Source of the DNA: a virus
Taxonomy: Duplodnaviria; Caudoviricetes
IMG/VR virus record: IMGVR_UViG_3300016657_000022
Coordinates: 9,512-73,511 of that record
Reading direction: 5' to 3' (one strand)
DNA length: 64,000 nt
The notes under the pieces are model-generated. The model worked only from the letters and a program-made list of their open reading frames with translations, did no database searches and was not told the origin of the DNA. This document shows positions 1 to 64,000 of this stretch, piece by piece; positions within the stretch are counted from its first letter, which is position 1; each line of letters begins with the position of its first letter. The position numbers were made by a program, and so were the translations under genes.

Positions 1-1957
1 CGTTCCGGCGTCCATCCTTGATGATGAACTCCGGCTTCTGGGTACGTCCGATGTTCTCTTCCGTATCCATCCGGCGATTGTGGTAGACGAACTCGCCCTT
101 CTCGTTCTTGCCGCCCATCTCGGAGAGCTTGGGGATACCCGTCCGCTTGGGCCGGGTCGGCACGATGTTGGGGTTGGCCGCTGCACGCTCTGCCTTGTAG
201 GCGTAGGCTTTCTCCTGCTTGACGGTGAGATCAATCAGGTGGCAGCCCTTGCGTGCGAAGAACTCCCGTGCCTCCTGCACCTTGGCAGGTGCTCGGGGGC
301 AGACGTAGACGAGGCTGTGCTTTGTCTCGCCCAGCCAGTAGCGGGAAAGAGCCGTCTCGTCGCCGTCGCCATCGGCGGGGTCGATCTTGTTGAAGGACAG
401 GATGACGATGTTCCGTGCGAACGGAAGCATGTCCTCCATCCCCCTTGGTTCCCACGTAGTGGCCTGCTTCAGCTTCTCCCGGTCATGGGAGTAGCTGGCC
501 TTCTCCGAGTAGACGAACATCTTGTTCGGCTTCATCGTGTTGCCGTCTTCGCCCATGCCTTTCAGCAGGGGCCACAGCAGATCCTTGTGGAACCAAGTGG
601 ACTCGAATGTCCGCTTGCCACGACGGGACAGGCCGCCCTTCTCCTCACGGAGATAGGCACGACGGTATGCCTTCAGCAGCTTCTTGCCGGGGACGCCGCC
701 GAAGCCTGCTTGGATGAGGGCGTTGACACGACGCACGATGTCCTTGCGTCGGAAGTCGGTGAACTCCGGGTAGGCCGAGGTGGCATACTGCCGGACGAAC
801 TGCGGGAAGCTGGTGAGGTTTGCCTCATCAGCGAAGCGGTTCTCCTGCCGACCATGGTGATAGGTCTGCCCGTTGGACAGACGTTCACGCACGAGCATGT
901 TCGGGATACGCTTCTCGGTCAGGAACAGCTCCGAGGGAGCCAGCTCCAGCCAGCTCATGCCGATCCGTTCGTCGAGGAGCTTGTAGCACTCGGCGGTCAG
1001 ATCCTTGTCCCGGCGTTCGAGGAACGCACGCATCAGCGTCTGGATGGTAGCCAGCGTGTGCTTCTGGTTCGATAGGCTCTCACGGCTGGGCGTGACCGAG
1101 ACGGTGTTCGGGGCAGCCTGAAGCACGAGGGACCACTCGTTGTTGCGGGCGTGGTAGCCAATGCCACTGGCCAGACGGGTCAGGAACTTGGTGATGTCTG
1201 CCCACTCACCGGCGTATTCGGGTGCCGACTCGATGGGGTAGATCACGTTGCCGTACCGGATGACGATGGGGCTGAAGTTCTCCAGCACCTTCTTCTTCGT
1301 GAGCATGAAGCCGTTGGTCATGTCATCGAAGGGCAGGCTGGGCAGCAGCTCACCATTCAGGGTCATCCTCATCGCACCGTTCTGGACGATACGACGGATC
1401 AGTTCATCGAACCGTTTGCGGTCGCCGGACTTGATGGCAATCTTGACCTGAATGCCCTGCTCGTCGGTGGGCACCGTGACGATGGGGATGATCGACGGCT
1501 TGCCGCCGACCTCTGCGTTGGACTTCGACAGACGGTAGATCGTCTTCTGCCCTGCGTGGTGGCTCGTGACCTCGAAGTCATCGACGTATGCGAACGGAGC
1601 CTTGCAGCCCAGTCCGAAGCCGCCAGTGACGTTGCCGTTGGCAACCTTGGTCGAGCCACCATAGACACCGTAGATCGGACCCATCATGTGGGGAGCGATG
1701 CCGATGCCGAAGTCTCGGATGATGAGTTCACTGTCCGTCAACGTGATCTCCACAGCCTTGTCCGTGCAGTCCGACTCGATGTGAATGTCCCATGCGTTGC
1801 ACAGGGTCTCACGGATGACGGCGAGCTTCTGGTCACTGTAGAGGGTGGACGACAGGATGTTGAAGAACTCCGGGCTGTCACTGATCCCGAAGTCGATGGC
1901 CTGTGTGCCTGCGATGGTCACGCTGGTGACGTGATCCTGAACGTGAGTTACCTGCAT
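1..1957 (-). CDS. rIIA: rIIA-like protein (GHKL/HSP90-like ATPase N-terminus), 3'-truncated by window edge
   Basis: Not in the ORF track because it has no stop in the window. Manual translation from ATG 1957 (RBS GGAGA) gives MQVTHVQDH...FFNILSSTLYSDQKLAVIRETLCNAWD...IRDFGIGI...STK...GGFGLGCKAPFAY, typical rIIA motifs; open to base 1. Confidence 0.85.
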   Translation of the reverse strand, partial: MQVTHVQDHVTSVTIAGTQAIDFGISDSPEFFNILSSTLYSDQKLAVIRETLCNAWDIHIESDCTDKAVEITLTDSELIIRDFGIGIAPHMMGPIYGVYGGSTKVANGNVTGGFGLGCKAPFAYVDDFEVTSHHAGQKTIYRLSKSNAEVGGKPSIIPIVTVPTDEQGIQVKIAIKSGDRKRFDELIRRIVQNGAMRMTLNGELLPSLPFDDMTNGFMLTKKKVLENFSPIVIRYGNVIYPIESAPEYAGEWADITKFLTRLASGIGYHARNNEWSLVLQAAPNTVSVTPSRESLSNQKHTLATIQTLMRAFLERRDKDLTAECYKLLDERIGMSWLELAPSELFLTEKRIPNMLVRERLSNGQTYHHGRQENRFADEANLTSFPQFVRQYATSAYPEFTDFRRKDIVRRVNALIQAGFGGVPGKKLLKAYRRAYLREEKGGLSRRGKRTFESTWFHKDLLWPLLKGMGEDGNTMKPNKMFVYSEKASYSHDREKLKQATTWEPRGMEDMLPFARNIVILSFNKIDPADGDGDETALSRYWLGETKHSLVYVCPRAPAKVQEAREFFARKGCHLIDLTVKQEKAYAYKAERAAANPNIVPTRPKRTGIPKLSEMGGKNEKGEFVYHNRRMDTEENIGRTQKPEFIIKDGRRN

Positions 1958-1969
1958 GTCTGTCTCCAA

Positions 1970-2011
1970 AAGAATGAAGGGGAGCTGGACTCACATGCTG
2001 TCCAGCCCCCC
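1970..2011 (-). terminator. intrinsic terminator-like hairpin upstream of rIIA
   Basis: GGGGGGCUGGAC-9nt-GUCCAGCUCCCC followed by UUCAUUCUUUU on the minus strand. Confidence 0.6.
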
Positions 2012-2182
2012 TCTAGTGCTGTTAAACCCTGCACTGGGTAGCCACCTGTTCCGACTCGGATGTGACCAGTTTCCTGCCCGCTCTACATTGCGTGGTGTGA
2101 ATGACCGGGAACGCACACCTTCCACGGAGACTTCATGTCGCTTCGGTCTCACTAGACGTGCCCGGTTCCCACCGGACAAAAA

Positions 2183-2422
2183 TCACACCGTTACGGTGCT
2201 CTCCATTTCGACGACGTGGTACTCGTCCAGCGTCGTCTGGATTTCAGCAGCGAGACGGGCGTTGGTTTCCGCCTTCTCGTCGCCGTCCTTGGTGTTCTTC
2301 GCACGATGTTGCTCGGCGTAGAACAGGAACTGGTAACGGGCCTTCTCAAGCTGACGCTTGAGATCACGGCCCTTCAGAACGATCCGACTGTTGGCAGCCA
2401 GCAGTTCAGTCACTCGATCCAT
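2183..2422 (-). CDS. hypothetical protein
   Basis: 79-aa ORF with AGGAGAAGAG RBS, co-oriented with neighbours. Confidence 0.6.
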   Translation of the reverse strand: MDRVTELLAANSRIVLKGRDLKRQLEKARYQFLFYAEQHRAKNTKDGDEKAETNARLAAEIQTTLDEYHVVEMESTVTV

Positions 2423-2861
2423 TCTCTTCTCCTTCTGGTTCCAATGGAACCTCTTTCATATAGTCCTTTTCGTAACCGCAATTCCCGCAGGTCTTGCTAT
2501 CGAAGAGGCCGGACAGTTCCCACTGCTGGGTGTCCTCATCCCAGCGAGCGGTAGCGTCGCAAGTGATGTCGTCGGAACCGCAGTTGGAGCATACGATCTT
2601 GACCGGGTTGGGCTTGCTGTCCGGCTTGATCTCTTCAGCCGTGATGCGTGCCAATGCACCTGAGGGAAACTTCACATCACGGGTGACGGTCTTGGTGCCG
2701 TTGACCTCATAGAGATCGGCACAGAAGGCCAACAGGAAAGGGCCGGTCACATTCAGGAGACGCTTCACAGTCCGGGGTCGGCCCGGAGCGTAGCGTTCCT
2801 CAACGATCCAGAAATCTCCGGTCTCCCGGTCCATCCTGATGTTCAAATTCTTCGGGTTCAT
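2406..2861 (-). CDS. hypothetical protein with C-terminal Zn-ribbon
   Basis: CSNCGS...CGNCG motif pair; start moved to MNPKN. Confidence 0.6.
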   Translation of the reverse strand: MNPKNLNIRMDRETGDFWIVEERYAPGRPRTVKRLLNVTGPFLLAFCADLYEVNGTKTVTRDVKFPSGALARITAEEIKPDSKPNPVKIVCSNCGSDDITCDATARWDEDTQQWELSGLFDSKTCGNCGYEKDYMKEVPLEPEGEENGSSD

Positions 2862-2913
2862 GGGAGCATCCTTTGAGCCATTTGCCCAGCAGAACACCGA
2901 ACAGAGTGGCTAA

Positions 2914-2957
2914 TAAAAAATAGCCTCCCACGTATAATAAGATCTTCATGGGAGGCT
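2914..2957 (-). terminator. intrinsic terminator
   Basis: AGCCUCCCA...UGGGAGGCU stem followed by AUUUUUUAUU. Confidence 0.65.
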
Positions 2958-3101
2958 CCTTGAATGTGGTGGGTTGCTATCCACGCGACCAACGAGGGTC
3001 ACTGATAGCAGTAAGATCAACAACCTGTGTGGGAACTCAAGTTGTTTACTCACCCTCAGCCACCGGCAGATGGCCACGTCTTAAAACCAAAAAACAAACT
3101 G

Positions 3102-3419
3102 TCAGGTTATGCGTTGCCTTTCAAGTGATCTCTTCACTTTTAGTCCCTTTGCGGTGAGACGATAGTAAGAGAACTCTCGGGCGACAGTTGCCTTCCGGCG
3201 TTGGGTCATCTTCTCGGCAAGGTCGATGTCCTGATAATGCCAATGCAGGAACTCAGCCCCACTATGGGAGAAACGTCCTGCCTTTGACTCCTGCCACTCG
3301 GAAGTGAGCTGGAGCATCGCTCTTCTGGCACCGATGGTAATCCGGCGAGCGATGTAGTCGATGGTGCCTTCTTCATCCCCAACCAGAATTTCGGGGATCA
3401 GGATAGATGTCATGGTCAT
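3102..3419 (-). CDS. hypothetical protein
   Basis: 105-aa ORF; start overlaps the upstream stop. Confidence 0.55.
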   Translation of the reverse strand: MTMTSILIPEILVGDEEGTIDYIARRITIGARRAMLQLTSEWQESKAGRFSHSGAEFLHWHYQDIDLAEKMTQRRKATVAREFSYYRLTAKGLKVKRSLERQRIT

Positions 3420-3814
3420 CGCCGTCGCCTACCATGGCGTTTGGTAGGGTCAAGCGCCAGATAACTGGCATCCCTGCCGTTCTGTTTGACCGGCTTGCGG
3501 TACTCCCTTTCCTCTGGTTCCGGCAACGCCCTAAAGTCGTTGTCGCTTAGCAGATCGAAAAGCTCGGGACCGATTATCGGAGTGATGTCGTCGATGATGA
3601 CCAGATCAGCCTTGAGACCCTGATAGAAGTCGCCTTCGAGGATCTTGTGGATGGTCAAGTGCCCATCCTTCTGTCCCACCAACATAGCGACAGTTCGGGC
3701 TTCCAGCTCGCCGAAATCCATTCCCGAAATTATTGGAATTTCTGGGGAATTTTCCAAAACTGCCATAGGTTCCCGCAGATAAGTTGGGGTAGGATGCCCC
3801 ATCCAACGATCCAT
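3416..3814 (-). CDS. hypothetical protein
   Basis: ORF track 3416..3895; start moved to MDRWM to avoid the lipoprotein ORF. Confidence 0.5.
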   Translation of the reverse strand: MDRWMGHPTPTYLREPMAVLENSPEIPIISGMDFGELEARTVAMLVGQKDGHLTIHKILEGDFYQGLKADLVIIDDITPIIGPELFDLLSDNDFRALPEPEEREYRKPVKQNGRDASYLALDPTKRHGRRRR

Positions 3815-3818
3815 GAAA

Positions 3819-3983
3819 TCAATCAGGCTGTCGGACTTGATCCTGCCGGTGGGCGTTCCGGTAGGCGATGATGCACTCTCCTTCGGGGTGTCCATGGCGA
3901 ACGCACTCCTGAATTGCAGTGGCCTGACCGGGTGCGTTGCACCCGGCCTGAACCAAGAGAAGGGAAAGGACCAGCCGCCTCAC
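3819..3983 (-). CDS. putative small lipoprotein (54 aa)
   Basis: Manual translation MRRLVLSLLLVQAGC|NAPGQ...: basic N-terminus, hydrophobic core, lipobox-like QAGC. The GTG start overlaps (GTGA) the stop of the displaced thyX tail. Confidence 0.5.
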   Translation of the reverse strand: MRRLVLSLLLVQAGCNAPGQATAIQECVRHGHPEGECIIAYRNAHRQDQVRQPD

Positions 3984-4021
3984 AAGACGTACTCACCCTT
4001 GAGCTGCTTGCGATGCTGGAT
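3980..4021 (-). pseudogene. displaced original 3' end of thyX (IQHRKQLKGEYVL*)
   Basis: 14 codons; 10 of 13 residues identical to the current ThyX C-terminus IQFRKTLKGEYVN*. Confidence 0.75.
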
Positions 4022-4461
4022 CACTTGTAATGCTCCACATAATCGGCAACACGACGTATGAGTGCTGGATCGTCTTTCAACTTACCAATAGCATGATTGC
4101 AACAGAGCATTCCTCTGAACTTATTACTCTTATGGCAATGATCTATTGCAAGTTCTTTCCAGCGCCCATCACCAGCATTGCCGCAGATGTCACATAAACC
4201 GTTGTGCGACATAAGGTATTCTAGCAACCAATCTTCAGCGGGTATCCCTAATCGCTTTAGACGATACTTAAATCGTTTCAGTGGATCATTGTGATACCTA
4301 GAACTCGATTGAGCATTTAATTTTTCCCGATTATTCTGTCGGTATGCTCTCATGTAATCCTTGTTGGCTTGTGCTTTTAGAGGATCAGCATCTCGCTTTG
4401 CTCTTGCACGAGCACAAGCCGCTCGCTTATTCTCGGTTGTTTTGAATACTTTAGTTGACAT
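4021..4461 (-). mobile_element. free-standing endonuclease VII-family homing endonuclease (possibly degenerate)
   Basis: CDICG...LAIDHCHKSNKFRGMLC.NHAIG.LKDDP.LIRR.ADY motif; markedly AT-rich relative to flanks. Confidence 0.85.
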
Positions 4462-5401
4462 ACTCACCTTTCAGGGTTTTCCTGAATTGTATCCAGCCGG
4501 AAAGATTGCCGTGCAGGTGGGAGTTTTCCCACTCAGGTTGCCACGACAGGTTCTTGCCGTCGCCAGCGTGACGACTCATCATTGCATCCTTCTGGTCGTA
4601 CCAGTCGGGGGTGCATTGGTGCTCAGCAGGGCTGGCGTGAAGCGGCGTGCTGCCGATCAGACGATCAGCGAGCTTGCGGTCTTCCTCGAACGTGGTCTCA
4701 CGACCATCGTGGGTGAGGTAGGACACACGGGCACACCGGGCCGTCGAGATCAGCTTCAGGTGAGCGAGCTTCTCCTCGTAACGGGGTTCGTCACGGGTGA
4801 TGCGGTTCACCTTGCAGTGAGTATAGGCGTCGTTCCAGTCCTGTGCCCGGCTGGCGAAGGGCAGATGCCACATGCCACGCTGGAGCATCTGGACAGGAGC
4901 AGCAGCGATGCTCTCCTTGATGCACTTGGCCAGCTCGTGGATCTCCGGCTGGGCATCTGGGTGGATACGCAAGGCGTAGAAGTTGTTCCAGCGGCTGGAC
5001 GTGATGAGCGTGTTTATATGTGCCCACGGCTCAAGGATGCGGTTGCCGATCTGCTTGTGCAGGCCGATCCAGTAGAGGATCAGGGCAAAGCCGATGGCCA
5101 TCCACATGGCACCGAGCCAAGCCTTCTTGGCTAGCCAGAGCTTCCAGCCGGTGAGCTGGGCACCTGCCTGCATATTGGGCTTGTTGCTGCCCCAGTAGAT
5201 GGGCATCGCCGGATCACGGATGATGTTCTTGATGAGACGCATGATCGGGATGGCACGGGAGCTAGACGCATTCCGGCTGAAGTCCTTGTGGGTCATTAGC
5301 TCGGCATGGATGAAGTGAGGATAGCGAGCCATGACGGTCGCCACTTCCTTGCCGGTCTCCTGCGACTTGCTCCTGAGAATGATGGTTGCAGAGATAGTCA
5401 T
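4451..5401 (-). CDS. thyX: FAD-dependent thymidylate synthase ThyX
   Basis: YPHFIHAELMTHKDFSRNASSSRAIP, ARCARVSY, HASPAEHQ motifs; start set at MTISA. Confidence 0.9.
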   Translation of the reverse strand: MTISATIILRSKSQETGKEVATVMARYPHFIHAELMTHKDFSRNASSSRAIPIMRLIKNIIRDPAMPIYWGSNKPNMQAGAQLTGWKLWLAKKAWLGAMWMAIGFALILYWIGLHKQIGNRILEPWAHINTLITSSRWNNFYALRIHPDAQPEIHELAKCIKESIAAAPVQMLQRGMWHLPFASRAQDWNDAYTHCKVNRITRDEPRYEEKLAHLKLISTARCARVSYLTHDGRETTFEEDRKLADRLIGSTPLHASPAEHQCTPDWYDQKDAMMSRHAGDGKNLSWQPEWENSHLHGNLSGWIQFRKTLKGEYVN

Positions 5402-5676
5402 TTCCGGTTCCTCAGCATCTCGGTATAGGCTCTCACCTTGTCGAGTTCGGGGTGGTGGTGGATCCACATTCCAGTGGAAGGATCGAAATGCTCACGGAAG
5501 TAAGCATCGAGATCCGGTCGGGTGGTGTCGATTGAGAAGTCAACGAGCTTACAACCTTCGTCGAACTCTTCATCAGAGATGATCGAGTCGTTGTCGATTT
5601 CATATGCGTAGGCAGCGGCTGCCAGCCTCATACGGATGAGGGTTTGTACCTCGGTCGGCGATCCCCATTCGGCCAT
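5398..5676 (-). CDS. stand-alone NAD+-dependent DNA ligase domain Ia-like (Nlig-Ia) protein
   Basis: AAYAYEIDNDSIISDEEFD...TGMWIHHHPEL resembles the Y-Y...ISDxEYD motif of ligase domain Ia. Confidence 0.55.
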   Translation of the reverse strand: MAEWGSPTEVQTLIRMRLAAAAYAYEIDNDSIISDEEFDEGCKLVDFSIDTTRPDLDAYFREHFDPSTGMWIHHHPELDKVRAYTEMLRNRK

Positions 5677-5993
5677 GGGTGTCCCATCCTTTCCAGTCTG
5701 TCAGCAACGACCCGGCCCATGGAAGTAACATCGTAGCAGCAGCCATAATAGCCGAGGTAGTCCTCTCTGGTCATCGTGACCAAGCGGACAAGCTGCTTGT
5801 ATTTCAGGTTCCGAAGGCAGGACCGGGTGATGTCGTAGGACAACCCGGCGTCGGTAGCTATCTCATTGACGTAGGGGTGCCACGTCGGGTGACGAACAGC
5901 GAGAAGCACGGCGGCATGATCGGGAGGGATCTCCCAGATGTGTGCCTGTATCTCGGCTTCCTCCAGCTCGAATGGCGTGGGAGGCCAGTTCAT
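5628..5993 (-). CDS. putative winged-helix DNA-binding protein
   Basis: VNEIATDAGLSYDITRSCLRNLKYKQLV...YDVTSMG pattern. Confidence 0.5.
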   Translation of the reverse strand: MNWPPTPFELEEAEIQAHIWEIPPDHAAVLLAVRHPTWHPYVNEIATDAGLSYDITRSCLRNLKYKQLVRLVTMTREDYLGYYGCCYDVTSMGRVVADRLERMGHPWPNGDRRPRYKPSSV

Positions 5994-6343
5994 GGTTGAG
6001 CCTCCTTGGTTCGGAACAGGCCCGTGATCGGGGCCTGCTTCACGATCTCGTCGAGGCGACCGGCGACGATATTGTAGGGGAAGGGCATGTCGCCCATGTC
6101 ACCCCAGATGGTCGAACGGCTGAGGTCGTCATTGATGCGAACGACCACGCCGAGGCGACGCACGAACTGCTTGTCGTAGTTGCCGTCATGCTCGGTGCGG
6201 ACCCGGAACATCGGGTTCGTGCCTTCCGGGAAGGCGGCCAGATAGCTGGCGAACAGGTCCACGACATCGACGGTGTAAAGCTCGCCCTTGGCGAGTTCAG
6301 TATAGCGGCGGGCAACCTTGGTTGCGAAGGTCTTGAACATCAT
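5990..6343 (-). CDS. conserved phage hypothetical protein (short form)
   Basis: YLAAFPEGTNPMFRVRTEHD..Y.KQFVRRLG.VV.I motif; RBS GGAGA. Confidence 0.6.
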   Translation of the reverse strand: MMFKTFATKVARRYTELAKGELYTVDVVDLFASYLAAFPEGTNPMFRVRTEHDGNYDKQFVRRLGVVVRINDDLSRSTIWGDMGDMPFPYNIVAGRLDEIVKQAPITGLFRTKEAQP

Positions 6344-6378
6344 AATCTCCGGGTATGAGCCGATTGGGGAAATCCCAT

Positions 6379-6413
6379 AAAAAACGCCCCCAAGGAGAAC
6401 CTTGAGGGCGTTT
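6379..6413 (-). terminator. intrinsic terminator
   Basis: AAACGCCC...GGGCGUUU stem plus U tract. Confidence 0.65.
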
Positions 6414-6442
6414 CTTCATAGGACGGATTTGCCGACCGGCAA

Positions 6443-6952
6443 TTAGTGCCGGGTCGGGGCATTCAGTTCAGCACGGATCTCGTCGATCTTGGCGATGCCG
6501 ACACCAGCGTTCCGCATCAGGGTGTCCTGATGGACCTGATCGAGACGCTCGAACGGCACGCCGGGGAACAGACCAGCCGCCAGTGCTTCGGCATAGCCCT
6601 GCACGCGGATCTGGTGGATGTGCTCCTGCATGTGCTCGTGGCAGGCGAGGTGATCCTTCACCCCTTGCTCGGCAGCCGCACGGGCTTCGTCACGCTCACG
6701 GGTGAGACGGGCGATCTGCTCCGACGAAAACTCGACGTAGCTGTTGAAGGCGTCTTCGTCGATGACCGAGGCTTCGGGAGCCTCTTCCGGGATCGAGAAG
6801 CTGAAGCTGGCGACGGCCTCTTCAGCATCGGGACCGGCCTGAGCGACGGCAGCAGCGATACCCTGATCGACCACTTCCTGCGGCAGCGGGGCGAGGCCCA
6901 GCTCTTCGGTCAGGAACTTGTTGAGGTCTTCGAGCGAGGTGAACATCTTCAT
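6443..6952 (-). CDS. hypothetical acidic/coiled-coil protein
   Basis: Start moved to MKMFT (RBS GGAGAG); strong GC3 codon bias. Confidence 0.65.
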   Translation of the reverse strand: MKMFTSLEDLNKFLTEELGLAPLPQEVVDQGIAAAVAQAGPDAEEAVASFSFSIPEEAPEASVIDEDAFNSYVEFSSEQIARLTRERDEARAAAEQGVKDHLACHEHMQEHIHQIRVQGYAEALAAGLFPGVPFERLDQVHQDTLMRNAGVGIAKIDEIRAELNAPTRH

Positions 6953-6974
6953 GGGAAAATCTCTCCGACACTGA

Positions 6975-7011
6975 GATGAAAATGGGGGGAGGCGTGTCAG
7001 TCTCCCCCCAT
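6975..7011 (-). terminator. intrinsic terminator after HU gene
   Basis: AUGGGGGGAG...CUCCCCCCAU stem plus UUUC. Confidence 0.65.
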
Positions 7012-7034
7012 CAGCCTTGGTACGACCCGAAGGC

Positions 7035-7304
7035 TTAGAGAACGTCCTTGAGCGTCTTCGACGCCGAGAACTTGACCGCCTTGCTTGCAGCGATGGTGAT
7101 CGCCGCGCCGGTGGCGGGATTGCGGCCCTCACGCTCGGGGCGGTCGTTGACCTTGAACTTGCCGAAGCCGTTGAGGCTGACTTCGTTGCCAGCGGCGAGG
7201 CTGGTCGTCAGGGCCGAGATCACAGCGTCCACGTTTTTCTTGGCATCAGCTTTCGAGGATCCGGTGATACCGGCAACGCTGTCGATCAGATCAGAGGTGT
7301 TCAT
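7035..7304 (-). CDS. hup: HU histone-like DNA-binding protein
   Basis: MNTSDLID...VSLNGFGKFKV..RPEREGRNPATG..ITIAASK.VKF. Confidence 0.95.
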   Translation of the reverse strand: MNTSDLIDSVAGITGSSKADAKKNVDAVISALTTSLAAGNEVSLNGFGKFKVNDRPEREGRNPATGAAITIAASKAVKFSASKTLKDVL

Positions 7305-7331
7305 CTTCGATTGTCCTTTCGGATTGGTTCA

Positions 7332-7353
7332 CAAACAAACCAAGAAAAGAACT
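7332..7353 (-). promoter_or_regulatory. candidate phage middle-promoter motif
   Basis: Plus-strand AACC(C)AAGAAAAGAACT, recurring at ~14259-14275 and (variant) ~22996-23016, each 25-55 nt upstream of a minus-strand unit. Confidence 0.35.
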
Positions 7354-7396
7354 ATCAGATATCTTGGGGGGTCGTAAACCCCCAAAACACGGGTTA

Positions 7397-8035
7397 TTAG
7401 TTCCTGTTACGACAAAATGGACCACAATCTTCGGTCCGGTGACACCCATCTTTAGAGCAGATGGGCTTGCTCGATTGGCGACCGTACATGGTCTCCGCCA
7501 GTGCTTTATTGTCCCTTGGGCTGGACATGCGAGCCTCCTGCGGACCGGCTTCCTGATCCTGATACTTACCCACGTAAAGGGCGTTCTCCTGAATGGTCTC
7601 GAAGATAACCTGACAAATGCCGGAACCAGCAGGAATGATGAGATCATCCATTCCGTGATAGAGCAGCTCGATGGTGAGGAAGCCATGCCAGCCGGGTTCG
7701 ATGTTGGTGGTCATGGAGGCGTCCAGACCCTTACGCGCCCATGTGGACTTGTTCAGCACACGTCCCATGAGGAACGTGGGCATGTTGAACTCCTCCATAC
7801 TGGAACCAAGGGCAAGGATGCCCTGCACATGACGTGCCGGACCATTGACCGGCTCGATCTGCACCATGGGGTGCAACGAGAGATTATGCTTGCCAGTGAA
7901 GTGAATGCTCTCGGCAATGCGGATGTCGTAACCGCACTCGGTCAGTCCGTAGCTGGTCACTGGACCTTGCACCTTCTCGGTGAGCATGTCCTTGATGGGG
8001 GCAGCACGAAGCAGCCCGGTGCGGTTGACGATCAT
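7397..8035 (-). CDS. dcd: dCTP deaminase
   Basis: SYGLTECGYDIR, NKSTWARKG, IEPGWHGFLTIEL, GSGICQVIF, Y.GKYQDQ. Confidence 0.9.
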   Translation of the reverse strand: MIVNRTGLLRAAPIKDMLTEKVQGPVTSYGLTECGYDIRIAESIHFTGKHNLSLHPMVQIEPVNGPARHVQGILALGSSMEEFNMPTFLMGRVLNKSTWARKGLDASMTTNIEPGWHGFLTIELLYHGMDDLIIPAGSGICQVIFETIQENALYVGKYQDQEAGPQEARMSSPRDNKALAETMYGRQSSKPICSKDGCHRTEDCGPFCRNRN

Positions 8036-8220
8036 TTCGAGGATTTCCTCTGCTTGCTGGCGAGCTTGTTGGCCTTCCGACGCTTCTGGACGGCCTTGCT
8101 CTTCTTCGGCTTGGTTCCCTTACGGGACTTGCCGTAGAGCTGGTTGATGAAGCTCAGCGGATCTCCGCTGGGCGAGGATGCAACTGCCTGCATGGCAGCG
8201 AGAACGGCTTCTCCGTACAT
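8032..8220 (-). CDS. small basic hypothetical protein
   Basis: 62-aa Lys-rich ORF with overlapping start/stop. Confidence 0.5.
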   Translation of the reverse strand: MYGEAVLAAMQAVASSPSGDPLSFINQLYGKSRKGTKPKKSKAVQKRRKANKLASKQRKSSK

Positions 8221-8221
8221 A

Positions 8222-9427
8222 TTAGCCTTTCAGGTTGATCCGAGTCCCGAATGGGATCGGGGTTTCCTTGTTGTCGATGGCGACCCAGATGGTCGGCACG
8301 TCAAACGGGAGGGGTTCCATAGGATCACAGTAGAGATCTGAGAAGATCACTGCTGCGGTGGGGCGAAGCTCGATCATCATCTCGCGAACGCACACCAGAC
8401 AGGTGCCACCACGACCGACGACCTTGACCTCCACGAAGTCGTCACCTTCCTTCAGAACGATGATGTTCTGGATTTGGGTGTCGAACTGCACGATGGTCAT
8501 CTTCTTGGGCTTGAGTTCATCCCAGACGTACTTGAGTTCGGAATTGAACCGAACCACCTGTGCGTCAGTGATGCTTCCACTCACGTCCTCGAAGTAGACA
8601 AGGTGATCCAACCTGCCTTCGTCTTCATACCGACTGGGCAGATAGATCATGTCCAGCATACGCCGGTTGGGCCTTGACCATGTGTAATCTTCCTCGATCA
8701 GATCTTGGAAGAAGCGTTGGAACTCCACTTCCCATGGGATCTTCGGCTGAAGGAACTGCTTCAGCACGTACTCGGTCTCACCGGGGATGTCCCCGGCCTG
8801 ACCTGAGAGGCGAGCCTGATGAGCAGCCGATACCACGGATGAGAGCACGTCCTGATTGGTGATCTTCTGCATCCCATCGGGGGAGTCGAGCATGTCGCCC
8901 TCCTCCTCTTCTTCTGGTTCCCCGTCCCACGGGTTGTTGCAGAGCAGCTCATCCAGATCCGATGGCAGCATGGCCATCAGTTTGTCGTAGATGTCCTCTT
9001 CCGAGGCTCGACCGTGATCGTCGAAGCTGTGGTCCATCCATGGGCGGGTGCCCACGAAGGAGTAGCCCTCACGCTGGAGGTCGTTGTTGATGCGGACATC
9101 GCAGGCGAAGTTCCACACCTTGGGATTTCGGCTGCCACACCGGATGATGTGCAGCCGAGCGTTGTGCCATAGCTCGTGGATGAGCACGGTACGCCTGACG
9201 GCGGGATCCAACCGGAGAAACCACTTCGGGTTCCAGTAGAAGGTCACGCCGTCAGTCGCAGCAGTCCGAACGTCCATGCTCCAGACGAACTGAAGATAGG
9301 ACATCAGCGGACCAAAAAACGCTGCACCGGGGTTCATGAACACCTGCGACTTCGTGATGTCCAACAGGCGTGTCATCTCCTGAAGGTTGAAATCGAACTC
9401 AGAAACGGGTTGACGGGTCTTGGACAA
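8222..9427 (-). CDS. metallopeptidase-like/vWA protein (DUF2201-type, N4 gp25-like)
   Basis: TAATDG, HELWH zincin motif, WN.ACD..IN, DVSGSI MIDAS, GRGGT, FSDLY. Confidence 0.85.
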   Translation of the reverse strand: MSKTRQPVSEFDFNLQEMTRLLDITKSQVFMNPGAAFFGPLMSYLQFVWSMDVRTAATDGVTFYWNPKWFLRLDPAVRRTVLIHELWHNARLHIIRCGSRNPKVWNFACDVRINNDLQREGYSFVGTRPWMDHSFDDHGRASEEDIYDKLMAMLPSDLDELLCNNPWDGEPEEEEEGDMLDSPDGMQKITNQDVLSSVVSAAHQARLSGQAGDIPGETEYVLKQFLQPKIPWEVEFQRFFQDLIEEDYTWSRPNRRMLDMIYLPSRYEDEGRLDHLVYFEDVSGSITDAQVVRFNSELKYVWDELKPKKMTIVQFDTQIQNIIVLKEGDDFVEVKVVGRGGTCLVCVREMMIELRPTAAVIFSDLYCDPMEPLPFDVPTIWVAIDNKETPIPFGTRINLKG

Positions 9428-9668
9428 TTGCTCTCTCCCATTGGAGACGGTGCGTGGTCTGGCACACCGTGCAGTAAAGATAGATGGTGATCCCCTCCAC
9501 TTCCAAGTCCCACTTGTGTGGGCCTGAGCATGGATTCCGAATGGGGTGGTTCACACCATCCAGTGCTTTCCGCGTGAGCAGACCGGCTCGTCGGAAGTCG
9601 TCTTCAGTCCACATGATGATGGACTTTTCCGCCAGATCAGGCGGAAATGACGGTTCCGGCTGCTGCAT
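9399..9668 (-). CDS. hypothetical protein
   Basis: 89-aa ORF with C..H...C..C residues, between the AAA and vWA genes. Confidence 0.45.
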   Translation of the reverse strand: MQQPEPSFPPDLAEKSIIMWTEDDFRRAGLLTRKALDGVNHPIRNPCSGPHKWDLEVEGITIYLYCTVCQTTHRLQWERAIVQDPSTRF

Positions 9669-10773
9669 TCGGGTTCAGGTACTTCGAGAGCTGGATCATC
9701 GCCTTGGCGAAGGCCGGGTGCTCCTGAAGTTCCGGGCGCTGGACCAGAGTGCCACGGAAGAAGAGAATGCGGAAGTCCAATGCGAAACGGTTCGCATAGG
9801 TGGCGAAAGCCCCGTAGTTCTTGTCGTCCACCAGCTCCATCAGGTGAGCGATGTTCGCCCACTGCTGGGCGTTTTCGGTGGCGATGGGGCAGTTCTCCGG
9901 GTCGGCGATCACGTCCTTGTAGGACACGAGCTTGTCGAAGCAGGCCGTGAAGTTCACGAAGTCCACTGCCACCCCTGCCGTGATGGTCCCAGCATAGGTG
10001 CTGGTCTCACCCTTGGCGATGGTGCCCTTGGGTTCGTTCTCGACATAGCTGTTCACGAAGTCCCATGTGCGGGGACAGCAGAACGTCTCCTCGTTGTGGT
10101 CGGCCCGGAAGTCGAACAGGCGAGTCGGATAGCGGCTCAGATAGGCCACGACACGCTTGTCCCAGTTCCGTGCAAGGGCCACGTCGAGCATGAACTCGCC
10201 ATGGTCGATGACCAGCTTGAAGTGGGATAGACGGCTCTGCATGGCCGTCGAGAGGTTGTTGGTGATCGCCCGGTCAGTGGACAGGTTGCCTGCTGCACCG
10301 ATGGCCACATGGCCGTGCAGGTGGGCCTGACCGACCATGCGATCCAGCACCAGCTTGTACGCTGCTGCCTGCACGCTCTTCGGGGCCGAGTTGAACTCGT
10401 CCAAGAACAGGAGCCAGCCGATATAGCCTTCCGGCGTCGTCTGCCCTTCGATGGGGAAGATGTCGAACGGGGCGAAGCGAGCACGGCGATTGCCGTCACC
10501 ATCGGTGTAGAACTCAGGCAGGCCGGAAAGATCTTCCGGGGCCGAGGTGCTCAGCCGGTGATCGACTAGCTTGAGGCCCAGCTTCTTGGCAACCTGAGCG
10601 AAGATGCTCGACTTGCCGATGCCGGGGCTGCCCTTGACCATGGGCACCACACCGGCACGAATGGCCTTCTCGATCTTGATGGCAAGCTGCCGGGGTGTGA
10701 CTGTGTAGAGGCTCTCGACCGTGACGCCATCGTCAAGTTGGGTCGGAGCAGGATTGAGGACTGCACCGCTCAT
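9637..10773 (-). CDS. MoxR-like AAA+ ATPase (N4 gp24-like)
   Basis: Walker A GSPGIGKS, Walker B LLFLDEFN, AAGN, sensor CPRTW. Confidence 0.88.
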   Translation of the reverse strand: MSGAVLNPAPTQLDDGVTVESLYTVTPRQLAIKIEKAIRAGVVPMVKGSPGIGKSSIFAQVAKKLGLKLVDHRLSTSAPEDLSGLPEFYTDGDGNRRARFAPFDIFPIEGQTTPEGYIGWLLFLDEFNSAPKSVQAAAYKLVLDRMVGQAHLHGHVAIGAAGNLSTDRAITNNLSTAMQSRLSHFKLVIDHGEFMLDVALARNWDKRVVAYLSRYPTRLFDFRADHNEETFCCPRTWDFVNSYVENEPKGTIAKGETSTYAGTITAGVAVDFVNFTACFDKLVSYKDVIADPENCPIATENAQQWANIAHLMELVDDKNYGAFATYANRFALDFRILFFRGTLVQRPELQEHPAFAKAMIQLSKYLNPNAAAGTVISA

Positions 10774-11201
10774 CGTACTGTTTCCTGTTCGGTACGAGGC
10801 GGGATGTACGCCTCGTAGGGGTTGTCGGCAGGGCAGAGATGCCCAACCGGGGTCATGAGGAACTCGCCGTCCTCGTGGCTCACCAGAGCGAGAATGGAGC
10901 GTTGCTTCATCGTCTTGGCATCCAGCCCGGCCATGAGAGCGACGTTACCGTCGAACATGGCCCGCTTGAGCTGCTCGAACCACTGCTTGTGGTGAGCAGG
11001 CAGCTTGCCGATGGGATCGGGGAGACCGATGCTCTCGGGCACCTGACCGTTGAGGGCATCATTGATCCGACGCCAGATGCCATTGGACATCTCAACGACG
11101 GTGGTGCCATCATCGTCCTTGGTTCCCCGCATCAGCATGTCTGAGCGGATGGCTTCAAGGAGCTGAAGCAGCTCCCTGTTTTCCTTACGGTGATTAGGCA
11201 T
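10770..11201 (-). CDS. hypothetical protein
   Basis: 143-aa ORF, coupled start/stop. Confidence 0.6.
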   Translation of the reverse strand: MPNHRKENRELLQLLEAIRSDMLMRGTKDDDGTTVVEMSNGIWRRINDALNGQVPESIGLPDPIGKLPAHHKQWFEQLKRAMFDGNVALMAGLDAKTMKQRSILALVSHEDGEFLMTPVGHLCPADNPYEAYIPPRTEQETVR

Positions 11202-11539
11202 CAGGCTTTGGCCCTTGTGAGAGGAGCCGGGTTCACACGGCGATCATGGCCGTAGACTAGCTCGTAGAGGTCGAGGATCTTTTCCCAGCGGGCACAATGC
11301 CACTCAAGGAAATCCTGTTTCGGGCCAACGAGGAACTGCTCGTTGATCTCGTTCGTGCTCAGGCGGGTCACGTTGCCGAAGTCGGTGACGACCTCGTAGA
11401 GATACTGATTGGTGTCAGCCAGATAGCTGAGCAGGCTGGGAGCGAACTCCCTGATTTCATTGTTGGGCACGACACGACGAAGGATGGCATTTCCCATCTT
11501 GGTTCCGTCTTTCGTGTAGAGGATGGTTCCGGGTTCCAT
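11201..11539 (-). CDS. hypothetical protein
   Basis: Start moved to MEPGTILYTKDG (RBS GAAAGGA). Confidence 0.6.
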   Translation of the reverse strand: MEPGTILYTKDGTKMGNAILRRVVPNNEIREFAPSLLSYLADTNQYLYEVVTDFGNVTRLSTNEINEQFLVGPKQDFLEWHCARWEKILDLYELVYGHDRRVNPAPLTRAKA

Positions 11540-11618
11540 GATCGGTCCTTTCAAAAGAAAAACCCCACCAACCGAAGTTGATGGGGCTCCCTTCACATGG
11601 GGTTGTGAACGGTGTAGA

Positions 11619-12044
11619 TCAGTCCTTCTTGGACTTCCCCAAAGGCTTTTTGGCCGAGGCCTTGTCAGCCTTTTGGGACTTATTCTCGGGCTTCTCGTGA
11701 TGCTCGGTCGCCTTGCCGTTGACCTCAGCGAGATCGTCCGGTTTGCCTTCCTCACGGATATTCTCGACCGCTTCCTTGACGGTGGGGGTGTAAGCACTCC
11801 CGACCGGCTCGTTGCTGGCCTTGTCCTCGATCACGATGGAGTCGGCATCGTTGATGCCGTAGTCCTCCAGCACCTTGCGGGCATTGGCGACATAGGGATG
11901 ATCGCCCGTCTCGGTCTGAAGCGAGGCGTCATTGATGTCATAGTTGAAGTGACCGATGACCTTGTAGCCATCGACCTCCTGACCATCATTCAGCACGGCA
12001 GCACGACGGAGACCGTCATTCAGTGCGACGTTGAACTTGGGCAT
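11619..12044 (-). CDS. hypothetical protein; N-terminus resembles that of the Ig-domain protein
   Basis: 141 aa, Lys-rich tail; see findings. Confidence 0.65.
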   Translation of the reverse strand: MPKFNVALNDGLRRAAVLNDGQEVDGYKVIGHFNYDINDASLQTETGDHPYVANARKVLEDYGINDADSIVIEDKASNEPVGSAYTPTVKEAVENIREEGKPDDLAEVNGKATEHHEKPENKSQKADKASAKKPLGKSKKD

Positions 12045-12073
12045 TTCAGGTTCCTTCCATGGAAAGTGCCTTG

Positions 12074-12274
12074 TCAGGCATCCACGAAACGCGCCTGTCT
12101 TACTTTGGTTCTAAGATAGAGGTTGACCGTCGCTCGCGACACACCAAGCTCATCTGCGATTTCGAGCTTCGTTGCCCCAGCTTCTTGTAATTTGCGGGCC
12201 TTCTCTCGATTGGCAGTTCGCTTGGCCATGGCTCGGGCGGTTGCGGCGTTATAGCCGGAGTTGCGTTGTCTCAT
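12074..12274 (-). CDS. small HTH DNA-binding protein
   Basis: ATKLEIADELGVSRATVNLYL classic HTH. Confidence 0.7.
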   Translation of the reverse strand: MRQRNSGYNAATARAMAKRTANREKARKLQEAGATKLEIADELGVSRATVNLYLRTKVRQARFVDA

Positions 12275-12428
12275 GGCCGGTCTCCATAGACGGTAGTGGC
12301 CGGAGTAGCATCACCATAAATGGGAGAGGCTCTCCGGTCGCACCGTCAATCCCCGAACCGTCTTTTGGAGTGTTTCAACCCTCTCTTTTAGAGGGCGTTT
12401 CTCTTCCTACTCGAACGTCGTAGGGATC

Positions 12429-12866
12429 TCAAAAGACGCGGACCATCTCGGCAGTGATCGTCCAGAAGTCATGAGACTTCCGGTAGATCTTGCCTTCGTA
12501 GACCCTATCCCGATCACGGATCAGGTGCGTCTGGTTACGGGCAACGTAGCCTGCCCTCACCCACGTATAATCACCCTCGCACTCGTGCGGCATGGTGACG
12601 TAGCAGGCGACAGCATCTTCGTCGTGTGGGTTGGCCGGGTCTGGGATCAGAATGATCGCAGTCCCGGTCTTCTTGACCTTGAGGAAGTCAGCGTATGCCT
12701 GATGCCTCATGCCGACGCAGGACAGGTGATCGGTGGGGCCGACCTGCTCTTTGTGGCTGAAGTCCTTCAGAGCTGACAGCATGGCGGGAGCTTGCATCTG
12801 GCCCTTGAGAATGGCTCGGATGATCTGCTTATCCGTCATGTGTCCCGTTGCCGGGACGGGAACCAA
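12429..12866 (-). CDS. HIRAN-domain protein
   Basis: CVGMRHQ...LIPDPANPHDEDAVAC...AGYVAR. Confidence 0.7.
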   Translation of the reverse strand: MVPVPATGHMTDKQIIRAILKGQMQAPAMLSALKDFSHKEQVGPTDHLSCVGMRHQAYADFLKVKKTGTAIILIPDPANPHDEDAVACYVTMPHECEGDYTWVRAGYVARNQTHLIRDRDRVYEGKIYRKSHDFWTITAEMVRVF

Positions 12867-12913
12867 GGAGTCCCCAACAGGCTCTCCCGTGGGAGCATCT
12901 TGCTCCTGTGGGG

Positions 12914-13510
12914 TCAGCCGAAAGGGTTCTTGTCGCCCATCAGCATCATGAGCATGAGCGGGTTCATGGCACCGGCTGCACCGCCGCCGAGACCGCCTGA
13001 CAGCATGAGCATCGGGAGCATGTCCTCGAAGTTGCCCTTGTCGCCGGTCATCATGCTCATCATCATGAGCTGGCCCATGTCCATGGAGCCACCTTCCGAA
13101 CCGCCGCCGAACAGGTTCGTGAACGACTTGATGATCGTCACGCCCTTCTCGATGCCCATCATGTTGACCTTGGTGGGCAGGAAGCGGGAGCTGTGGCCTT
13201 GCACGTTGAGCGTGCGGAGCGAACCGGACTCGGTGACTTCCTGAATGAAGCCGTATGCCTTCTTCTCGCTGACGAGAATGTCGCCGGTCTTCACCTGCGA
13301 TACAGGCGTCAGCATGGCGAACGCCGGGATGTCCATTCCGAAGAAGTCGAGCGGGTTCTTGCTCAGGCCCTCACCATCGAACGTGACGATGCCGGTGCCG
13401 GTCTTGATCCCGGTCAGGCCGGTCTGGAGGTCGTAGCTCACGTTTTCGATGGGCTGGATCATGGCCGACATTGCGGTGGCCATCTTGCTCTTCATATCCT
13501 TGAACATCAT
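12914..13510 (-). CDS. hypothetical protein, Met/Gly-rich C-terminus
   Basis: 198-aa ORF with RBS AGGAG and strong codon bias. Confidence 0.7.
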   Translation of the reverse strand: MMFKDMKSKMATAMSAMIQPIENVSYDLQTGLTGIKTGTGIVTFDGEGLSKNPLDFFGMDIPAFAMLTPVSQVKTGDILVSEKKAYGFIQEVTESGSLRTLNVQGHSSRFLPTKVNMMGIEKGVTIIKSFTNLFGGGSEGGSMDMGQLMMMSMMTGDKGNFEDMLPMLMLSGGLGGGAAGAMNPLMLMMLMGDKNPFG

Positions 13511-13560
13511 GCTTCTCCTGCGTCATTGATGGGTCGGAATTGACCCAAGGAAAGGGGAAT

Positions 13561-13980
13561 AAACTGAGTGTGCTGCTGGACGCCGTTGTTCCCATTAAGC
13601 CAGTCTCGTCTGACTCACACACCCCATGCCCAGCCGGTCCCTGACGGTTTGCAAGGATCCTTGACCAGACAGGCATGGCCTCGGGTCCGTCGAACGGTTT
13701 CCCTCGGTCTAACTGTAAAGGGTGGCAGGGAACTCTAACCTGCGTCACGTCCTCCCGCTTTTTAGCACGGGACACCCTAGCACGGACAGCTATTATGGGC
13801 CGCTTACGGTTTCGCCCATCGGGTGGTCGCCGTCTGTCCATGTCTCTATTTGGTTCCCCCGCCCAGCTTCTGCCTCGGGGTTCTGGCGCGTAAACACATC
13901 TGGGCTTGCGGCTTCGACAGAGCTTCCCTGTCTAGGCAGTCCTGCATTAACGTCTTAGTCCACCAGCATCACCGAGTTGA
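13561..13980 (-). ncRNA. unidentified large structured RNA (~420 nt)
   Basis: Gene-free interval; 5'/3' closing helix (AACUCGGUGAUGCUGGUGGAC / GUCCAGCAGCACACUCAGUU) and internal helices such as CAUGGACAG/CUGUCCGUG, GCCCAG/CUGGGC, CCAUGCC/GGCAUGG, GCAGG/CCUGC; GNRA loops on the minus strand. Confidence 0.5.
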
Positions 13981-14033
13981 ACTGCGGTGGGATAGCCTCG
14001 GGGAGACGGGAAGAGGACATTACTGATCTGGTA

Positions 14034-14150
14034 TGGCAGCCGTGGATGGACTCGAACCACCGACTATCTGGCCCGTCATCCTTAGTGAAGGCGCCTTCAC
14101 GCACAGGATGCTGCTAGGGTTTCGTGCTCTACCGACTGAGCTACACGGCT
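14034..14150 (-). tRNA. atypical tRNA-like RNA (117 nt): acceptor, D and T arms and CCA intact, anticodon arm replaced by an extended hairpin; no assignable anticodon
   Basis: AGCCGUG/CACGGCU acceptor, U8A9, GCUC-AGUCGGUA-GAGC D arm, GGUGG-UUCGAGU-CCAUC T arm, G73, encoded CCA; 63 nt between D and T arms. Confidence 0.75.
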
Positions 14151-14164
14151 ATACCAATCTCGAT

Positions 14165-14235
14165 CTATATGGCCGGTGGGTTTGAGCTGAGCCTACCCAC
14201 AAGAGCCGTCAAATGCTGGCCTATCGGCCATATAG
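14165..14235 (-). ncRNA. small stem-loop RNA candidate (71 nt)
   Basis: Perfect 11-bp terminal stem CUAUAUGGCCG/CGGCCAUAUAG with internal GUGGGU/ACCCAC hairpin. Confidence 0.35.
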
Positions 14236-14245
14236 AACGAGGAAC

Positions 14246-14258
14246 GCGGCGAAGCCGC
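14246..14258 (-). promoter_or_regulatory. candidate N4-type DNA hairpin promoter (GCGGC-GAA-GCCGC on template strand)
   Basis: GC-GAA-GC triloop as in N4 early promoters, upstream of the ncRNA island; the predicted +1 context is non-canonical. Confidence 0.35.
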
Positions 14259-14302
14259 AACCCAAGAAAAGAACTGACCGGAGATCCATCCTAAGTCAAG
14301 CC

Positions 14303-14335
14303 AAACGGGGAAGGGATCTCTCCCTTCCCCTTGGT
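14303..14335 (-). terminator. intrinsic terminator after Ig-domain gene
   Basis: GGGGAAGGGA-GAU-CCCUUCCCC stem plus GUUUGG. Confidence 0.6.
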
Positions 14336-14347
14336 TCAGCCGCAGGC

Positions 14348-14920
14348 TTACGCCGTGCAGGTGATGTTTTTGGTGGCGGTCTTGGCACCATCCTGCGAGG
14401 TCGCAGTGATGACCGCCGAGCCGTTGGCGACGCGAGTCACCAGACCCGTGCTCGACACCGTGGCAACGGCGAGGTTGCTGCTGGTGTAGGTGACGGTGCC
14501 ATTGCTGGCATTGGCCGGGGTCTTCGTGATGGCGAGCTGCACGGTGGGCGAAGCCACGGTCAGCGTGCTCGTGCCGGTGGGCGTGATGGCAATGCCCGTC
14601 AGCGCCACATAGTCGGTGTCGATATTGAGGGTGATGCCCCCCATATCGGTGATGTTGTCCGGGAACAGGAGTTCACCGGGAACGGCAACACCGTCCGACG
14701 CACGGGTGTGGTAGAGAGCATCACGGACGTGATGCCAGATGACGTGGCTCTCAGCCAACTGACCATCGCCCGGAATGAGCGGGTTGTTGCCGAGAGGATC
14801 GGCCAGCTCGTCATGCTTGAACGTGCCGATCTTGTTGGAACCAGCGGGAAGAGCGTCCCCGTTGGACTGGACAGTCACCACCTTGGTGGTGTTGTTATAG
14901 GCAATCTGATACTCAGCCAT
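14348..14920 (-). CDS. Ig-like (Big_2) domain virion decoration protein (N4 gp17-like position)
   Basis: C-terminal TGIAITP...TVQL...TPANASNGTVTYTSSNLAVATVSSTGLVT..ANGSAVITATSQDG. Confidence 0.8.
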   Translation of the reverse strand: MAEYQIAYNNTTKVVTVQSNGDALPAGSNKIGTFKHDELADPLGNNPLIPGDGQLAESHVIWHHVRDALYHTRASDGVAVPGELLFPDNITDMGGITLNIDTDYVALTGIAITPTGTSTLTVASPTVQLAITKTPANASNGTVTYTSSNLAVATVSSTGLVTRVANGSAVITATSQDGAKTATKNITCTA

Positions 14921-14976
14921 GGCAATCTATCTCTTTCTTGCAAGAAGAGGTGGGCCGAAGCCCACCCCGACTTACA

Positions 14977-15432
14977 TTAAGAGGCTGCTGCCAGCAAGGC
15001 GACCTGCATAAGTGGGCTTTCATCCAGCTTCCCACTCATCACATCATTGATCTTGCCCTTGTCTCCCTGACGGGAGAATACCTCAGCCACGACACGACGG
15101 GCTTCAAGGATCTCAGGCTTTACACCCAGAGCCGGGTATTTCCTGATTGCTTCCTCTTGCCATGTTTTGAGTCTGAGCACCTCTTCTTCCAGCTCAATAA
15201 TACGCTGATTGAGTTTGGTGCCAGCAGACATGCGGAGTTTCTTGGGGACGATGGGCTTACCGTCTCCCGGAAAGTGCTGGCCGCCCTCACGGCGAACCAA
15301 ACCCCGCTTAACAAACACGGATAGGCGGGCAGATGCACTGCCCATATTGATGCCTGTGAGGGTGGCGATTTCTTTGGAAGTGCTGCCCGGCATTGCCCGG
15401 ACAGCTTCCAATATCTGTTCATCATTGGTCAT
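14977..15432 (-). CDS. winged-helix DNA-binding protein
   Basis: TSKEIATLTGINMGSASARLSVFVKRGLVRR. Confidence 0.7.
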   Translation of the reverse strand: MTNDEQILEAVRAMPGSTSKEIATLTGINMGSASARLSVFVKRGLVRREGGQHFPGDGKPIVPKKLRMSAGTKLNQRIIELEEEVLRLKTWQEEAIRKYPALGVKPEILEARRVVAEVFSRQGDKGKINDVMSGKLDESPLMQVALLAAAS

Positions 15433-15442
15433 AGATCGTTCC

Positions 15443-16244
15443 TTATGAAAGGGCGTAGTCCGTGGCCATGATGTCCTGCCAGAGTTCAGGATCCAGCTTA
15501 CCGATTTCCACCTTGCGACCGATGATCTGGGAGATCAGGTCGCTGAGCAGCTCGCTCTTGGCGATCAGCATCAGTTGACGTGCGTACTGGATACGCAGAT
15601 CATTGGCGTAGTTCGGATGGCAACGGAAACAGTCATGCACACTCAGAACCTTGAATGGCTTGTTGGGCAGACTCTCAAGCAGCTCCCAGATGACGGCGGG
15701 ATCGACATGTCCCAGATTATCCGCGTTGAGTACGTCGATGATACGCGCCGACAGATACCCTGTGCGGTTGTAATGGCCCCAGAGAGCCACGACGAGCTTG
15801 TCATTGTCGGTCCCGGTGTTCTGACCGTAGGTTGCTTCACCGTCTGAGAGCAGATCATACAGGGCATTGACCTGTGTGACATTATAGTCACACCGGCGTC
15901 CCATCTCCCGGCAGATCATGCCGTCGATGGAGTGGATGCTGTTCGCACCCAGAGACCTGCCCTCTTCCATCGGCTGGTTCACACGATGGAACACATCGAA
16001 GGGCTGGTTCAGGAAATGCACGGTCTCCTTGATGGAGTCCATGACCTTCACTTTGACGTGGAAGTTGTCGGGTAGCACCCAGTCATGGCTGAGTGCCTCG
16101 TTGTTCCAGAACGTGAGCATGGCCTCGTTGAGTTCCCATGCACCCGGTGCAGCTTCGCCCATGACGCCGTAGAACACGTCGAGCAGGGCACCCTCACCGA
16201 AGATACGCTTGGGCACTGCCTTGCTGGAATACAGGGCCGTCATA
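15443..16244 (-). CDS. RNA polymerase II subunit 2 (N4 gp16-like), exon 2
   Basis: MTALYSS motif B remainder, ANSIHSIDG, motif C VLSVHDCF; spliced to exon 1 gives 408 aa. Confidence 0.9.
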
Positions 16245-17063
16245 CAATTCTTCAACTTGGTTCGTTAATCCAAGCCAGCAGCATTACCTGCATCTCCACA
16301 TTGCTGTGGAGTTGGGACTATATCATACCACACTGAGGTTTATCAGTGGGTCCGGGCGCTTCGATAGCACTTGCTACCTACTCTACTAGATTCAGCTTAT
16401 GCTGCCGTTCGATAGTCTCTGCACCTTCCGATATTCCAAGATAGCCTCACACATCTCATAAAGATGCTCAATGTGAAGCTCGCCTTTGGCACGGTTTACG
16501 CACCAAGCAAGCCATTGAACATTATCCGGTGTGTAGCCTTTTGACGGATCTTTTTGATCCAAGGACAGGCACAGCGGATGCTCCTTTTCGAGATTAAGGG
16601 GAGCACCTGTCAAAGCACATGAACGCTTTTGTTTGATGAACAACTCGTAGAGTTGATCGGCAGTCACCACAGGGGGTTCTTTGCCTAGCTTTTTGCATCT
16701 ACCACGGGCGTCAACCAGTCGTTGGCGTATTGCTGACATCAGCAAACGATCTTCTTCTGGAATTGCCTTGAGCTTGCCTGACCCTCGATAACCGGGACGG
16801 GCTTTACGCCATTCAGCCGCTCGCTGTGCATTGCACTGCTTGCAGTAAGAATGGTGTGTCCTATGGGCATTTTTGAAACTGCTTGAGGACTTAGCTCTGG
16901 TGAATTGGTCAATGTTTTTGACCTCACCACATTGGTTGCATTTCTTGGTTTGCATATACCACCTAACTGGAAGTGATATATGCATATCGGCTTGGCTCAT
17001 GATTGTCCACTAGGGATGTTCCATGAGTTCACCCGGTTTTAAGGCCACCATGCTTATTGGTTA
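16245..17063 (-). mobile_element. group I intron (IA2-like), 819 nt
   Basis: P1 GGCCAU/GUGGCC with U-G at the 5' splice site; P3 CCGGGU/GCCCGG; P4 CUCAUG/CAUGAG; P7 CAGAGACUA...AUAUAGUCC; P9 CUCCACA-GCAA-UGUGGAG; terminal G; exon join restores the frame. Confidence 0.92.
16392..16955 (-). CDS. intron-encoded HNH-like homing endonuclease with N-terminal Zn finger
   Basis: CNQCGE...YCKQC; CALTG...SLDQKDPSKGYTPDNVQWLAWCVNRAKG; 3' end overlaps the intron core. Confidence 0.85.
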   Translation of the reverse strand: MQTKKCNQCGEVKNIDQFTRAKSSSSFKNAHRTHHSYCKQCNAQRAAEWRKARPGYRGSGKLKAIPEEDRLLMSAIRQRLVDARGRCKKLGKEPPVVTADQLYELFIKQKRSCALTGAPLNLEKEHPLCLSLDQKDPSKGYTPDNVQWLAWCVNRAKGELHIEHLYEMCEAILEYRKVQRLSNGSIS

Positions 17064-17488
17064 ATGGCCTCTTTCACCTCGTCACGCTTGATCTTACTCT
17101 CCTCGTTGATGAGAGCCAGCATCATCTGATAGATGACGGTGTAGCCGTCCCGGCGCTGAGCCTCAGCTTCTTCGCCGAAGACATAGGGCACGACGTTGCA
17201 CAGCTCGGCACTCTTCCGGCAGCCGGTGAGAGCAGCCAAGAGCTGCAATCCAGAGCTGGTGGCATCCAGCGAGATCATGTAGCCGCTGGGCGTACCCGAC
17301 ATAGCGTCGATGTAAGCCTTGCAGCCAGCATAGAACATAGCCGGTTCCTTGGCTTTGGGCATCAGCTCGCCCATGCGATCCTCATTCTCGTCGAACCATG
17401 CGATACGCTGGTTCCACGTCAGCTTGTCGTGGCCATACGAGTTGGCGATGTCGATCTTGAGGTACTGAAGTGCGGTGAAGGTTTGCAT
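17064..17488 (-). CDS. RNA polymerase II subunit 2 (N4 gp16-like), exon 1
   Basis: YLKIDIAN..G.DKL, motif A LDATSSGLQLL, ends KRDEVKEAI. Confidence 0.9.
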
Positions 17489-17515
17489 ATCTCTGCTCCT
17501 AGCTTCTTGAGATGA

Positions 17516-17752
17516 TTAGAAATCTTGGTCTTGGTCTTCACACCGTTCATCAATGTGAAGGATCGTGCCTTCCAAGTGAGCACGGTGGTAGATCTTGAAC
17601 TCGTCCTCTCCGAAGAGCTGCTCGCAATCAGCGAACGTCTCGACGGAACGGTCTTCGTTGTAGATCAGGCAGGGATGCCGGAGGTTTCCGGCAATGGGCT
17701 TCTGGATCTTGACGATGAGAGTCTCATCGTCCGTGGTTTGGGTGGTAGCCAT
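17516..17752 (-). CDS. hypothetical protein (78 aa)
   Basis: MATTQTTDDETLIVKIQKP...LIYNEDRS; host-like codon usage. Confidence 0.6.
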   Translation of the reverse strand: MATTQTTDDETLIVKIQKPIAGNLRHPCLIYNEDRSVETFADCEQLFGEDEFKIYHRAHLEGTILHIDERCEDQDQDF

Positions 17753-18224
17753 ACAGCTTTTCCATTTCCTTGCGGGCTGTGCAGGCGAGGTCGAAAGCTC
17801 CTTGCTCGCCATACTTTTTGATGGAGAAAGTCTTGATGACCTGCTTGCCGTTGGTGTCGTGGCAGGTGGCCCGCCACATGGCGACTTTCTGATTGCCCCG
17901 GCGTGTGGTTTCCCAACGCGATACGCCTTGCACACCAGAGGTGTTAGTCGCTCTCTTTTTGCGATTACGTTTTTGGTGTGCTTGGGGAATACACCTCAAA
18001 TTATCGAGGCGATTGTCAGTGCGATTACCGTTGATGTGGTCAATTTCCCAGCCTGCTGGGATAGGTCCATAGATCTGTTCCCAGATCCAACGGTGTAGGT
18101 AATGGACCACATTATCACGGGAGATACGGATATAACCGTTCTCCCCATTGGCGTCTGACGCAGGATAGCACTGGGCAAGATCGTATGCTGATCCTGCCCA
18201 GTATTTTGGCGGTTTACGCGACAT
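17724..18224 (-). mobile_element. free-standing HNH homing endonuclease with AP2-like DNA-binding domain
   Basis: YLHRWIW...EIDHINGNRTDNRLDNLR; NTSGVQGV...W.A...KTFSIKKYGEQGAFDLAC.ARK; AT-rich. Confidence 0.88.
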
Positions 18225-18255
18225 CGTTTGATCTCCTTAGTGATACCCAAGGGAG

Positions 18256-19089
18256 TTATATGTCGATAATCTCCTTATCTGCAAGCTCTATAACTGCCTT
18301 ATTCCACGGTGCTCCCTGGTACGTCACGTGGTAGCCCTGACAGTAGATGCGGCCACGCTTGTCGTACTTGTGGGTCAGGTAGAACGAGTCTCCTGCCTCT
18401 TCCAACTTAGCGTGGACATCATGGCAGGTGCGGTCGTACTTCTCGAAGGCACGAACACGCTTCTCGAAGTCCTGACGGCTCTCCCCCTCCTTGGGCTTGT
18501 CAAGGTTACGCCACGAGTTGCGTACCATCGTAGCCGTGTCGGTGTTGATGGTGAGTCGGATGGCATTCTGCCTGTTGATGTGATCGAGACACACATCATC
18601 GCTGTGGTGGTTCTTCTTCAGGATGATCGAACCACGGTTGAGTACGTAGCCCGTGTCCCGGTTGGTCTTCACTTCCCTTGGTTCGATCACCATGGGCAGA
18701 GGGAACTGGAAGCGATCCAGCTCTTCCTGCACGTCGTCGCTGATCGTGATGGCCACGACCAGTCTCTCTTGCACCGGGTGCCAGTGGCAGAGGTCAAGCT
18801 CACACATCTTGATGATGAGTTCGACGACCTCCTGAGCCGTATCGCAGTGGCTCCTGAGCACGCCTACGATGGTCGGCAAGGGAGCACGCTTGTGGAGGGC
18901 CATCTGGACCAGCAGGGCATAGCCGAAGTCCAGCGGAATGCCGTTGCTCTGGAAGATGGCACTGAAGTCGATCTCCTTGCAGCCGGTGAACTCGGCCTTG
19001 ATACGAGGGATGAGCTGGTTCTTTGAGAATAATTGCTCAAGTTCAATTTGCTTTTTCATAAGATCTGCGTCTTGCATCTCGATCTCCAT
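18256..19089 (-). CDS. RNA polymerase II subunit 1 (N4 gp15-like)
   Basis: RFQFPLPMV.EP, NRDTGY, FYLTHKYDKRGRIYCQGYHV.YQG..WNKAVIEL. Confidence 0.9.
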   Translation of the reverse strand: MEIEMQDADLMKKQIELEQLFSKNQLIPRIKAEFTGCKEIDFSAIFQSNGIPLDFGYALLVQMALHKRAPLPTIVGVLRSHCDTAQEVVELIIKMCELDLCHWHPVQERLVVAITISDDVQEELDRFQFPLPMVIEPREVKTNRDTGYVLNRGSIILKKNHHSDDVCLDHINRQNAIRLTINTDTATMVRNSWRNLDKPKEGESRQDFEKRVRAFEKYDRTCHDVHAKLEEAGDSFYLTHKYDKRGRIYCQGYHVTYQGAPWNKAVIELADKEIIDI

Positions 19090-19358
19090 TACAAAAAAGG
19101 GTTAAACTCCATTAACATCTTGCTAATTGCCAAGGGCACTTCAGCATTGTTATTACAGACGGTAATGGCTGCATCATAGTCAAGAGAACTGTGATTGACG
19201 GTAGCCGAGATCTGTCCTGTAGACAGAATCTCAATCTCGAAGTTGTAGCCACGTTGTAGCAGTTTGTCTGCTTTGGCTTCTACTTCTGGAGCCAGAGAGA
19301 TGGTTATTTCGCGGGTGTGACCGTGCGGCAGAATAAACTGTGTGAACTTAATGCTCAT
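19089..19358 (-). CDS. hypothetical protein
   Basis: MSIKFTQFILPHG...; relatively AT-rich, coupled to neighbours. Confidence 0.55.
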   Translation of the reverse strand: MSIKFTQFILPHGHTREITISLAPEVEAKADKLLQRGYNFEIEILSTGQISATVNHSSLDYDAAITVCNNNAEVPLAISKMLMEFNPFL

Positions 19359-19606
19359 CAGAGTTGCTCCGTAATAGTCGTGACCTTGAAGGCGTGAACC
19401 CTCGCGGCATTGTGCTTGTGGGTCTTGAACTGGGCAGCCGACCACTTTTCCAACAGCTCCAAGCTGCTGAAGCTCATGACCACACGGCCCGAGCTTGCAC
19501 GGATCTGATATTCCGTCTTGGTTTGAACCGAGGTCTCTGCCTCATTGGTTCCCGGCAGCGGGAGATCTGCTGCCTGAGCAGCAATGGTTGATTTACAGGG
19601 CTTCAT
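19358..19606 (-). CDS. hypothetical protein
   Basis: Short ORF with RBS AAGGAAG. Confidence 0.5.
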   Translation of the reverse strand: MKPCKSTIAAQAADLPLPGTNEAETSVQTKTEYQIRASSGRVVMSFSSLELLEKWSAAQFKTHKHNAARVHAFKVTTITEQL

Positions 19607-19617
19607 GCGTCTTCCTT

Positions 19618-19965
19618 TCAATCAGGTAGGGTGATAGTAATTGCGACGACTTCCATGTCCTCGCGACGACGATGCGGTGTGGGTGTGACGCTGATGTCCT
19701 CGTAGTAGCCGTCCCATTGGTCGCCACCACGATGAGCCGTGAACTTGCCTTGCAGCCACGAGGAGAGCAGATTGTTGGCTGCTTTCTTGGTGGTGTAGCT
19801 GCGGATCTGCATGTCCTTCTCATAGCGAGGAGGCCAGCTTGAGCGATCTGCGAAGTCCACTGGTTCAAGGTGTGAGCCACCTCGGCCATCACGACGCTGA
19901 GGTCGTGGGAGGTACATGTGCGTGCCTTTCACCCGAACCGCATATTCGGTCAGGTGGACAGGCAT
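19618..19965 (-). CDS. hypothetical protein
   Basis: Start moved to MPVHL (TAATG overlap with the upstream stop). Confidence 0.55.
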   Translation of the reverse strand: MPVHLTEYAVRVKGTHMYLPRPQRRDGRGGSHLEPVDFADRSSWPPRYEKDMQIRSYTTKKAANNLLSSWLQGKFTAHRGGDQWDGYYEDISVTPTPHRRREDMEVVAITITLPD

Positions 19966-20439
19966 TAGAACGTGCCCCAGATGTTGTAGCCAGCCTGCCT
20001 CATCTCGCCGGTGGCTGCGAAGTAGTGCATCCACACGTTGTCGAAATAGAGGTTGGGATAGCTGGCCTTGTCGCAGTGGACGAACATCGGTGCGATGTCC
20101 TCGTGCCTGAGACCGGCAAGGCCACAGCCAATGCAGGTCATCTGGAACGTCAGCTCAGGGTGGCCACGAACATATGCGAGGAAGCCCTGCACATAGTCCT
20201 TGATGGTGCTGAGGCTCAGCGTGTCACCGACCACCATGCTCTCGCTGTTGCGACCCTCATGGTTGCGGATCATCTTGAAGCCCTTGGTGGGGATGGCGAA
20301 GCTCTGACCGAAATGGCCATAGCTCAGTCCCCAACGGGCACCACGTTCCTTGTATGCGAAACGGGCGGCACCGCCTCCGTGGATACCAGCTTCATTACTG
20401 CCGAAACACGAAGACCATTTTGTTCGTCTGAACAGTCAT
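19965..20439 (-). CDS. macrodomain-like protein (FVFGSN/GxHGGGAA/AIPTK/TCIGCGLAG family), +1 frameshift after codon 12
   Basis: ATG 20439 (RBS GGAGG) reads MTVQTNKMVFVF then CGG CAG TAA; the +1 frame continues FGSNEAGIHGGGAARFA...FAIPTKG into ORF 19965..20273. Confidence 0.75.
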
Positions 20440-20442
20440 GAT

Positions 20443-21084
20443 CTACCTCCTTTGTTTTGATGTGTTGATTGGGGTTGTCAGAGCAGTAATAATATCCATG
20501 CTCTGACGCGATTGTCGTTGTTTTACTCTGGCATAACTGATGCCAAAATGTTTGCACCATCCTGAGATGGTGTTCTGAACTCCATTGATAGTAATCATTT
20601 TGGAGTTGGTGCTGTTGGTTGCTTGAGTTTGTCTGGTTGCCCAGACGCAATTGGTGGGTTCGTAGTCCTTGGTTCCATCCAACCTTTCAATTGTATGGTC
20701 CTTGGGTCTCGGCCCCATGTCTGCGAAGAAATTCTCAAACCCATTTGGTCCAGACCACCGGGCACAGACAGAGATGTGCTGGTAAATTCCGGGCTGCCCG
20801 CACCTCTGGTGCATGGCAACCCAAGATCTGTAAGCGCCTGTGTGATTTCCACGTTCAGCTTGACCGTGTTTTATATTGGTGTTTGTAACCGACTCTGATC
20901 GGAAGCATCCGCAAGATGTAGTGTTGAGATGCCTTACCCATGCGATAGGCCTTTCAATGATATTGCCACAATCGCACTCAAAGAATGCTGCTCTGGCTTT
21001 GCCCTGCTTGGGTGCCTCGCCTTGATATGTCAGGCGTGTATTGGGAAACCTCTGGCCGACTTGATATTGGATAGCTGCTGGCAT
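20443..21084 (-). mobile_element. free-standing HNH-type homing endonuclease
   Basis: CDCG...SCGC...HG...YRSW.AM.QRC...VCARW...FENFFADMGPRP..HTIERLD...YEPTNCVWAT; AT-rich. Confidence 0.88.
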
Positions 21085-21131
21085 TTTTGTCTCCTTGTAT
21101 CCCTAAGGATAACAACCAAAGACAAACATGT

Positions 21132-21170
21132 CTAGCTACCGAACACGAAGATCATCTTGTTCAATTCCAT
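21132..21170 (-). pseudogene. displaced original 5' end of the macrodomain gene (MELNKMIFVFGS*)
   Basis: Matches NKMVFVF-GS of the downstream copy; start overlaps the end of the SLOG gene. Confidence 0.75.
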
Positions 21171-21709
21171 GGCACGCTGTCCTTTTCGTTGACGAAGGCG
21201 ACGAGAGCTTCCAGCTCATCGTCCAGTCTGATGTTGAAGGTAGGAATGGCGAAGGTCTTGGCGATCCTGAGCGAGTGATTGGTGCCACCGAAATAGTCGG
21301 CTGCACCCTCTTCGCTCTGCCAGTAGATCACCATGTCCACGGGCAGATCTGCATCCTGTCCCAGAATGATGTTCACATTCCGGTTCATGAGCTGCTGATA
21401 AGCGGGACGCATGGTGTCGTACTTGGTGTGGTGCATGGCAGCGATGTGCCTCACTTTGTCGCTGTCATTGCCGACCATGTAGCAGTCGTAATGAGGTGCG
21501 TCGTTGAAGCCCGGCTTGGGAATGAAGATCTCCTTCATGTCCACAGGAGCACCAGCACCAAAGGCTTGGTCAGCTCCCTTACCGTGGCCACTTCTCAGCA
21601 ACCACTGACTGCCAGCAAGCTGTGATGCAATCTCGCTCATGATGGGTAACACCGTTAAAGGTGTCACGCGTGGACCAATTCCACCATAAAGTTTCTGGGT
21701 CATATTCAT
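21161..21709 (-). CDS. SLOG-superfamily (cpYpsA/DprA-like) nucleotide-binding protein
   Basis: YGGIGPRVTP, LRSGHGKGADQAF, RN..IILG.D...PVDMVIYW, GGTNHSLRIA....IPTFNI. Confidence 0.75.
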   Translation of the reverse strand: MNMTQKLYGGIGPRVTPLTVLPIMSEIASQLAGSQWLLRSGHGKGADQAFGAGAPVDMKEIFIPKPGFNDAPHYDCYMVGNDSDKVRHIAAMHHTKYDTMRPAYQQLMNRNVNIILGQDADLPVDMVIYWQSEEGAADYFGGTNHSLRIAKTFAIPTFNIRLDDELEALVAFVNEKDSVPWN

Positions 21710-22010
21710 TACGCAATGCTCCTCCGCGTCTTTTGTCGTGTTGAATGTTGTATCGAACGTACTGAAGCAGTCCGTCGATGACGAATGAGTCGTGAGTTTG
21801 TAGGATCTGACCATCAAACCTATGACCATGAATGTCACGTTCATTGGTGATGATCTTGATCTTATCTAACCGTCCAGACCATTTGGTTCTCACCCAGACC
21901 CACGATGCCGTGCTTAACACGTCACTCACTGTCTCTAGGAAGAAGCCATTCATCTCCTTGAGATGCTGGACAGCAAACTGTCTACGCTCGCTGACCAGAG
22001 CGTGTATCAC
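21579..22010 (-). CDS. hypothetical protein (overlaps SLOG gene)
   Basis: GTG start coupled to the upstream stop; the 130-nt 3' overlap lowers confidence. Confidence 0.4.
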   Translation of the reverse strand: MIHALVSERRQFAVQHLKEMNGFFLETVSDVLSTASWVWVRTKWSGRLDKIKIITNERDIHGHRFDGQILQTHDSFVIDGLLQYVRYNIQHDKRRGGALRNEYDPETLWWNWSTRDTFNGVTHHERDCITACWQSVVAEKWPR

Positions 22011-22378
22011 CCTTTGGCCAGCTTTTCGATGAGCCTCTTCACCACATGAGCATGGGTGATATAAGGCTGCGGTACGCATCGAGTCTGAAGAATGATGCCA
22101 CCGTTGACAGCTTTGTTGAAGATGTCATCGAGTGCAGTCATCACTTCTTGGTTCCCCAGCTTGAGCTGAGTCTCCAGCCAGATGTCATACTCATCCACCT
22201 GATCGCTATATGAGCGAATGGTGTAGTCGTGACCGCCTCCACAATCAGTGCCTTGAGCACCGATCCTGATGTGTGACGGCAAAGCCAAAGGACCACTATC
22301 GACAGAGTAAGTCGAAGCAATGGCCTGTGCCCCATTCCGATTGTCGGAGTGGTCCACTTCGATGAAAGGCTTGCTCAT
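22007..22378 (-). CDS. DUF4326-like protein (divergent)
   Basis: VDEYDIWLETQLKLGNQEVMTALDDI...GIILQTRCVPQP..HAHVVKRLIE pattern. Confidence 0.5.
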   Translation of the reverse strand: MSKPFIEVDHSDNRNGAQAIASTYSVDSGPLALPSHIRIGAQGTDCGGGHDYTIRSYSDQVDEYDIWLETQLKLGNQEVMTALDDIFNKAVNGGIILQTRCVPQPYITHAHVVKRLIEKLAKG

Positions 22379-22481
22379 GGGCTTTAGGTATCCTTCGCCG
22401 AAAGTTGAAAAAATCCAACTTATCCTTTTTAGGAAAGTTGGAATGTGAGTAGCGGTATGTTGGTGGTCCATCATACTGCAA

Positions 22482-22511
22482 AGAAAAGGGAGGAGCCGAA
22501 GCTCCTCCCTC
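22482..22511 (-). terminator. intrinsic terminator after gp2
   Basis: GGGGAGGAGC-UUCG-GCUCCUCCC plus UUUUCUUU. Confidence 0.8.
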
Positions 22512-22515
22512 ATAT

Positions 22516-22962
22516 TCAGAACGTGAAATCGTTCTCGTCTTCGATGTTGACGGACGGTGCCGATGCACCTGCACGACGACGCAGTTCGATGCCGGTGTTG
22601 CGTTCCTTGTCGAACGACACGATCACGGCTTCGCCCGGTGCCAGCGTCTTCGCCTTGGCGAGCAGGCCGTCACGGAACTTGTTCTGACGCTGACGCAGCG
22701 TGGCCATGTCAGGCGTCGGAGCGACCTTGCGGTCGGTGATGTCGAACTCGTTCACCTGATCGAGCGGAATGCCGAGACCGAGGCTCACCCACGAGACCTG
22801 CTCGTTGCCATCGGCGTCGGTGTATGCCTTCGGATAGCCGAAGTTCAGCCAATATTCGGCCTGCGGACGGTCAGCACGCTGACCATTGCCCGATGCCTGA
22901 GCACCCGAGACGGGAGCTGCTTCACGGTTGACACCGGCGAACTGTGCGAGATTGAGGGTCAT
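22516..22962 (-). CDS. N4 gp2-like ssDNA-binding RNAP II activator
   Basis: DRPQAEYWLNFGY...VSLGLGIPLD...QN...L.AKAKTLAPGE...ELRR. Confidence 0.8.
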   Translation of the reverse strand: MTLNLAQFAGVNREAAPVSGAQASGNGQRADRPQAEYWLNFGYPKAYTDADGNEQVSWVSLGLGIPLDQVNEFDITDRKVAPTPDMATLRQRQNKFRDGLLAKAKTLAPGEAVIVSFDKERNTGIELRRRAGASAPSVNIEDENDFTF

Positions 22963-23027
22963 GATATGTACTCCAAGTTGATTGACGGGTTCAGGAACAA
23001 ACCCAAGAAAATGAATGAATTAACGGA

Positions 23028-23291
23028 TTACTTGATGACGACAGGCTGAATGTTTAGCGAGATCTGGTTCGCACGACGGTAGATATTGTCGATGCGGAGC
23101 TGGAGAAACACCACCATGGACTGGCGGATATTCTCGAACTTGGGATCGCTCTTGTCCAAGGACACCGAGCGGTTGAAGAACTCGACCTTCAGCTTTTCCA
23201 GCTTCGGATCGTTGAGTTCATTGAGCTGATCCTGAGCAACCTTGAGGCTCTCGACGAGCTTGGTTGCTTCCTTGAGATGTTCAGGCTTCAT
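23028..23291 (-). CDS. early hypothetical protein
   Basis: 87-aa ORF, coupled start. Confidence 0.65.
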   Translation of the reverse strand: MKPEHLKEATKLVESLKVAQDQLNELNDPKLEKLKVEFFNRSVSLDKSDPKFENIRQSMVVFLQLRIDNIYRRANQISLNIQPVVIK

Positions 23292-23476
23292 CAGAGAATG
23301 ATCCTTTGCTTGTTGTAGTGCTCACGCACCAGCTTGACATTGCGGATGTGGATGATGGTGCCGTACCCGAGGTACAGAGCACCGATGACACCGAGAGGGT
23401 CGATGTCGAAATGGTAGCTCATGAGAATGAGCACCAAGCCCACGAGCGTGGGCAAGATCGGAAGGGTCTTAGTCAA
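23291..23476 (-). CDS. small membrane protein (2 TM)
   Basis: TTG start after AGGAG; LPILPTLVGLVLILMSY and LGVIGALYLGYGTII. Confidence 0.6.
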   Translation of the reverse strand: MTKTLPILPTLVGLVLILMSYHFDIDPLGVIGALYLGYGTIIHIRNVKLVREHYNKQRIIL

Positions 23477-23627
23477 CCTTGTTCTCCTGTTTGATTTTGC
23501 TGGTGGCCCAGCAATAGATGAGAGCACCGACGACGATGAACAGGCCATATTTGCTGGCCTTCTCGTGGCTGAGCACGATCATCATGCTGCCCATTATGAG
23601 GAAGGGCAAAGCCTTGACGTAAGCCAT
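23469..23627 (-). CDS. small membrane protein (52 aa, 2 TM)
   Basis: Manual: MAYVKALPFLIMGSMMIVLSHEKASKYGLFIVVGALIYCWATSKIKQENKVD. Confidence 0.55.
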   Translation of the reverse strand: MAYVKALPFLIMGSMMIVLSHEKASKYGLFIVVGALIYCWATSKIKQENKVD

Positions 23628-23758
23628 TAGTAGTGATCCCAGTCAGAACTGGAGATCGCCTTGAAGCTGGCCTTGATCGAACGCCATACCTTCCTGATGG
23701 TCAGGAAGATGACGTAGAGAACGATCACGACGATGAGGTGTGCAAGTCCGTTTTCCAT
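23627..23758 (-). CDS. small membrane protein (43 aa, 1 TM)
   Basis: Manual: MENGLAHLIVVIVLYVIFLTIRKVWRSIKASFKAISSSDWDHY. Confidence 0.55.
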   Translation of the reverse strand: MENGLAHLIVVIVLYVIFLTIRKVWRSIKASFKAISSSDWDHY

Positions 23759-23760
23759 TG

Positions 23761-23937
23761 TCAAACAGTCCTTTCAAAGTTGGACTCGACTCGGACCATG
23801 AAGGCACCGAGGAGTGAGATGAACAGGAACAAGACCGCGAGAAACTCTCGGCCATTGTCCTTCAGAGGGATGATGTAGCAACAGATCATGAGGCCCATGG
23901 CCAGCATGAGCGGCATGAGCCACAAGAGATGTCGCAT
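23761..23937 (-). CDS. small membrane protein (58 aa, 2 TM)
   Basis: Manual: MRHLLWLMPLMLAMGLMICCYIIPLKDNGREFLAVLFLFISLLGAFMVRVESNFERTV. Confidence 0.55.
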   Translation of the reverse strand: MRHLLWLMPLMLAMGLMICCYIIPLKDNGREFLAVLFLFISLLGAFMVRVESNFERTV

Positions 23938-24028
23938 CTAGTAATCCTAGCTATAAGTTGGTGGTAGGTATATCTATCGGATGTTTAGGGTGGGACCAGC
24001 CACGAATGACTGGTCCCTGACATTTCGG

Positions 24029-24343
24029 TTAGCCGAAGATGTCGTCAGGCAGATACTCAGTAGCCTGAGTGTACAGCTCTTTGTTCTGTGCGGACTCGTT
24101 AACGAAGTCCAATACCTCAGCATTGCTGCGAGCTACTTCCATACGGCTATCCCGCAGGAGCTGATCGCGGAAGGTCTTCCGATGAATGATCTGACGATCC
24201 TTCTGGTCGATCATTGCGCTTTCAACGAAGCGGTTGCCGATGGTAACAGCGTCACTCACCGTCTTGACGACGTTGGTAACAGTGGATGCAGTCTCGGTAA
24301 CAGTGCCAAGAACAGCAGAGAGAGTCATACGAGCAGAGGTCAT
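24029..24343 (-). CDS. N4 gp1-like early protein
   Basis: MTSARMTLSAVLGTVTETASTVT..V.T resembles N4-like gp1; first gene after the hairpin promoter. Confidence 0.7.
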   Translation of the reverse strand: MTSARMTLSAVLGTVTETASTVTNVVKTVSDAVTIGNRFVESAMIDQKDRQIIHRKTFRDQLLRDSRMEVARSNAEVLDFVNESAQNKELYTQATEYLPDDIFG

Positions 24344-24386
24344 GAGTATGTGTCCTATGATGGATGTGGTGCATGATTGCACACGA

Positions 24387-24407
24387 TCCAAACCACGCGG
24401 AGCGTGG
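24387..24407 (-). promoter_or_regulatory. N4-type virion-RNAP early hairpin promoter
   Basis: Template (plus) strand TCC-AAA-CCACGC-GGA-GCGTGG; loop centre 11 nt from a C at 24389, the architecture of N4 P2 (TCCAAAAGAAGC-GGA-GCTTC). Confidence 0.85.
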
Positions 24408-24409
24408 TA

Positions 24410-24600
24410 TTAATGGGGGCACCCCATGTATTATGTATTAAGCAAGTACCGGGGGGTACTTGGTATTACAAAGGGGTGGACCCCCACCCCCTACCCCCAG
24501 ACACACCATGAAAATCCGCCTATAGGCTCCCCCAAAATATATATATAATATGGGGGTCTATATACGCAGGTATGTTGGGGGTTACCTATCGTGCATGAAA
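24410..24600. other. probable genome terminus / terminal-repeat region
   Basis: Non-coding, homopolymer- and palindrome-rich (AAGTACC-GGGG-GGTACTT, GGGGTGG-ACCC-CCACCCC, CCCCCA-AT run-TGGGGG); lies at the switch between early and late strands. Confidence 0.55.
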
Positions 24601-24632
24601 AAACCCCCGGAGCGTTAGCTCAACGGGGGTTC
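24598..24632 (-). terminator. intrinsic terminator
   Basis: CCCCCG...CGGGGG stem plus UUUUUU on the minus strand. Confidence 0.6.
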
Positions 24633-25083
24633 TCTCGATGGGTTTGCGGCCCTCTTCATTTAACGTCTGATAGACGGGTAGATCAGTCACCGCTGCTGAG
24701 CAGCCCCCGAATACAGGTCGCTAAACCCTTAACCGGAGAGGAGTTCGGACCTCTACCTGTGGCAGTTATATGCCCCACTAACCACTGGGGTCAGGCACGC
24801 TCTCGCATACCACCGACTGAGCAAAATCACGAAACTCTGGTCGGCCTGACTGTGATATGTTGGTGAGGGAATTTATGCAAGAGGGATTTTCTTCTCTCCT
24901 CTTGGTTCAATAGGGAGGGGCGTTAGCCCTGACCGTTGGACAGCCTCCTCCGTTTCCTTCCTTCATATAATTAAAGGGGATCCGTGCTGGGCACCGTGTG
25001 TAACAGGATGGTCCGTCCCGTATTGTCAGATGGCTATATATGACCTAAAAGGGTGTGGCACAATGTGGTAAAGGAGCAACACT

Positions 25084-25410
25084 GTGACGATCAAGGATGA
25101 GAATGAGCATCTCAATCTGCTGACTGCATATCGGTCGGGGCAGGTATCGGAAGCCCAGTGGGTACAGCATCTGGCTGACCCTGAGTTCAAGGCTTTCGTG
25201 GAGAAGCAGACGGCTACCTCTTCGCAGCCCTTCGGTGTCCAGCCTGAGCAGCACGCATATATCTTGGAAGGGATCAACGATCTCCGGTGCCGGGTGAACG
25301 CACTTCCGAATAGTCGGGAGAAGAGCACCATGCTAACCAAGCTCGACGAGCTGCGTCACTGGAATGAGGATGATCGTCTTCGTTCCCACTTCGAGGCAGG
25401 AGGACATTGA
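25084..25410 (+). CDS. putative Acb2/Tad1-like hairpin nucleotide-sponge protein
   Basis: C-terminal LPNSREKSTMLTKLDELRHW fits the P.SRE.S...TKL.E...W pattern. Confidence 0.5.
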   Translation: MTIKDENEHLNLLTAYRSGQVSEAQWVQHLADPEFKAFVEKQTATSSQPFGVQPEQHAYILEGINDLRCRVNALPNSREKSTMLTKLDELRHWNEDDRLRSHFEAGGH

Positions 25411-25637
25411 GCCTCTACCAAGATACCCGGCTTCAGGATCTGGCGAAGATCGCCGCTGAAGGTGCCGGGAAGAATGCCGGGGTAGCTCCTCAGCTCCTCT
25501 TTGCCGACATCATGTTCATGTTGGTCGATGCCGTGGAGGACGGCAGGTTGCTCCTCCCTCCGAACCAGACCCCCAAGATGACTTGGGATGAGGTCTGGAA
25601 ACACTTTGACGACAAGCGTGTCGAGAACCGGGGTTAA
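25407..25637 (+). CDS. hypothetical protein
   Basis: 76 aa, TTG start coupled to the upstream stop. Confidence 0.55.
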   Translation: MSLYQDTRLQDLAKIAAEGAGKNAGVAPQLLFADIMFMLVDAVEDGRLLLPPNQTPKMTWDEVWKHFDDKRVENRG

Positions 25638-25666
25638 GAGTTACCCCCAACTTAATGAGGTAAAAA

Positions 25667-26416
25667 ATGAACGCTGTGACTGAAGACGAGCTGATCGAGC
25701 GTAGCCTCTATCCGCGAGTGACCTTCGACCAGCTTCAGGCCAACATCGTCGGCAAGAAGTTCATCCAGCATGACCTGCTGACCATCTGTGTCCTGACGCT
25801 GGCCAATGGCTTCACCGTTCTGGGGCAGTCGGCCTGTGCTGTGCCGGGCAACTTCAAGCTGGATGTCGGCCAGCGTCTGGCTGAGCAGGATGCCCAGAAC
25901 AAGATCTGGGCACTGATGGGCTATGAGCTGAAGACCAAGGTGGCTCTCGCCATGAAGGCGACTGGTCCGAGCAATCCCGAGCAGACCACCTTCGTCGGCA
26001 CCAAGGCAGTCCATGCCCAGCCGATGGATCGGGCGTCGTACAACTATCTCCGTGGCTGGGCACTGCCTGCCGACGAGAATGGTGAGGATGAGGGCTATCT
26101 GGTCGAGTATCCCGATCAGCCCGCCAACACTCTCATCTATCGGGGCTACGTGAGTTGGTCCCCGAAGGACGTGTTCGAGTCGGCCTATGAGAAAATCGAC
26201 CTCAAGGGCGAAGGCTCTGTCGGCGGTATGACGTGGGAAGCCCGTCTGGAGATCGAGGCGACCGAACTCAAGGAGCGGATCGACAAACTGCAAGCCTTCA
26301 TGGAAGGCGACCTGTTCACGTCGATCCCGAAGAGTGCCCGTTCGGTTCTGGCCGACCAGAAGCAGGTGATGGACACCTACTACTCCATCCTCTCCCTCCG
26401 ATTGCTCGGAGCATAA
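25667..26416 (+). CDS. three-domain fusion: N4 gp49/Sf6 gp66-family domain + GTK...SWSPK domain + helical-hairpin domain
   Basis: PRVT...LTICVLTLANGFTVLGQSAC..P.NF...VG..LA.QDA.NKIW.LMGYELK; FVGTK..HAQPM.R..YN..RGW..P.DEN..DEGYLVEY...YVSWSPKDVFESAY; RLEIEA.EL.ERI.KL.AF...Q..VM..Y..IL.LR. Confidence 0.75.
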   Translation: MNAVTEDELIERSLYPRVTFDQLQANIVGKKFIQHDLLTICVLTLANGFTVLGQSACAVPGNFKLDVGQRLAEQDAQNKIWALMGYELKTKVALAMKATGPSNPEQTTFVGTKAVHAQPMDRASYNYLRGWALPADENGEDEGYLVEYPDQPANTLIYRGYVSWSPKDVFESAYEKIDLKGEGSVGGMTWEARLEIEATELKERIDKLQAFMEGDLFTSIPKSARSVLADQKQVMDTYYSILSLRLLGA

Positions 26417-26639
26417 GGACGAGTCCGGGCCGAAGCCCCGCGAAGACGTGAGCGCCAGCGAACGGCGAGCAAGGGGCGAGGGGCACGGGCGAAGTCCGCA
26501 TATAAGTTGGGGAGAGTATCGGGCGACCAACCCACTCTCCCCAACCACACTCTTTCGAGAGACAGGAAAACCCAGAAACCTGTCTTGGAACCAGTGAGGC
26601 AAACAGCCTCGGACCACAACGCTAATTATCGAGGGTCGC

Positions 26640-27341
26640 GTGAACGCCATTACACTCATGACGCGGGCAGACATTGAGAAGGCTCTTCCAGCCAACCTCA
26701 AGTCGTCGGCAACTCAGGCCCTGACCGACGCGATCAACCAGATCACCACGGATCCGGTGCTGGCTGAGCATATCCGCGAGAACTTCATCACCTACACCCA
26801 TGTTCTTCAGGAAGGGAAGTGGAGTGCTGAGCAGTACGCGAATGCCGTTACCTATGTGACGCACAAGCTCATGGGCCGGACGAACCAAGACGCATATGCT
26901 CTTACGTTCCCGGATCGTATGAATGAGCTGGTTGCTCGTGGCACCACGTCCAAGGACATCAGCGCCTACGTTGCCGCTTACCACAAAGGTAAGTTGGTGA
27001 ACGCGATCATGGAGAAGTGCCTGATCCCGGTCCATGTCCAATATGTGGACGTGTACCACAAGGCGATCTCGGTACAGCTAGATCTGATGCAGAACAGTCA
27101 GAGCGACAAGGTTCGACAGGACGCAGCCAACTCGATCCTCACCCATCTGGCCAAGCCGAAGGAGCAGGCTCCGACCGTGGCCGTTCAGGTGAACGTCAAC
27201 TCCGAACTCGATGCCATGAAGAAGATGATGGGCAACTTGGCCCAAGCCCAACTTGATGCTATCGACGGTGGGATGACAGCAAAGGATCTGGCGGGGCAGG
27301 TTCTGATCGAACAAGAGACCAAGACTGATGACGCTGATTAA
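26640..27341 (+). CDS. N4 gp69-like protein (putative terminase small subunit)
   Basis: Immediately upstream of TerL; SAYVAAY.KGKLVN.I.EK, S.KVRQDAANSIL.HL.KP. Confidence 0.7.
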   Translation: MNAITLMTRADIEKALPANLKSSATQALTDAINQITTDPVLAEHIRENFITYTHVLQEGKWSAEQYANAVTYVTHKLMGRTNQDAYALTFPDRMNELVARGTTSKDISAYVAAYHKGKLVNAIMEKCLIPVHVQYVDVYHKAISVQLDLMQNSQSDKVRQDAANSILTHLAKPKEQAPTVAVQVNVNSELDAMKKMMGNLAQAQLDAIDGGMTAKDLAGQVLIEQETKTDDAD

Positions 27342-28920
27342 GCAGGATCTCGATGAATGGCTGGATCAGGTGGACTACTCCCACCTGAACAGCACGGAGT
27401 TCAAGCCGTCTGGCTTCTCGCTCCAGTTCATGAACTTCATCAAGATGGTCAACGGATCTGAGGGGGAGTCCCATAAGACTCCCCCCGTGCATCTGGCCAT
27501 GCTCGACAAGATCACCGAGCCGACATCCTACATCGCCAACCTGTGCTTTCGTGGGGCCGCAAAGACCACGCTGTTCGCGGAATACTTCTTCCCGTTCGTC
27601 GCGATGATGGGTGAACTCCCCAACTTCGGGGAAGTTTCCGGTGCCATCTACGTGTCCGACTCGATGGACAACGGCGTCAAGAGCCTGCGACGGAACATGG
27701 AGTTCCGTTACAACAACAGCCCGTTCCTTCAGAAGTGGCTGCCCAAGGCGACCTTCACGGACGCCTATATCGAGTTCGAGAACATCGCTGGCCACAAGTT
27801 CGGCCTCAAGATGTTCGGTGCGAAGACCGGCCTGCGTGGTACGAAGATCTTCGGTAAGCGACCCACCCTCTGCGTGCTGGATGACCTTGTGTCTGATGAC
27901 GATAGCAAGTCGCAGGCCAGCATGATCGCGATCAAGGATACGGTCTACAAGGGCGTGAACCACGCTCTCGATCCGACGAAGCGGAAGGTCATCTTCAACG
28001 GCACGCCGTTCAACAAGGATGACATTCTCATCGAGGCGGTCGAAAGCGGCGCTTGGGACGTGAACGTCTGGCCCGTATGTGAGCGGTTCCCCTGTGAACG
28101 CGATGAGTTCTGTGGAGCATGGGAGGATCGCTTCTCCTTCGACTATGTGCAGGCCCAGTATGACATGGCCGTCAAAACAGGCAAGCTCTCTGCGTTCATG
28201 CAGGAGCTGATGCTTCGCATTACGTCTGAAGAAGAGCGTCTCGTTCAGGACGATGAGATCCGTTGGTATCCTCGTATGAACCTTCTGGTGAACCGAGGCA
28301 CATACAACTTTTATATCACCACGGATTTTGCTACATCGTCTAAGCAGACTGCCGACTACTCGGTCATCAGTGTCTGGGCGTACAACGCCAATGGAGACTG
28401 GTTCTGGGTGGATGGCATTGCCGAGCGCCAGACCATGGACAAGACGGTGGATGATCTCTTCCGCTTGGTTCAGTTCTACAAGCCTCAGCGGGTGGGCATC
28501 GAGATCACTGGCCAGCAGGGGGGTTTCATCCCTTGGCTTCAGACCGAGATGCAGAACCGCAATGTGTGGTTCAACTTCGCCACATCCAATCCGAAGAGCA
28601 ATACGCCCGGCATCCGACCTACGGTGGACAAGCTGAGCCGCTTCAATGTCGTCGTTCCTTGGTTCAAGATGGGCAAGATCTACTGGCCCAAGGAGATGGA
28701 ACGCACGGTCATTATGGGCATGTTCATCGGGCAGATCCGCCTCGCCACGGTCTCTGGGATCAAAGGCAAGGATGACTGTTTGGATACGGTGTCGATGCTC
28801 CAATACATGAACCCATGGAAGCCTTCCGAGTCGGCCCCGGCGACACCGCATGAGATCGACATCTGGGAAGAGCAGCAGGCACAGGAACAGGTCTCGGGCC
28901 TGAACTCCTATATCGTGTGA
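27328..28920 (+). CDS. terL: terminase large subunit
   Basis: CFRGAAKTT Walker A, LCVLDDL Walker B, YITTDFA nuclease motif, KDDCLDTVSML. Confidence 0.93.
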   Translation: MTLIKQDLDEWLDQVDYSHLNSTEFKPSGFSLQFMNFIKMVNGSEGESHKTPPVHLAMLDKITEPTSYIANLCFRGAAKTTLFAEYFFPFVAMMGELPNFGEVSGAIYVSDSMDNGVKSLRRNMEFRYNNSPFLQKWLPKATFTDAYIEFENIAGHKFGLKMFGAKTGLRGTKIFGKRPTLCVLDDLVSDDDSKSQASMIAIKDTVYKGVNHALDPTKRKVIFNGTPFNKDDILIEAVESGAWDVNVWPVCERFPCERDEFCGAWEDRFSFDYVQAQYDMAVKTGKLSAFMQELMLRITSEEERLVQDDEIRWYPRMNLLVNRGTYNFYITTDFATSSKQTADYSVISVWAYNANGDWFWVDGIAERQTMDKTVDDLFRLVQFYKPQRVGIEITGQQGGFIPWLQTEMQNRNVWFNFATSNPKSNTPGIRPTVDKLSRFNVVVPWFKMGKIYWPKEMERTVIMGMFIGQIRLATVSGIKGKDDCLDTVSMLQYMNPWKPSESAPATPHEIDIWEEQQAQEQVSGLNSYIV

Positions 28921-28926
28921 GGTGGT

Positions 28927-29628
28927 ATGAAGCTGGACGATCTCTTCAGTACCTTGGCTCTCGGCGAACTCAGCAACCTCTCCATCGCTGAGGGAGGCGT
29001 GCTGGCAGATGCCGCCAAGCCGAAGGTACGCAATGCGATCAACAAGGCGATGATGAAGCTCTATACGAAGTTCATCGTCTCCAAGAATGATCTCATCATC
29101 GACATGCAGATGGGAGTGACCAACTACCATCTGCTCTCGAAATATGCCTACAGCTCGGCTGATCCTGAATTGGACCGGGAGCCGTATATCCGGGATTTCC
29201 TTGGTGAGCCTTTCAAAGAGGATGTCATCAAGATCCTTGAGGTCTACGCCGATAACGGTCAGCGGCTTCCGCTGAATGATGCGAACCAGCCGATGTCGGT
29301 CTTCACACCGCAATACAATGTGCTGCATGTGCCGAAGTCGGATGGGCGTCATTCACTCAGTCTGATCTACCAAGCAGCCCCTTGGCCGGTCACTCAGGAG
29401 ACCTCCGGGGACACTGAACTGATCGTCCCCGATGTGTTGGAGGAGGCTCTCTGCTCCTACATCGGCTACTTGATGCACACTGACATGGGCACCCAAGAGT
29501 CGATCAATAAGGGTCAGACCCTACTCGCCCGGTACAATGACGGCGTTGATACGGCGACATTGCAGGATCTCGTGAATACGAGTATCTCCACTACTGATGA
29601 AAAATTCCACATGCGAGGTTTCGCCTGA
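28927..29628 (+). CDS. N4 gp67-like virion (head-tail adaptor) protein
   Basis: L.LGELSNL, LYTKF, DVIKILEVY...G..LPLND; synteny. Confidence 0.7.
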   Translation: MKLDDLFSTLALGELSNLSIAEGGVLADAAKPKVRNAINKAMMKLYTKFIVSKNDLIIDMQMGVTNYHLLSKYAYSSADPELDREPYIRDFLGEPFKEDVIKILEVYADNGQRLPLNDANQPMSVFTPQYNVLHVPKSDGRHSLSLIYQAAPWPVTQETSGDTELIVPDVLEEALCSYIGYLMHTDMGTQESINKGQTLLARYNDGVDTATLQDLVNTSISTTDEKFHMRGFA

Positions 29629-31814
29629 TGCGTGCTCCCTTTGATCCTTACGGTGCGGCCAGCCCCGCCATCGACCAGCAGCTCGGCGATGCCTTTCAGG
29701 TGGTCCGCTTCGTTGCCCGACACATTCCTGAGATCGCTTCGGTGGCCTACCACATGGAAGGTCTCTACAAGCTGGTGTCGGCTGGCGGCAAGGCCAACGC
29801 TGATCTTCTCGGCCTGCCCCCGGAGGCGCTGAACCTCGGTGAGATGGAAGGCTCGATCATCCCGGATGACTCGACCGTCTATGCTGCCCTCCAGATCATC
29901 GCTACCTTCGTCGAGAACCTGAAGGAGCAGACTGACAATCTGCTGTCTGATATGGGTAATTTCGTCGGAACCACCATTCCCGATCAAGTCAGTCTGCATG
30001 ATGCCCTTCAGGCTCTGGAGACGGCTATCGAGCGTGTGTTCTCCGAAGCCCCCGTGCTCTCTACGCAAGAACAGGCCGAGGAAGGCACGGACAATACGAC
30101 CGTAATGTCGCCTCTTCGGACGGCTCAGGCTATTGCCGCACAGACCGAGAGCAAGTTCGATGACATCGACGACTCTCTGGCTGCCCGTCCCACGGCGGCG
30201 GCTCTTGCTCTTGCCGGTGGTGCTGCGACCATTGGAACCTCGACGGGTGAGACTGTTGAGGCCTCCTTGGCTCGGCTGTCCTCGCTGAAGATCATCAGCC
30301 TTTTCCAGTTCATGACGGAAGAGGAGATCCTTGATGTCACGAGCGGCACCCCGACGCTGGATGTCGCTCACGCATTTCAGGCTCTCGTTGACTACTGCTT
30401 CGAGAACAAGTCGGTTGCCTACATCCCCGATGTGAATGCCCTTCTGGGTTCGCAGATTGTCTCAAAGGTCAGCGTCAGCATCTTGTGCCATCCCTATGGC
30501 CTGTTGAAGTGGACCAGCCTGTCTTCGTGCGGCTGGAAGGTTACTGGTCAGGGCACCGGAACCCGCCCGGGATACGCTTCCATCGAACTGCCCCAGCTTC
30601 TGGGTCCGAACGACTATTCGGCCTATTACACCAACAAGGTGTATAGTGTCGCTGGCTGTTCCTTCACCGGCAGCATCTCGGGCACGACCCTGACGGTATC
30701 GGCTATCTCTGGTGGCCGGATCGGGGTCGGTTCTCCTGTTACTGGTTCCGGTGTTGCTGCTGGAACCAAGATCACGGGGGTTGGCTCGGGTAACGGCAAC
30801 ACGGGCACCTATGCGGTGAACGTGAACCAGAACGTGGCATCGACTGCGATGAATGCGGCTGCCTTCACCGGCATCGCTCTGCACATCGAAGACTGCATCT
30901 GGACGAATGTGCGTGTTCAGCAGATCACCGGCTGGGGTGCTGGTGTGAAGATGTCGAACACGAACATTCCCACGGATAACAACCACTTCGTCATCGGCAC
31001 GACCGACATCTGCTTCTACGGGCTTCTCATTGAATGCCCGTCTGGTGCGACGAGTGCGGTTGGGCAGTCTCGCTTCGATACGATGAACATCTTCGCTTAC
31101 TACCCCATCTACATCCGTGCTGCTTCCGGCACGGGTGGCGTCTTCGAGTGCGAGATCAACGCCTTGGGCATGGGTGTCTCCGAGGAAGGTGGCTCCTGCG
31201 TCTATTTCGAGGGGCCGGGCAACATCTCGGATATGCGGATCAAGGGTAAGGCGTTCAATGGGTACACCCCCAACGATAGCCCCGCCTCCACTCCGACGAC
31301 CATGCGAGGCCGTCTCGTGACCGGCAATTATGGCAGCACGGATGGTTATGCCAACGGCTCCCGTAACTATTTCGATCTGCATATTGCAGAATACCTGCCG
31401 GTTGCTGGGAACCCCATTGCGATCAAGGTTCGGGGACCGGGCAGCAAGGCCAACATCATGGCCCCCAGCTCTCGGGTGGACAACCCGTACACCTCGAATG
31501 CTCTGTCCACGACGGCTGGTGAGGCTAACTATAACGGCGGTGTGGGTGGTGCTGCTATCCATCCGATCACCCGCGTCAGTTGCTCTCTGGCTTCTCTGGA
31601 TCCGGGTGCTGTGGTCGATTTCTATTTCTATCACCAGCGCCTGAACCCGGATAACATCGAAGCCTTTGAGGTCATCCAGAATGATAACATCAGTCCTCTG
31701 ATGATCTTCACCCAGAACGATGCACCGACGACCGAGCGTCAGGGTCGCATTCGCATCATGAACCCCACTGCCTCGGCACAGGTGGTGGGTCTCAATCTCT
31801 GGGTCAAAGTGTAA
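29628..31814 (+). CDS. tail fibre/tailspike 1
   Basis: N4-like N-terminal anchor (IDQQLGDAFQVVRFVA), Gly/Thr-rich beta-helix-like body. Confidence 0.75.
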   Translation: MRAPFDPYGAASPAIDQQLGDAFQVVRFVARHIPEIASVAYHMEGLYKLVSAGGKANADLLGLPPEALNLGEMEGSIIPDDSTVYAALQIIATFVENLKEQTDNLLSDMGNFVGTTIPDQVSLHDALQALETAIERVFSEAPVLSTQEQAEEGTDNTTVMSPLRTAQAIAAQTESKFDDIDDSLAARPTAAALALAGGAATIGTSTGETVEASLARLSSLKIISLFQFMTEEEILDVTSGTPTLDVAHAFQALVDYCFENKSVAYIPDVNALLGSQIVSKVSVSILCHPYGLLKWTSLSSCGWKVTGQGTGTRPGYASIELPQLLGPNDYSAYYTNKVYSVAGCSFTGSISGTTLTVSAISGGRIGVGSPVTGSGVAAGTKITGVGSGNGNTGTYAVNVNQNVASTAMNAAAFTGIALHIEDCIWTNVRVQQITGWGAGVKMSNTNIPTDNNHFVIGTTDICFYGLLIECPSGATSAVGQSRFDTMNIFAYYPIYIRAASGTGGVFECEINALGMGVSEEGGSCVYFEGPGNISDMRIKGKAFNGYTPNDSPASTPTTMRGRLVTGNYGSTDGYANGSRNYFDLHIAEYLPVAGNPIAIKVRGPGSKANIMAPSSRVDNPYTSNALSTTAGEANYNGGVGGAAIHPITRVSCSLASLDPGAVVDFYFYHQRLNPDNIEAFEVIQNDNISPLMIFTQNDAPTTERQGRIRIMNPTASAQVVGLNLWVKV

Positions 31815-31852
31815 CTGATCGTCGAACTACATTATTTGAGGTACTAGCTATC

Positions 31853-33715
31853 ATGGCCATTCCTGATTTCATCCCGCTCGATCAGTTCCGCAATCTGGAC
31901 TGGATGAGCAGCCGTTTTCCCCGACCGGATCGGGCGAGCTATATCAAGGCTCTGGAGCAGAGTATCTCTGATATTCAGGCTCTCCTTGGTACGCCGGAAG
32001 GCGACCGTAATATGGGCATTTTCTCTGGAGAAATCCTATCCGACAGTGCAACTTTGAAGGTTGTTCTTCAGGAGATCGAAAATAAACTGTCTCAGTTGTA
32101 TTCTGAAGCTCCTGTAGTTGCCTCGGAAGTGGAAGCACAAGAAGGCACGAACAATCGTAAGATCATGACCCCGCTACGGGTGGGTCAAGTTCTTGATGAG
32201 AAGTCCACTAAGGTTAAGGCAAATGCTGAACCCCTTGGTATTGAGGCTGAAGCGACTTCTGCCGGGAGCTACGGCAGCGTTGTTATCCCCGGCGATAGCA
32301 CCTTTAAGTCTGCTTTGACCCTTCTTGCCGCAGCCGTTGATGGTTACGACCTAAATCTTGATGATTTCGGTGGAATTGGGTCGGGTGCCTACAATAACAA
32401 TACTGCAATCCTCGCTGCTCTCGCTGCGGACCCCAATCGTGTTGTTAACCTTACCACTTCCCGCCGTGGGACCGGCAGGTTCCTCACCAATACCAGCTTC
32501 TATGGCTACCTGAACTGCCGCTTCACTGGTAGCGGCCAGCTTGTGGTGGGTGGTAAGGGTCAGGCTCGTGATCGAGCCTTCATCACGAATGAAGTTGTTG
32601 ACCCTGATTATAACACACTAGAAAACTATTTTGACGGCGATTGGTCGAAGCAAATCAGCACTCGTTTTACCTTCGTCGGGCAGAATGTTGGCACCACACC
32701 AATTACTCAGTATCGTTTGCTTGACCGCGCCTCACAAGAGGCGAATATGTTCGTCAACGCTGGCGGTGCCAATACCTCGACCGGCAATCAGTCTGGCGGA
32801 CGCACAGGCATTTTCCGCGAAGCTACGAAAATGATCCAAGGCGGGCAGGGCGACCTGATGGCCCGCTATACGAATTTCTATTCGTATAGTGTCCGCGCCG
32901 GGGCCACGCATTTCCTCGCAAACCCTGCTGTATCTCTTGACGCAGCGGATTGGTTCGCCGGGGCAGACGGTGGTTATTACCAACATTATGAGGTAAACTT
33001 TCACGACAACGGCTATGCCATCGCAGTGGGTAGTGTATCCAACTATGACCGCACAAATTCTGGAAATACCCAGAGCCAGACGTGGAAGCATCGGTTCGTA
33101 AATTCGCGTGGTACTCAACCAATTGATATTGTGTATCAGTCCATTGGCCTGATCCATTGCCACACCGATGTTTCGTCGGCCACTCTCACAAATGGTTGCG
33201 CTTTCGCATTGAAGGCAGACCAGCGCATCTACTACGATGTGACACCTGTTGCCGATCCGATTGGTGTAACAGGTGTGCCGATAGTATCGGATACGTGGCA
33301 GGGTTATGATAGCGCCACGTCATCCATGATGGTCAGCCTTGCGGCTGGGAAAAAGTTCAGCATTAAGAACCCGTCTGTTACGCTCACCGCTGACCCGACC
33401 GCATGGGCAACCCCGGCACTCTCGAACAGCTGGGTGGCGAATACGTCTAATGGTGAGGTCGCCCCCCAATACCGTCGAGATATGGGCGGTAAGGTCGTAC
33501 TCCGTGGCCACGCATCTGGCGGTGCAGATAATACGGCAATGTTCACGCTACCCATCGGCTACCGCCCACCGTATCGTATGCGGTTTGCCTCTAACAGCCT
33601 TGGAGGACTATGCACCATCACGATTGATCCTGATGGTGTCGTGTTCGTTCTCGGTTCGGCAGGCTCCTCGCCTAAATATGCTGGATTGGATGGTATCTCT
33701 TTTGAACTTTCCTGA
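31853..33715 (+). CDS. tail fibre/tailspike 2
   Basis: Shares a repeat module with fibre 1; C-terminal W...LSNSW...PQYRRD.GG.VVLRG...FTLP.GYRP fibre domain. Confidence 0.72.
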   Translation: MAIPDFIPLDQFRNLDWMSSRFPRPDRASYIKALEQSISDIQALLGTPEGDRNMGIFSGEILSDSATLKVVLQEIENKLSQLYSEAPVVASEVEAQEGTNNRKIMTPLRVGQVLDEKSTKVKANAEPLGIEAEATSAGSYGSVVIPGDSTFKSALTLLAAAVDGYDLNLDDFGGIGSGAYNNNTAILAALAADPNRVVNLTTSRRGTGRFLTNTSFYGYLNCRFTGSGQLVVGGKGQARDRAFITNEVVDPDYNTLENYFDGDWSKQISTRFTFVGQNVGTTPITQYRLLDRASQEANMFVNAGGANTSTGNQSGGRTGIFREATKMIQGGQGDLMARYTNFYSYSVRAGATHFLANPAVSLDAADWFAGADGGYYQHYEVNFHDNGYAIAVGSVSNYDRTNSGNTQSQTWKHRFVNSRGTQPIDIVYQSIGLIHCHTDVSSATLTNGCAFALKADQRIYYDVTPVADPIGVTGVPIVSDTWQGYDSATSSMMVSLAAGKKFSIKNPSVTLTADPTAWATPALSNSWVANTSNGEVAPQYRRDMGGKVVLRGHASGGADNTAMFTLPIGYRPPYRMRFASNSLGGLCTITIDPDGVVFVLGSAGSSPKYAGLDGISFELS

Positions 33716-33757
33716 TAAAAGGAAAGTCCGGCAGTATGTGGGAAAGAGATAATTATT

Positions 33758-34090
33758 ATGTCTGAGACTGTTGAGGTACGGGTCGCACGCCTCGAAGAGC
33801 AGCTCAAGTTTCTGGTGGAAGATGCTCGGGAGGCCAAAACCTCCCGAGGTCGCCAGTACGAGAGCATCGAAGCGTTGAGCAAAGCGGTCACTTTGATGGC
33901 CACCGAAGTCTCGGACGTGAAGGGTAAGCTCGCTGGGCAGGCCCCAACCATCGAAGAGTTCATCACGATCAAACACAAGGTCGTGGGGGCAGGCAAATTG
34001 GGGAAATGGGTATGGGTCACGCTCGGCGGACTCATCACCTTCCTGTTCTCCAGTCGTGAGGCGATTATCGGATGGCTGACGAAGCAGTGA
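33758..34090 (+). CDS. N4 gp63-like holin/antiholin (coiled coil + C-terminal TM)
   Basis: VARLEEQL...; KWVWVTLGGLITFLF; first gene of the lysis cassette. Confidence 0.55.
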   Translation: MSETVEVRVARLEEQLKFLVEDAREAKTSRGRQYESIEALSKAVTLMATEVSDVKGKLAGQAPTIEEFITIKHKVVGAGKLGKWVWVTLGGLITFLFSSREAIIGWLTKQ

Positions 34091-34323
34091 AGAAAACCGG
34101 GGTGAAGAAACATCTCGTCGATGATGTCGGTGGCGTCTGGAAGCGGTGGTCCACTTGGATCACCACTCTCATGGTGACGGCACAGGCCACTTGGGCACTG
34201 GTGCCCTCCGAGGCTCGGGAGATGCTCCCGAAGCCACAGTATCTGGGGCTTGGTCTGGGTGTCGCTGCTCTGATCGCCTCCATGCTGAAGCAGGGGAAGA
34301 AAGATGGCGGAACTGAAGAGTAA
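34072..34323 (+). CDS. holin (2 TM)
   Basis: WKRWSTW + two hydrophobic segments + basic C-terminus, upstream of the endolysin. Confidence 0.65.
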   Translation: MADEAVKKTGVKKHLVDDVGGVWKRWSTWITTLMVTAQATWALVPSEAREMLPKPQYLGLGLGVAALIASMLKQGKKDGGTEE

Positions 34324-34942
34324 GGTCTCGAACCTGAGTGGAAAGCAGAAAGCGGCTGGGGGTTCTCTGGCCGCTCTTGCTATGATCCTCGGCACCATCG
34401 CCCTTGAAGGCGGCTGGGTGAACGACAAGGACGATCCCGGTGGCGAGACCAATATGGGCGTGACCAAAACGGTCGCTGTCCAGCATGGCTACACCGGCCC
34501 GATGAAGAAGCTGCCTGAAGAGACGGCCATCTCCATCTACTACAAGAGCTATCTGGTGAAACCGGGGTACGAACCCCTGATCGCCGTCAATGCTCCTGTG
34601 GCCGAGGAGCTGTTCGATACGGCAGTGAACATGGGACCGAACCGTCCTTCTCGCTGGTTCCAGCAGACCATCAATGAGGTCTGCAACACCAAGCTGACGG
34701 TCGATGGTCAGGTCGGTCCGGGCACCCGTGAGGCTTTCACGAAGTGTCAGGTCACTTACGGTTCGACCAAGATGTGCATCACCTTCCTGAACAAGCTCGA
34801 TGCCAAGCAGGAAGCTGAGTACGAACGACTGATCCGTAACAACCCCGTGCTGGCCAAATACCGTCGTGGCTGGCTGAACAACCGGGTCGGGAATGTCCCC
34901 CGGTCGCACTGCGAGGTGAAATATGCCTATTCCGTGGGTTAA
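34304..34942 (+). CDS. endolysin, glycoside hydrolase family 108 with PG-binding domain and N-terminal SAR-like helix
   Basis: EGGWVNDKDDPGGETNMGVT, LFDTAVNMG, DGQVGPGT, GWLNNRV. Confidence 0.9.
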   Translation: MAELKSKVSNLSGKQKAAGGSLAALAMILGTIALEGGWVNDKDDPGGETNMGVTKTVAVQHGYTGPMKKLPEETAISIYYKSYLVKPGYEPLIAVNAPVAEELFDTAVNMGPNRPSRWFQQTINEVCNTKLTVDGQVGPGTREAFTKCQVTYGSTKMCITFLNKLDAKQEAEYERLIRNNPVLAKYRRGWLNNRVGNVPRSHCEVKYAYSVG

Positions 34943-35477
34943 GCTGCTGAAGTTCGGTCTACCAGTCCTCCTCGTTCTCGGGGTCGGCTGGTACGTCTAT
35001 TCCCTTGGTTCCAGTCACGGCGAAGCCGTGGTTCAGGCCAAATGGGACAAGCAGAAGGCAGCCGACGCCAAGATGGTGGCGGATGAGAAGGCGAAGATCG
35101 CCAAGGATGAAACAGCCCACCGGGCTGAAGATCGGAGGATTTCGGATGAGCTGGTTGCCGCGAAAGAGCAGGCTTCTGCTGGGAATGCTGCCAATGACCG
35201 TCGTACTGCTGAGCGGCTGCGGAGCAGCGACGAACGAGCGGCCCTGTATCGGTCTCAGGCCGAAGCTGGAGCCGTTGAGCGAGCAAACCTTGCAAGCCAT
35301 GCAGCCGAACTCGACCGACTACTCTCGGAAAGTCTTGGACTTCTCGAAGAAGGCCGACTCCTCGTTGAACTCCGTGATGGACAAATCCGGGGATTAGCGG
35401 CACAGATCAACAACGACCGCCAACTTATCTCGGGACAGAGCACTGCCAATGGAAACGATGCAGCCCCGGCTCAGTGA
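34923..35477 (+). CDS. inner-membrane spanin (Rz-like)
   Basis: N-terminal TM followed by coiled coil, after the endolysin. Confidence 0.75.
35185..35397 (+). CDS. outer-membrane lipoprotein spanin (Rz1-like), embedded in Rz
   Basis: Alternate frame [12 protein letters not shown] lipobox followed by a Pro-containing segment. Confidence 0.7.
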   Translation: MLPMTVVLLSGCGAATNERPCIGLRPKLEPLSEQTLQAMQPNSTDYSRKVLDFSKKADSSLNSVMDKSGD

Positions 35478-37680
35478 GAACCAGAGCCAGAAGCTGACGA
35501 ACTGGAAGAACGAACCTTCCATTCAGACGCTCAAGGAAGATTTCGAGACGGCGAAGCCCGCTCACGACAGTCAGATGACCCGTATCCAGACATGGAACGA
35601 TCTGATGGCTGTTCGTGGGAAGGCACGTCCCCCGAAGGTCAAGGGTCGCTCCAGCGTCCAGCCGAAGCTCATCCGTCGTCAGGCCGAGTGGCGTTACTCG
35701 GCTCTGACGGAGCCGTTCCTGTCCAGCAAGAAGCTGTTCAGCGTCAGCCCGGTCACTTTCGAGGACACGGACGCTGCCAAGCAGAATGAGCTGGTCCTGA
35801 ACTGGCAGTTCCGAACCAAGCTGAACCGAGTCAAGTTCATCGACGATTTCGTCCGTGCCGTGGTCGATGAAGGCACCGGCATTGTGCAGGTCGGCTGGGA
35901 ACGAGACACCATTACCGTCACCGAGCAGGTGCCGGAGTTCACCCACTATGCCATCCAGACGCAGGAGCAGCTTCAGCCGTTCCAGCAGGCTCTGGAGTTG
36001 AAGCAGGCCGATCCTCGCCATTACGACGAGAATGTGGATCCTGCTCTCAAGGCAGCCGTCGATTATTACGAGCAGTCCGGTGAGGCGACCTACGCCGTTC
36101 AGACCGGCACCCGTGGTGTTCAGGTGGACAAAGTGCTGAAGAACCAGCCTACCGTCCAGATTCTGAACCCCCAGAATTTTTATATCGACCCGAGCTGCAA
36201 CGGCGATGCCGAAAAGGCTCTGTTCGGTGTGGTCTCTTTCGAGACCAACAAGGCCGAGCTGAAGAAGAACCCGAAGCGGTACAAGAACCTCGATCTGGTC
36301 AACTGGGAGGGCAACATCCCTCTCAGCCAGCCGGACCATGAGACTTCGACGCCGGACACCTTCCAGTTCAAGGATGCCCTGCGTAAGCGGGTTGTGGCCT
36401 ATGAATACTGGGGTTTCTACGACATCCATGGTGATGGCCGACTGGTGCCGATTGTCTGCACTTGGATCGGTGATGTCATCATTCGGATGGAGGAGAACCC
36501 CTTCCCGGATCAGAAGATCCCGTTCGTTCTGGTGCCTTACCTTCCGGTAAAGCGTGAGCTTTACGGTGAGCCGGATGCTGAGCTTCTGGAGGACAACCAG
36601 AAGATCCTTGGTGCCGTGTTCCGTGGTATGATCGACCTTCTGGGTCGTTCGGCCAACAGCCAGCAGGGCTTTGCCAAGGGTCTGCTCGATCCCCTGAACC
36701 GTCGCCGTTACGAGAACGGTCAGGACTACGAGTTCAACCCGAACCTGTCTCCGGCCAATGGCATCATCGAGCACAAGTATCCAGAGCTTCCCCAGTCCGG
36801 CCTGCTCATGGCCAGCCTTCAGAACCAAGAGGCGGAAAGTCTCACTGGTGTGAAGGCGTTCGCCGGTGGTCTTTCCGGTGATGCTTATGGTGACGTGGCA
36901 GCCGGTATCCGTGGTGCTCTGGACGCTGCATCGAAGCGTGAGATGGCCATCCTTCGCCGTATCGCGAAGGGCATGATCGAGATCGCCAACAAGATCGTGG
37001 CCATGAATGCCGTGTTCCTGTCGGCTGAAGAGGTCATCCGGGTCACGAACAAGGAGTTCGTGAAGGTCAAGCGTGAAGATCTGATCGGCAACTTCGATCT
37101 GGACACAGACATCTCGACCGCCGAGGTGGACAACCAGAAGGCTCAGGATCTGGCCTTCATGCTCCAGACCATCGGCAATAACATGGATTTGGGGATCACC
37201 ATCATGATCCTCGCCGAGATCGCCGACCTCAAGCGGATGCCGGAACTGGCCGAGAAGCTCCGTACCTTCAAGCCTCAGCCGACTCCTGAGCAGCAGCAGA
37301 TGCAGCAGCTTGCTCTCCAGAAGGCCCAGCTCGAAGTCGAAGAGCTTCGTTCCAAGATCGCCCTCAACAATGCCAAGGCAGCCGAAGCCGGGTCCAAGAA
37401 GGACAAGACCGACCTCGATTATCTTGAGCAGGAGACCGGCACCACCCATGCTCGTGAGATGCAGAAGATGCGTGGGCAGGCTCAGGGCAATCAGGATCTG
37501 GAAGTCACCAAGGCTCTTCTGGCTCCCCAGAAGAAGGCTGATGGTGGAGAAAGCCGACCCGATGTTGGGGCAGCAGTTGGTTGGAATGAGCTTTCCGACG
37601 AACTCCGTGATGATGGGCGACCGTCATCTCCTGTTGACATCCCACCCCAAGTTGGTGGACAGCAGTTCCCGACTCTTTAG
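35449..37680 (+). CDS. portal protein (N4 gp59-like)
   Basis: [35 protein letters not shown], 743 aa, synteny. Confidence 0.92.
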
Positions 37681-37724
37681 TCACTGACCACAAACCCAAC
37701 CTAATTTTGTAGAGGCCCTACAAC

Positions 37725-38099
37725 ATGTCGATGATTGCACGTCTTGAAGAACAACTGAAGGATGAGAAGGAGCTGATCGAGCGCCGTGACACCATCCTTC
37801 GGCTCAGCAAGAATGCCGATTTCCGCAAGGTCATCCTCGAAGCATTCTTCGTTGAGGAGTGTGCCCGCTATGCTCGTGAGAGTGGCGATCCGGCACTGCC
37901 CCCCGAAGCTCGGGCCGACGCCCTTGCCATCGCTCAGGCTGCTGGCCACCTGAAGCGTTTCCTGAACATCCAGATCACTCTGGGCAATCAGGCTGAACGC
38001 AAGCTCCCCGAAATCGAGGAGGCCATCGAGCAGGAACGTCTTCTCGAACAGGATGGGGTCGAGGCCCTGCCCGAAGGTTATGAGGGGGACGTTGACTAA
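37725..38099 (+). CDS. N4 gp58-like protein
   Basis: L..N.DF.KVILE.F; between portal and scaffold. Confidence 0.7.
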   Translation: MSMIARLEEQLKDEKELIERRDTILRLSKNADFRKVILEAFFVEECARYARESGDPALPPEARADALAIAQAAGHLKRFLNIQITLGNQAERKLPEIEEAIEQERLLEQDGVEALPEGYEGDVD

Positions 38100-39382
38100 T
38101 GGCCGACGCTGTGACGAACCCGCTTGAGCTGTCCGACGAGGACTTCGCCAAGCTGCCCATGCCGGGCTATGAGGTCTCCGAACAGACGACTGAGGCTCCG
38201 GGTAACACCGGGGCCGAAGGCGTTTCCGGGGAAGAGGGCAACAACACCAACGAAGGTGGCGACGCCAACCAGCAGCAGCAGGGGGCTGAAGCAGGTGAAG
38301 AGGGCAAGCAGACTGAAGGAGCCGAAGGCACCGGAGCAGAAGCTCAGGGGGCTGAAGGCGAAGGCAACGGTGGTGGAAACACGACCGGGGCTGAAGGTGC
38401 TGAAGGTGGTGCTGACGGCAAGAAGCCCGAAGAACAGGCGAGCAAGGAAGGGGCAGAAGCTCCGAAGCCCGAAAGTGCTGTTCCTCCCGCTGGATCCAAG
38501 CCCGAAGGGCAGGAAGCTCCGGCAGCAGGTGTAGTCGTCCGCACGGCTGACACTGACAAGGCTTTCTACGATAAGGTGATGGCTCCGTTCATCGCCAACG
38601 GGAAAGAGATCAAACTGAATAGCCCTGAAGAGGTCATTCAGTTGATGCAGCAGGGTGCTAACTACACCCGTAAAATGCAGGCTATCGCCCCGCATCGAAA
38701 GATGCTAACGATGGCTCAGAACAACGGTATCACTGAAGACAAGTTGTCCTTCCTGATTGACTTGGAGAAGGGCAACCCCGAAGCGATCCAGAAGTTTCTG
38801 AAGGACAAAGGAGTCGATCCACTGACGATCGACACTGAGTCCGAACCGACTTACCGTGAGGGCACTCACAAGGTCAGTGATACTGAAGTTGCGTTCCGTA
38901 CCAATCTGGACGAGCTTAGCTCCACCCCAGCCGGTAAGGAAACTCTCCAGACGATCAACTCGACTTGGGACGACGCCAGCAAGGAAGTGCTGTGGGGAGA
39001 ACCCGCACTGATGACGGTAATCCATGCTCAGCGTGAGAGCGGGGTCTATGACCTCATCACGACCGAGGTGGACCGGCGACGGATGCTGGGACAGATTGCC
39101 CCTGACACCACATTTTTCGACGCTTACCGGATGGTCGGAGACGATCTGGTGAAGAAGGCCGAAGCAGAGAAAGCTGCTGCACCTGCACCTACGGCTGTTG
39201 CCCCGGTGGCTGTTGCAACGACCGCTGCTGCTCCGAAGGCCGTCGTCGATAATGCGGACAAGGCCAGTGCCGCCTCTCCCACGAGGAGCACTCCGAAACC
39301 GGCAAAGGTCAACTTTAACCCGTTGTCCATGTCTGACGAAGAATTTGAGGCCCAATTCGCGAAGATGCAGGGCCGAGTCTGA
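38099..39382 (+). CDS. N4 gp57-like putative scaffold protein
   Basis: Low-complexity GAEG-rich N-terminus; APF.ANGK...LMQ.GANYT.KMQ; precedes MCP. Confidence 0.75.
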
Positions 39383-39396
39383 GGGAACCGACTCCA

Positions 39397-40629
39397 ATGC
39401 TGAACTACAATGCCCCCATCGACGGTCAGAAGTCGTCCATCGACGGCACGGGTTCTGACCAGATGAACACCTTCTTCTGGCTGAAGAAGGCGATCATCGA
39501 CGCCCGCAAAGAGCAGTATTTCATGCCGCTCGCCAGCGTCACCAACATGCCGAAGAACTTCGGCAAGACCATCAAGGTCTACCAGTACGTTCCGCTGCTG
39601 GACGACCGCAACGTCAATGATCAGGGCATCGACGCCAACGGTGTGACCATTGCCAACGGCAACCTGTATGGTTCGTCGAAGGACGTGGGCACCATTGCTG
39701 GCAAGCTGCCGACCCTCACCGAGAACGGTGGCCGAGTGAACCGCGTCGGCTTCACCCGTCTTCAGCGTGAAGGTTCGATCCACAAGTTCGGCTTCTTCAC
39801 CGAGTTCACGCAGGAGTCGCTCGACTTCGACAGCGACTCGGAGCTGATGTCGCACCTGTCTCGTGAGCTGATGAACGGTGCGGTCCAGATGACCGAAGCC
39901 GCTCTCCAGATGGATCTGCTCGCCGCCCCTGGCGTCGTGATCTACGCTGGTGCTGCCACGGACGTGGACGAGATCACCGGCGAGGTCATCCCCGAAGTTC
40001 CCGGCACCAGCCCCGAGATCCCGGCGTCCATCGTGGACTACGAAGATCTCATGCGTCTGGACGCCGTGCTGACGGACAACCGCACCCCGACTTCGACCAC
40101 GATCATCACCGGCAGCCGCCTGATCGACACGAAGACCCTCGGTGCGACCCGCATCCTCTATGTCGGCTCGGAACTCGTTCCGGTCCTGAAGCGGATGAAG
40201 GATCTGTTCGACAACAAGGCGTTCATCGAGGTCCAGCACTATGCCGACGCAGGCACCGTGCTGAACGGCGAGATCGGCTCCATCGACAAGTTCCGCATCA
40301 TTCAGGTTCCTGAGATGCTGCACTGGGCCGGTGCCGGTGCCGAGGTGGACGACAATCCGGGCTACCGCACCAGCACGGTCGGTGGCGTCGAGCGTTACGA
40401 CGTGTTCCCGATGCTCTGCATCGGCGACCAGAGCTTCACGACCATCGGTTTCCAGACTGATGGCAAGACCGTGAAGTTCAACGTCATGACCAAGATGCCG
40501 GGCAAGGAAACGGCTGACCGCAACGACCCGTTCGGTGAGACCGGCTTCAGCTCGATCAAGTGGTACTACGGTATCCTGATCCTGCGTCCCGAGCGTATCG
40601 GCGTCATCAAGACTGTTGCCCCGGTCTAA
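39397..40629 (+). CDS. major capsid protein (N4 gp56-like)
   Basis: YNAP...[58 protein letters not shown]. Confidence 0.95.
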
Positions 40630-40651
40630 GACCAGTGGCATAAGCCTAAGT

Positions 40652-40684
40652 TGGGGGTGGAGGAAACTCCGCCCCCTTTCTTTT
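40652..40684 (+). terminator. intrinsic terminator after MCP
   Basis: GGGGGUGGAG-GAAA-CUCCGCCCCC plus UUUCUUUU. Confidence 0.8.
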
Positions 40685-40710
40685 GACCAAACCCGGAAGG
40701 TTCTTCCTCA

Positions 40711-41580
40711 ATGACTGAACAGACTGAAGGCAGCGGCCCGTCTGAACTGGATCTCCTGAAGCAGCGAGCACGCTTGCTCGGTGTGGAGTTCTCGAACAAC
40801 ATCGGTGTCGATACCCTGCGTCAGCGTGTCGCTGACAAAATGGCCGAACTGGACGGCGAAGAGACGCAGCCTGCGACTCCACCTGTTTCGGAAGGCGACC
40901 AAAGCCTGCCCGAGCAGGTCGATACGGCAAGCGAGGGCGGTGACGCTCCGAGCTTCGACGACGACATCGAAGAGGAAGAAGAGCAGGCCGACGAGAACGC
41001 TCAGCCTAACGCTTTCGATGCTGCTGCTCAGATCGCCGCCGCCAAGGTGACGGCTCCCCCGGTGACGCCGATCAAGGGTGCCGATCAGATCATCAATCCG
41101 ATCAAGCCTCTGGCTCGTGCTGCCGTCGAACCTTCGGCGGGAACCAAGCTGGGACAGGCCACCTCGGTCAAGGCTGGACGCACTCCGACTCTTCGCCAGC
41201 ATCTCTACAACGAGCAGATGAAGCTGGTCCGGGTTCGCATCCAGAACCTCGATCCGAAAAAGGCTGACCTCAACGGCGAGGTCATCGCTGTTGGCAACAA
41301 GCATCTCGGCACCATCAAGATGTTCGTGCCTTACGGCGAAGTCACCGATGATGGCTGGCACATCCCGTACATCATCTACAAGGAGCTGGAGCGTCGTCGC
41401 TTCCTCTCCATCCGTACCGTGAAGGATCCCCGGACCAAGCAGCCGGTGGTCAAGAAGGGTTGGGCCAAGGAGTTCGCCATCGAAGTCCTCGCTCCCCTGA
41501 CGGCGACGGAACTGAAGCAGCTTGCCACGGCTCAGGCCGCTGCTGGCTCCATCGAAACCGGCGACAGCTCGCTGCTGTAA
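40711..41580 (+). CDS. N4 gp55-like structural protein
   Basis: LK.RA.LLG..FSNNIG.DTLR..V; KLVRVRIQNLDP.K..L.GE. Confidence 0.75.
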   Translation: MTEQTEGSGPSELDLLKQRARLLGVEFSNNIGVDTLRQRVADKMAELDGEETQPATPPVSEGDQSLPEQVDTASEGGDAPSFDDDIEEEEEQADENAQPNAFDAAAQIAAAKVTAPPVTPIKGADQIINPIKPLARAAVEPSAGTKLGQATSVKAGRTPTLRQHLYNEQMKLVRVRIQNLDPKKADLNGEVIAVGNKHLGTIKMFVPYGEVTDDGWHIPYIIYKELERRRFLSIRTVKDPRTKQPVVKKGWAKEFAIEVLAPLTATELKQLATAQAAAGSIETGDSSLL

Positions 41581-41611
41581 CCGCTGACGAACCAAGGTAA
41601 AGGAACCGTCA

Positions 41612-42457
41612 ATGAGCGTCTGTGGTGCAGAGACCGAAGCGAATGAACTCCTCAATGCCCTTCTGGCAGGTGAGGACGTAACGCTTCCCGACATCGACTT
41701 CGATAGTGACATCTGGGACATCCCGGATAGCATTATGCAGAATTTGCAGCAGGCGGTTGACCGTCTGACGAACGATGATCTGACCACGGGTGCCATTGAC
41801 GGTTCTGGCACCTTCGATGCCCTAATGAGGGGCTTCAAGGCCCATCTCCGTGAGGAGTTCGACAAGGGCCGTATCACCGGGGCTGAGTACACGAAGGCAT
41901 ATATCGCTCTCACTGAGGGGGCGATGTCCAATGCTGTTCAGTATCTCATCAACCGGGATCAGACCTACTGGTCGGCAGTGACCGCTCAGCTTCAGGCATT
42001 CACGGCCCGTGCTGGTTTCGAGACTGCCAAGATGCAGCTTGCCATGGCCAACTTCCAAGCCCTGACGGCGAAGTCCGAGTACGGCCTGACCAAGATGAAG
42101 ATCGCCTCGGAAGAGGTGGCCTACTGCACCGGCAAGTATCAGCTCGACAACATCCTGCCCCAGCAGCTCGTGCTGGTGAAGGAACAGGTCGAAACGCAGC
42201 GTTCGCAGACGCTCGATACCCGCACCGATGGCATTCCTATCACTGGTTCCGTGGGCAAGCAGAAGGATCTGTATGCCCAGCAGATCGTGTCCTATCAGCG
42301 TGACGCCGAGGTCAAGGCGGCCAAGATGTGGACCGACGCATGGATCACCATGAAGACCATCGACGAGGGCCTCGATCCGCCTGACGCTTTCACCAATACA
42401 CATCTGGATCAGGTGCTTCAGGTTATCGCCACGGCGAACGGTTTCGGGAGTATGTAA
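41612..42457 (+). CDS. N4 gp54-like structural protein
   Basis: GSG.FD.LM...K.HL.EE..KGRITGAEY; GSVGKQKDLY.QQI.SY.RDAE.K. Confidence 0.78.
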   Translation: MSVCGAETEANELLNALLAGEDVTLPDIDFDSDIWDIPDSIMQNLQQAVDRLTNDDLTTGAIDGSGTFDALMRGFKAHLREEFDKGRITGAEYTKAYIALTEGAMSNAVQYLINRDQTYWSAVTAQLQAFTARAGFETAKMQLAMANFQALTAKSEYGLTKMKIASEEVAYCTGKYQLDNILPQQLVLVKEQVETQRSQTLDTRTDGIPITGSVGKQKDLYAQQIVSYQRDAEVKAAKMWTDAWITMKTIDEGLDPPDAFTNTHLDQVLQVIATANGFGSM

Positions 42458-45138
42458 TGGGTCTCTTTGGTAGCAAGAAGACCTACGTTTCTTCGACGGT
42501 CCAGAATTTGGCTGGACCCGAGAAGGACAGGCCAAACTACCTCAAGACCACGGTGATTGGCAGTGTCCTCGCAGATCAGGAGGACATTGCCGACACCCTT
42601 CAGCGTGCCTACCTCAAGGGGCCGGGAATGAAGCTGCGTAGCTTCTTCCGTTGGTCCAAGCTCGGCGATAACTTCGACGCCATCGGTCTACCGACCGCCA
42701 CCATCGGCACCGTCAAGAACGTGAACGGCTACACCATCGGGACACAGATCCCAGTTGGTGCCGGTCAGTCTGTGCAGGTACAGACTGCCGAGATCGGCTT
42801 TGCCGATTATTCCTACTGGGCCGAGCAGTATATTCTGGCGAATGATCCGGGTAGCTTCGACACCGAGTGGACGGCAGACATCAACAACGACACGGATGTC
42901 ATCACCATCACATGGGAAGACAATTCGATCACGTCGTTCAGCCCGGCTGATTTCGACCGGGATGCCCAGTATATTTACGCTGCCTACCTTGTGACCAAGA
43001 GCGGTGAGGCCGGACCCATTCAAACTGGGACCACCATCGACCTTGGGACTGGGGCTTTTCCCAGCACTTCCGGGTGGGTGCTTATCACGTCCAGCACATC
43101 GAATGTGCCTGTGACGCTGCACACGACCGTCAATAAGACGATGAGCTATTCCGATGGTCGTCCGAATGAGACGAGCACGTCCACTTCGACCAACGATACG
43201 ACCTATGTTCTCTACTCGGCTGAGTATCAGCGTGAGACCTATGAGGGCACGGATACCGATCTGTTTGGGCCGGATGAGACCACGAAGCTGGTGGAGTACA
43301 TGTACTTCAACCAGACCAGCAACGTGGGTTCGACCACCACGACGGATACCACGACCGAGGATATTGGGGGTGGTGTCACCAAGACGACTGTGACCGAAAC
43401 GATCACGGAGAGTCTGACGATCAACCGCAAATACCGGATCGACAAGCAGACCGTCACGATCAAGTCGTGGACCGGGCCGTACATGTTCATCTATCGCCTT
43501 GGTTCCGGCAACGCCGTTCTCGATGCCATGCTGGATGAGCAGGATGGGGATGACCGCTTTGGCAATGCCGAGTTCTTTCCGACGATCCCGATCCGCATGA
43601 ACAACAAGTTTGTCTCCTCGACCTACCTTCCTGATGCCTACGCTGAGGGCAAAAAGGGCTTCAAGAAGGCTGTCGATGGGAAGTTCGATGATGTAGTGGA
43701 TGAGCTGTCCGACGCCGAGAACCTCAGTGATATGGACTACATCTATGTCGCTTTCGGGGTGTCTGCGAACGTCGTAGACAACTCTTGCCGGAAGTACATT
43801 TATGAGTTCTTTCTGGCTCTGTCTCAGGCCCAGAACACATCCTCCAGCGACTATGCCGCTTGGAAGGCTCAGCTCGATGCCTACCAAGCCAGCCTAGACG
43901 CATGGATGGAATGGAAGCGAGACCAGTCCAATCCCTTCAGCTCTGGCTTTGGGGATGATGAGCCGTCTGTGTCGCCGTACCCGACGCTGCCCAGCTCGCA
44001 GCTCAACCTCAAGGCCAATGGCGACACGGACCTGAATTATCAGATCCAGTTGTCGTGGCAGAGCATTTCAGAGGTTGCAGGTGGTGGGCTGGCCAAGGCC
44101 GGAGCCAAGAACAATGAAGTGTGGTTCCAGTACCTTGGGGCCGACAATACGCAGGACATGCTCTATTATGCCAAGAACCTGATCCCGGTCGGCGGTACGA
44201 CTGTGGGCCGCTGGCGGCTGTATTGGCAGTTGGATCAGGACACTTGGAAGGCCCTCGACATCGTGGGCATGGTTCATCGGAACTACATCTACAACGGCAA
44301 GTATGTAGAGACGACGCTGACCGATGCCATCAACGATGATGAAGACTCGGGCTTCATCGTTCCGCTGCACTATCCGACGCTGAAGTCGATGTCTCTGGTG
44401 GACACCACTCAGATGAGCACGGCTTGCGTGTTCATGGTGTTCAACAGCTATGTCGTGAAAAAGACGGGTCTCCTCGGATCCCTGTTCTTCAAGATCTTCC
44501 TGATCGTCGTCATCATCGTGGTGATCGTCTACGCTCCGCAGCTTGCCCCAACACTGGCTAATGCCGCTGCTGCAACAGGCACGGCTATTGGTCTTTCGGG
44601 TACGGCTGCCCTCGTGGCAGGTGCAGCGATCAACGCCATTGCTGCCATGGTAATCACGTCGGTCATCATGAAGGCGAGCATTGCTGTTTTCGGCCAGCGT
44701 CTGGGCTTTATCATCGGGACCATCGCTTCCATCGTGGCGATGAACGGGATGACCAATCTCATCAACGGTCAGGGCTTGACGCTGAACTTCGGGAACATGA
44801 TGTCTGCCCAGAACCTGACGATGCTGACCTCGGCCATCGGCAACGTGTATGCCCGGTTCGTGGCTCTCGACACCATGGACACGATGAAGAAGACCGAGGA
44901 GCTGCAAGAGGAGCTGGTCAAGAAGACCAAGGAGATCTCTCAACTCTATGCAGACACATTCGGCTATGGTAGTGGGATCATTGACCCGCTGGCCCTGCTC
45001 GATAGTAGCAACATGTTGGTGGAAAGCTCGTCTCAGTTCCTCGACCGGACACTGATGACAGGTTCTGACATCGCTGAGTTGTCTGTCACCATGCTTCACT
45101 CGTTTGCAGACATCACGCTCAATTTGGACCTGCAATAG
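42457..45138 (+). CDS. N4 gp53-like structural/tail protein
   Basis: MGLFGSKKTYVSS, 893 aa, hydrophobic C-terminal segment; synteny. Confidence 0.75.
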   Translation: MGLFGSKKTYVSSTVQNLAGPEKDRPNYLKTTVIGSVLADQEDIADTLQRAYLKGPGMKLRSFFRWSKLGDNFDAIGLPTATIGTVKNVNGYTIGTQIPVGAGQSVQVQTAEIGFADYSYWAEQYILANDPGSFDTEWTADINNDTDVITITWEDNSITSFSPADFDRDAQYIYAAYLVTKSGEAGPIQTGTTIDLGTGAFPSTSGWVLITSSTSNVPVTLHTTVNKTMSYSDGRPNETSTSTSTNDTTYVLYSAEYQRETYEGTDTDLFGPDETTKLVEYMYFNQTSNVGSTTTTDTTTEDIGGGVTKTTVTETITESLTINRKYRIDKQTVTIKSWTGPYMFIYRLGSGNAVLDAMLDEQDGDDRFGNAEFFPTIPIRMNNKFVSSTYLPDAYAEGKKGFKKAVDGKFDDVVDELSDAENLSDMDYIYVAFGVSANVVDNSCRKYIYEFFLALSQAQNTSSSDYAAWKAQLDAYQASLDAWMEWKRDQSNPFSSGFGDDEPSVSPYPTLPSSQLNLKANGDTDLNYQIQLSWQSISEVAGGGLAKAGAKNNEVWFQYLGADNTQDMLYYAKNLIPVGGTTVGRWRLYWQLDQDTWKALDIVGMVHRNYIYNGKYVETTLTDAINDDEDSGFIVPLHYPTLKSMSLVDTTQMSTACVFMVFNSYVVKKTGLLGSLFFKIFLIVVIIVVIVYAPQLAPTLANAAAATGTAIGLSGTAALVAGAAINAIAAMVITSVIMKASIAVFGQRLGFIIGTIASIVAMNGMTNLINGQGLTLNFGNMMSAQNLTMLTSAIGNVYARFVALDTMDTMKKTEELQEELVKKTKEISQLYADTFGYGSGIIDPLALLDSSNMLVESSSQFLDRTLMTGSDIAELSVTMLHSFADITLNLDLQ

Positions 45139-45161
45139 CAGGGGAATAGGGATAAACGCCA

Positions 45162-45593
45162 ATGGCTGGTCTGGATGACATCATCGTCAACCCCAATGCT
45201 CTGTCGAGCATCTCCTCGCTGAGCAGCCTTTCGACTCTGCCCAAGATCGACTTGAGTGCATATGACGGTCTGGTCCCCACGACCACGACGACCAGCACCA
45301 ATCCCCTTGGTTCTGGTAGCGGTCTGGGCCTGAACCTCGATACGCTGAAGCTGGGTCTGACTGGCCTTTCGACGGTCGGCAATCTCTATGCCGCCCTTCA
45401 GGCTAACAGTCTGGCGAACAAGCAGTTCGACTTCACGAAGGCATATGCCAACGCGAACATGGCCAATCAGGTCCAGTCCTACAATACGACCCTTGCTGAC
45501 CGGCTGAACAGTCGAGCCAAGGTGGAAGGCACCTCCGCCGAGGATGCTGCCGCCGAGATCGCGAAGAACAGCCTGAAGAACGTGACGCTCTAA
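45162..45593 (+). CDS. N4 gp52-like internal (ejection) protein
   Basis: 143 aa, KQFDF.K.YAN.N..NQ..SYNT.L.DR. Confidence 0.7.
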   Translation: MAGLDDIIVNPNALSSISSLSSLSTLPKIDLSAYDGLVPTTTTTSTNPLGSGSGLGLNLDTLKLGLTGLSTVGNLYAALQANSLANKQFDFTKAYANANMANQVQSYNTTLADRLNSRAKVEGTSAEDAAAEIAKNSLKNVTL

Positions 45594-45603
45594 GGAAACA
45601 GCT

Positions 45604-47580
45604 ATGGCCCAGCTCACTTGGCGGGAACTTTCCGCCCCGGACTTTAGCTCCAGCCTTCGTGGCACCGAGCTGTTTGCGAACCTGCTCAACCGGGCCACCT
45701 CTGGTCTGGAAGCGGGTGTGGAGGCGTTCGACCAGAGCCGGACGGACCGTGTGAACAACGATCTGGCCCTGCGAATTGCAGGTGCCACGGATCCAGAAGC
45801 TGCCAAGGCACTCGCTGCCGGTCTGGCTACGGATCCGAATGCTCGTCGTATCACGGCCCAGTCTGCTGCACTTGCTGCTGCCCGTCCCGGCCAGCTTATC
45901 GCTCAGGCTGCTCAGGAGCAGAACCTGACGGATATGCAGCGTGCATCGGCTCAGGGCATTGCTGCTGATGCTCTGGCGTCGGATCAGGCCCGAGCACAGG
46001 CTGCCCGCTTTGCAGGCAAGCCCGATCTGGCACTGGAAGCCAGCATCAATGATCGTCTGGGATCGGTCGGTTTCAAGACTGCCGGTGCCATCACTGATGC
46101 ACTTCAGCAGGCAGAGACCCGTGGTCTCGGCAATGATGCCACTCGTCTTGGTATGGACAATACCCGACTGGGTATGGAGCAGACTCGCCAGAACATGGAG
46201 TTCGCTCGTGACACCCATAACTGGGAGGTCAGCGACCGTAACGACATGAAGGCCGGTCAGAATGCCTTCCTTGCGATGCAGGGCATGGCCACTTCGCCGG
46301 AGTCGGCTCTCGCTGCCTTCTCGGATGGTCAGTTCGCCAGCCTGTCGCCGGGTGCGAAGATGTACGCCCTTCAGCAGCTCAACCAGAGCTGGGGCAACAT
46401 CTACCAGCCGCAGCAGCTTGCTGGTGTAGCAGGCTTCTCTGGTTCGCCTGCCGGTGGCGGCAATGGCTTCACCATGCAGGTGGGTGGTGCTCAGCTTCCC
46501 TCGTCGGTTCGTACCATCGGGGATGCTGTGAACTACGGGGAGAACGTCCTTATCCCGCAGACCCGGAACAGTGCCCAGTACGGTCTTCAGGGCACCGGCA
46601 AGGGAACCAGTGCGATGGGGGCGTATCAGATCGTCTCCTCGACGCTGAAAGCGGTTGCCCCCAAGGTGTTCGGTGCTGATTGGAAAAATCAGGACTTCAC
46701 CAACCCGCAGGTGCAGGATCGTCTGGCTGAACGGATCTTCAACGACAACAAGGGTTCGGCTGCTTCGCTCCGTGCCCAGTGGCAGTCGCTGTCTCCTGCT
46801 CAGGCACAGGCACTGGTCGGCAAGTCGTGGGCACAGGCTCGGGACATCATCTCCCGTGGCGAGACTGGCACGTCTGCTTCTTCGATCCTTGCATCGACGA
46901 CGGGTGCCCAGCTTCGTCAGGCTCAGGACAATGCTCCGAAGTCGAATGCTGGTGCTTTAATCGACGCTGCTGTGTCCGGCTCGAACAATCCCCGTGAGGT
47001 GGTCAGCCAGCTTCAGGCCGGTGCATTCAAGGGCACGAACACCCAGTTCCTGCACAGCCAGCTCGATGACATTGTTCGTCGTGGTGGTGGAAAGATCACC
47101 TATGGTCAGGCCGGTGTGATCCTGAATGATGCTCTCCGTGAGAACAACGACTCGTGGGGTGTGACCAACTGGCTGATAGGCAACTCGGCTCGGGTGAACC
47201 GGAATGGCGACCGTATCAACGGCCAGTACGTCACCAACGAGATCGAGCGTGCCCGTAGTGGTGGTCTGGTGCAAGATGCTGCCCGTCAGGGTGATGTCAC
47301 CACGGGCATCCAGACGCTTCAGGCCGCCCAGCAGGCACAGGCTGCTGCTCAGGCCGAGTACCAGCAGACTGCTCAGCGTGTGGCAGTTCAGCCGGGTGCA
47401 GCCGCACAGCTTCCCCGCCTCAAGGCAAAGCTGGATGCTGCCAATGCTGCGGTCATCCGGGCACAAGGTAATGTGGAGAGGATTGCTGCTCCCCAGCCTG
47501 TGGCCACGACCCGAGGTCAGCCGGAAGGCGGCAGCTTCACCGATCAGCTCCGAAGCATGTTCGTTCTTCGTCGAAACTGA
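45604..47580 (+). CDS. N4 gp51-like ejection protein with lambda-lysozyme-like domain
   Basis: MAQLTWR.L.APD start; TSAMGAYQIVSSTLK...DF.NP.VQD.LA motif. Confidence 0.7.
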   Translation: MAQLTWRELSAPDFSSSLRGTELFANLLNRATSGLEAGVEAFDQSRTDRVNNDLALRIAGATDPEAAKALAAGLATDPNARRITAQSAALAAARPGQLIAQAAQEQNLTDMQRASAQGIAADALASDQARAQAARFAGKPDLALEASINDRLGSVGFKTAGAITDALQQAETRGLGNDATRLGMDNTRLGMEQTRQNMEFARDTHNWEVSDRNDMKAGQNAFLAMQGMATSPESALAAFSDGQFASLSPGAKMYALQQLNQSWGNIYQPQQLAGVAGFSGSPAGGGNGFTMQVGGAQLPSSVRTIGDAVNYGENVLIPQTRNSAQYGLQGTGKGTSAMGAYQIVSSTLKAVAPKVFGADWKNQDFTNPQVQDRLAERIFNDNKGSAASLRAQWQSLSPAQAQALVGKSWAQARDIISRGETGTSASSILASTTGAQLRQAQDNAPKSNAGALIDAAVSGSNNPREVVSQLQAGAFKGTNTQFLHSQLDDIVRRGGGKITYGQAGVILNDALRENNDSWGVTNWLIGNSARVNRNGDRINGQYVTNEIERARSGGLVQDAARQGDVTTGIQTLQAAQQAQAAAQAEYQQTAQRVAVQPGAAAQLPRLKAKLDAANAAVIRAQGNVERIAAPQPVATTRGQPEGGSFTDQLRSMFVLRRN

Positions 47581-47617
47581 AAAAGAAAACCCCCGATTGA
47601 AAGATAGGGGGTTTTTG
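47580..47617. terminator. terminator before vRNAP
   Basis: AAAACCCCC...GGGGGTTTTT, A- and T-tract flanked. Confidence 0.7.
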
Positions 47618-47654
47618 ATATGACGGCACCTCAACCATGCGAGGAAGGTGCCTC

Positions 47655-50600
47655 ATGGCTAGTCGTTATCAGGACTTGCTGAATATCTATACGCAGTCCA
47701 ATCCCATTCTGAATACGAAGCTGTTTGACACGTCTGACATGGCTCAGACCAAGGCAGCGGAGGTAGAACGGGCATCGGCAGCCAAGCAGGCAGAAGCCAA
47801 TGGTAGCCCGGACGGCTACAACCTCGCTACCATGCGTGCCACTGGTTCCGGCGTAGCATCGGCAAAGCCGATTGATCGTGACTATGTGACGCTCTCCCCT
47901 TTCCAATTTGAGCTGAAGTACGGTGCTGACACCCGTGCCCAGTATGCTGCTGCTGAAGCGTCCGGCGAGTCGGCACGTCGTGCAGGCACTCAGGGAACCC
48001 GTGACGGCTATCAGATCGCCGGGGACTCGGCCAATTCGGCTCTGATGGGCTTTGCCAATGCCTTTGGTGGCATCGGTGCTCTCGCCACTGGCCTTGTCAG
48101 CGATGATGCCGGTGCATGGGTCAGCACCAAGTTGGGCCAGCTCAACCAGTTCAGTCAGAGCCTTCAGTCTCGTGAGCTGAACGCCAGCCGGGCCGCCTAC
48201 GGTTCCCAGAACGAGCTGGATGCTGCCGACAACAAGGCTGAGGCTGCACAGGTCACGAAGGACTACGGCAAGATTGCCGGTGGCACCTACCGTTTCCTGA
48301 ACGACGCCTATGACAGTTTGGGCAATGCCCTCAAGGATCCGAACATGGCAGCCGATACGGTTGCCTCCGGTGTCGGCTCGTTGTTTGCTGGTGGTCCTCT
48401 GTCGAAGGGTCTTCGGGCCATTGGCACGGCTACCATCGGTCGGTTGGGTGCTTCGGAGGCCATTGCTGCTGCTGCCAGCCGTGCATCGACGGGGCGGTTC
48501 CTCGGTACGAGTGACCGTCTGCTCCTGAGCACGGCTGAACATGCTCCGATGACGGCTGCCATTGGTCTGATGGAAGGTGGTGGTGCCTACCAGCAGACGG
48601 TAGACCAGTCTTATCAGGAACTGATTGCTCAGGGTGTCGCCCCGGAAGAGGCCGCACGTCGGGCCAATGCTGCCGGTCTGGAAGCTGCTGCCATCCAGAC
48701 GCCGATTGCTGCCGCCACTGGCCGACTGGTCAGCAAGTTCGAGGGGCATCCCACCCGAGTCGGATCGCTGTCCAGTGCTGCTGGCAACATGATCCGTGAG
48801 ACGGTGGAGGAAACTGCCCAGTCTGCTGCCGGTCAGGTGGCCCAGAATGTGGGTATGCGTGACAACGTGAACCCCAATCAGGATCTGCTGGAAGGCGTCG
48901 GTGAACAGGCTGCCCTTGGTGGTCTGGGTGGCCTTGGTTCCGCTGGGCTTGCTCAGGCTCCGGGTGTCACTTTCCGTGCTTCGGTGGAGACGGCCAAGCT
49001 GCCGTTTAAGGCTCTCGGTGCTGGCCTGAAGTATCAGGCTGATCGAGTCCGGGCCAACAACCAGAAGGTGCAGGACCAGCTCCTGTCGGGTCTCTACGAT
49101 CAGGCCGATCAGGCTGTGCCCGATGCACAGGCCGAGATGGAACAGGTCATCGCCAATGCCAACCCGTCTGTGTCCGGGGATCTCGGTCGCTGGGCTGGTG
49201 AGCAGGTGAACCGTCTCCAGCAGTCGAAGGCTATTCAGGCTGCTGCCCAGACGGTCATGGCCAAGGGCGGTGCCGTCAAAGACAAGCTGGCGTCCTACTT
49301 CCAAGTCCGTGATGGCGTGCAGGAAATGCAGGCTGCTCAGGATGAGGCCACCCCGGCTGGTGCCGAGAACACGACCATGCAGAGCATCAAGGATGCTGCG
49401 GTCAATGTCACCCAGTCTCAGGCTGTTCAGGACTCGCTCGCCAAGGGCAAGTTGATGGTCAAGTCGGCTGCTTCGGTGGTCAATGCCAATGTGCGTGCTG
49501 CCCTCAGTCGTATGACGGCCACCCAGAACAACACCCCCGACAGTGAGGGTGCTGCGAACCTGAACGATCAGGCTCAGGTGATGGCTGGTATTGCTGCCGA
49601 CGCGCCGGAATTGGTGGATACCAAGGCTGCCGAGCAGGTTCTGTATCATGACAGTCAGGGCACCATTGCCCTGAGTGCTCCTCAGCGTAATGCCCTGCGT
49701 ACCGCTGTGGCAGCGGGTAAGGCTGCCCAGTCGGGATCGGAACTGGCTTCGACCTTTGGTCTAGCTGACGCTGATGCGGTGAGCCGTCAGGTTCTGACGG
49801 ATAAGCCCAAGGAAGGCAGCAACCTTTCGCTGAATGGCCATCTTCAGGGGATTGCTTCGGCGTACAACTCGGGTGATCTCCAGCTCGCTTCCCAGCGTCT
49901 GACTGACCTTCGCCGCTTTGCTCAGCACCTGAGCAACAAGGTGGTCTCGTTCAATGATGCTCTGGCCGGGGGGAACACGAACGAGAATAACGCAGTCTCG
50001 TTCCCTGCACTGGTGAACGGTCGCTTCATCCCCGACAGCGGAAAGACCTACTTCCAGCCCCGGAGTGCTCGCTCCGTCCAGTTGGCTCAAGAGGTCGCCG
50101 TACAGGCCCGAACGGTCGCTGACGCGGTGAACAACCTGAGTGACGCTTTCCCCGATCTGGGCATCGAACATATTGAGCCTGCCGTTCTTGACGCCTCTCT
50201 GTCTGGAAAGGCGGAAACCGTTGCGAATGAATACCGCAATGGTCAGCGTACCGTTCCCAACAGCGAGACGAAGGGTGTCCAATCCGAGACGGCGGAACCT
50301 GCACAGGCATCTGAGGTCGCCGAACCGGAAGCTGCACCTGTAGAAGAACAGGCTGCAACTGACTCGCAGCTTAACGCAGATCAGATCACAAGTGAACAGT
50401 CTGATGCACCCGTCGCAAATGAAGCACAGGTGCAAGACGAACCGACTGTAACTTCAGAGGAAGTGCCTTCGGCTGAACCAGTGGAAGAGACTGCTCCCGC
50501 TGCGAAGACGGAACAGGCTGCACCGGAAGCTGCGTCGGAGACTGCTCCTGCTGAGGCTCCTCGCTTTGGTGGGACCGAAAACCGTATTAGCAAGGCATTC

Positions 50601-53600
50601 CGTGCCGCCAAGACGGCTACTAGCCGGATCATGGACAGTGACTCACCGCTCCAGACGATCCGTGATGCCTTCAAAAGTAAGGAAGCTCTGGAAGAACTGA
50701 TCGGCTCGAAGCTGAACCGTGGCTATTCGGTCGAGGTTTCCAAGGCGTACACCAACTTCCTGAAGCTGGGTGATGGTCTAAAGACCATCATGGAAGAGCG
50801 TCTTCAGTCTGCACTGAAGGCGAAGCTCGACCGTGGGCTGAAGCCGGAAGATATGGTGAACTTCCTTGAGGGTGGTGCTCTCAATGCTGTGATCCAGAAC
50901 GAGGACGGTTCGTACTCGTATGATCCCAAGCTGCTAGAGGCTGCTACTCTGGCCGGTCTTCAGTGGTATCTGAAGATGAACAAGAACGGCACCCAGCTCG
51001 ACGATAACGATATTCGTCAGATGTATGGCCTGTCGGACACCGTTCCTCTGCCGGATGGTCTGGCCGCCATGCTCAGTGAAGGTATGGGCGACACGGAAGT
51101 GTCTCGCTCGCTTGCTGCCGAGATCGGTCGTTTCTGGGGCATGGACATCAATCCGAATGCTCCGGCCAACTATGCCCAGTCTGCTCTTGAGGGCATGGCC
51201 AAGGAACTCATCGAGTCGATGGTTGCCGGTGGCCTGATCCAAGAGACGCAGGTGGACACCAAGGATGTCCTGAACGTCCCGCACGTCAGCCGGTACAGCC
51301 CGGTCCTGACGGAAGAGGTGGCCCGTGCTGATGGCTCGACCTACACCAAGCGTAAGGGTCCGGCTCTGGATGAGACGACTCTGGCTGGTCTTCGCCAGTT
51401 CCCGGCTGCCATCGAGAAGGCTGCCCTGATCGACGGTGAGGAAGTCAACTACGTCGGGGAGAAGCCGGGAGACCGCAACTCGAAGACCCAGCTTCGCAAT
51501 CCGATGGTGGAGACGACTGACCAGCAGCGTCAGGTCATTGCCAAAGAACAGGCAACCGAGCACCGTATGAACATGCCCTTCGTGGGTATGCTGACCCGTC
51601 TTGGTGAGGGCCTCACCATGCGTCTGTTCGGTGGTGGGGACACCAACGGTCCCCTGAACGTCAATGATCGTCGTTCACTGGAAGGCCGTAACCTGACGAT
51701 GCAGTCGGCTTTCCGGTCGATCTTCAATCTGATGGCTGAAGTCCAGAACCGCTCGGATCTGGATAAGGTGGACCCGGCTGAGATGCCGGTGTTCTTCGAC
51801 TACGCCTACACGGTCGTGAACCGTCTCCAGATGCTGGGCAAGGACAACCCGCAGAGCAACAAGCTCATGCGTGAAGCCGTCCTACCGACGTGGAAGGAGA
51901 TGGACCTCACTAACCCGGATATGCGTCTGGCCTTTTCCATGGGTCTGGCTCAGGCACTGGGCATCAAGGTTCATCAGAATAGCCAGCAGCAGACGCTGAA
52001 GGATTTGACCGAGAAGCTCGCTCAGTTCCCGAAGACGTTGGAGCTGCTCCGTGATGATGGGGAGCTGTCGGAAGCCGATGTCGATACGATGAAGGCTGAA
52101 GGTGTGGACAGCCCTGTGGCTCTGCACGCTCTGATGGAATACGCCCGTCTGACCGACACTGCCCCGACTGACCGTAAGGCATTCCGTTCGGCTCTCTATT
52201 TCGAGGCTGACGGCGTGACGAACGGTGTGGTCAACGCGATGTCGCTGTTCAGCTCGAAGGATTTTACTGACACTTGGTTGTCGAACATCGAGCGTGGTGG
52301 TCTCTGGATCGGTGAGCAGGCGGCATCGCTGTTCAATCTCCGTAGCCGTGGCAACGGAAACGAGCTGGATCTCTATGGTGTGGCGGCGTCGAACACCTCC
52401 AACTACCTGACCGATCTGCTTCGCCGGAATGCTTCGGACCCGGCTGTGTCGGCCAAGCTCACGATGGTGAATGCCTTCCTTGTCCAGTACCTGAAGGGCG
52501 TGGACATGGATGGGGACAAGCTCCTCCTGAAGCGTGACGTAGTGAAGAACCCGCTGACGATCACCGTCTATGGTTCGGGCACCAATGGCATTGCCGGGAA
52601 CCTGATGGATGAGGCCCTGTCCAAGCTGTACTCGGATCTGTCGGCTGCTGCTGGCCGGATGGCTGGTGACAAGAACCTGTCGCTGGCCGAGGCGATGTTC
52701 CCTGAGATGAGCAAGGCTGAGGCAACCCAGTCGCTCAAGGGGCTGGAAGCCTTGCTCTCGCAGCTCACTGGTTCCACGCTGGGCGTGTCGGAGAAGAGCC
52801 TCTACAACGAGGAGAACTCCAATCCCAATGTGACCATTGCTGATCCGGTCGAGTTCACTCTGTCGTCTGCCCAGAAGCAAGCGATGCAGAAGAACATCCT
52901 GCACGCTTTTGCTGAACCGATGGTGCAGGGCATTACCCAAACTGTGGGTGCTGACCTCATCGATAGCATGGGCACGATCAAGACCCAGACGCAGGCTTGG
53001 TCTCTGGTCGGACAGTTCATGTTCCAGAACGAGTACGAGAAGGCCCTCGCTGCAAAGCGTAAGGCCAACCCGAACATGAACTCGTATGAGCTTCTGTCCC
53101 AATCTGAGACAGACGCCATCATGAAGAAGATCTCGGCTGACCTGCCCAGCTTTGGGACCGGCACCCAGAACTTCATGTTCGGGATGAAGCAGCGTCTCGA
53201 TCTGCCCTTCATGACCAGTAAGAATGGCAAGCCTCTGAAGCTGGAGTTCAGCCGCTCGCTGACCGACAACATGCAGACTCCAGCGTTCGGCTATATGCCG
53301 GGCGATGCTGGTGTCTCCGGCCAGCCGGGACTGACCATCGGTTCGGGTGACGGACAGGCTGTCCAGAACATCATCATGAACCCGGAGACTCCTGCCGAAC
53401 GTCTTCAGATCTTCGACGGTATCCACTCGTCTGTAGCTGACATGAGCTTGATGGGCCGGGTGTCCAATCAGGGCGTGTACGACTCGTGGGCCAATAACCC
53501 GATGCGTAGTCTGGCCGAGGCGTTCGACACCTTCGTCAAGCAGGTGGACCTGTCCGGTCTGAATGAGCGTCAGCGTACTGCCCTGTTCCGTGCCATCTCT

Positions 53601-56600
53601 GGCCGTCAGGGTATCGACGCTGACACCAATACGCTGATGAGCCTGCTCCGTCGTGAGGCTGCCACGGGTCTGAACAAGGCCAAGGGCATTGATGAGCGTC
53701 AGGCTGTGCTGAAGGTGCTTCAGCTCTCGGTGGACCAGATGGCTGGTGCTGCCACCCCCTACACGCGGGAAGGCATCATCCTCTCTGGTTCACACGCGGA
53801 GCGTGCAGCCCAGCTCAACATCCTGAAGTCTCAGATGGCCAAAGGAGCGGTTCTCAGGGCCACCCAGAGCGAGTCTGCTCCGCAGACGGGCAATGTGGCC
53901 AAGGAAGCCTCAAAGTCTTCTATGGCAGCCCGTGGGGCAGATGTGAAGCTCTTCACGAAGGGCATGGATCGCTACATCACCAAGCTGACTTCGGACCCGA
54001 CGACTCGTGCCCTGCTCCGGGATGTGACTCGTTCGGGTAAGGTCGATGCCTACAAGGTCTGGACCGGCAGCCGTGAGGAGCTGATCCAGCACGCCGCTGA
54101 TATGGGGATCTCGATCCCTGCTGATCGTCAGAAGACGTTCATGGGCTTCACCGATCCGGTGTCGAAGCAGCTCTTCGTTGTGAACGGCAACGCTGAGACC
54201 ATGCTCCATGAGCTGATCCACGCTGCTACCTATGAGACGGTGGCTGCCCACTATGCTGGTGAGAGCGTTGCTTCTGAAGCGGCTGCTGCCATCGAGCGTA
54301 TCGAGCAACTCATGGCCCAGTTCCGTGAGGCTGGCCTTGATGGCGATGCCTACCAGAATGCTTTGGATGAGATGGATCGTCAGGCTGACGCCGGGAACCA
54401 AGCCGCAGAACTAAACGAGTTCATGGCATGGGCACTCAGCAATCAGGATCTGGCCGAGCAGCTCAAGGGCACTCAGGTCGAGAACCGTTATCTGCTGCTG
54501 GCGAAGAAGGCAGTGCAGGCCCTCAAGGCTCTGCTCTGGGGTGGCAAGCGTTCGGCTGCCGTGAAGGATGATGTGTTCACGAACCTCCGGTTCAACACGA
54601 ACATCATCATGCGTGCCGGTCAGTTGTCGGACATGGCCCGTCAGGGTCTGCTGTTCCACGATCCCAGCTTCGGCGACAACCAGCGTGTCTCGGATCTGCT
54701 TGGCAACATCAAGGCCAAAGTCTCCGACTTCGTTGGGGAGGATGCTGTTCGTCGTGTGGTCAACTCGGCACAGGCTCGCCAGAGCCTTGCCAATGGTGCC
54801 CGCATCATGAAGGCGTTCACTGAAGCTGGCTTCGATATGACGAAGCAAGAGCAGATGGCCTTCATGCACATGGTTGGCATCATGGGTACTGCCGCCGATC
54901 TGGACGCTAACTCGACGGCCCGGATGCAGGACATTTACACCCATGCCATCAAGAACCTGAGCTTGGGCGACTTCCTCCAGAACCCCGGTGAAGATGACCC
55001 GGCAGACAACTATCAGGCCAACCGGAAGCTGTCGCTTCTGGCGGGCAAGTTTGCTGCTCGTGAAGATACTTTGGATCGTTCGTCGATCCTGCCTGCCTTC
55101 GTGGCACTGGCCCAGACGAATGATGAGTTCCGGCAGATCCTGTCCAAGATGGATATGCCCAAGGGCCAGTACGAAGCATGGAACTCGGTCGATGGCATTC
55201 TCGACAACCTCGGTGACATCGCCATGGATACTGTGGGCCGGGCTGTGTCTGGTGAAGGTGTCCGGTCTAAAAATGCCCAGCAGGCTCTGGACAATCTGAC
55301 CATGCAGATGCTGGAGACCAACGAAGACGCTGAGTGGTTCATCGAGCGGTTCACGAAGCCTGTTGGCTCGTTCACTGACCGGGTGAATGACGGCCTGACC
55401 AACCTGTTCCAGAAGGCAGGCGAGGGTGCCCAGAACCTTGTGACCAAGGCAAAGAAGGATCCGAACGCCAAGGTTAAGATTGCTCTGGCCCAGACCCTTC
55501 AGACGGTGACGGGTATGCTCCATGAGCAGACTGGGCAGGAGGCATCCATGTCCCTGATGTCGGCTGCCAATCAGTCGAATGGGATTTGGAAGCCCTTCTA
55601 CGATCTGCTCAAGGATCTGATCGGTCGCACGGCTGAGAATGCTGGCGTCTATGATCTCATCAAGCTGGCTCGTTACCATGTATCCAGCCTGCGTCAGCAG
55701 TATGTCGAGAACCTGCCGAACATCATCAACTCGAAGTTCAGCACTCCTCTGACTGCCGAGCAGCAGGGGCATATGCACCGTGGGCTTGCCCAGACGGATC
55801 TCGCATCTATGTTGGTGGGCAACAAGATCGAGGATGTGCTTCGTTGGGTGAAGTCGGCTTCGGCCCGTCAGAGCAAGATCAACGAACTGGCTGATACCAT
55901 TCGTGGTCTGGCCCCCGATCAGGCAAAGCTGATGCTGGCCAAGTCGGATCAGCTCGCTGGCTGGATGGTCTCGAAGTCCACTGGTTCCAATCTGCTCCGC
56001 AACGCGGATGCCATTGCTCATCTGTTGGGTGAGGGTGTTCAGGTTGCTGATCCGACGCCGGAACTGGTGCAAGCCATCGACCACTACGTGTCGATGAAGG
56101 CTCTGGACATGCAGCCGACGAAGACCCGCAACGCTCTGGAGGTTCTGGCCGGGAAGGAGTCCGATGGTCTCAACTTCGTCTTGAACCTGCTGCGTGGTCA
56201 GCGGATGATCGACGATACGAAGGCTGACGGCAATGCCCGGTTTAACCACTACAAGGGCTTCATGACTGCTGCCCCTGCTGATGGTGTGAGCCTGATCGTT
56301 GCCCATGACAATGAGGCTGCCAGCCTGCTGGAGAAGAGCTACGTCCGTGTTGGTGCCTTCAAGGGTTCGGAGAAGGATCCTTCTGGTAAGGGTCGTTCCT
56401 ACTGGATGGCCCCGGTGTCGGGTAAGGCTCCCTACTCGCAGGGCATTGCCCAGAACGTGCAGCAGACGGTTGGTGGTGTGGATCACGCCTCGGGCTTCAC
56501 TCAGGGCCTGACTGGTGGCGTCATCACTGATCCGAAGCTGGTGGCTCGTATCGCCAAGGCGGGAACCAGTGAGACGAATGGGCAGGCTCTGCTCCCGGTC

Positions 56601-57983
56601 TATGACAAGCAGGGCAAGCTGTATGCTTTCGAGCGTCAGGTTGATCCTGCCATGACTGCCCGTCTGAAGCCGGACTACAATCTGGCCAGCATGATGGGCC
56701 AGCGTTCGGGCCGCCAGATGGAAGAGGCTGCTGCCTTCCAGATCAACAAGCTCTTGGTCGATAATCTGCGTGATATGTGGGATCGAGACAAGGGTAAGGC
56801 TGGTCGCCGGAATGAATATGTGAACCTGCTCGAAAGCACCGATCCGGTGGTCCGTGACTCGGTGGCGATCTTCTCCAATGAGATGCGGGATTACATCACC
56901 GATCGGTTCCCCGAGGGTTTCATGGTCCGTAAGGATATGATCGACGATGCTATCGGCTATCGTAATGCCAGCATCGGTGATGCTTGGACGGGCACTTCGC
57001 GGTGGTCGCCGGAGACTCAGCAGTTGGTCAAGAATGCTCTGATGTCGATCTTCGGCAACAAGGCATATGCCCACGCTGTCCGGGCTGAACGCTTCTTGCA
57101 AAATGCTATCGTGCAGGATCTTCGCACCATGATCGTGATCCGGTCTGTGGTGGTTCCGGTCGGCAATGCTGCCTCGAACATCTACCAGCTCATCAGCCGT
57201 GGTGTGCCGGTTGTCCCGATGATCCGTTCGATCCCGAAGAAGGTCTCGGAAATCGAGAGCTGGCACAAGACCCGGCTGCGTCAGATGGAAGCTGAGGCCG
57301 AGTTGCTGGCTGAAACGGATCCGTTCAAGCGTCAGAAGCTGGAAGCGGAGATCAAGGGCATCACTGACTCCCATAAGCGTCTGACCATCTGGCCGCTGCT
57401 GGAAGCTGGTGAGTTCTCCTCGATCTCGGATGCTGGTTCGCGTGAAGACGTGCTGCTGTCGGAAGGCAAGCTCTCGGACTATCTCGAAGCTGCCGTCGAT
57501 AAGCTGCCCCCGGCTGTTCGCACGATGGGCAAGTACGCCATCATCTCGAAGGATACGGCACTGTTCCGTGCCCTCCAGAAGACGGTCGATTATGGTGACT
57601 TCGTGGGCAAGGCCATCCTGTACGATGACCTCACGAAGCGGAAGAAGATGACCAGTGCTGAGGCCCTTGCCCAGATCACTGAGGAGTTCGTGAACTACGA
57701 CAGGCTGCCCGGTCGTGACCGGCAGTATCTGGAGTCCATTGGTCTTCTCTGGTTCTGGAACTTCAAGGTCCGGTCGGCCAAGGTGGCCATGAGCATGATC
57801 CGTAATAACCCGGTCCATGCTCTGATGGCAGCGAACCTGCCGACGCCCATCACGGGGATCGGTCTGCCTCTGGAGGACAACCTCTGGGCTTCGATCTTCG
57901 ATGGCCGGGCAGCCAACAGCATTGGCCTGCACATGGCGTTCCGAGCGCCGGGCCTGCTGCCGATTGGCAATCTGCTCGGATAA
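47655..57983 (+). CDS. virion-encapsidated RNA polymerase (N4 gp50-like), ~3440 aa
   Basis: YAYTVVNRLQM, motif A FEADGVTNG, motif B RDVVKNPLTITVYGSG, motif C IFDG, HELIH zincin-like segment, Cys-poor; start at MASRY (RBS GAGG). Confidence 0.96.
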   Translation: MASRYQDLLNIYTQSNPILNTKLFDTSDMAQTKAAEVERASAAKQAEANGSPDGYNLATMRATGSGVASAKPIDRDYVTLSPFQFELKYGADTRAQYAAAEASGESARRAGTQGTRDGYQIAGDSANSALMGFANAFGGIGALATGLVSDDAGAWVSTKLGQLNQFSQSLQSRELNASRAAYGSQNELDAADNKAEAAQVTKDYGKIAGGTYRFLNDAYDSLGNALKDPNMAADTVASGVGSLFAGGPLSKGLRAIGTATIGRLGASEAIAAAASRASTGRFLGTSDRLLLSTAEHAPMTAAIGLMEGGGAYQQTVDQSYQELIAQGVAPEEAARRANAAGLEAAAIQTPIAAATGRLVSKFEGHPTRVGSLSSAAGNMIRETVEETAQSAAGQVAQNVGMRDNVNPNQDLLEGVGEQAALGGLGGLGSAGLAQAPGVTFRASVETAKLPFKALGAGLKYQADRVRANNQKVQDQLLSGLYDQADQAVPDAQAEMEQVIANANPSVSGDLGRWAGEQVNRLQQSKAIQAAAQTVMAKGGAVKDKLASYFQVRDGVQEMQAAQDEATPAGAENTTMQSIKDAAVNVTQSQAVQDSLAKGKLMVKSAASVVNANVRAALSRMTATQNNTPDSEGAANLNDQAQVMAGIAADAPELVDTKAAEQVLYHDSQGTIALSAPQRNALRTAVAAGKAAQSGSELASTFGLADADAVSRQVLTDKPKEGSNLSLNGHLQGIASAYNSGDLQLASQRLTDLRRFAQHLSNKVVSFNDALAGGNTNENNAVSFPALVNGRFIPDSGKTYFQPRSARSVQLAQEVAVQARTVADAVNNLSDAFPDLGIEHIEPAVLDASLSGKAETVANEYRNGQRTVPNSETKGVQSETAEPAQASEVAEPEAAPVEEQAATDSQLNADQITSEQSDAPVANEAQVQDEPTVTSEEVPSAEPVEETAPAAKTEQAAPEAASETAPAEAPRFGGTENRISKAFRAAKTATSRIMDSDSPLQTIRDAFKSKEALEELIGSKLNRGYSVEVSKAYTNFLKLGDGLKTIMEERLQSALKAKLDRGLKPEDMVNFLEGGALNAVIQNEDGSYSYDPKLLEAATLAGLQWYLKMNKNGTQLDDNDIRQMYGLSDTVPLPDGLAAMLSEGMGDTEVSRSLAAEIGRFWGMDINPNAPANYAQSALEGMAKELIESMVAGGLIQETQVDTKDVLNVPHVSRYSPVLTEEVARADGSTYTKRKGPALDETTLAGLRQFPAAIEKAALIDGEEVNYVGEKPGDRNSKTQLRNPMVETTDQQRQVIAKEQATEHRMNMPFVGMLTRLGEGLTMRLFGGGDTNGPLNVNDRRSLEGRNLTMQSAFRSIFNLMAEVQNRSDLDKVDPAEMPVFFDYAYTVVNRLQMLGKDNPQSNKLMREAVLPTWKEMDLTNPDMRLAFSMGLAQALGIKVHQNSQQQTLKDLTEKLAQFPKTLELLRDDGELSEADVDTMKAEGVDSPVALHALMEYARLTDTAPTDRKAFRSALYFEADGVTNGVVNAMSLFSSKDFTDTWLSNIERGGLWIGEQAASLFNLRSRGNGNELDLYGVAASNTSNYLTDLLRRNASDPAVSAKLTMVNAFLVQYLKGVDMDGDKLLLKRDVVKNPLTITVYGSGTNGIAGNLMDEALSKLYSDLSAAAGRMAGDKNLSLAEAMFPEMSKAEATQSLKGLEALLSQLTGSTLGVSEKSLYNEENSNPNVTIADPVEFTLSSAQKQAMQKNILHAFAEPMVQGITQTVGADLIDSMGTIKTQTQAWSLVGQFMFQNEYEKALAAKRKANPNMNSYELLSQSETDAIMKKISADLPSFGTGTQNFMFGMKQRLDLPFMTSKNGKPLKLEFSRSLTDNMQTPAFGYMPGDAGVSGQPGLTIGSGDGQAVQNIIMNPETPAERLQIFDGIHSSVADMSLMGRVSNQGVYDSWANNPMRSLAEAFDTFVKQVDLSGLNERQRTALFRAISGRQGIDADTNTLMSLLRREAATGLNKAKGIDERQAVLKVLQLSVDQMAGAATPYTREGIILSGSHAERAAQLNILKSQMAKGAVLRATQSESAPQTGNVAKEASKSSMAARGADVKLFTKGMDRYITKLTSDPTTRALLRDVTRSGKVDAYKVWTGSREELIQHAADMGISIPADRQKTFMGFTDPVSKQLFVVNGNAETMLHELIHAATYETVAAHYAGESVASEAAAAIERIEQLMAQFREAGLDGDAYQNALDEMDRQADAGNQAAELNEFMAWALSNQDLAEQLKGTQVENRYLLLAKKAVQALKALLWGGKRSAAVKDDVFTNLRFNTNIIMRAGQLSDMARQGLLFHDPSFGDNQRVSDLLGNIKAKVSDFVGEDAVRRVVNSAQARQSLANGARIMKAFTEAGFDMTKQEQMAFMHMVGIMGTAADLDANSTARMQDIYTHAIKNLSLGDFLQNPGEDDPADNYQANRKLSLLAGKFAAREDTLDRSSILPAFVALAQTNDEFRQILSKMDMPKGQYEAWNSVDGILDNLGDIAMDTVGRAVSGEGVRSKNAQQALDNLTMQMLETNEDAEWFIERFTKPVGSFTDRVNDGLTNLFQKAGEGAQNLVTKAKKDPNAKVKIALAQTLQTVTGMLHEQTGQEASMSLMSAANQSNGIWKPFYDLLKDLIGRTAENAGVYDLIKLARYHVSSLRQQYVENLPNIINSKFSTPLTAEQQGHMHRGLAQTDLASMLVGNKIEDVLRWVKSASARQSKINELADTIRGLAPDQAKLMLAKSDQLAGWMVSKSTGSNLLRNADAIAHLLGEGVQVADPTPELVQAIDHYVSMKALDMQPTKTRNALEVLAGKESDGLNFVLNLLRGQRMIDDTKADGNARFNHYKGFMTAAPADGVSLIVAHDNEAASLLEKSYVRVGAFKGSEKDPSGKGRSYWMAPVSGKAPYSQGIAQNVQQTVGGVDHASGFTQGLTGGVITDPKLVARIAKAGTSETNGQALLPVYDKQGKLYAFERQVDPAMTARLKPDYNLASMMGQRSGRQMEEAAAFQINKLLVDNLRDMWDRDKGKAGRRNEYVNLLESTDPVVRDSVAIFSNEMRDYITDRFPEGFMVRKDMIDDAIGYRNASIGDAWTGTSRWSPETQQLVKNALMSIFGNKAYAHAVRAERFLQNAIVQDLRTMIVIRSVVVPVGNAASNIYQLISRGVPVVPMIRSIPKKVSEIESWHKTRLRQMEAEAELLAETDPFKRQKLEAEIKGITDSHKRLTIWPLLEAGEFSSISDAGSREDVLLSEGKLSDYLEAAVDKLPPAVRTMGKYAIISKDTALFRALQKTVDYGDFVGKAILYDDLTKRKKMTSAEALAQITEEFVNYDRLPGRDRQYLESIGLLWFWNFKVRSAKVAMSMIRNNPVHALMAANLPTPITGIGLPLEDNLWASIFDGRAANSIGLHMAFRAPGLLPIGNLLG

Positions 57984-57984
57984 A

Positions 57985-58031
57985 AGAAATCCCCCCGGAG
58001 CCATCAAAACAGATGGCTCTGGAGGGTTTTT
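57985..58031. terminator. bidirectional terminator at vRNAP end, partly formed by the HNH 3' end
   Basis: CCCCCCGGAGCCATC-6nt-GATGGCTCTGGAGGG with A/T tracts. Confidence 0.65.
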
Positions 58032-58366
58032 AACCTATGACAGTTAGCACAAAGTGTTTGCCAGTTTGATGGATCATTATTTTGATGATTTTCATCGATA
58101 TGATCTACATCAAGTTGACAAATATGTTCAGGTATGAAGCCACACCTTTCGCATTTGTTACCAACAAATTCTCTGTAAGGTCGTTTTCTCTTATCAGTTT
58201 TTTGAATAACTCTTTTCTTTGAAGCAGCGGAGGAATAAATCCTCTTATCACACTGAGAACAGAGAGATGAGTATGTAGTTCTACCACCATTCTTCTTCTG
58301 TGGGTTTGTATTGCATACGACACATATTCCCCGAATATGGCCCGGCCCTTGTTTTTTATATTTCAT
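58004..58366 (-). mobile_element. free-standing HNH endonuclease
   Basis: CVVC...CSQC...CERCG...QLDVDHIDENHQNNDPSNWQTLCANCH.LKT; very AT-rich. Confidence 0.88.
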
Positions 58367-58376
58367 GTTGAAACCT

Positions 58377-58418
58377 AAAAAATCCCCCCACCCAGTTCCT
58401 GATGGGTGGGGGGATTAT
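58377..58418. terminator. bidirectional terminator
   Basis: AATCCCCCCACCCA-8nt-TGGGTGGGGGGATT. Confidence 0.75.
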
Positions 58419-58424
58419 TCCGAG

Positions 58425-58586
58425 CTACCTGCTGCCGTCGTCCGGGCCTTTGCCCCCCTTGGAGTGCAAGAGAAAGGCCACGTAGACGATGGCGGCGACT
58501 GCCAGATAGGGTGCCATTGCATTGATCGCTGTGCTCAAGGCGAGGAACGCGATCACCAACAGCGCCCCGATCATCAAGGCGTTCAC
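58425..58586 (-). CDS. small membrane protein (53 aa)
   Basis: Manual: MNALMIGALLVIAFLALSTAINAMAPYLAVAAIVYVAFLLHSKGGKGPDDGSR. Confidence 0.55.
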   Translation of the reverse strand: MNALMIGALLVIAFLALSTAINAMAPYLAVAAIVYVAFLLHSKGGKGPDDGSR

Positions 58587-58598
58587 CGGCAGCTCGGC

Positions 58599-59186
58599 TT
58601 AGTTCTTGGGCTTGCCAAGATTTCCGAACAGCGACTGCCGGGGAGCGGTCTCTGCCGGAACTTCGGCAGGGGCTTCCTCAGCGGGAGCTGCTTCAGCTTC
58701 GGCAGCCGGTTCAGCGGCGGCTTCAGTCGTGTCTTCGGCCACGGTCTCTTCGACCGGGGCAACGCCGGTGTTGATGTCGATGGCGTCAGCCGCACGAGCA
58801 GCCTCTTCCTCAGCCGACATCTCGGCAGTGGCCTCAGCCTGAGCTTCGGCGACCGGAGCGGCCTCGACAGCCTTGGCGGTCTCGGCCTTGGCTTCAGCAG
58901 CCTTGGCAGCGATGCCCAGCGGCTTGGTGCCGGAGGTCTGAACCTTCTTCGGGGCAGCGGCCTTGGGGACCTCTTCCTTCGGAGCCGACGCAGCAGCCGT
59001 GGCAACGGCAGCCGTCTCGGTCGTGGGGTTCAGGTCGATGGCGGCAGTGAAGCCGGACGGTCCACGGGTGGCCGACAGAGTGATGCCGATCTGCTGATCG
59101 GGGCTGAGACCCGGAACCAGCGAACGGACATGGATGTCGATGGCCTTTTCGATCTCTTCCTGATCGAGCGTCATGTTGAACGCCAT
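58599..59186 (-). CDS. Ala/Glu-rich protein conserved next to N4-like resolvase
   Basis: M...L.Q.EIEKAI...V, I.LSATRG..G.TA.ID, low-complexity middle, RQSLFGNL.KPKN end. Confidence 0.7.
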   Translation of the reverse strand: MAFNMTLDQEEIEKAIDIHVRSLVPGLSPDQQIGITLSATRGPSGFTAAIDLNPTTETAAVATAAASAPKEEVPKAAAPKKVQTSGTKPLGIAAKAAEAKAETAKAVEAAPVAEAQAEATAEMSAEEEAARAADAIDINTGVAPVEETVAEDTTEAAAEPAAEAEAAPAEEAPAEVPAETAPRQSLFGNLGKPKN

Positions 59187-59192
59187 TGCACG

Positions 59193-59768
59193 TTACCTTT
59201 CAAATAGCCGCAGGAGATTTTGGAACTCTGGGGTGAGCACCCCAGCATGGATCGCTCCCAGTGCGTCTGCGGTATGTTCCGCCTTGGAATGGATCTCACC
59301 TTTGGTGAAGCCCTTGCCGTTCTGTTGGTACAGTGGCCACGGAGCTTCGGGGTATAGCTTCACGCCAGCATCAATCATCTGCTGCTTGCTGGCATTGCGG
59401 TTGCCCGACAATGCCTTCTTCACATCGGCAGCATTCACCTCAATGAGAGGAATGCCCATGGCACGGATCGTTGCCATGATGCCGACGCATACACCGTAGG
59501 AAGCCATTGCTCGTGCCGACTGGGAGCCAACCGGCATTTCGACAAAGACGACCTTGGCTTTCTGGCAGACGGGAATGACGGCAGCGGCAAGCTGCTCAGC
59601 CCGGTACAGGTCATTGGAATTGACCCGGACCTGCTTCCCTTGGAGCTTCACTGGTTCCACGACTTGCATCGCAGAGGGAGTGAAGAAGCCCTGCTCAAGA
59701 CAGAGCGAGCCTTCAGTGATCCCCCAGTGATCGAGGCTTGGGTCGAGACCCACGACATCTACAATCAT
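59193..59768 (-). CDS. RuvC-like Holliday junction resolvase
   Basis: VVGLDPSL..WG, VFVEMPVGSQ, SKQQMI..., EHTADALGAI. Confidence 0.82.
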   Translation of the reverse strand: MIVDVVGLDPSLDHWGITEGSLCLEQGFFTPSAMQVVEPVKLQGKQVRVNSNDLYRAEQLAAAVIPVCQKAKVVFVEMPVGSQSARAMASYGVCVGIMATIRAMGIPLIEVNAADVKKALSGNRNASKQQMIDAGVKLYPEAPWPLYQQNGKGFTKGEIHSKAEHTADALGAIHAGVLTPEFQNLLRLFER

Positions 59769-59850
59769 GTGAACTCCATAGAAAAGCCCTCCCCAGTGGG
59801 TACTGAGGAGGGCCTGTCCTTACCCCAACCTAAGTTGGGGTGCAAGCAGA

Positions 59851-60693
59851 TTAGCCCTTGTTGAAGAGGCTCTTCCGCTCGCCACCGGCATTACCAGCGC
59901 CGCCCGAAGCCGGGGGAGCGCCACGGTTGCCGCCGGGACGGCCCGACTGGCCGCCTTCACCGTCCTTGATCGAACGCTTGTCGCGGACCTTGCCCTGATG
60001 AGCTTCGAGCCACGTCGGCCAGAAGACGCCCACGTTCTCGCCAGAAGCGGTGACGATGGTATCGCCCTCGACCTTGCCGTTGTTCTCCAGAGCAACTTCC
60101 GCCTCGCGGACGGTGCATTTGAAGGTCGGGAACAGAGCCTTCTCGGTGATGTTCACCTCACGCTCGTCGGCGATGGCGGCATACTTGCCGTCGCTGCCCT
60201 TGGCCTGCTTGTTCTCCTTGACGCGATAAATCGCGAGGGAGACTTCCTTGCCGAGCAGCTCGACCAGCATCGGAACGGCCTTGGGCACTTCGCCCTTGGC
60301 GTCGGCGTCCCAGATCTTGAAGACCTTCTCTTCGTCGGTCTGCTGGTTGAGCGGCTTGTCCGTGGCGATCATGCAGATGTCGTTCACGATGCTGAAGCCC
60401 GGCAGCGGGTTCCGCTTGCCCGTCTCCTTGCCGTCCTTGTCCTTCGCCATGAAGAAGTTCTCGCCCTTGCCGTTCGTGATCCAGAACGTCTCGCGATACT
60501 CCTTGCCATCGGCATCGACGCCGATGAAGGTCACGGACTGGGCATTCGAGCTGCTGCTCTTGCCAGCGAACGCGGCCTTGATGGTGAAGGTATAGATGTC
60601 GGTGTCACGGAGCCAACCGTTGCCACCGCCCACGCGGTCTTCCTGCTTCTCCAGCCCATCGGTGGAGAGATTGCCGAAAAGTCCCATACTCAA
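59851..60693 (-). CDS. ssb: single-stranded DNA-binding protein (N4 gp45-like)
   Basis: E...DRVGG, DTDIY..TIK.AF, YRET.W.T, LPGF..VND, RKSLF C-terminus. Confidence 0.82.
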   Translation of the reverse strand: MSMGLFGNLSTDGLEKQEDRVGGGNGWLRDTDIYTFTIKAAFAGKSSSSNAQSVTFIGVDADGKEYRETFWITNGKGENFFMAKDKDGKETGKRNPLPGFSIVNDICMIATDKPLNQQTDEEKVFKIWDADAKGEVPKAVPMLVELLGKEVSLAIYRVKENKQAKGSDGKYAAIADEREVNITEKALFPTFKCTVREAEVALENNGKVEGDTIVTASGENVGVFWPTWLEAHQGKVRDKRSIKDGEGGQSGRPGGNRGAPPASGGAGNAGGERKSLFNKG

Positions 60694-60740
60694 GTTCTTT
60701 CTATGTTGTGTCTACGGCGTGTCAGATGTTTCAGATCGTG

Positions 60741-61481
60741 TCAGGTGTCGTAGAACTTGTGGAGGTGATCCAGCAGGAGCTGGGCATCGTTGTCCATGTA
60801 GGTCTGCTTCTTGGTGAACATCCCCATGGGCGAACGAATGCGGGTTCCCGTCGTATCAGCAGTCAGACGGGTCTGGAAAACGTACTTGAAGCCCAGATCC
60901 GCTTCGTCCTCACTGATGGTGAGGAGTTCGGGATCGTAGTCCTTCAGATCCTTGATCGGGATCTTCGTCGCTTCCACCACGGTGGAGAAGTAGGCTTCCA
61001 CACCTTGGTTCTTGAGGGCACCCTTGATGGGCACCGAACGCCGGAAGCCCATGGTCTTCTCATCGTACATCTCAAGGACGTGGGCGATGATGATGACCGG
61101 CTTCCCGAACTGGACCAGCTTCTGCTGAAGCAGGTTCTTCCAGAACTGGGCGTAGTTGCTCCAGCCTGCCATGGTGTCATGCTGTCCGAGCACATACTGG
61201 CTCTCGAACATGTCCATCAGGAAGGTGGAGGAGTCGATGATAAGCCCATCCACCTCGCCGGGATTGGCGATGGCGTCGTCGATGTAGCCGTAGACCTGAT
61301 AGGGGTCGTCGATACGGACGTTGATGAACTTGTTGCGGAACGGCAGTCGCTTGCCAGCTTCTGCGTTGAGGTACATCCACTTCTCTTGGTTCCGAATGTT
61401 ACGGAGAGCTGCGGATTTACCTGCACCAGAGATGCCCCCGATGAGGATCATCTGGTCGTTGAAAACGATGTCTTCCGACAT
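60741..61481 (-). CDS. AAA (Sak4-like) ATPase, N4 gp44-like
   Basis: GISGAGKS, YLNAEAGKRLPF, IIDSSTFLMD, GVEAYFSTV. Confidence 0.82.
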   Translation of the reverse strand: MSEDIVFNDQMILIGGISGAGKSAALRNIRNQEKWMYLNAEAGKRLPFRNKFINVRIDDPYQVYGYIDDAIANPGEVDGLIIDSSTFLMDMFESQYVLGQHDTMAGWSNYAQFWKNLLQQKLVQFGKPVIIIAHVLEMYDEKTMGFRRSVPIKGALKNQGVEAYFSTVVEATKIPIKDLKDYDPELLTISEDEADLGFKYVFQTRLTADTTGTRIRSPMGMFTKKQTYMDNDAQLLLDHLHKFYDT

Positions 61482-61548
61482 GGTACTCCTTCCCTTTGGT
61501 TCCAGATTGAGGCCAGTCCCGAACCAAAGAACAGGACTGGCCAGCCGC

Positions 61549-63741
61549 TCACTTCCGCTCGAAGCGTTTCCCGACAGTGACCATGATGGTCGTGTCGATC
61601 TCGTCCTCGCTCAGAGGTGTGTTCAGCTTCTTGTTGAAGGCATGTACCTGCTTCTGGACATCCACGAGGCCCATGCCGCTGTCCACAAGGGCCAGTGCAT
61701 ATTTCACCATCTGGTTGTTCCGGTTGCCGGTAGCGATCCGCTGAGCAAACCAGCGTTCGAGATTGTCCATGTTCTGGACCGCCTGCATGTCCCTCTTGAA
61801 GCCCTCGTTCTTCGAGGTCTTCGGGATGAACGGCAGAGCGTCGAGGATCTCGCCATCCATGTTGTACTTGAAGGAGCTACCTTCGCCGCCGAAGCATTCC
61901 CACTTCTTCGACCGCTGGTTGGCTGACTCGTCCGTCTTGAACGGCAGCCACGCCATCACGTTGTTCATGAATTCCTTGTACTCATCGGAGTCCAGTTCGA
62001 GATGATAGTTGATCGGAAGGATCAACCGGAAGCGATCCGGTCCCACCATCTCTTCACCATCATCTGTCATGCCCTCGAATTGGCGGTGACGTTTGGTGGT
62101 GTAGGTCATGAAGCGATGTTCCTTCATGATCTCGTGGCAGGTCTCCAGCGAGATGTCCCCGTCCACGTCGATGACCACCATGTTGAAGCCTGCCAGCACA
62201 TTCTCCTCCGAGCGGTGCCCGTTCTTGAATGCGTGGTTGGCCCAGTGATAGCCCTGCGCCTGCGTCATGTTGTGCAGTTCATCGAACGGCACGACCTCGG
62301 CACTGTAGTTGTAGGCCCAGTGATCGGAGTAGGACACGATCATCTCGTTGATGTCGGTCTCCTTGAGCTTCTCGCCCTTAAAGAACTCGATACCATCCAC
62401 GAAGGTCTTCTTGATGATGATGTGCTTCTTGTAGCCCCATGCCGTAGCCATGGTCATCATCTCGTTCCGGGCAGCGTTACCTGCCTTATAGAACGGAAGT
62501 GCCTCGTGAAGATCTGCGTGGGTCTGCTCGGTGCCCACGTCAGCGATGAAGCGGGCCAGCTTGACGTATGCCTTCTCACGACTGAGGATCGCTTGGAAGG
62601 CTTCGCCCGACTGCTCGACCAGCAGAATGGCCGACATGAGGTGGTCCATCTCGACCTCGTTGCTCTCGTCGATGAAGGCGTAAGCGCCTGCCAGCTTGAG
62701 AGCTTTGAAGTAGCGATGGCTCAGCTCTGCCTTCTTGATCTCGTCGTGCTCGGGCAGCTTTTCGGCTGCCTGCTCACATGCGATCTTGTAGGCCAGAAGC
62801 TGAATGGCCACGTCATCAGGCACACGCATCTTCCAGCCGTGCATGGCCGGATCGGCCAGACGGTGGAACTGCGAGGACCACTTGGTGATGACGGCATTGT
62901 TGGTTGGCTCAGTCAGACGTTTGAAGATCTCTTCCGGTGACAGAAGGTTGAATGAGCGACGGTCCTGTTGACCCCAACCGAAGATACAACGACGTGCATA
63001 GCCGGTATCAAGGAAGGAATAGAACTGGTCTTCCGTTTGACCACCATCCAGCAACTTGCTAGGAGTGCCGAATAGCAGCATGTTGGTGGGAGTCTTCCCA
63101 TCCAGCTCTTCACCACGCTGGTTGTCAGCGGTGTTCTTGACCAACTTCTGCTTCACGATCCCCTGATCGTAGAGTTCGAGGAACAGAGTCAGGACATCGG
63201 TGGAACCAATCAGGTTGCTCCCGATTTCATCAATTTGCAGGTTGATGGATCCGCATGACGACAGAAGCAGCTTATGCCGAAGCTGCTTGACCGCAGGGGG
63301 AGTCCCCGAGTCGAAGGTGAAGGGAAAAGCTCCGGCAGACTTGAACTCCTTCTCCGCACGCTCGAACTCCTCCTGCGGGTCGCTACCATTCCGGGCTGCA
63401 CGTCCGTTGGCAATGTCCCAGAGATGCTGTTCGGCGATCACCGGGAAGGTGTCGTCCATGAAGCGTTTCTTGAACGCCTTCATCAGCTCCCCTTCCATCA
63501 CACCCACCGAGTGACCCTTGCCGTAGCCGGATGTGGCCAGAGCGAGGGCGTAGATGTTGACCGGGATTTCACCCCGGTCCTTGGTGACGATGGTGGCACG
63601 CTGGCTCGATGCCATCTTACCGAGAAAGTACGCCACCTCGACTTGGAAAAAGCCAAGGTCAGTGTTCTGGGTCTTGTTGCAGAGCAGTTCCACGATCTCG
63701 GAGATCGCAGGGTGGTGCTCTACATTGGTCAGGTCGATCAT
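61549..63741 (-). CDS. DNA primase (N4 gp43-like)
   Basis: ALA.SG.GKG, DEIGSNL, VVIDVDG...YTTKRH...RFR.ILP (AEP-like), G.RNNQM (PriCT). Confidence 0.85.
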   Translation of the reverse strand: MIDLTNVEHHPAISEIVELLCNKTQNTDLGFFQVEVAYFLGKMASSQRATIVTKDRGEIPVNIYALALATSGYGKGHSVGVMEGELMKAFKKRFMDDTFPVIAEQHLWDIANGRAARNGSDPQEEFERAEKEFKSAGAFPFTFDSGTPPAVKQLRHKLLLSSCGSINLQIDEIGSNLIGSTDVLTLFLELYDQGIVKQKLVKNTADNQRGEELDGKTPTNMLLFGTPSKLLDGGQTEDQFYSFLDTGYARRCIFGWGQQDRRSFNLLSPEEIFKRLTEPTNNAVITKWSSQFHRLADPAMHGWKMRVPDDVAIQLLAYKIACEQAAEKLPEHDEIKKAELSHRYFKALKLAGAYAFIDESNEVEMDHLMSAILLVEQSGEAFQAILSREKAYVKLARFIADVGTEQTHADLHEALPFYKAGNAARNEMMTMATAWGYKKHIIIKKTFVDGIEFFKGEKLKETDINEMIVSYSDHWAYNYSAEVVPFDELHNMTQAQGYHWANHAFKNGHRSEENVLAGFNMVVIDVDGDISLETCHEIMKEHRFMTYTTKRHRQFEGMTDDGEEMVGPDRFRLILPINYHLELDSDEYKEFMNNVMAWLPFKTDESANQRSKKWECFGGEGSSFKYNMDGEILDALPFIPKTSKNEGFKRDMQAVQNMDNLERWFAQRIATGNRNNQMVKYALALVDSGMGLVDVQKQVHAFNKKLNTPLSEDEIDTTIMVTVGKRFERK

Positions 63742-63744
63742 GAC

Positions 63745-64000
63745 TTATCCTTCAGGGAAGTAGCGAAGCCTCTGCTGGCAGATTGGTGCAGCAGCACAGA
63801 AACCACACCGCTTCACCTCGCCGGGGATCGTCTTCACGACACCCTTGCCTTGCTCTTGCATGTAGCTGTTCGCTTCTGCGAGAGACTCAAAGTTCTTGGT
63901 GGAGCGGCCATCCGTCTTCGCCGGGTTGGCATAATATTTGAATGCCGGGGCCGAACGCCACAGCTCTTCATCAGAGCACTCTGGCATCTCGGACTCAGGC
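63745..64000 (-). CDS. PD-(D/E)XK/Cas4-like exonuclease (N4 gp42-like), C-terminal part only
   Basis: C.DEELWR..P.FKYYANP.K...RSTKNF...G.VKRCGFC...PICQQ; open to the window end. Confidence 0.65.
   Translation of the reverse strand, partial: PESEMPECSDEELWRSAPAFKYYANPAKTDGRSTKNFESLAEANSYMQEQGKGVVKTIPGEVKRCGFCAAAPICQQRLRYFPEG

Follow-up and report, generated by a model that had tools for sequence, protein, structure and literature searches.

The question raised by this locus is how an endonuclease gene can lie within the 3' end of thyX while thyX still reads through to a complete C-terminus, and which of the two thyX tails found there is the ancestral one. The DNA analysed is a stretch of 64,000 nucleotides (the window), which spans most of its source, a 73.5-kb IMG/VR viral contig. 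Its ThyX is approximately 50% identical to the ThyX proteins of N4-like phages, for example Erwinia phage Ea9-2 and Achromobacter phage phiAxp-3; thyX is conserved but missing from some N4-like genera (PMC11934525). The thyX gene, its new tail, the HNH endonuclease gene, a stranded copy of the thyX tail (the relic) and a small ORF are all located on the minus strand (Table 1), where thyX reads ...GNLSGW-IQFRKTLKGEYVN-TAA at 4492..4451. The inserted cassette is positioned 13 codons before the end of thyX, directly after the Gly-Trp codons, with a 3-base ambiguity in its boundaries (GAT is common to both junctions). An earlier note on this DNA had claimed that a second copy of the thyX tail lies past the HNH stop, that this displaced copy overlaps the start of the next gene, and that the endonuclease ATG falls inside the replacement tail. 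All three features are present: the copy at 4021..3980 matches the working tail at 10 of 13 residues, its stop overlaps the GTG of the 54-amino-acid ORF (GTGA, 3983..3980), and the HNH start, whether ATG 4461 or GTG 4467, overlaps the last thyX codons within 4451..4492. The first base of the relic is the last base of the HNH stop, and the relic is out of frame with the HNH gene.

Table 1. Features of the thyX locus, in window coordinates.
Feature	Position	Strand	Basis or remark
Hybrid thyX CDS, 316 aa; native body to Trp303 plus cassette-borne tail	4451..5401	-	ORF list
Inserted cassette, 471 nt	4022..4492	-	Absent from collinear contig L002; GC ~0.43 vs flanks ~0.60
Replacement thyX tail, IQFRKTLKGEYVN + TAA, in frame with the thyX body	4451..4492	-	GC 0.36
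Endonuclease VII/HNH-type gene, ATG 4461 (alternative GTG 4467)	4021..4461	-	Pfam PF02945
Collapsed second zinc knuckle, Cys-Cys-Asn	4096..4104	-	Relatives have Cys-x-x-Cys-Asn
Stranded ancestral thyX tail (relic), IQHRKQLKGEYVL + TGA	3980..4021	-	Matches L002, P0131, P0132, P0133 and P0137
Small downstream ORF, 54 aa, GTG overlapping the relic stop	3819..3983	-	Hydrophobic N-terminus followed by Cys

At the DNA level the two tails are identical at 24 of 42 bases (57%). When the approximately 128,000 13-mers from the six reading frames of the window were compared with the ThyX tail, the runner-up agreed at only 6/13, and the resemblance of the two tails is thus not due to chance. Their compositions differ. 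Third-position GC is 0.78 in the thyX body and 0.79 in the relic, versus 0.50 in the new tail and 0.36 in the HNH gene, in agreement with the claim that an AT-rich working tail is paired with a displaced copy of phage-typical codons; overall GC falls from ~0.60 to ~0.43 across the insert. The new tail keeps the family-invariant Gln, Arg and Lys residues.

The polarity of the two tails was established by comparison with relatives that do not carry the endonuclease. Contig L002 encodes a ThyX 86% identical in protein and 81% identical in DNA to that of the window, has the same gene order as the window (thyX, small ORF, 159/174-aa gene, 105-aa gene) and lacks a nuclease gene. There the flanks of the cassette join directly, and the Trp codon leads into a working thyX tail that agrees with the window relic throughout its first 21 bases (21/21). 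This permits the inserted block to be defined as 4492..4022, and the two contigs display a presence/absence polymorphism of 471 nt at a precise site. L002 also possesses the GTGA overlap and a 23-aa counterpart of the 54-aa small ORF. Members of the window's 90% ThyX cluster (92–94% identical) end in IQHRKQLKGEYVS or in ...TA, that is, in the relic type (IQHRKQL...), and share the rare Lys of the relic. The closest relatives, judged from proteins, are P0002, P0005 and P0131–P0137; they would appear to be without the nuclease, given the tails they carry and how rare close HNH homologs are.

The earlier note had called the downstream copy ancestral and proposed an alignment with endonuclease-free relatives, which on the opposite view should carry the upstream end. 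The ends found were of the relic type, and the IQFRKTL... working tail of the window is absent from L002 and from the closest (92–94%) ThyX proteins. It is unique within the 90% cluster, although its 13 residues are too few for a tree. Relative to the four closest relatives, 4 of the 12 window-specific ThyX residues fall in the last 16 positions (p = 0.0017). On these alignments the downstream copy is the ancestral thyX end. A megablast search of the region against cultured phages returned no near-identical record.

No intron or other RNA family was detected by Rfam in window 3700–4800 (E <= 1), which points to an intron-less insertion with a supplied C-terminus. The thyX gene has its own stop (4451–4453) before the nuclease body, and no in-frame intein arrangement exists; the proposal that the insertion operates without splicing is borne out on both counts. 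A scan for sigma-70 promoters and terminators gave nothing above shuffles.

The inserted ORF specifies a 146-aa protein which matches Pfam PF02945 (Endonuclease_7) with E = 1.5e-15. The family profile matches the Hpy99I structure (3fc3) at 1.3e-10 and T4 endonuclease VII at 3e-4, the alignment to both covering the second Cys-x-x-Cys and then the catalytic Asn. This places the protein in the HNH/Endonuclease VII family, with a beta-beta-alpha-metal fold, a family which includes known homing enzymes. The best match to HNH proteins of cultured phages is in Kuravirus myPSH1131 (42%), where the gene is not adjacent to thyX. In the window protein the Asp-His-Cys-His block and the Asn are present and the second zinc knuckle has collapsed to Cys-Cys-Asn through a 6-nt in-frame deletion between 4102 and 4101, with the loss of two residues. 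The Cys-x-x-Cys-Asn spacing is found in 71/71 distinct relatives from the fetched loci and in 10/10 protein homologs; one of the latter, P0121, starts at the ATG, is 96% identical and has an intact knuckle. Since the two residues are lost from a knuckle that is invariant in 81 relatives, the window copy of the nuclease is probably inactive, in keeping with the decay that such genes usually undergo once they are fixed. The end of the nuclease, ...DYVEHYK, was also considered as an older thyX relic and rejected: Hpy99I, a structural relative, ends alike (...EYLKKYE), indicating that this is the native C-terminus of the fold.

The ThyX of this allele scores 23.3 bits against Pfam Thy1, just below the cut-off of 24.8, while its relatives carry PF02511, and its profile gave no sequence-level match to the PDB. 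An AlphaFold model (pLDDT 83) was matched by Foldseek with a probability of 1.00 to the ThyX structures of T. maritima and PBCV-1. The protein possesses His29 and Asn76 where 126/126 other homologs have Arg and Gly, respectively, and Asn59 where 94% of homologs have Asp. These three residues may reflect relaxed constraint on thyX in this phage, and because two of them occupy otherwise universal positions, activity of this ThyX allele is not to be assumed.

The arrangement is not confined to the window. The order thyX, new tail, HNH gene and relic recurs in three further contigs from two diverged lineages (L006/L088 and L087). In L006 and L088, whose ThyX and HNH proteins are ~53% and 58% identical to those of the window, thyX ends GW-IQFRKTLEI-stop and is followed by an HNH gene ending ...YL-IQHRKLLEI-stop. 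In L087, with an HNH protein 59% identical to that of the window, thyX ends in an AT-rich tail within which the HNH gene starts; beyond the HNH stop comes a relic richer in GC, which overlaps the ATG of the next ORF (ATGA; 39 aa). In the window, in L006/L088 and in L087 alike, the first codon of the relic is the Ile/Gln codon that follows Trp. As judged from 65 distinct empty alleles, the insertion point falls midway through the best-conserved block of the thyX 3' end (GGC-TGG, then CAG, CGN and AAG), so that diverged thyX genes are interrupted at the same codon inside a conserved target. Among 80 further IMG/VR thyX loci the cassette HNH gene occurs only in contig L006; the others are single-tailed. 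Recurrence to the codon, patchy distribution, foreign composition and a conserved target together form the comparative signature of a homing endonuclease gene. From this sequence comparison, the arrangement is a property of the nuclease family and extends beyond the window phage alone.

Ten HNH homologs were found, five of which read in frame into a ThyX-type tail at their end. In L006 (2998–3456), L088, and proteins P0124, P0125 and P0127–P0129 the relic is an in-frame extension of the nuclease ORF, which terminates at the former thyX stop, with the result that gene callers report nucleases with a borrowed ThyX C-terminus. One branch of the HNH family, with L087 (242–775), P0123, P0126 and P0129, possesses an additional N-terminal HNH extension of ~30 residues with a Cys/His pattern (PCKNGH...GNCxQC), which may be an added zinc-finger DNA-binding module.

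The reading which best accommodates these results, and which we regard as likely, is that of a free-standing Endonuclease VII/HNH homing-endonuclease cassette which is specific for the 3' end of N4-like thyX and carries its own spare tail. The cassette sits between the Trp codon and the Ile-Gln-x-Arg-Lys codons. Since insertion here would cut off 13 codons with invariant residues, the cassette carries its own copy of them, with a stop and in frame, and this spare tail would restore a whole ThyX without splicing. The nuclease would probably be translated from the thyX message via the start that overlaps the spare tail. The native tail is displaced downstream, where it still provides the next ORF with its ribosome-binding region and start overlap, which is probably the reason that the relic persists. 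The nuclease is expected to cut or nick the empty thyX allele of a co-infecting phage at the GGC-TGG/ATC-CAG...CGN-AAG block, whereupon repair would copy tail and nuclease from the donor, with the thyX body and the relic serving as homology arms. The occupied allele would escape cutting because its site is split and the adjoining codons are respelled; that the recoding of the tail protects against recutting, as the earlier note had suggested, is our inference as well. The logic of cutting empty alleles in co-infection and copying the element by repair is established for homing endonucleases (PMC2988022).

The source of the new tail bears on the most tenable alternative, an improbable one in our estimation, in which the thyX tail was duplicated locally when the nuclease inserted (e.g. 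through faulty break repair) and the upstream copy diverged in place, under selection to escape recutting, instead of being brought in with the nuclease by another phage. The lineage-specific Lys and nearly identical Gly-Glu-Tyr-Val codons are indeed common to both copies, and the last codons of the new tail resemble the local relic more than do its first codons: the last 12 bases of the two L006 copies are identical (12/12), and the window copies agree at 13/15 bases (hand count), a resemblance that would not be expected if a foreign tail had simply been imported. Divergence is concentrated beside the insertion point, with a pooled p of 0.011 in a half-by-half test (p = 0.12–0.43 for single loci). 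Two processes could each account for such a gradient: gene conversion over short tracts between the two tails, and selection acting for difference only close to the cut site. The gradient is a weak pointer to recoding-based protection. Against an origin in place stands the IQFRKTL shared by the window and L006 cassettes, spelled with differing synonymous codons, ahead of HNH genes that are only 58% identical and beside relics that differ (IQHRKQL in the window, IQHRKLL in L006, i.e. QL vs LL after Arg-Lys). Convergence would require the same multi-base codon changes twice, and a tail travelling with the nuclease is favoured over independent recoding. The new tail moreover has an AT-rich composition like that of the nuclease gene, and an unrelated, endonuclease-free thyX, L148, naturally ends in IQFRKTLKNEYIR, which is near-identical to the new tail of the window; a new-type tail can thus be the native end of another phage.

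It is considerably less probable that the HNH protein is a fixed accessory nuclease, functioning for example in DNA processing or in competition with other phages, and that the duplicated tail is left over from a single old insertion. Phages commonly carry Endonuclease VII-type genes, which have varied roles in them, and homing at this locus is a prediction from sequence comparison. This view is difficult to reconcile with the patchy occurrence of the gene (1 of about 78 other thyX loci), its identical, codon-precise site in thyX genes only ~53% identical, its foreign composition and the decay of the window copy, all of them features that typify a homing element, not a conserved function. The reverse polarity, with the upstream tail native and the nuclease inserted after the thyX stop bringing a tail fragment at its own 3' end, is the least credible; it draws on the nuclease ORFs of L006, L088 and several homologs being in frame into the downstream tail, but for this window it is already contradicted by the alignments, since it is the downstream copy that agrees with the working tails of the closest relatives, as protein and as DNA, that shows host-like codon usage and that retains the native overlap with the following ORF, whereas none of this holds for the upstream copy.

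The homing cassette with a spare tail has its nearest counterparts in the mobile endonuclease ORFs (mORFs) of fungal mitochondria, which make gene hybrids of atp6, atp9, cox2 and nad3 in Glomus sp. (Beaudet et al. 2013, PMC3630166); atp6 of Allomyces macrogynus is cited there as a further hybrid (PMC3630166, citing Paquin et al. 1994). As at the thyX locus, a gene core is followed by an in-frame foreign C-terminus, an endonuclease ORF and the native C-terminus downstream, and the native copy is the one closest to relatives. The DNA identity of the two copies is 63.5% in Glomus atp6 versus 57% here. The mORFs encode LAGLIDADG or GIY-YIG enzymes, lie in the genomes of organelles and replace from tens up to hundreds of codons, whereas the thyX cassette encodes an Endonuclease VII/HNH protein in an N4-like phage, replaces 13 codons and has the nuclease start inside the replacement tail. 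With a different nuclease family and host, the cassette works like a mORF without being one.

Among T4-type phages, mobE splits nrdA in Aeromonas phage Aeh1, and a mobA/gene 60 cassette is known (Edgell et al. 2010, PMC2988022). Like the thyX cassette, these are free-standing HNH-type homing genes in a conserved gene of nucleotide metabolism or replication, with no intron or intein, and are expressed from the message of the host gene, as would be the case for thyX. In these cases, however, the host gene yields two separate polypeptides or is bypassed in translation, while ThyX stays in one piece because the cassette supplies the missing end. The homing endonucleases of T4 td, nrdB and nrdD, likewise nucleotide-metabolism genes, are intron-borne (PMC2988022). 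Intron- and intein-borne endonucleases share with the thyX cassette a highly conserved target stretch and the preservation of gene function, which here is achieved at the DNA level by duplication and not by splicing. The review of T4 mobile elements lists introns, split genes and the gene 60 case, and end replacement is absent from it (PMC2988022). Within the literature that could be searched, no precedent of gene-end replacement in phages or in N4-like thyX was found.

There are four recognised ways in which phages accommodate a homing endonuclease gene inside a coding region, namely the intron, the intein, gene splitting and translational bypass. The thyX locus and its relatives would represent a fifth, the spare gene end, which has so far been described mainly in fungal mitochondria. 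It would explain short orphan duplicates of gene ends in phage genomes, and it carries a warning for annotators that nuclease ORFs are possibly extended wrongly into relic tails. With a 13-codon tail and a 146-aa nuclease it offers a compact model of how selfish nucleases spare the host gene and move gene segments between phages.

It is possible, though we consider it doubtful, that Endonuclease VII-type genes of this kind form a phage 'cut-and-rescue' family, each member recognising one spelling of the variable codon of thyX Gln-x-Arg-Lys and carrying a tail in which another residue stands there. At this position the working tail and relic have Phe/His, Phe/His and His/Tyr in the three DNA loci; a fourth pair, Tyr/His, would come from P0004 and P0124, putatively on one contig. 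The difference is not significant, since random tails would differ in ~70% of cases (a hand estimate from residue frequencies). If true, the proposal would imply allele-specific spread and the shuffling of gene ends between distantly related N4-like phages.

Two neighbours of the locus were also noted. Upstream of thyX lies a 92-aa ORF (window 5398–5676, minus strand) that matches Pfam Nlig-Ia. It corresponds to the N-terminal NAD-binding domain of DNA ligase in free-standing form, and its stop codon overlaps the start of thyX (ATGA). Downstream, it is not certain that the 54-aa small ORF is protein-coding. Within it, at window 3928–3946, lies a perfect 8-bp stem with a 3-nt loop (CCGGGTGC-AAC-GCACCCGG), which is kept in L002 with a different loop and has no T-run after it. 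This hairpin, and not a lipoprotein signal, may account for the 'Gly-Cys-x-Ala-Pro-Gly' that is conserved in the small ORF.

A second, unrelated HNH ORF (21084..20443, 213 aa) is located at window 20395–21170 on the minus strand. It is preceded by a stranded gene start (MELNKMIFVFGS-stop) which overlaps the stop of the upstream gene near 21165, and is followed by a new start with GGAGG before it (ATG 20439, MTVQTNKMVFVF...). After the 12th codon the frame of this new start is off by one base relative to a long downstream ORF ending near 19965, which indicates that the gene is frameshifted or starts elsewhere. This locus would be the mirror image of the thyX case, a replacement of the 5' end.

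Follow-up and report, generated by a model that had tools for sequence, protein, structure and literature searches.

To our knowledge, RNAs of several hundred nucleotides with a complex fold are rare; about a dozen bacterial and phage classes are known, and ribozymes, riboswitch-like sensors and unexpected RNA-only assemblies account for nearly all of those that have been solved. Bacterial RNase P RNA resembles the RNA described here in its pseudoknotted invariant core, variable periphery, T-loop modules and tRNA gene neighbours; the consensus used for comparison in this work consists of CR-I (GAGGAAAGUCC), CR-V (GGCUUA) and the long-range P4 pseudoknot. The permuted (two-piece, alpha-type) tmRNAs (RF04321 and RF01849) share with our RNA the location in the same genomic island, H-type pseudoknots, the word UUCGAC and T-loop hairpins. 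GOLLD (RF01998) and ROOL (RF03087) are likewise large multi-domain RNAs of phages and prophages. Their usual place is next to tRNA genes; they lack a partner protein gene, and their peripheral domains are variable. GOLLD and ROOL form oligomers (PMC12286853). In a loose sense it joins these two as a large ornate phage RNA beside tRNAs. It differs from them in its smaller size (~450 nt, with a 260-nt mini form), in its predicted core, composed of a leader double pseudoknot and an H-type pseudoknot, and in being carried by N4-like podophages.

The stretch of DNA analysed (the window, 64,000 nt) makes up most of a complete virus record of 73.5 kb. The phage is N4-like (Schitoviridae-type). Among named phages it is closest to those of Rhizobium and Sinorhizobium, with an RNAPII identity of only 57-61%, and the hosts of the N4-like podophages bearing the RNA are probably Alphaproteobacteria. 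A MucR/Ros-like ORF (7663-8199) in one of the related contigs listed below (L011) also hints at an alphaproteobacterial host. The landmarks of the window used in the description are the following.

47637-57983: 3448-aa ORF, putative virion RNA polymerase (vRNAP) by its size and the N4-like context
15443-16255, minus strand: N4 RNAPII subunit
14348-14920: Ig-domain gene, which bounds the 837-nt gap
14037..14150, minus strand: tRNA-shaped gene (tRNA mimic) with acceptor, D and T arms and an encoded CCA; Rfam tRNA score 42.9 bits
13510..12914, minus strand: p198, a 198-aa protein gene downstream of the RNA
9637-10773, minus strand: gp24-like ATPase

The RNA is situated in the 837-nt minus-strand gap between the Ig-domain gene and p198. 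In the cultured relatives RHph_X3_15 and ort11 the equivalent gap is just 70-270 nt. The protein p198 belongs to no Pfam or PHROG family; relatives that are 31-47% identical to it occur in unrelated large phages of Vibrio, Ralstonia, Rhizobium and Acinetobacter. The original prediction had placed an unidentified, large structured RNA at 13561-13980. The block is real, but the RNA begins further upstream, at ~14018, and we hold, with a probability of roughly 0.6, that the segment 14018..13572 of the minus strand (~447 nt) is the gene of a stable, stand-alone non-coding RNA whose family had not been catalogued before.

Rfam 15 was searched at gathering score with the whole window, and at E<=10 with a 1.1-kb segment and with the isolated 471-nt stretch. 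Only the tRNA mimic and noise were obtained, so that the RNA matched nothing at E<=10 even when it was presented in isolation. Specifically, there was no match at E<=10 to the models of tmRNA (1.1 kb and 471 nt), RNase P (RF00010/RF00011) or GOLLD and ROOL (RF01998/RF03087). The Intron_gpI model, which is not very sensitive, gave no match either, and the element is intergenic with no split gene flanking it. The absence of a match to any catalogued family indicates a new RNA family, novelty being measured here against Rfam 15; a published catalogue listing 10,006 candidate viral RNAs (PMC10690425) lies outside this comparison. The folding energy of the block was not better than that of shuffled sequences on either strand (z -0.34 and +0.52), and therefore the case for structure must rest on comparison with relatives.

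Homologs were found at the syntenic site in four other N4-like phage contigs, and all members are placed after the Ig-like gene and before the gp24-like ATPase. They are listed here together with one possible partial relative.

L001: 73-kb IMG/VR contig, found via the flanking 198-aa protein
L058: JGI metagenome contig, found by gapped-pattern scan; ATPase 79% identical, same gene order, synteny confirmed
L012: 260-nt mini form, found with an nhmmer profile (E 5e-4)
L011: divergent form, found with a structural descriptor and then with model R2 (74 bits, on L062, the same contig)
L072: possible module-only relative with weak R1/R2 matches, consisting of the S1/S2 pseudoknot module alone

All five members come from uncultured phages, and three of them are fairly close to one another. 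Between the window and L001, blocks of 48, 22, 13 and 11 nt of the RNA are 100% identical, against 79-81% identity of the flanking proteins; the blocks are separated by diverged stretches and by insertions of 28-150 nt, each with its own closing stem. In IMG/VR, exact words of 18 and 21 nt matched only in the contig of L001. A gapped 24-base pattern derived from three conserved words was then run on IMG/VR, JGI metagenomes and GTDB genomes. In IMG/VR it recovered L001, L012 and one chance match (L054), in the JGI metagenomes L058 and chance matches (L055-L057), and in one genome per GTDB species no copy, the single match (L059) being due to chance; the chance matches were all rejected by model R1. 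A second R1 match, at G000 8524-8618 in the genome of the phage itself, falls within a 615-aa ORF and was also attributed to chance. A descriptor of the Y, PK-A and H2 elements described below, applied to 139 loci, recovered all five members and five looser matches (L033, L088, L090, L109 and L133), which were judged by inspection to be chance. No copy was detected by blastn ('distant') in 50,697 GenBank phages, and no further full member was found with models R1 and R2 among ~125 other N4-like loci; this type of phage can therefore do without the RNA. The closest ATPase homologs (P0001, P0002 and P0004-P0013) show 68-96% identity, and the about ten contigs of this close clade probably hold more copies of the RNA.

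Comparison of the five members led to a model in which a conserved core of ~230 nt consists of a leader double pseudoknot, an H-type pseudoknot (S1/S2), a hairpin (H7) and a closing helix (P1). A constrained fold of the RNAs of the window and L012 gave a coherent overall architecture. The elements of the core are, from the 5' end:

14014..14018, minus strand: 5' strand of helix Y (GUCCU), partner at 13943-13939
14009..14013, minus strand: 5' strand of PK-A (CUUCC), contiguous with Y; partner GGAAG in the H2 loop (13927-13923)
13958..13967, minus strand: 5' strand of P1 (GCUGGUGGAC), 9/10 positions pairing with 13581-13572
13947..13954, minus strand: GACGUUAA, invariant in all five members and unpaired in the model
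13939..13943, minus strand: 3' strand of helix Y (AGGAC), the five bases next to the invariant GACGUUAA(UGC) on its 3' side
13916..13932, minus strand: hairpin H2 (GACAG/CUGUC), whose loop holds the 3' strand of PK-A; 3/5 pairs compensatory
13856..13905, minus strand: H-type pseudoknot S1/S2
13905-13900 / 13866-13861, minus strand: S1 (GCCCAG/CUGGGC), 4/6 pairs compensatory, 100% paired
13880-13877 / 13859-13856, minus strand: S2 (CCCC/GGGG; CCAC/GUGG in L012)
13851..13857, minus strand: word GGAACCA, conserved in the window, L001, L058 and L012
13588..13616, minus strand: hairpin H7 (GAGUCAG-ACGAGA-CUGGCUU), followed by the conserved UUAAUGGGAAC
13572..13581, minus strand: 3' strand of P1 (GUCCAGCAGC)

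In all five members the leader 10-mer is made up of the Y and PK-A strands and pairs contiguously, first with the segment just behind GACGUUAA and then with the loop of the hairpin that comes next. Helix Y is GUCCU/AGGAC in the window, GUGCU/AGCAC in L001 and L058, UUGGC/GUCAA in L012 and AUGCU/GGCAU in L011; PK-A is CUUCC/GGAAG in the window, L001 and L058, CUCGC/GCGAG in L012 and CCCGU/GCGGG in L011. The leader resembles xrRNA-type pseudoknots (exoribonuclease-resistant or 5'-end-sequestering folds) in that its first 10 nt are buried in two contiguous helices threading into a downstream hairpin loop. This is a likeness of topology alone, with no sequence relation. The S1/S2 pseudoknot, with the conserved loop words CAGAA and GAGGCAGAAG, is followed by GGAACCA in the window, L001, L058 and L012 and is absent in L011. 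S1 occurs as GCCCAG/CUGGGC, GCCUAG/CUAGGU and GCUCGU/ACGAGC. Invariant unpaired words (GACGUUAA, AGAACC, GGAACCA and UUAAUGGG) surround the junctions. H7 sits within the 48-nt block that is 100% identical in L001; its counterpart in L058 is GAGUCUUA/UAAGACUC with pairing kept, followed by UUAAUGGGUAC, and L012 has UUUUAGGGAUU. A further helix, 'X' (UUCCCGUC with GGCGGGGG), gave way to PK-A and S2, which are backed by L012 and L011.

In the module-only contig L072, which is more distant (ATPase 53% identical), the S1/S2 module (4689-4752) stands right after a tRNA. There S1 covaries (GCCUGG/CCAGGC), and the strands of S2 are apparently swapped, with GGGG within the loop and CCCC after S1.

Covariation was evaluated on two alignments. 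In the four-sequence alignment A4, covering helices H2, S1 and S2, pairing over the 17 pairs was 95.6% and 8 pairs were compensatory, a result reached by 0/500 shuffles. The five-sequence alignment A6 covers the 5' half, extended upstream and with L011 added. Its 25 pairs in 5 helices were paired in 94.8% of the cells, changes on both sides were seen in 14/25 pairs (including 4/5 pairs of Y), and 0/500 shuffles reached any of the four measures, although a shuffle count obtained from five related sequences is not a probability. When the 3' partners were slid by 1-3 columns, pairing fell to 33-45%. These controls, together with the variety of pair types, make chance pairing unlikely, and the compensatory changes in 14/25 pairs indicate that the fold is under selection. 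Several helices contain G-U pairs that are compatible with the minus strand alone; these pairs and the orientation of the genes show that the minus strand had been assigned correctly, though not on the grounds originally given, because GNRA loops do not fix the strand.

The closing helix P1 was found in all five members. It comprises 10 positions (9 pairs and 1 mismatch) instead of the ~20 bp predicted originally, and has an 8-bp version, CACCGGGU/GUCCGGUG, in L012. One clear compensatory event (GGAC/GUCC versus GGUC/GACC in L058) was observed, and a crude window-shuffle test gave a weak result, helices of such length being common by chance. P1 is thus probable rather than proven. Its support is modest, and in principle the two halves, 5' and 3', might belong to different RNAs.

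The periphery (D3, D4, D6 and a T-loop hairpin) is absent in L012 and exceeds 350 nt in L001. Its elements in the window are:

13970..13989, minus strand: variable hairpin CACCGCAG-UUCAA-CUCGGUG with a T-loop-like pentaloop; a different hairpin takes its place in L001
13781..13842, minus strand: D3, variable long hairpin (CAUGGACAG/CUGUCCGUG, nested UGGGC/GCCCA)
13720..13777, minus strand: D4, three-way junction with outer helix GGGUG/CACCC, which is also present in L058 and L011
13772-13753, minus strand: D4a (UCCCG/CGGGA); UCCUG/CAGGA in L058, a compensatory change
13743-13725, minus strand: D4b (GCAGG/CCUGC), enclosed in D4
13679..13705, minus strand: conserved hairpin module GGG-AAA-CCG-UUCGA-CGG-A-CCC with a T-loop-like pentaloop; 22 nt identical in L001
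13624..13678, minus strand: D6, variable domain closed by CCAUGCC/GGCAUGG; CCAUGAAUA/UAUUCAUGG in L001, compensatory

Both the window and L058 have D3 as a 9-bp helix, which in L058 reads CAGCACUGC/GCAGUGCUG with 7/9 positions changed and all paired; at this site L001 has a branched domain with the closing helix AAUUGG/CCAAUU. The helices proposed originally (H2, S1, D3, D4a, D4b and D6) were thus each located where they had been drawn, and they go beyond chance: covariation of H2 and S1 is seen in 4-5 homologs, and D3, D4a/b and D6 change yet pair. Two pseudoknots had been missed, one formed by the leader (Y and PK-A) with the H2 loop and the other by S2 with the S1 loop.

The peripheral domains are often tRNA-like. 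Inside the large RNA of L001 there is a tRNA-shaped insert (L001:3490-3600) with a 7-bp acceptor stem (CGAGACG/CGUCUCG) and a T arm (GGAAG-UUCGACU-CUUCC), followed by G and CCA. The UUCGA hairpin GGAAACCGUUCGACGGACC is located within the RNA in the window and L001 and ~130 nt downstream of it in L058 (4648-4666), where the copy has AGG/CCU instead of GGG/CCC; its position outside the RNA in L058 marks it as a movable module. Downstream of the RNA, L058 and L001 share a further word, UCGUGGAU[C/G]GGAGCUAUUCA. Perfect palindromes occur at two hairpin tips of the minus strand, CAAGGAUCCUUG in D6 (13651-13662) and GUGAAGGCGCCUUCAC in the tRNA mimic (14085-14100). Judging from their sequence, the self-complementary loops (GAUC and GCGC) could in principle mediate dimer contacts; the palindromic tips are not conserved in the homologs.

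In the tRNA mimic of the window the 17-nt anticodon arm gives way to an irregular hairpin of 59 nt, and ARAGORN finds nothing there. The mimic is separated from the leader of the RNA by 18 nt, and co-transcription of the two in the window is plausible. The mimic falls outside the conserved RNA family, and the homologs of the large RNA lack it at this position. A tRNA-like gene is not a constant neighbour of the RNA: the L058 RNA starts ~15 nt after the stop codon of an ORF, and L012 has no tRNA. The contents of the island vary by phage and include tRNAs (in L058, L001 and others), odd tRNA mimics, permuted tmRNA (in L024 and L011, with Rfam tmRNA scores of 77-106 bits) and hammerhead-like motifs.

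In the sister N4-like phage L024, a permuted alpha-type tmRNA at 7117-7526 (RF04321 90.8 bits, RF01849 76.9 bits) has a type III hammerhead-like motif (CUGAUGAG...CGAAAC) right behind it, which scores 26.8 bits, less than the Rfam cut-off, and could cut the 3' end of the tmRNA. L011 has a 1.9-kb non-coding island, where the divergent copy of the RNA is accompanied by three further elements (8265-8310; 9663-10045), namely a sequence that looks by eye like a minimal hammerhead, a tRNA-like minihelix at ~9110-9150 and a permuted tmRNA scoring 106 bits. A second odd tRNA-like element of L001 (2995-3075), upstream of its RNA, has D and T arms and CCA and no 5' acceptor strand. Neither of the two L001 tRNA-like elements was called by ARAGORN or Rfam.

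Faint RNase P-like words had been mentioned in the original prediction as too weak for a call. The words CAGAACCC and GGCUUA do occur in the window, but the likeness did not hold up in the homologs: CCAAAUAG is specific to the window, CUGGCUU pairs locally in H7, L012 lacks GGCUUA, and the conserved regions of RNase P (the P4 strands and CR-I to CR-V) are not conserved among the members. A P4 helix formed by AAGCCCAG with CUGGCUU was dropped, as both strands pair locally and covary, AAGCCCAG with CUGGGC. The topology also differs from that of RNase P, S1/S2 being local and a long-range P4 being absent.

Permuted tmRNAs in the same island of L024 and L011 made a divergent tmRNA worth testing. 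The segment GACCGAG-N8-UUCGACGG resembles the 5' end of a tmRNA. A matching 3' strand that continues into a T arm and CCA does not exist in both the window and L001, and no acceptor partner of GACCGAG/GACCAAG proved to be conserved. Downstream of the pseudoknot, the reading frames of the window, L001 and L058 agree in neither length nor sequence; no frame is conserved that could encode a tag with a hydrophobic/Ala-rich C-terminus, and ARAGORN called no tmRNA. The RNA thus differs from a permuted tmRNA in lacking the acceptor stem, the T arm, the CCA domain, a conserved tag ORF and a score with the models.

How the RNA acts was considered in the light of several readings. The buried 5' end, the invariant unpaired words at the junctions and the hypervariable periphery form the pattern of an RNA acting through its fold (a ribozyme, or a ligand- or protein-binding core) rather than of an antisense RNA. 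A new ribozyme, excising itself from the island transcript or processing tRNA-like or tmRNA precursors in analogy with RNase P, would fit this small invariant pseudoknotted core, with its unpaired invariant nucleotides and hypervariable surroundings, which is typical ribozyme architecture. It would also fit an island rich in RNAs that need end-processing, where sister phages have hammerhead-like motifs, and the tRNA-shaped insert within the L001 RNA. Nevertheless we consider it unlikely, because no Rfam ribozyme model matched at E<=10, the homologs do not share the regions conserved in RNase P (P4 strands, CR-I/CR-V) and no cleavage-site signature could be defined. That the RNA is catalytic in any manner appears, from its sequence, rather unlikely. 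A wider class, catalytic or self-assembling, is doubtful as well; here the core would be an active site for tRNA-like or tmRNA transcripts or a site capturing host enzymes directed at tRNA, with exchangeable, tRNA-shaped modules at the periphery acting as substrates or handles. Control of p198 by a cis-acting leader that is either riboswitch-like or protein-binding would explain why the RNA is directly upstream of this gene in the window and L001 and why the p198 homolog of L024 likewise has ~500 nt of non-coding sequence ahead of it. The downstream genes differ in L058, L012 and L011, where p198 is absent, which argues against a cis leader; moreover, ~200 nt of unrelated sequence separate the RNA from the start codon in L001, and no expression platform overlaps the ribosome-binding site. 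Such a leader is therefore very unlikely.

The presence of permuted tmRNA at the same site in sister phages, the tmRNA-like word UUCGACGG, the T-loop-like hairpins and the pseudoknots could also be accounted for by a very divergent tmRNA, or by a functionless, decayed or rearranged tRNA/tmRNA remnant in a recombination-prone island. This is highly improbable. A relic would hardly have blocks that are 100% identical next to proteins that are ~80% identical, or the 14/25 pairs with compensatory changes; a divergent tmRNA is contradicted by the lack of an acceptor/T-arm/CCA domain, of a conserved tag frame and of any Rfam tmRNA score, and by L011, which carries a real tmRNA beside this RNA. The last alternative was that the segment codes for protein or acts at the level of DNA, as hairpin promoters or an origin. 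N4 virion RNA polymerase recognises DNA hairpin promoters, and a 156-aa ORF (13371..13841) overlaps the block. However, no open frame is kept across the five homologs and the ORF has no Pfam match, in accordance with the claim that the block is gene-free; the insertions and deletions of 28-150 nt are closed by stems, and long-range pseudoknot covariation with G-U pairs is unexpected for promoter hairpins. A coding or DNA-level function is consequently extremely improbable. The covariation, the null result with Rfam and the missing coding signature support the view that the block specifies a large structured non-coding RNA matching no known family. Homology, synteny, base-paired architecture, absence of a coding signal and absence from Rfam are direct observations.

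For the stand-alone RNA, transcription, processing, action in trans and a link to tRNA or translation can be proposed as follows. The RNA would be transcribed together with the same-strand genes of the middle region; a scan for sigma-70 promoters and intrinsic terminators, with N4-type promoters outside its scope, found neither. It would then be cut out of the transcript; in the window this is probably a task of the enzymes responsible for 3' trimming of the tRNA mimic, which lies 18 nt upstream. This trimming could create the 5' end of the RNA; the other phages do not share the adjacency. The tucked-in 5' end would give protection. The RNA would act in trans through its three-dimensional fold and not by coding or antisense pairing, and its target would most likely be a component of tRNA processing or translation, reached by binding or by an RNA-processing reaction. 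Action on tRNA processing or translation is proposed in view of the neighbourhood (the other tenants of the island), the tRNA-shaped insert of L001 and the T-loop-like hairpins, which stand at non-homologous positions; we put it forward tentatively, as a possibility short of an even chance.

The RNA is known so far from few uncultured phages. It should nonetheless be tractable, since there is a natural minimal version of 260 nt (L012), the invariant unpaired nucleotides are clear and two pseudoknots are supported by covariation. In the island where it lies, tRNAs, anticodon-less tRNA mimics, tmRNA and hammerheads are swapped among related phages, and the RNA may therefore throw light on the non-decoding tRNA-related RNAs of phages.

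What the first reader, a model, noticed from the sequence alone, without database searches (positions are those of the whole stretch)
14034..14150. CCA-ended tRNA mimic whose anticodon arm is replaced by a ~55-nt hairpin
The acceptor stem (A1-U72, G73, CCA), D arm and T arm are canonical. Between them are 63 nt instead of about 22, folding as CCC/GGG, CAUCCU/AGGAUG and GUGAAG-GCGC-CUUCAC, with no 7-nt U33 anticodon loop. It should be processable by RNase P and possibly chargeable but unable to decode, like a natural tRNA scaffold. Possible roles (inference): decoy for anticodon nucleases or tRNA-targeting toxins, T-box/RelA modulation, or a stable carrier for the inserted hairpin. T4 stable RNA species I/II are a loose precedent of unknown function. 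It is the only tRNA-like gene in the window.
Basis: partly seen in the sequence, partly recalled or inferred. Interest (0 to 1): 0.8.

Follow-up and report, generated by a model that had tools for sequence, protein, structure and literature searches.

The report
Anticodon-less tRNA-shaped gene in N4-like phage
An N4-like bacteriophage carries one tRNA-derived gene with a perfect tRNA body and CCA end but a 48-nt hairpin where the anticodon arm should be; it is real, probably cannot decode, has no detectable relatives, and resembles other odd phage tRNA genes already noted, so it is interesting but unproven.

Summary
On the minus strand (14150 to 14034) lies a 117-nt gene that passes the Rfam tRNA model (42.9 bits, cut-off 29), with 59 nt in place of the 17-nt anticodon arm. 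All core stems, all universal tertiary bases and the CCA end are intact. The body is tRNA-Trp/Gln-like (A1-U72, G73).

The host virus is a complete 73.5-kb N4-like phage of bacteria. That rules out an archaeal-type intron.

The hairpin is no more stable than shuffled sequence (z = -1.44). I found no homologue in viral, genome or metagenome collections, so selection cannot be tested.

One excision (34 nt after position 28) uncovers a perfect latent arm with anticodon AAG. This is the preferred junction of a widespread phage 'helix+ACAGCAA' insert class. However, a covariance model of that class does not match this element. AAG also conflicts with the Trp-like body.

Best reading (0.4): a non-decoding tRNA-shaped RNA module in an 840-nt ORF-free RNA tract. 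Rivals are a recently disrupted pseudogene (0.3) and a spliced insert (0.15).

This scan has noted comparable tRNA scaffolds on other DNA, and Lak megaphage tRNA 'introns' are published.

The parts
14034..14150 (-). Whole tRNA-shaped gene, 117 nt including the encoded CCA
   Evidence: Rfam RF00005 42.9 bits, model positions 1-71; sequence
14144..14150 (-). Acceptor 5' strand AGCCGUG (nt 1-7)
   Evidence: Pairs 7/7 with 14038-14044
14126..14141 (-). D arm GCUC-AGUCGGUA-GAGC (nt 10-25), with A14, G15, G18G19 and A21
14120..14124 (-). 5' connector CGAAA (nt 27-31). It occupies the place of the anticodon-stem 5' strand but cannot pair with the nt opposite it
14072..14119 (-). 48-nt hairpin arm (nt 32-79): CCC/GGG, CAUCCU/AGGAUG, GUGAAG-GCGC-CUUCAC. 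At the DNA level it holds a 16-bp perfect palindrome at 14085-14100
   Evidence: MFE equals this structure, -16.4 kcal/mol, z -1.44; palindrome
14089..14122 (-). 34-nt segment (nt 29-62) whose removal is the only single excision that yields a canonical anticodon arm
   Evidence: Solver: one solution, all Watson-Crick; 0.9% of shuffles give an all-WC solution and 3.9% give any
14074..14088 (-). 3' part of the latent arm, UCA-CUAAGGA-UGACG (nt 63-77). Together with C27 G28 (14123-14124) it gives anticodon AAG
   Evidence: with the cloverleaf core enforced this fold is -28.8 against -38.9 kcal/mol for the hairpin
14062..14071 (-). 3' connector CCAGAUAGUC. Its last five nt, UAGUC, equal the variable loop of a bacterial tRNA-Trp
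14045..14061 (-). T arm GGUGG-UUCGAGU-CCAUC
   Evidence: identical T arm in a Bacteroidaceae tRNA-Trp(CCA)
14034..14044 (-). Acceptor 3' strand CACGGCU, discriminator G73, and CCA
14151..14156 (-). Leader UGGUAU, predicted to pair with AUACCA (14034-14029; the first A is A76). This would extend the acceptor stem to 13 bp with G73-C74-C75 bulged
   Evidence: MFE of 14260-13990. Prediction only; the generic duplex test gives p about 0.09
14160..14250 (-). Upstream structured module: the 11-bp inverted repeat CUAUAUGGCCG/CGGCCAUAUAG encloses two hairpins and ends 14 nt before the gene
14307..14330 (-). Terminator-like hairpin that closes the upstream Big_2-domain gene (14348-14920)

Best explanation
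The gene derives from a proteobacterial-type tRNA, with a Trp/Gln-like identity set (A1-U72, G73, CCA). Its anticodon arm has been overwritten by a 48-nt hairpin.

As transcribed, the RNA keeps a flawless acceptor/D/T core and CCA end but shows no anticodon, so it cannot decode.

It lies inside an 840-nt ORF-free, hairpin-rich tract (13511-14347) of an N4-like phage. In the nearest relative the same tract holds a real tRNA-Arg and two more anticodon-less tRNA-like elements.

My committed reading is a tRNA-shaped RNA module. The tract would be transcribed as one RNA. RNase P and the 3'-trimming enzymes would recognise the acceptor/T-arm half. Cleavage would free a stable tRNA-like RNA and at the same time set the ends of the neighbouring structured RNAs, as mascRNA does for MALAT1.

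Shown: the anatomy, the genomic context, and the absence of a displayed anticodon. Inferred: transcription, RNase P processing and any function. A further role as a protein-docking arm or as a mimic that occupies a tRNA-binding factor is possible but has no support here.
For: The tRNA model hit is over the cut-off, with all 16 core pairs and all universal tertiary bases intact.

The long hairpin is the dominant fold: -38.9 against -28.8 kcal/mol for any fold that forms an anticodon arm.

A1-U72 with G73 occurs in 23 of 569 phage and bacterial tRNAs in session. Trp(cca) is the commonest type (7) and none is Leu. The only genome-wide exact match of the T arm plus variable end is a tRNA-Trp.

The tract has no credible ORF. 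It contains blocks 95-97% identical to relative L003, while the flanking gene is only 77% identical.

L003 has tRNA-like elements at 1998-2067 and 2649-2718 without anticodon loops. The latter is closed by a perfect 8-bp leader-trailer helix, CCAUGAAU/AUUCAUGG.

Our element is likewise predicted to be closed by a leader-trailer helix. For mascRNA, such a helix promotes RNase P processing (PMC8457004).
Against: There is no homologue anywhere, so there is no evidence of selection.

The hairpin is no more stable than shuffles.

No promoter was recognised on the minus strand.

At 13673-13629 the window keeps only a remnant of the L003 2649-2718 tRNA-like element. So such modules are dispensable and decay in this lineage.

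An intact core is also what a very recent disruption would leave.
Confidence: 0.4

Rival explanations
1. It is a recently inactivated tRNA gene (pseudogene). A tRNA-Trp-type gene was hit by a DNA-level event that replaced or expanded its anticodon arm, such as insertion of a palindromic segment or a template switch that lengthened the arm's own inverted repeat. It now has no function.
For: The hairpin includes a perfect 16-bp palindrome whose loop, GCGC, is itself self-complementary. That is typical of a DNA-level inverted repeat and not of an RNA-selected loop.

Arm stability is at chance level.

The lineage shows tRNA decay in this tract: L003 has two low-scoring tRNA-like elements (25.2 and 23.7 bits), and the window keeps only a fragment of one.

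The slot directly downstream of the Big_2 gene holds an ordinary tRNA-Arg in L003, so this is a tRNA gene site.

The phage carries homing-endonuclease domains, HNH_3/AP2 and Endonuclease_7.
Against: There is not one substitution in 16 core base pairs or in the invariant tertiary positions, and the CCA is kept. So the event would have to be very recent. The leader-trailer complementarity and the embedding among conserved RNA blocks are not expected for debris.
Confidence: 0.3
2. It is a real tRNA with an intervening sequence. The 34 nt after position 28 are removed from the transcript by host enzymes or by an unknown activity. The product is an 83-nt tRNA with arm CGUCA-CUAAGGA-UGACG (anticodon AAG, or IAG if deaminated) that reads CUU/CUC.
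For: It is the only single-excision solution. It is all Watson-Crick and has U33 and G37. An all-WC solution arises in 0.9% of shuffles.

The junction after position 28 is the preferred one in the widespread ACAGCAA insert class: 18 of 21 genes with a unique solution.

CUU plus CUC make up 50% of the phage's Leu codons.

'Enigmatic introns' in phage tRNAs are published (10.1101/356790).
Against: The 3' junction lies inside a perfect 6-bp helix, and there is no bulge-helix-bulge.

The element does not match the class model R1 at E<=10 with filters off.

The complete genome has no RtcB or Rnl ligase, and no splicing endonuclease appeared in the ORF surveys.

The body is Trp/Gln-like, not Leu-like: G73 instead of A73, and a class I D arm.

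The solution needs a 12-nt variable region, whereas the matching tRNA-Trp has UAGUC.

No intron-less twin of the arm exists in viral contigs.

ARAGORN accepts wrong-register deletions equally, so that test gives no support.
Confidence: 0.15
3. It is a permanent docking arm. The tRNA body is a scaffold that presents the inserted hairpin to a phage or host RNA-binding protein, in the manner of Ro60/Y-RNA-like particles.
For: L031, a tRNA scaffold with a replaced anticodon arm whose insert starts like ours (GAGCA-CGAAAAC), lies about 600 nt upstream of a true Ro60 homologue: vWA_Ro60 69.7 bits, TROVE 26 bits.

Two ACAGCAA-class phages have Ro60-sized ORFs with weak vWA_Ro60 matches.

Earlier notes of this scan reached the same reading for that class.
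Against: Neither our phage nor G003 has a TROVE or vWA_Ro60 match. The window has no ACAGCAA handle in the element and no L031-type motif. The insert alone folds weakly (-6.4 kcal/mol) and instead pairs with the adjacent arm sequence. The only unexplained Ro60-sized ORF gave nothing in the atlas.
Confidence: 0.1

Closest known systems
Phage tRNA genes with 'enigmatic introns' (Lak megaphages; Devoto et al., preprint 10.1101/356790, Nat Microbiol 2019, PMC6784885)
   Same: An oversized phage tRNA gene that bacterial tRNA finders reject. It has an intact tRNA body and an extra segment in the anticodon arm, and no known splicing mechanism in a bacterial host.
   Different: Those occur in jumbo gut phages and in several tRNAs per genome. 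They are conserved across cohorts and leave recognisable anticodons that match the isotype. Ours is a single copy in a 73-kb N4-like phage, has no relatives, and its latent anticodon (AAG) conflicts with the body's identity set.
The 'helix + ACAGCAA' insert class of phage tRNA-shaped genes
   Same: The insert enters the 5' strand of the anticodon stem after position 28, next to the same 5' sequence ...GGUAGAGC(A/G)CG. Precise removal restores a perfect arm.
   Different: The defining 7-bp covarying helix followed by ACAGCAA is absent (model R1: no hit). Our insert does not fold on its own and instead masks the latent arm. No Ro60-like gene is detectable.
mascRNA / menRNA (tRNA-like 3' processing modules of MALAT1 and NEAT1; PMC8457004)
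   Same: A tRNA-shaped element with a defective anticodon region next to a structured non-coding RNA. An acceptor stem extended by leader-trailer pairing is predicted here and was shown there to aid RNase P.
   Different: Those are eukaryotic nuclear RNAs with CCA added after cleavage, and processing was shown experimentally. Here everything beyond the sequence is inferred.
YrlA-type bacterial and phage Y RNAs (Rfam RF02553)
   Same: A tRNA mimic that uses D- and T-arm-like elements without decoding.
   Different: In YrlA the RNA ends lie in the Ro60-binding stem, not in an acceptor stem with CCA. There is no RF02553 hit at E<=10 in 13500-14700 and no Ro60 gene.
T4 stable RNAs species 1 and 2
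   Same: Small stable phage RNAs of unknown function encoded with tRNA genes.

Membership tests
Canonical tRNA (Rfam RF00005) | Score at or above the curated gathering cut-off | tested here: met
   42.9 bits against 29
Canonical tRNA (Rfam RF00005) | 7-bp acceptor stem, D and T arms, and the conserved tertiary nucleotides | tested here: met
   All present
Canonical tRNA (Rfam RF00005) | 5-bp anticodon stem with a 7-nt loop (U33, purine 37) directly after position 26 | tested here: not met
   59 nt replace the 17. The best contiguous or single-cut solution with a normal variable loop reaches 2 of 5 pairs. ARAGORN finds no gene
Helix+ACAGCAA insert class | 7-bp covarying helix followed by ACAGCAA (covariance model R1 from 14 members; 6 of 7 pairs covary) | tested here: not met
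   No hit in 14034-14150 at E<=10 with filters off. Members score 22-42 bits
Helix+ACAGCAA insert class | Insert junction after position 28 in the anticodon-stem 5' strand | tested here: met
   This is the only canonical solution for our element. 18 of 21 class genes with a unique solution share it
Helix+ACAGCAA insert class | Ro60-like protein gene in the same genome (a claim of earlier notes) | tested here: not met
   No TROVE or vWA_Ro60 hit in G000. Weak hits in class phages G004 and G006
Archaeal/eukaryal endonuclease-spliced tRNA intron | Bulge-helix-bulge at the two junctions, and a host with a splicing endonuclease | tested here: not met
   The 3' junction lies inside a 6-bp helix. The virus is an N4-like phage whose named relatives infect Pseudomonas. 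No endonuclease domain was found in the ORF surveys
Group I intron in a tRNA gene | Ribozyme core P1-P9, usually 200 nt or more | tested here: not met
   The extra sequence is 34-42 nt. No intron family hit at E<=10 in 13500-14700
tmRNA (one- or two-piece) | G3-U70 alanine identity pair, tag reading frame, pseudoknots | tested here: not met
   Positions 3 and 70 are C-G. Only 63 nt lie between the D and T arms. The best clan member is tRNA
YrlA Y RNA (RF02553) | Model match, Ro60-binding stem formed by the RNA ends, linked rsr gene | tested here: not met
mascRNA-like processing module | RNase P cleavage at the 5' end that releases or matures a neighbouring structured RNA | not testable with these tools
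   Only the structural prerequisites are seen: acceptor/T half, predicted leader-trailer helix, and flanking structured RNAs

The most novel reading that the evidence does not exclude
Phages of very different kinds, from gut jumbo phages to this GC-rich N4-like podovirus, may reuse tRNA bodies as scaffolds by placing foreign arms in the 5' strand of the anticodon stem after position 28. This element would be a functional, handle-less or differently handled member. It would be a stable CCA-ended tRNA-Trp mimic whose latent anticodon arm is masked by the insert, acting as a processing module or as bait for a tRNA-binding factor.
Probability: 0.25. Interest if true: 0.7.

Novelty: new variant of a known kind. 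Interest (0 to 1): 0.42.

Why it matters
If the RNA is made and stable, it would extend the growing set of phage tRNA look-alikes to Schitoviridae. It would also provide a compact natural example of a tRNA body used for something other than decoding, such as punctuating a non-coding RNA operon or occupying a tRNA-binding protein.

The comparison made here also shows that position 28/29 is a recurrent entry point for foreign arms in phage tRNA genes. That bears on the unresolved question of whether the 'enigmatic introns' of phage tRNAs are spliced at all.

If it is a fresh pseudogene, it is ordinary.

Tried and rejected
- **Archaeal BHB intron.** Rejected once the virus proved to be an N4-like phage and the junctions showed no BHB.
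- **Hammerhead or other small ribozyme.** This was prompted by CGAAAC in the element and a weak Hammerhead_3 hit in L003. The CUGAUGA core is absent and there is no Rfam hit at E<=10.
- **Single-cut restoration with a normal 4-6-nt variable loop.** The best result is 2 of 5 stem pairs.
- **Membership in the ACAGCAA class.** Rejected by model R1.
- **ARAGORN on in-silico spliced forms.** Uninformative, because wrong-register deletions pass too.
- **Homologue searches.** All came up empty or chance:
  - blastn against phages;
  - exact and gapped patterns in viral, genome and metagenome contigs;
  - synteny through both flanking proteins;
  - a probe from the conserved downstream block, where the six metagenome hits were chance 18-mers.
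- **Repeat copies of the palindrome in the window.** None.
- **RNA ligase, RtcB and Ro60 searches in the genome.** None.
- **Atlas look-up of the unexplained 505-aa ORF.** Nothing.
- **K-turn reading of the CGAAA/CCAGA internal loop.** Considered by eye only. The non-bulged strand does not fit, so I dropped it.

Full report
**What is there**

The minus strand from 14150 to 14034 encodes a 117-nt RNA. The Rfam tRNA model matches it end to end at 42.9 bits (cut-off 29), with 59 nt in place of the 17-nt anticodon arm. ARAGORN in bacterial mode reports nothing.

The acceptor stem (A1-U72), G73 and CCA, the D arm, the T arm and every universal tertiary nucleotide are present without a single mismatch. 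It is the only tRNA hit in the window and in the complete 73.5-kb viral record.

Two cautions apply. The arm is no more stable than dinucleotide shuffles (z = -1.44; 17 of 200 fold as well). One perfect 16-bp palindrome per window is about the chance expectation.

**What carries it**

The record is an N4-like podovirus. It has a 3448-aa ORF of virion-RNA-polymerase size, an N4-type portal and a primase. The nearest named records are Pseudomonas phages of the Schitoviridae. The host is therefore bacterial, and my first idea, an archaeal endonuclease-spliced intron, falls.

The gene sits in an 840-nt stretch with no credible ORF. This stretch lies between a Big_2-domain gene, closed by a terminator-like hairpin, and a 198-aa gene.

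The only accessible relative, G003 (locus L003), has a 2.3-kb ORF-poor tract at the same place. That tract holds:
- an ordinary tRNA-Arg(TCT) with encoded CCA;
- two sub-threshold tRNA-like elements that lack anticodon loops, one with GCUC-GGAA-GAGC in place of the arm;
- weak hammerhead-like and YrlA-like hits.

Short blocks of the tract are 95-97% identical between the two phages, while the flanking gene is 77% identical. So parts of the tract are under constraint. However, one tRNA-like element of G003 is reduced to a 45-nt remnant in the window. The tRNA-shaped modules therefore come and go.

**Is it an interrupted tRNA?**

With a normal variable loop, no single excision restores an anticodon arm. 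With the variable length left free, exactly one solution exists. Cutting after G28 and removing 34 nt gives CGUCA-CUAAGGA-UGACG, which is all Watson-Crick and has U33 and G37, followed by a 12-nt variable region. Only 0.9% of shuffled middles give an all-WC solution.

A pattern scan for the same D and T arms with an oversized middle found many phage genes of this build. In a widespread class the insert is a 7-bp covarying helix followed by ACAGCAA. This class appears in more than 115 viral contigs and 6 of its 7 helix pairs covary. Among its genes with a unique canonical solution, 18 of 21 also have the junction after position 28, mostly in tRNA-Asn(GUU). The shared junction is the strongest argument that our element began as, or still is, an insert-bearing tRNA.

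Several results point the other way:
- A covariance model of that class finds nothing in our element with filters off, while members score 22-42 bits.
- The putative 3' junction lies inside a perfect helix.
- The insert does not fold on its own. It pairs with the latent arm, so the hairpin fold is about 10 kcal/mol more stable than any fold that shows the anticodon.
- The complete genome has no RtcB and no Rnl-type ligase, and the ORF surveys found no splicing endonuclease.
- The body is not Leu-like. A1-U72 with G73 is found mainly in Trp and Gln tRNAs among 569 tRNAs in session, and never in Leu.
- The only genome-wide exact match to the T arm plus variable end is a tRNA-Trp(CCA) with the 5-nt loop UAGUC. 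That makes a 12-nt variable region unlikely to be ancestral.
- CUU and CUC are common codons in the phage, so an AAG tRNA would have work to do. I cannot see which synthetase would charge it.

**What the comparison classes are**

Devoto et al. reported 'enigmatic introns' in Lak megaphage tRNAs and gave no mechanism. Earlier notes of this scan read the ACAGCAA insert as a permanent handle for a phage Ro60-like protein.

I tested that lead in part. Pfam TROVE finds nothing in the class phages. Two of them do have Ro60-sized ORFs with weak vWA_Ro60 matches. L031, another tRNA scaffold with a replaced arm, lies next to a clear Ro60 homologue.

Our phage and G003 have no such gene, and the window has neither handle motif. 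So the docking-arm idea is a possibility by analogy only.

**Committed reading**

As transcribed, the RNA is a tRNA-Trp-type body without a displayed anticodon, embedded among structured RNAs. Its flanks are predicted to extend the acceptor stem by six pairs, using A76. The G003 tRNA-like element at L003:2649-2718 is closed by a perfect 8-bp leader-trailer helix. For mascRNA, such an extension promotes RNase P cleavage and thereby matures the neighbouring RNA.

I therefore favour a non-decoding tRNA-shaped module that is cut out by the tRNA end-processing enzymes and punctuates the tract (0.4). The alternatives are:
- a very recent insertional pseudogene (0.3);
- a spliced insert (0.15);
- a protein-docking arm (0.1).

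Everything beyond anatomy and context is inference. No expression data could be obtained, and no homologue exists in the searched collections.

**Verdict**

The interpretation as a non-decoding tRNA mimic is partly supported. The specific decoy ideas have no support.

The element is a new variant of a kind already seen in phages. Those precedents are published for Lak phages and noted repeatedly by this scan on other DNA.

Interest is moderate.

Noticed in passing
L005, L014, L016, L026, L007, L029 and more than 100 further loci (L056-L128 and beyond): There is a widespread class of phage tRNA-shaped genes with a 34-54-nt insert made of a 7-bp covarying helix followed by ACAGCAA(U). Several such genes often occur per phage. 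When one canonical solution exists, the junction is after position 28 in 18 of 21 genes (13 are Asn-GUU). Model R1 recognises members at 22-42 bits.
   Followed up: partly
L074:961, L080:1980, L089:1522, L059:9601, L061:1602, L102:5203, L108:11193 (gene starts): A second class of phage tRNA inserts is 41-77 nt long and enters after position 33 or 34. Several of these inserts contain a T-arm-like minihelix (...GUUCAAGAC... or ...GUUCAAAUC...). [quoted passage not shown]
   Followed up: no
L031:2879-3003 and L031:3590-5143: A Cardiobacterium MAG has a tRNA scaffold with a GC-rich replacement of the anticodon arm. It lies about 600 nt upstream of a true Ro60 homologue (vWA_Ro60 69.7 bits, TROVE 26 bits). 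The motif ...GAAUGC.G..AGGAUUACAU... is repeated five or six times in and after the gene, and one copy is followed by a lone T arm.
   Followed up: partly
L003:668-3000 (relative G003): This is a 2.3-kb ORF-poor tract. It holds tRNA-Arg(TCT) at 698-771, a hammerhead-III-like core without stem I at 1131-1170 (27 bits), a YrlA-like hit at 1536-1636 (22 bits), and anticodon-less tRNA-like elements at 1998-2067 and 2649-2718. The last is closed by the 8-bp helix CCAUGAAU/AUUCAUGG.
   Followed up: partly
window 13567-13628 and 13674-13712 (minus strand): These non-coding blocks are 97% and 95% identical to L003, far above the 77% of the adjacent gene. They flank a variable segment that is a tRNA-like element in L003 and a 45-nt remnant in the window.
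   Followed up: partly
window 14160-14250 (minus strand): An 11-bp inverted repeat, CUAUAUGGCCG/CGGCCAUAUAG, encloses two hairpins and ends 14 nt upstream of the tRNA-shaped gene. It may be a further RNA module.
   Followed up: no
window 16297-16313 (minus strand): A weak R1 hit (10 bits) shows ACAGCAAUGUG. It is probably chance.
   Followed up: no
L010:2958-3395 and L010:7508-7607; L013:5423-5486 and L013:5513-5638: Other odd tRNA scaffolds lie near large or special RNAs. One is in a phage with a GOLLD RNA (194.9 bits). Another is directly upstream of a 64-nt tmRNA-model hit (59 bits).
   Followed up: no
L006:5007-5110, L018:2066-2163, L027:7118-7222: A normal tRNA (tRNA-Phe(GAA) in L006 and L018) is followed within about 20 nt by a lone T-arm plus acceptor-like 3' segment.
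   Followed up: no

Follow-up and report, generated by a model that had tools for sequence, protein, structure and literature searches.

Group I introns of the T4 type sit in conserved active-site segments of essential enzymes, and translation of I-TevI is restrained by an RNA hairpin over the ribosome site. The introns of T4 td, nrdB and nrdD (sunY) share with other phage introns of subgroup IA2 the hairpins P7.1 and P7.2 and an ORF looped out from a peripheral stem (Michel and Westhof 1990; Edgell, Gibb and Belfort 2010). A polymerase gene is affected in the jumbo phage PhiPA3. A putative group I intron interrupts its RNA polymerase gene at a catalytic motif and encodes the HNH endonuclease gp210, which cleaves the allele without intron in a relative infecting the same cell (Birkholz et al. 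2024, PMC11620839). This is the jumbo-phage case that the first-pass annotation of the locus described here had mentioned; its polymerase is a multisubunit, beta-prime-like virion enzyme, while ours is T7-like.

The closest precedent comes from N4-like phages. Babenko et al. (2019, bioRxiv 10.1101/542787) described an insert of approximately 800 bp with a homing-nuclease ORF in gene 16 of the G7C-like coliphages N4G2 and Sz33, which is absent from sister phages. Splicing in vivo was shown at the bench by RT-PCR and the sequenced junction, and full-length protein by a mass-spectrometry peptide across the Ala-Val-Met-Thr junction of the recombinant full-size gene-16 product. The insert had no Rfam match, and its structure was a single-sequence fold only. 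In the same study, an insert of this kind in gene 39 of phage 10Gb, which codes for the DNA polymerase, was found to be unspliced and to give two polypeptides. Earlier, the interruption of RNAP2 in the Achromobacter phages JWAlpha and JWDelta had been noticed, and it was asked whether the gene is still functional (Wittmann et al. 2014, PMC3915230). For Pseudomonas phage ZC08, the insertion of a homing endonuclease into RNAP2 has also been reported (Amgarten et al. 2017, PMC5418858). Our search, which covered literature outside subscription journals, yielded no further paper naming the RNAP2 insert an intron. An intron at the motif-B site of RNAP2 is thus not new, since splicing at the same site was published in 2019 and unrecognised copies are present in deposited phages; the first-pass annotation, which was not aware of any intron in an N4 RNAP II, had asked for a check of the literature, and the coliphage precedent is its outcome.

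A split RNAP2 gene in a freshwater phage

The stretch of DNA analysed here (the window) comprises 64,000 nt and corresponds to bases 9512-73511 of the 73.5-kb IMG/VR virus record IMGVR_UViG_3300016657_000022, which stems from a freshwater metagenome assembly and is rated 100% complete. One source contig spans the whole stretch with zero differences and even depth. All features of the window described below are located on its minus strand (-).

The gene for RNAP2 (N4 gp16-like) is present in two parts, exon 1 (17064..17488) and exon 2 (15443..16244), separated by a group I intron of 819 nt belonging to subgroup IA (16245..17063). Exon 1 encodes motif A as well as the Arg and Lys of motif B and matches Pfam RNA_pol (PF00940, E = 3e-12). 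Exon 2 opens with the last base of an Ile codon, followed by Met-Thr-x-x-Tyr of motif B. Upstream of RNAP2 is the gene for RNAP1 (18256..19089), which resembles N4 gp15 and forms the small subunit of this polymerase (phrog_2166 'N4-like RNA polymerase', E = 1.4e-102). At the level of open reading frames, the first part of RNAP2 appears as a 144-aa ORF (17488-17054) with the Pfam RNA_pol match, whose stop lies three codons beyond 17064, so that unspliced RNA would be read only three codons into the intron. The second part appears as a 270-aa ORF (16255-15443), which corresponds to the C-terminal two thirds of 'RNAP2' matched by tblastn in 469 phage records; nearly all of these matches start at residue 5, the Met of motif B.

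Joining of the two exons (425 + 802 = 1227 nt) results in an open frame of 408 aa plus stop. The product aligns with zero gaps over the junction to the intact RNAP2 (401-402 aa) of Rhizobium phage RHph_X3_15, Pseudomonas phage Arace01 and Sinorhizobium phage ort11, in line with the 408-aa ligated subunit and the insertion in motif B that the first-pass annotation had proposed. Its coordinates and arithmetic also proved exact: U17064 ends exon 1, G16245 ends the insert and 16244 opens exon 2. The junction restores Arg-x3-Lys-x3-Met-Thr-x2-Tyr, which is motif B (the O-helix) of T7-type polymerases. With motifs A and B, a length of approximately 400 aa and the adjoining gp15-like small-subunit gene, the joined product is the large subunit of an N4-type RNAP II. 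It is 55-61% identical to RNAP2 of Schitoviridae isolates, and megablast revealed no near relative of the whole split gene among 50,697 phage records. Compared to its three closest intact homologues, the window RNAP2 has a 7-residue insertion between motifs A and B (approximately 17165-17185).

Several other features were found in the neighbourhood. A second, unrelated homing-type nuclease is encoded at 17724-18224 in the same operon; endonucleases at the corresponding position are known from G7C and EE36P1 (Amgarten et al. 2017, PMC5418858). Directly downstream of RNAP2 is a gene for a MarR/winged-helix DNA-binding protein (14977-15432; Pfam MarR_2, E = 9.3e-7). Further downstream, at 14034-14150, there is a tRNA-shaped gene ending in CCA, in which approximately 59 nt replace the anticodon arm; it scores 42.9 bits with the Rfam tRNA model, and ARAGORN detected no tRNA in the window.

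Structure and covariation of the ribozyme core

The helix coordinates were read by hand off the numbered sequence. P1 (17043..17069) is formed by the exon bases 17069-17064 and the internal guide 17048-17043; the cleavage site is marked by the wobble pair U17064-G17048. The 5' strand of P3 (17030..17036) forms 7 bp with 16358-16352; six variants of this helix exist in nine homologues, and all are fully paired (100% of cells). The next part (16997..17026) contains P4, in which 17026-21 pair with 17002-16997 around the P5 hairpin 17016-17006. It is followed by the 5' strands of P6 and P6a (16984..16996), which pair with strands located about 550 nt downstream, on the far side of the ORF (520-580 nt across homologues): P6 consists of 16996-94 and 16425-23, P6a of 16990-84 and 16434-28. 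Double-sided changes were found in all five counted P6a pairs and in two of the three P6 pairs. The 5' strand of P7 (16413..16417) pairs with 16320-16316, in a pseudoknot with P3, and is invariant in all homologues. Between P7 and P3' are the hairpins P7.1 (16404-16393) and P7.2 (16378-16363), together covering 16363..16404, which are kept with differing sequences in all nine homologues. The 3' elements (16256..16351) are P8 (16351-16327), J8/7, the P7 3' strand (16320-16316), P9 (16311-16294) with a GNRA loop, and finally P9.1 (16291-16278) and P9.2 (16274-16256), both of which are paired in the helix table. P10 is weak, with about three pairs by eye, and the window copy has no P2.

All structural elements named in the first-pass annotation are therefore present: P1 with the U-G pair, P3, P4, P7, P7.1, P7.2, P8, P9 with its GNRA loop, and the terminal G. 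The location of P7.1 and P7.2 between P7 and P3' is the hallmark of subgroup IA, and because of this arrangement we placed the intron in this subgroup (IA2-like). Like the T4 introns, it combines an IA architecture with a looped-out ORF, an active-site insertion and a hairpin over the endonuclease ribosome site; it differs from them in its host gene, in encoding a PacI-like enzyme of the HNH superfamily and not a GIY-YIG enzyme, and in the lack of P2 in the window clade.

The comparison with homologous introns (seven to nine sequences across the structure checks) strongly supports this fold. P3, P4, P6 and P7 are perfectly paired in 9/9 sequences, which are 47-75% identical to the window core, and for P1, P5, P6a, P7.1, P7.2, P8, P9, P9.1 and P9.2 a stem is found at the same place in 9/9 sequences. 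The six pairs of P1 change in step with the exon codon. The inserts of all same-site copies come after a U, end in G and share one codon phase, the terminal G being present in 7/7 same-site homologues. In a whole-intron MAFFT alignment (A1), 91.1% of the cells are in standard pairs, compared to 31-40% when the partners are slid by 1-3 columns, and the covariation score is 0.433 versus 0.07-0.10 for slid partners. Both sides have changed in 32 of 59 pairs, a number reached by none of 500 shuffles. Most of the unpaired cells in A1 arise from the alignment itself, in which MAFFT misplaced the 5' half of one copy (L015, see below) and misaligned several Vibrio hairpins; the per-helix table is free of this problem. 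Since P7 never varies, covariation speaks neither for nor against this helix. RNAalifold, applied to ORF-deleted cores, cannot draw the P3/P7 pseudoknot and placed a false stem where P7 belongs; P7 was therefore entered by hand.

A group I covariance model had been proposed in the first-pass annotation as a check of this core, and here the outcome was divided. Against Rfam RF00028 the window copy scored 22.7 bits (E = 0.003 on 1.3 kb), which is below the gathering score of 50, and a scan of the window at gathering thresholds returned the tRNA-like gene only and missed the intron. Nevertheless, the sub-threshold alignment puts P1, P3, P4, J8/7-P7 and P9 at the places given in the first-pass annotation, with P7 as the best-matching stretch. 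The ORF-less copy L015 from the same site scored 49.8 bits (E = 6.5e-10), and the ORF-less relatives L012, L016 and L020 scored 74.6-82.3 bits. Because ORF-less homologues reach or touch the threshold, these data suggest that the 549-nt ORF insert in P6a lowers the score of the window copy. The scores of these homologues tie the intron family to RF00028. No further RF00028 site was found in the whole 73.5-kb record, and when the window was searched for another J8/7-P7 core motif, the matches were at chance level only.

The intron-encoded endonuclease

The intron contains an ORF (16392..16955) for a predicted endonuclease of 187 aa, which begins with a zinc module of four Cys and has a nuclease of the beta-beta-alpha-metal type (HNH superfamily) in its C-terminal part. 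The ATG at 16955, and not that at 17000, is most likely its start, because homologues are typically 182-190 aa long and begin at the corresponding position. A Shine-Dalgarno-like site precedes this ATG, and both are located within a hairpin of 14 bp (16952..16983; -17.2 kcal/mol, z = -4.5), with none of 200 shuffles being as stable. An equivalent hairpin of differing sequence is visible in homologues. At its 3' end (16392) the ORF runs into P7.1, and its last ten codons double as P6', J6/7, P7 and P7.1; four residues encoded there are invariant in 42 homologues. The proposal that the ORF sits in P6 and runs into the core thus stands for its 3' part, while the location is refined to the loop of P6a with the start at 16955. 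From the hairpin-locked start and the ten codons shared with the core it follows that endonuclease translation and ribozyme folding would compete.

Homologues of the endonuclease form at least 127 clusters, mostly of 182-190 aa, and by comparison the window ORF is open and full-length. In PHROGs it matches phrog_1035 'endonuclease VII' (E = 1.4e-35) and an 'HNH endonuclease' family (E = 1e-7); there was no Pfam match even at E = 10. At the sequence level, a search of the PDB gave a weak match to PacI (E = 0.07). An AlphaFold2 model built from 42 sequences (mean pLDDT 84.5) contains two strands and a helix over residues 129-159. Its best fold match is the HNH restriction enzyme PacI (E = 3.9e-3), followed by the Gme HNH nickase, Cas9 HNH domains, McrA, Hpy99I and T4 endonuclease VII; the scores of all these matches are weak. 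The name 'HNH ORF' used in the first-pass annotation would accordingly hold at the superfamily level only, on the strength of the PHROG endonuclease VII match and the modelled PacI-like fold.

Homologous introns and intron-less alleles

Searches with the intron DNA and its ORF located the same arrangement of polymerase fragment, endonuclease and polymerase fragment at the same site in the Achromobacter phages JWAlpha and JWDelta, the Burkholderia phages vB_BpP_HN02/04/05 and the Vibrio phages phi 1, pVco-5 and pVco-7. These copies have an endonuclease with 42-65% identity, a homologous core, and an identical site and phase. They have been in GenBank records since 2014 without being recognised as introns: as the first-pass annotation had anticipated for such a locus, RNAP2 is filed as two polymerase fragments, together with an 'endonuclease' or 'hypothetical protein'. 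The Vibrio copies differ from the window clade, which has no P2, in that their P1 is short and accompanied by a P2 hairpin and their P7.1 is of another kind. An exact-pattern scan of IMG/VR revealed three more uncultured copies (L015, L018 and L019) and ribozyme relatives in other genes. The N4G2/Sz33 intron, going by its published description, is alike in that it resides in the RNAP II large-subunit gene with its junction just before Met-Thr of motif B; its hosts are horse-gut coliphages, whereas ours is an uncultured freshwater phage with an RNAP2 55-61% identical to that of any isolate. No coliphage match was found in the phage collection with the endonuclease protein or the JWAlpha intron as query, the N4G2 and Sz33 genomes not being among its records.

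The copy in L015 is only 325 nt long. It is located at the same site and has lost the ORF except for its ends, while every helix is retained. This is what would be expected if splicing was still needed after decay of the endonuclease.

Members of the family were also found at other sites, IMG/VR loci providing the genomic surroundings of metagenomic endonuclease homologues. A second site in motif B lies 8 nt further downstream, where the codon next to Met-Thr is split behind its first base, and is occupied in Acinetobacter phage XC38 (L009, L027) and in the uncultured L025 (approximately 2380-3200). The endonuclease of these copies is 47-48% identical to that of the window, and their P1 is re-matched. 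Further, introns of the same family are present right before Met-Thr of motif B in the undivided T7-type polymerases of phiKMV-like Autographiviridae (L030, L031 and L102 [Pectobacterium phage PPWS1], and L033, in which the copy appears 1 nt further upstream). They resemble the window intron in their endonuclease (33-43% identity), in the core signature of P7, P3' and P8, and in having P1 re-matched to the local exon, but their host gene, from another phage family, codes for a T7-type polymerase in one piece, and their P7.1 is reduced. In RefSeq, PPWS1 is annotated with a 596-aa polymerase piece, an endonuclease and a 201-aa piece, and in the open literature we found no paper calling an interruption of this type an intron. 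Finally, ORF-less ribozyme relatives split motif A of another T7-type polymerase (L012, approximately 2150-2460; L020, 2456-2757).

Additional RF00028 matches were observed in two of these sequences. L020 has a second one at 3300-3544 (74.8 bits), apparently further along the same gene. In L016 there are three within 2.7 kb (6525-9202; 79.4, 98 and 34.2 bits), which adjoin a LAGLIDADG-type ORF and the apparent start of a ribonucleotide reductase gene.

Intron-less counterparts of the window locus are present in two wastewater contigs, one of 8991 nt from run X2 and one of 1300 nt from run X4, which are approximately 96% identical in the exons and lack exactly 819 nt. They join 16243 to 17082 via 19 other letters and read Lys-Arg-Asp-Gly-Val-Lys-Glu-Ala-Ile-Met-Thr-Ala, straight through motif B. 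The libraries are labelled RNA-Seq but were judged to be probably DNA, and we read this form as an intron-less allele and not as proof of splicing. Seven of the 19 bases at the exon-1 end of this allele differ from the window, compared to about 3-7% elsewhere. This cluster of substitutions would fit co-conversion or the avoidance of cleavage.

Discussion

The covariation-backed core and the homologous copies at the same site bear out the interpretation of the first-pass annotation as a group I intron with an endonuclease ORF. In our view there is little doubt that the element is an intact group I intron of subgroup IA, mobile and self-splicing, that it encodes a homing endonuclease of the HNH superfamily, and that it splits motif B of RNAP2. 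According to this interpretation, the early pre-mRNA would fold in such a way that the last six exon-1 bases and the internal guide form P1, in which the U-G wobble marks the cleavage site. A free guanosine held by P7 would attack after U17064, and the terminal G16245 would subsequently take the same site, leading to ligation of the exons. The ligated mRNA would encode the in-frame 408-aa subunit with a whole motif B (O-helix). At the DNA level, the endonuclease would cleave intron-less alleles in relatives infecting the same cell, close to where the intron inserts, and repair would copy the intron in (homing). For the window copy we infer catalysis, the activity and specificity of the endonuclease, and a middle transcription that waits on splicing.

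Could the phage manage without splicing? The insert might be mobile but non-splicing, with the polymerase working as three polypeptides, namely RNAP1, an N-terminal piece and a C-terminal piece, comparable to the split DNA polymerase of coliphage 10Gb and the split nrdA of phage Aeh1. Indeed, exon 2 contains an ATG one base past the junction, which is the Met of motif B, and the gene-39 insert of 10Gb is exactly such a non-splicing outcome (bioRxiv 10.1101/542787), which keeps the idea alive in principle. However, no Shine-Dalgarno-like site was seen by eye before this ATG, and the break would fall in the middle of the O-helix, between Lys and Tyr. Moreover, compensatory changes have kept the ribozyme core complete, and L015 retained this core despite loss of the endonuclease ORF, and the intron at the same site in coliphages does splice (bioRxiv 10.1101/542787). 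We therefore consider a polymerase in pieces highly improbable. Just as improbable, or slightly more so, is the idea that the intron has decayed and the genome is defective or misassembled, in which case the structure would be a relic and the phage would have no working RNAP2. The origin of the record as an uncultured metagenomic contig and the Rfam score under the threshold could be taken in this sense, but every helix is intact in the window copy and the endonuclease ORF is open and full-length when compared to at least 127 homologue clusters. Furthermore, the completeness rating of 100% and the single source contig covering the whole stretch, with zero differences and even depth, argue against a defective or misassembled genome. 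An intact, self-splicing intron remains by far the best explanation.

With splicing at this site already published, what is added here is the covariation-backed structure, the ORF-less derivative, the second site 8 nt downstream, and the presence of the same family at motif B of phiKMV-like single-subunit polymerases. The exact junction and the presence/absence polymorphism are likewise demonstrated computationally. It is tempting to go further and to speculate that one intron and endonuclease lineage moves between two phage families via the near-identical motif-B DNA of N4-type RNAP II and phiKMV-type polymerases, and hops from there to the site 8 nt away and, without ORF, to motif A, with the endonuclease serving as an interference weapon against intron-less relatives in co-infection. 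Taken as a whole, this scenario is doubtful, and we offer it tentatively. If it applied, such an interference conflict could have left its footprint in the last 19 bases of exon 1, where the intron-less allele carries the seven substitutions. The start of middle transcription could also be timed by the hairpin that gates the endonuclease, together with the requirement for splicing.

The analysis reveals no new mechanism, but it is of use in several respects. It corrects a recurrent annotation error in N4-like and phiKMV-like phages, in which a polymerase gene that works is entered as a pair of fragments and an unconnected endonuclease, and it answers the question posed in 2014 on the functionality of RNAP2 in JWAlpha and JWDelta. 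Further, it provides a covariation-backed structure for an intron family that is missed by Rfam when the ORF is present. Last but not least, the active-site motifs of phage T7-type RNA polymerases emerge as recurrent homing sites across phage families.

Follow-up and report, generated by a model that had tools for sequence, protein, structure and literature searches.

The stretch of DNA analysed (the window; 64,000 nucleotides, positions 9,512 to 73,511 of IMG/VR record IMGVR_UViG_3300016657_000022) is from an N4-like phage, with a 3,448-aa virion RNA polymerase encoded at 47637-57983 and the terminase at 27328-28920. A gene for a 249-aa protein lies on the plus strand, where it closes a run of three small genes of the same orientation; a phrog_2109 gene and then the terminase gene follow directly downstream. 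The features of the locus were as follows:

25084-25410, + strand: 108-aa ORF upstream of ORF U, with a weak, sub-threshold Acb2/Tad1-hairpin signal.
25407-25637, + strand: 76-aa ORF, here called U, with a TTG start after GGAGG, directly upstream of the fusion gene.
25657-25660, + strand: Shine-Dalgarno-like GAGG, 6 nt before the ATG of the 249-aa gene, from direct reading of the sequence.
25667-26416, + strand: sponge-fusion gene, in the order Acb4, M, Sequestin (ORF of 249 aa, Pfam, AlphaFold2 model).
25721-25939, + strand: Acb4 domain (PF13876), residues 19-91 (Pfam, Foldseek, phmmer).
25985-26200, + strand: M module, residues ~107-178 (PHROG matches, homologue clusters, models).
26231-26404, + strand: Sequestin domain (PF21825, crAss001_48), residues 189-246 (Pfam, helices, ligand residues).

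The 249-aa ORF holds three modules, an Acb4 domain, then a middle module termed M, then a Sequestin domain; an earlier note on this DNA had proposed a three-module layout, and the ORF, Pfam and AlphaFold2 agree with it. The full-length AlphaFold2 model, for which 58 homologues were used as input, had a mean pLDDT of 92 and contained three folded units, the sole poorly defined stretch being a floppy linker at residues 180-189. The N-domain was modelled as alpha/beta, the middle domain as beta-beta-alpha-beta-beta-alpha and the C terminus as a helical hairpin. Dozens of homologues of ~250 aa, down to about 40% identity, share this layout, which excludes an assembly artefact as the origin of the architecture. 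The protein is a multidomain fusion, and the word polyprotein used in the earlier note was wrong, as there is no sign of cleavage. It is a known kind of double sponge with M added as a third module, and M is the new part.

The placement of the gene before the phrog_2109 and terminase genes was also found in Rhizobium phage RHph_X3_15, in which the 252-aa homologue is 44% identical. The order of sponge fusion, phrog_2109 gene and large terminase is conserved between the window (26640-28920) and RHph_X3_15 (L002:4865-7137) despite this low identity of the sponge proteins, and would mark a second position for anti-defence genes in N4-like phages, on the terminase side. Elsewhere in the window there was no further Acb4, M, Tad2 or Sequestin module. 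A sigma-70 promoter scan around the sponge-fusion gene found none, and there were no tRNAs near the gene.

ORF U, directly upstream, is 52-53% identical to residues ~10-79 of two longer proteins, P0022 (340 aa, 25 contigs) and P0015 (361 aa), both of which continue as Acb4-M-Sequestin after a U-like N-terminal segment of ~75 aa. As U is fused N-terminally to Acb4-M-Sequestin in other phages, it was assigned to the same cassette, and by this Rosetta-stone link between sequences it is a candidate fourth anti-defence module. U gave no Pfam or PHROG match and nothing usable in the ESM Atlas. For the 108-aa ORF, residues 53-90 were aligned to PF24729 at E 0.0048 and 17.5 bits, below the cutoff of 27; a relationship to Acb2/Tad1 stayed under the threshold, and the 6 homologues were too few for a profile. 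Further upstream, an ORF-poor stretch of about 650 bp (24400-25080) separates a minus-strand block of small genes from the plus-strand block that begins with the three small genes. It carries three terminator-like hairpins on the + strand, at 24413, 24640 and 24881, and may be a genome-end or regulatory region.

Residues 19-91 matched PF13876 (Phage_gp49_66) at 77.4 bits against a gathering cutoff of 27 (E 1.2e-21, Pfam), and the helix of this domain extends beyond the Pfam match to about residue 97. PF13876 is Acb4, a sponge that as a tetramer takes up the cyclic dinucleotides of CBASS (Chang et al.). In Foldseek, the N-domain model was superposed on SPO1 Acb4 (9E4W) with E 4e-4, probability 1.00, TM 0.71-0.76 and rmsd 1.6 Å over 70 columns; the protomer fold of 9E4W, a three-stranded sheet with flanking helices, is present in the model, and 9e4w was also the top PDB sequence match of the protein in phmmer. 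The assignment of the N-terminal gp49/gp66 family to Acb4 in the earlier note was thus correct on both Pfam family and fold.

Although SPO1 Acb4 has the same family and fold, it is about 23% identical to the N-domain here and its guanine- and phosphate-contact residues are replaced. The roles of its pocket residues were taken from 10.1101/2024.12.30.630793: K36 and E49 read guanine, and the guanine and phosphate contacts are among K36, E49, Y57, T70 and K81. In the phmmer alignment these five correspond to L37, T50, A58, L71 and A82, in a family whose members vary in ligand, and the base-stacking and hydrophobic residues F48, F62 and I66 of SPO1 are kept as F49, F63 and V67. With the SPO1 contacts replaced, the ligand preference of this Acb4 domain is probably different, and its ligand is uncertain. 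Partial conservation of the pocket fits the differing ligand preferences of N4 Acb4, by which c-di-AMP is bound at 111 nM, and of the Ab09 protein described below.

At the C terminus, residues 189-246 matched PF21825 at 55 bits against a gathering cutoff of 24.8 (E 7.5e-15, Pfam), and two helices (190-213 and 222-248, pLDDT above 90) form the hairpin in the full-length AlphaFold2 model; the crAss001_48-like helical hairpin of the earlier note was therefore recovered in both. Its description of this domain as uncharacterised was out of date, as PF21825 was named Sequestin in 2025 and is a sponge that, as a dimer, sequesters the type I Thoeris signal 3'cADPR (1''-3' gcADPR) (Tal et al., bioRxiv 10.1101/2025.07.12.664507). 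The key ligand residues of SequestinA are R8, E12, Q47 and R61 (same preprint). In the protein here R193, E197, Q231 and R245 are invariant among the 58 homologues, have the same spacing as the Sequestin ligand residues (R-x3-E ... Q-x13-R) and line up with the equivalent residues of Ab09 gp59. The domain-wise HMM and Foldseek check that had been suggested for the protein thus confirmed Acb4 and Sequestin by Pfam, and the Acb4 fold by Foldseek.

Two-domain Acb4-Sequestin proteins, gp59 of Pseudomonas phage vB_PaeP_C2-10_Ab09 and a fusion from phage YH6, have been tested experimentally (bioRxiv 10.64898/2026.06.04.730250; 10.1101/2025.07.12.664507). Ab09 gp59 is a tetramer that binds gcADPR tightly, binds 3',3'-cGAMP and 2',3'-cAA, and blocks type I Thoeris and, in part, type II-A CBASS (bioRxiv 10.64898/2026.06.04.730250). 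It comes from an N4-like phage, has its Acb4 and Sequestin domains in the order seen here and is 38% identical to the protein here over the shared parts, with both ends aligned. The domains of gp59 (147 aa) are directly joined, whereas the protein here has a clean insertion of ~85-90 residues, mostly M. The gene here adjoins the terminase block, a site other than the primase-vRNAP hotspot of Migulavirinae. In phage N4, the neighbouring genes for gp48 (Acb4) and gp49 (M-Tad2) have the same Acb4-then-M order as the fusion, and the Acb4 part is 38% identical and M 54% identical (residues 107-178 against residues 8-79 of N4 gp49); N4, however, uses two genes with M followed by Tad2, where the window has one ORF with M followed by Sequestin.

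Taken from homology, fold, the conserved ligand residues and the tested Ab09 gp59, a double-sponge function of the Acb4 and Sequestin domains is predicted with good confidence. The gene of this N4-like (Schitoviridae) phage would encode a modular counter-defence protein, in which the Acb4 domain would form a tetramer and sequester CBASS-type cyclic dinucleotides, and the Sequestin hairpins would pair as dimers and sequester 1''-3' gcADPR. The multivalent immune-signal sponge that the earlier note had suggested is therefore upheld by homology for these two domains and left unsupported for M.

The motifs GTK...RGW...DEGYLVEY...SWSPKDVFESAY were confirmed in the middle segment. When scanned alone, this segment had no Pfam match even at E<=10, and M had no NCBIfam and no PADLOC match; it matched phrog_872 and phrog_9467, which are PHROGs without assigned function. 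M was modelled as beta-beta-alpha-beta-beta-alpha at pLDDT 86 (M only) and about 96. The M-only model had no significant neighbour in the PDB by Foldseek (best E 1.4) and nothing distinctive by VIA-align wide (best Z 3.6), in which small beta-barrels (chromo, Tudor, CarD, CAP-Gly) and DUF1653 were tied at Z 2.5-3.1. A search of viral predicted structures with the M model recovered other M-containing proteins, one of them with an RyR domain, and the ESM Atlas returned unnamed viral clusters only. In the literature, no paper was found that names or tests M, apart from a divergent copy in gp68 of phage CB1, and M is absent from the seven sponge families of an October 2026 review.

Within the fusion, conservation is highest in M, with a mean pairwise identity of 0.60, compared with 0.54 for Acb4 and 0.38 for Sequestin. 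Roughly 25 of its positions, many of them polar or charged, are near-invariant and are kept in every architectural context, and the conservation spans hosts from Bacteroidota to Pseudomonadota. They include a near-invariant loop, Y-N-x-x-R-G-W-x-L-P-x-D-E-N-G-x-D-E-G. M has an acidic pI of 4.5, and the character of the invariant loop is acidic and aromatic.

An exhaustive search (E<=1e-3) gave at least 1,491 50%-identity cluster representatives with M, in which the module was N-terminal, internal or C-terminal. Among 150 diverse representatives, the Pfam partners of M were Sequestin (49), Tad2 (42), Acb4 (37) and the Acb2/Tad1 hairpin (2), with no others, and the architectures included M-Tad2 (36 of 150), M-Sequestin (22) and Acb4-M-Sequestin (14), as well as Acb4-M, M-Acb4, M alone and M with partners of no known family. 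Divergent M is also fused to RyR Tad, the fifth sponge partner. In 80 IMG/VR loci, a gene with M often had a separate Acb4 gene directly next to it, on one side or the other. Stand-alone M proteins of ~73 aa exist, and with N4 gp49, in which M directly precedes a Tad2-like PF11195 domain, they bear out the statement in the earlier note that the middle domain occurs alone or fused to Tad2-like proteins. At five of six stand-alone M loci in IMG/VR, genes for Acb4, Tad2 and Sequestin were all absent up to a distance of 3 kb. On one IMG/VR contig (L028:3001-3485), a gene for a 74-aa stand-alone M has a stop that overlaps the start of an 87-aa Tad2 gene, so that the pair is a split form of the common M-Tad2 fusion.

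Other fusions join M to partners of 50-130 aa without a Pfam match, which fell into about 36 sequence clusters, mostly singletons (P0258, P0305, P0376, P0344, P0277, P0312, P0370 and others). Sequestin was discovered as the uncharacterised domain most often partnered with Tad2 and Acb4 (bioRxiv 10.1101/2025.07.12.664507), and by the same logic these partners are further candidate sponge or anti-defence domains. M itself is now the commonest unnamed partner of sponge families.

The sole structural data for the M fold come from RyR Tad, gp68 of Pectobacterium phage vB_PatP_CB1, whose C-terminal RyR-like domain sponges gcADPR. In the crystal structure of gp68 the N-domain is a domain-swapped dimer with beta1 exchanged; residues 1-86 by themselves were inactive against type I Thoeris, for which the RyR domain alone sufficed (2026 preprint). 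Residues 1-70 of gp68 were identified as a distant M (hhalign probability 94.8%, E 5.2e-8, 68 columns, 31% identity). The protein thus joins M to a gcADPR sponge, as here, although its sponge is an RyR Repeat12-like domain and the partner here is Sequestin. The core motifs K..Y, A.PM, EGYLV.Y and SWSP..VF are kept in the gp68 N-domain, whereas the equivalents of R122, N126, R129 and W131 and the acidic LP.DENG loop are missing; M in the window has the RGW/DENG loop. As gp68 keeps the core motifs without this loop, the loop is unnecessary for the fold or the swap and would be conserved for another reason.

By analogy with this distant relative, M probably forms a domain-swapped dimer through strand exchange, and such a dimer would fit a D2 tetramer that has an Acb4 core plus two dimers each of M and Sequestin. 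The suggestion in the earlier note that M is itself a candidate new sponge found no support, its divergent relative being a swapped dimerisation domain inactive against type I Thoeris by itself.

It is nevertheless proposed that M may be more than a passive hinge and may carry a third putative binding site around the near-invariant Y-N-x-x-R-G-W... loop, with another small NAD- or nucleotide-derived signal as the most likely ligand. Such a small-molecule site in M is a candidate that is put forward tentatively. The reading as a whole, a double sponge plus an M with its own binding activity, is regarded as quite possible, somewhat short of probable. In its broadest form, M would be a new widespread counter-defence family, a further sponge or another kind of binder, that is active alone at 73 aa and is added as a cassette onto Acb4, Tad2, Sequestin, Acb2/Tad1-like domains and RyR Tad, which would make the fusion here a three-specificity sponge; this is open to more doubt, and is considered possible.

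The reading that comes next keeps the double sponge and makes M a passive structural module, a swapped-dimer clamp or spacer that would assist the assembly of fused sponges, or keep two sponge oligomers at a distance, without a ligand or target of its own; it is considered somewhat unlikely. It would account for the RyR Tad results, in which the M-like N-domain contributes to dimerisation via the beta1 swap and is inactive alone, and that single negative gp68 assay counts against an activity of M. It also fits the position of M, most often directly before sponges with a ligand at dimer interfaces, as in the M-Tad2, M-Sequestin and Acb4-M-Sequestin architectures counted above. M has an acidic surface, unlike the positively charged pockets typical of sponges, and no detectable similarity to known sponges, other known binders or nucleotide-binding folds, which likewise favours a passive role, and Ab09 gp59 works without M, so that M is dispensable for double-sponge function. 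Against a passive module stand the stand-alone M genes, which are mostly without a recognisable sponge neighbour. Conservation of M beyond that of the flanking sponges, in all contexts and hosts and including polar and charged residues, would be unusual for an oligomerisation module, and Tad2 and Acb4 oligomerise by themselves. Finally, gp68 keeps the fold without the conserved polar loop, and this loop is exactly what that inactive copy has lost. These three lines of evidence, the stand-alone genes, the context-independent conservation and the lost loop, argue for an activity of M itself.

A different role, as a protein-binding inhibitor or decoy, would, much as with Tad3-Tad8, place the acidic loop of M on a conserved basic site of an immune protein of the host, for example a TIR/ThsB, a CD-NTase or an effector, and the fusion would then join signal sequestration with direct inhibition. 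The acidic and aromatic character of the invariant loop, the low pI and the occurrence of M alone are consistent with this, and direct ThsB/ThsA binders are known among small phage proteins. However, about 60% identity across very different hosts points to a universal target rather than a fast-evolving immune protein, and N4 and Bas69, which both have M-Tad2, are still restricted by PanDA/Panoptes, so that this role is clearly unlikely. The same restriction disfavours the idea that M counteracts Panoptes/PanDA, which are sponge-guard systems, and the ~60% identity of M across unrelated phage types disfavours a role as a tag for capsid targeting or injection.

The weakest reading, in which M is a cryptic, degenerate Tad2 (DUF2829) repeat and the protein is an Acb4-Tad2-Sequestin fusion of three known families, is very improbable: M usually adjoins Tad2, Tad2-Acb4 and Tad2-Sequestin fusions are published, and there is a superficial likeness of motifs (RGW and SWSP..D....Y in M, GW and W.PS..D...DW in Tad2), but M had no PF11195 match even at E<=10, its hhalign probability against Tad2 was 0.2%, and a PDB search with the M profile matched Tad2 only through the Tad2 halves of fused members. 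Foldseek aligned the M model weakly to SPO1 Tad2 (8WJE; E 4.2, TM 0.29), which is compatible with a shared fold or with none. With hhalign probabilities below 1% against the Tad2, Sequestin and Acb4 profiles, and with the Pfam result, M as a hidden repeat of any of the three was rejected.

Phage sponge proteins determine the success or failure of CBASS and Thoeris immunity, and the study of their fusion partners has already led to one new sponge family, Sequestin. M is more conserved than the sponges to which it is attached and is present in the model phage N4, in gp49. If M has a target of its own, a major counter-defence family would be added, perhaps with a signal or host factor new to immunity. 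If M does no more than act as a dimerising hinge, it would account for the way in which phages construct multivalent sponges.
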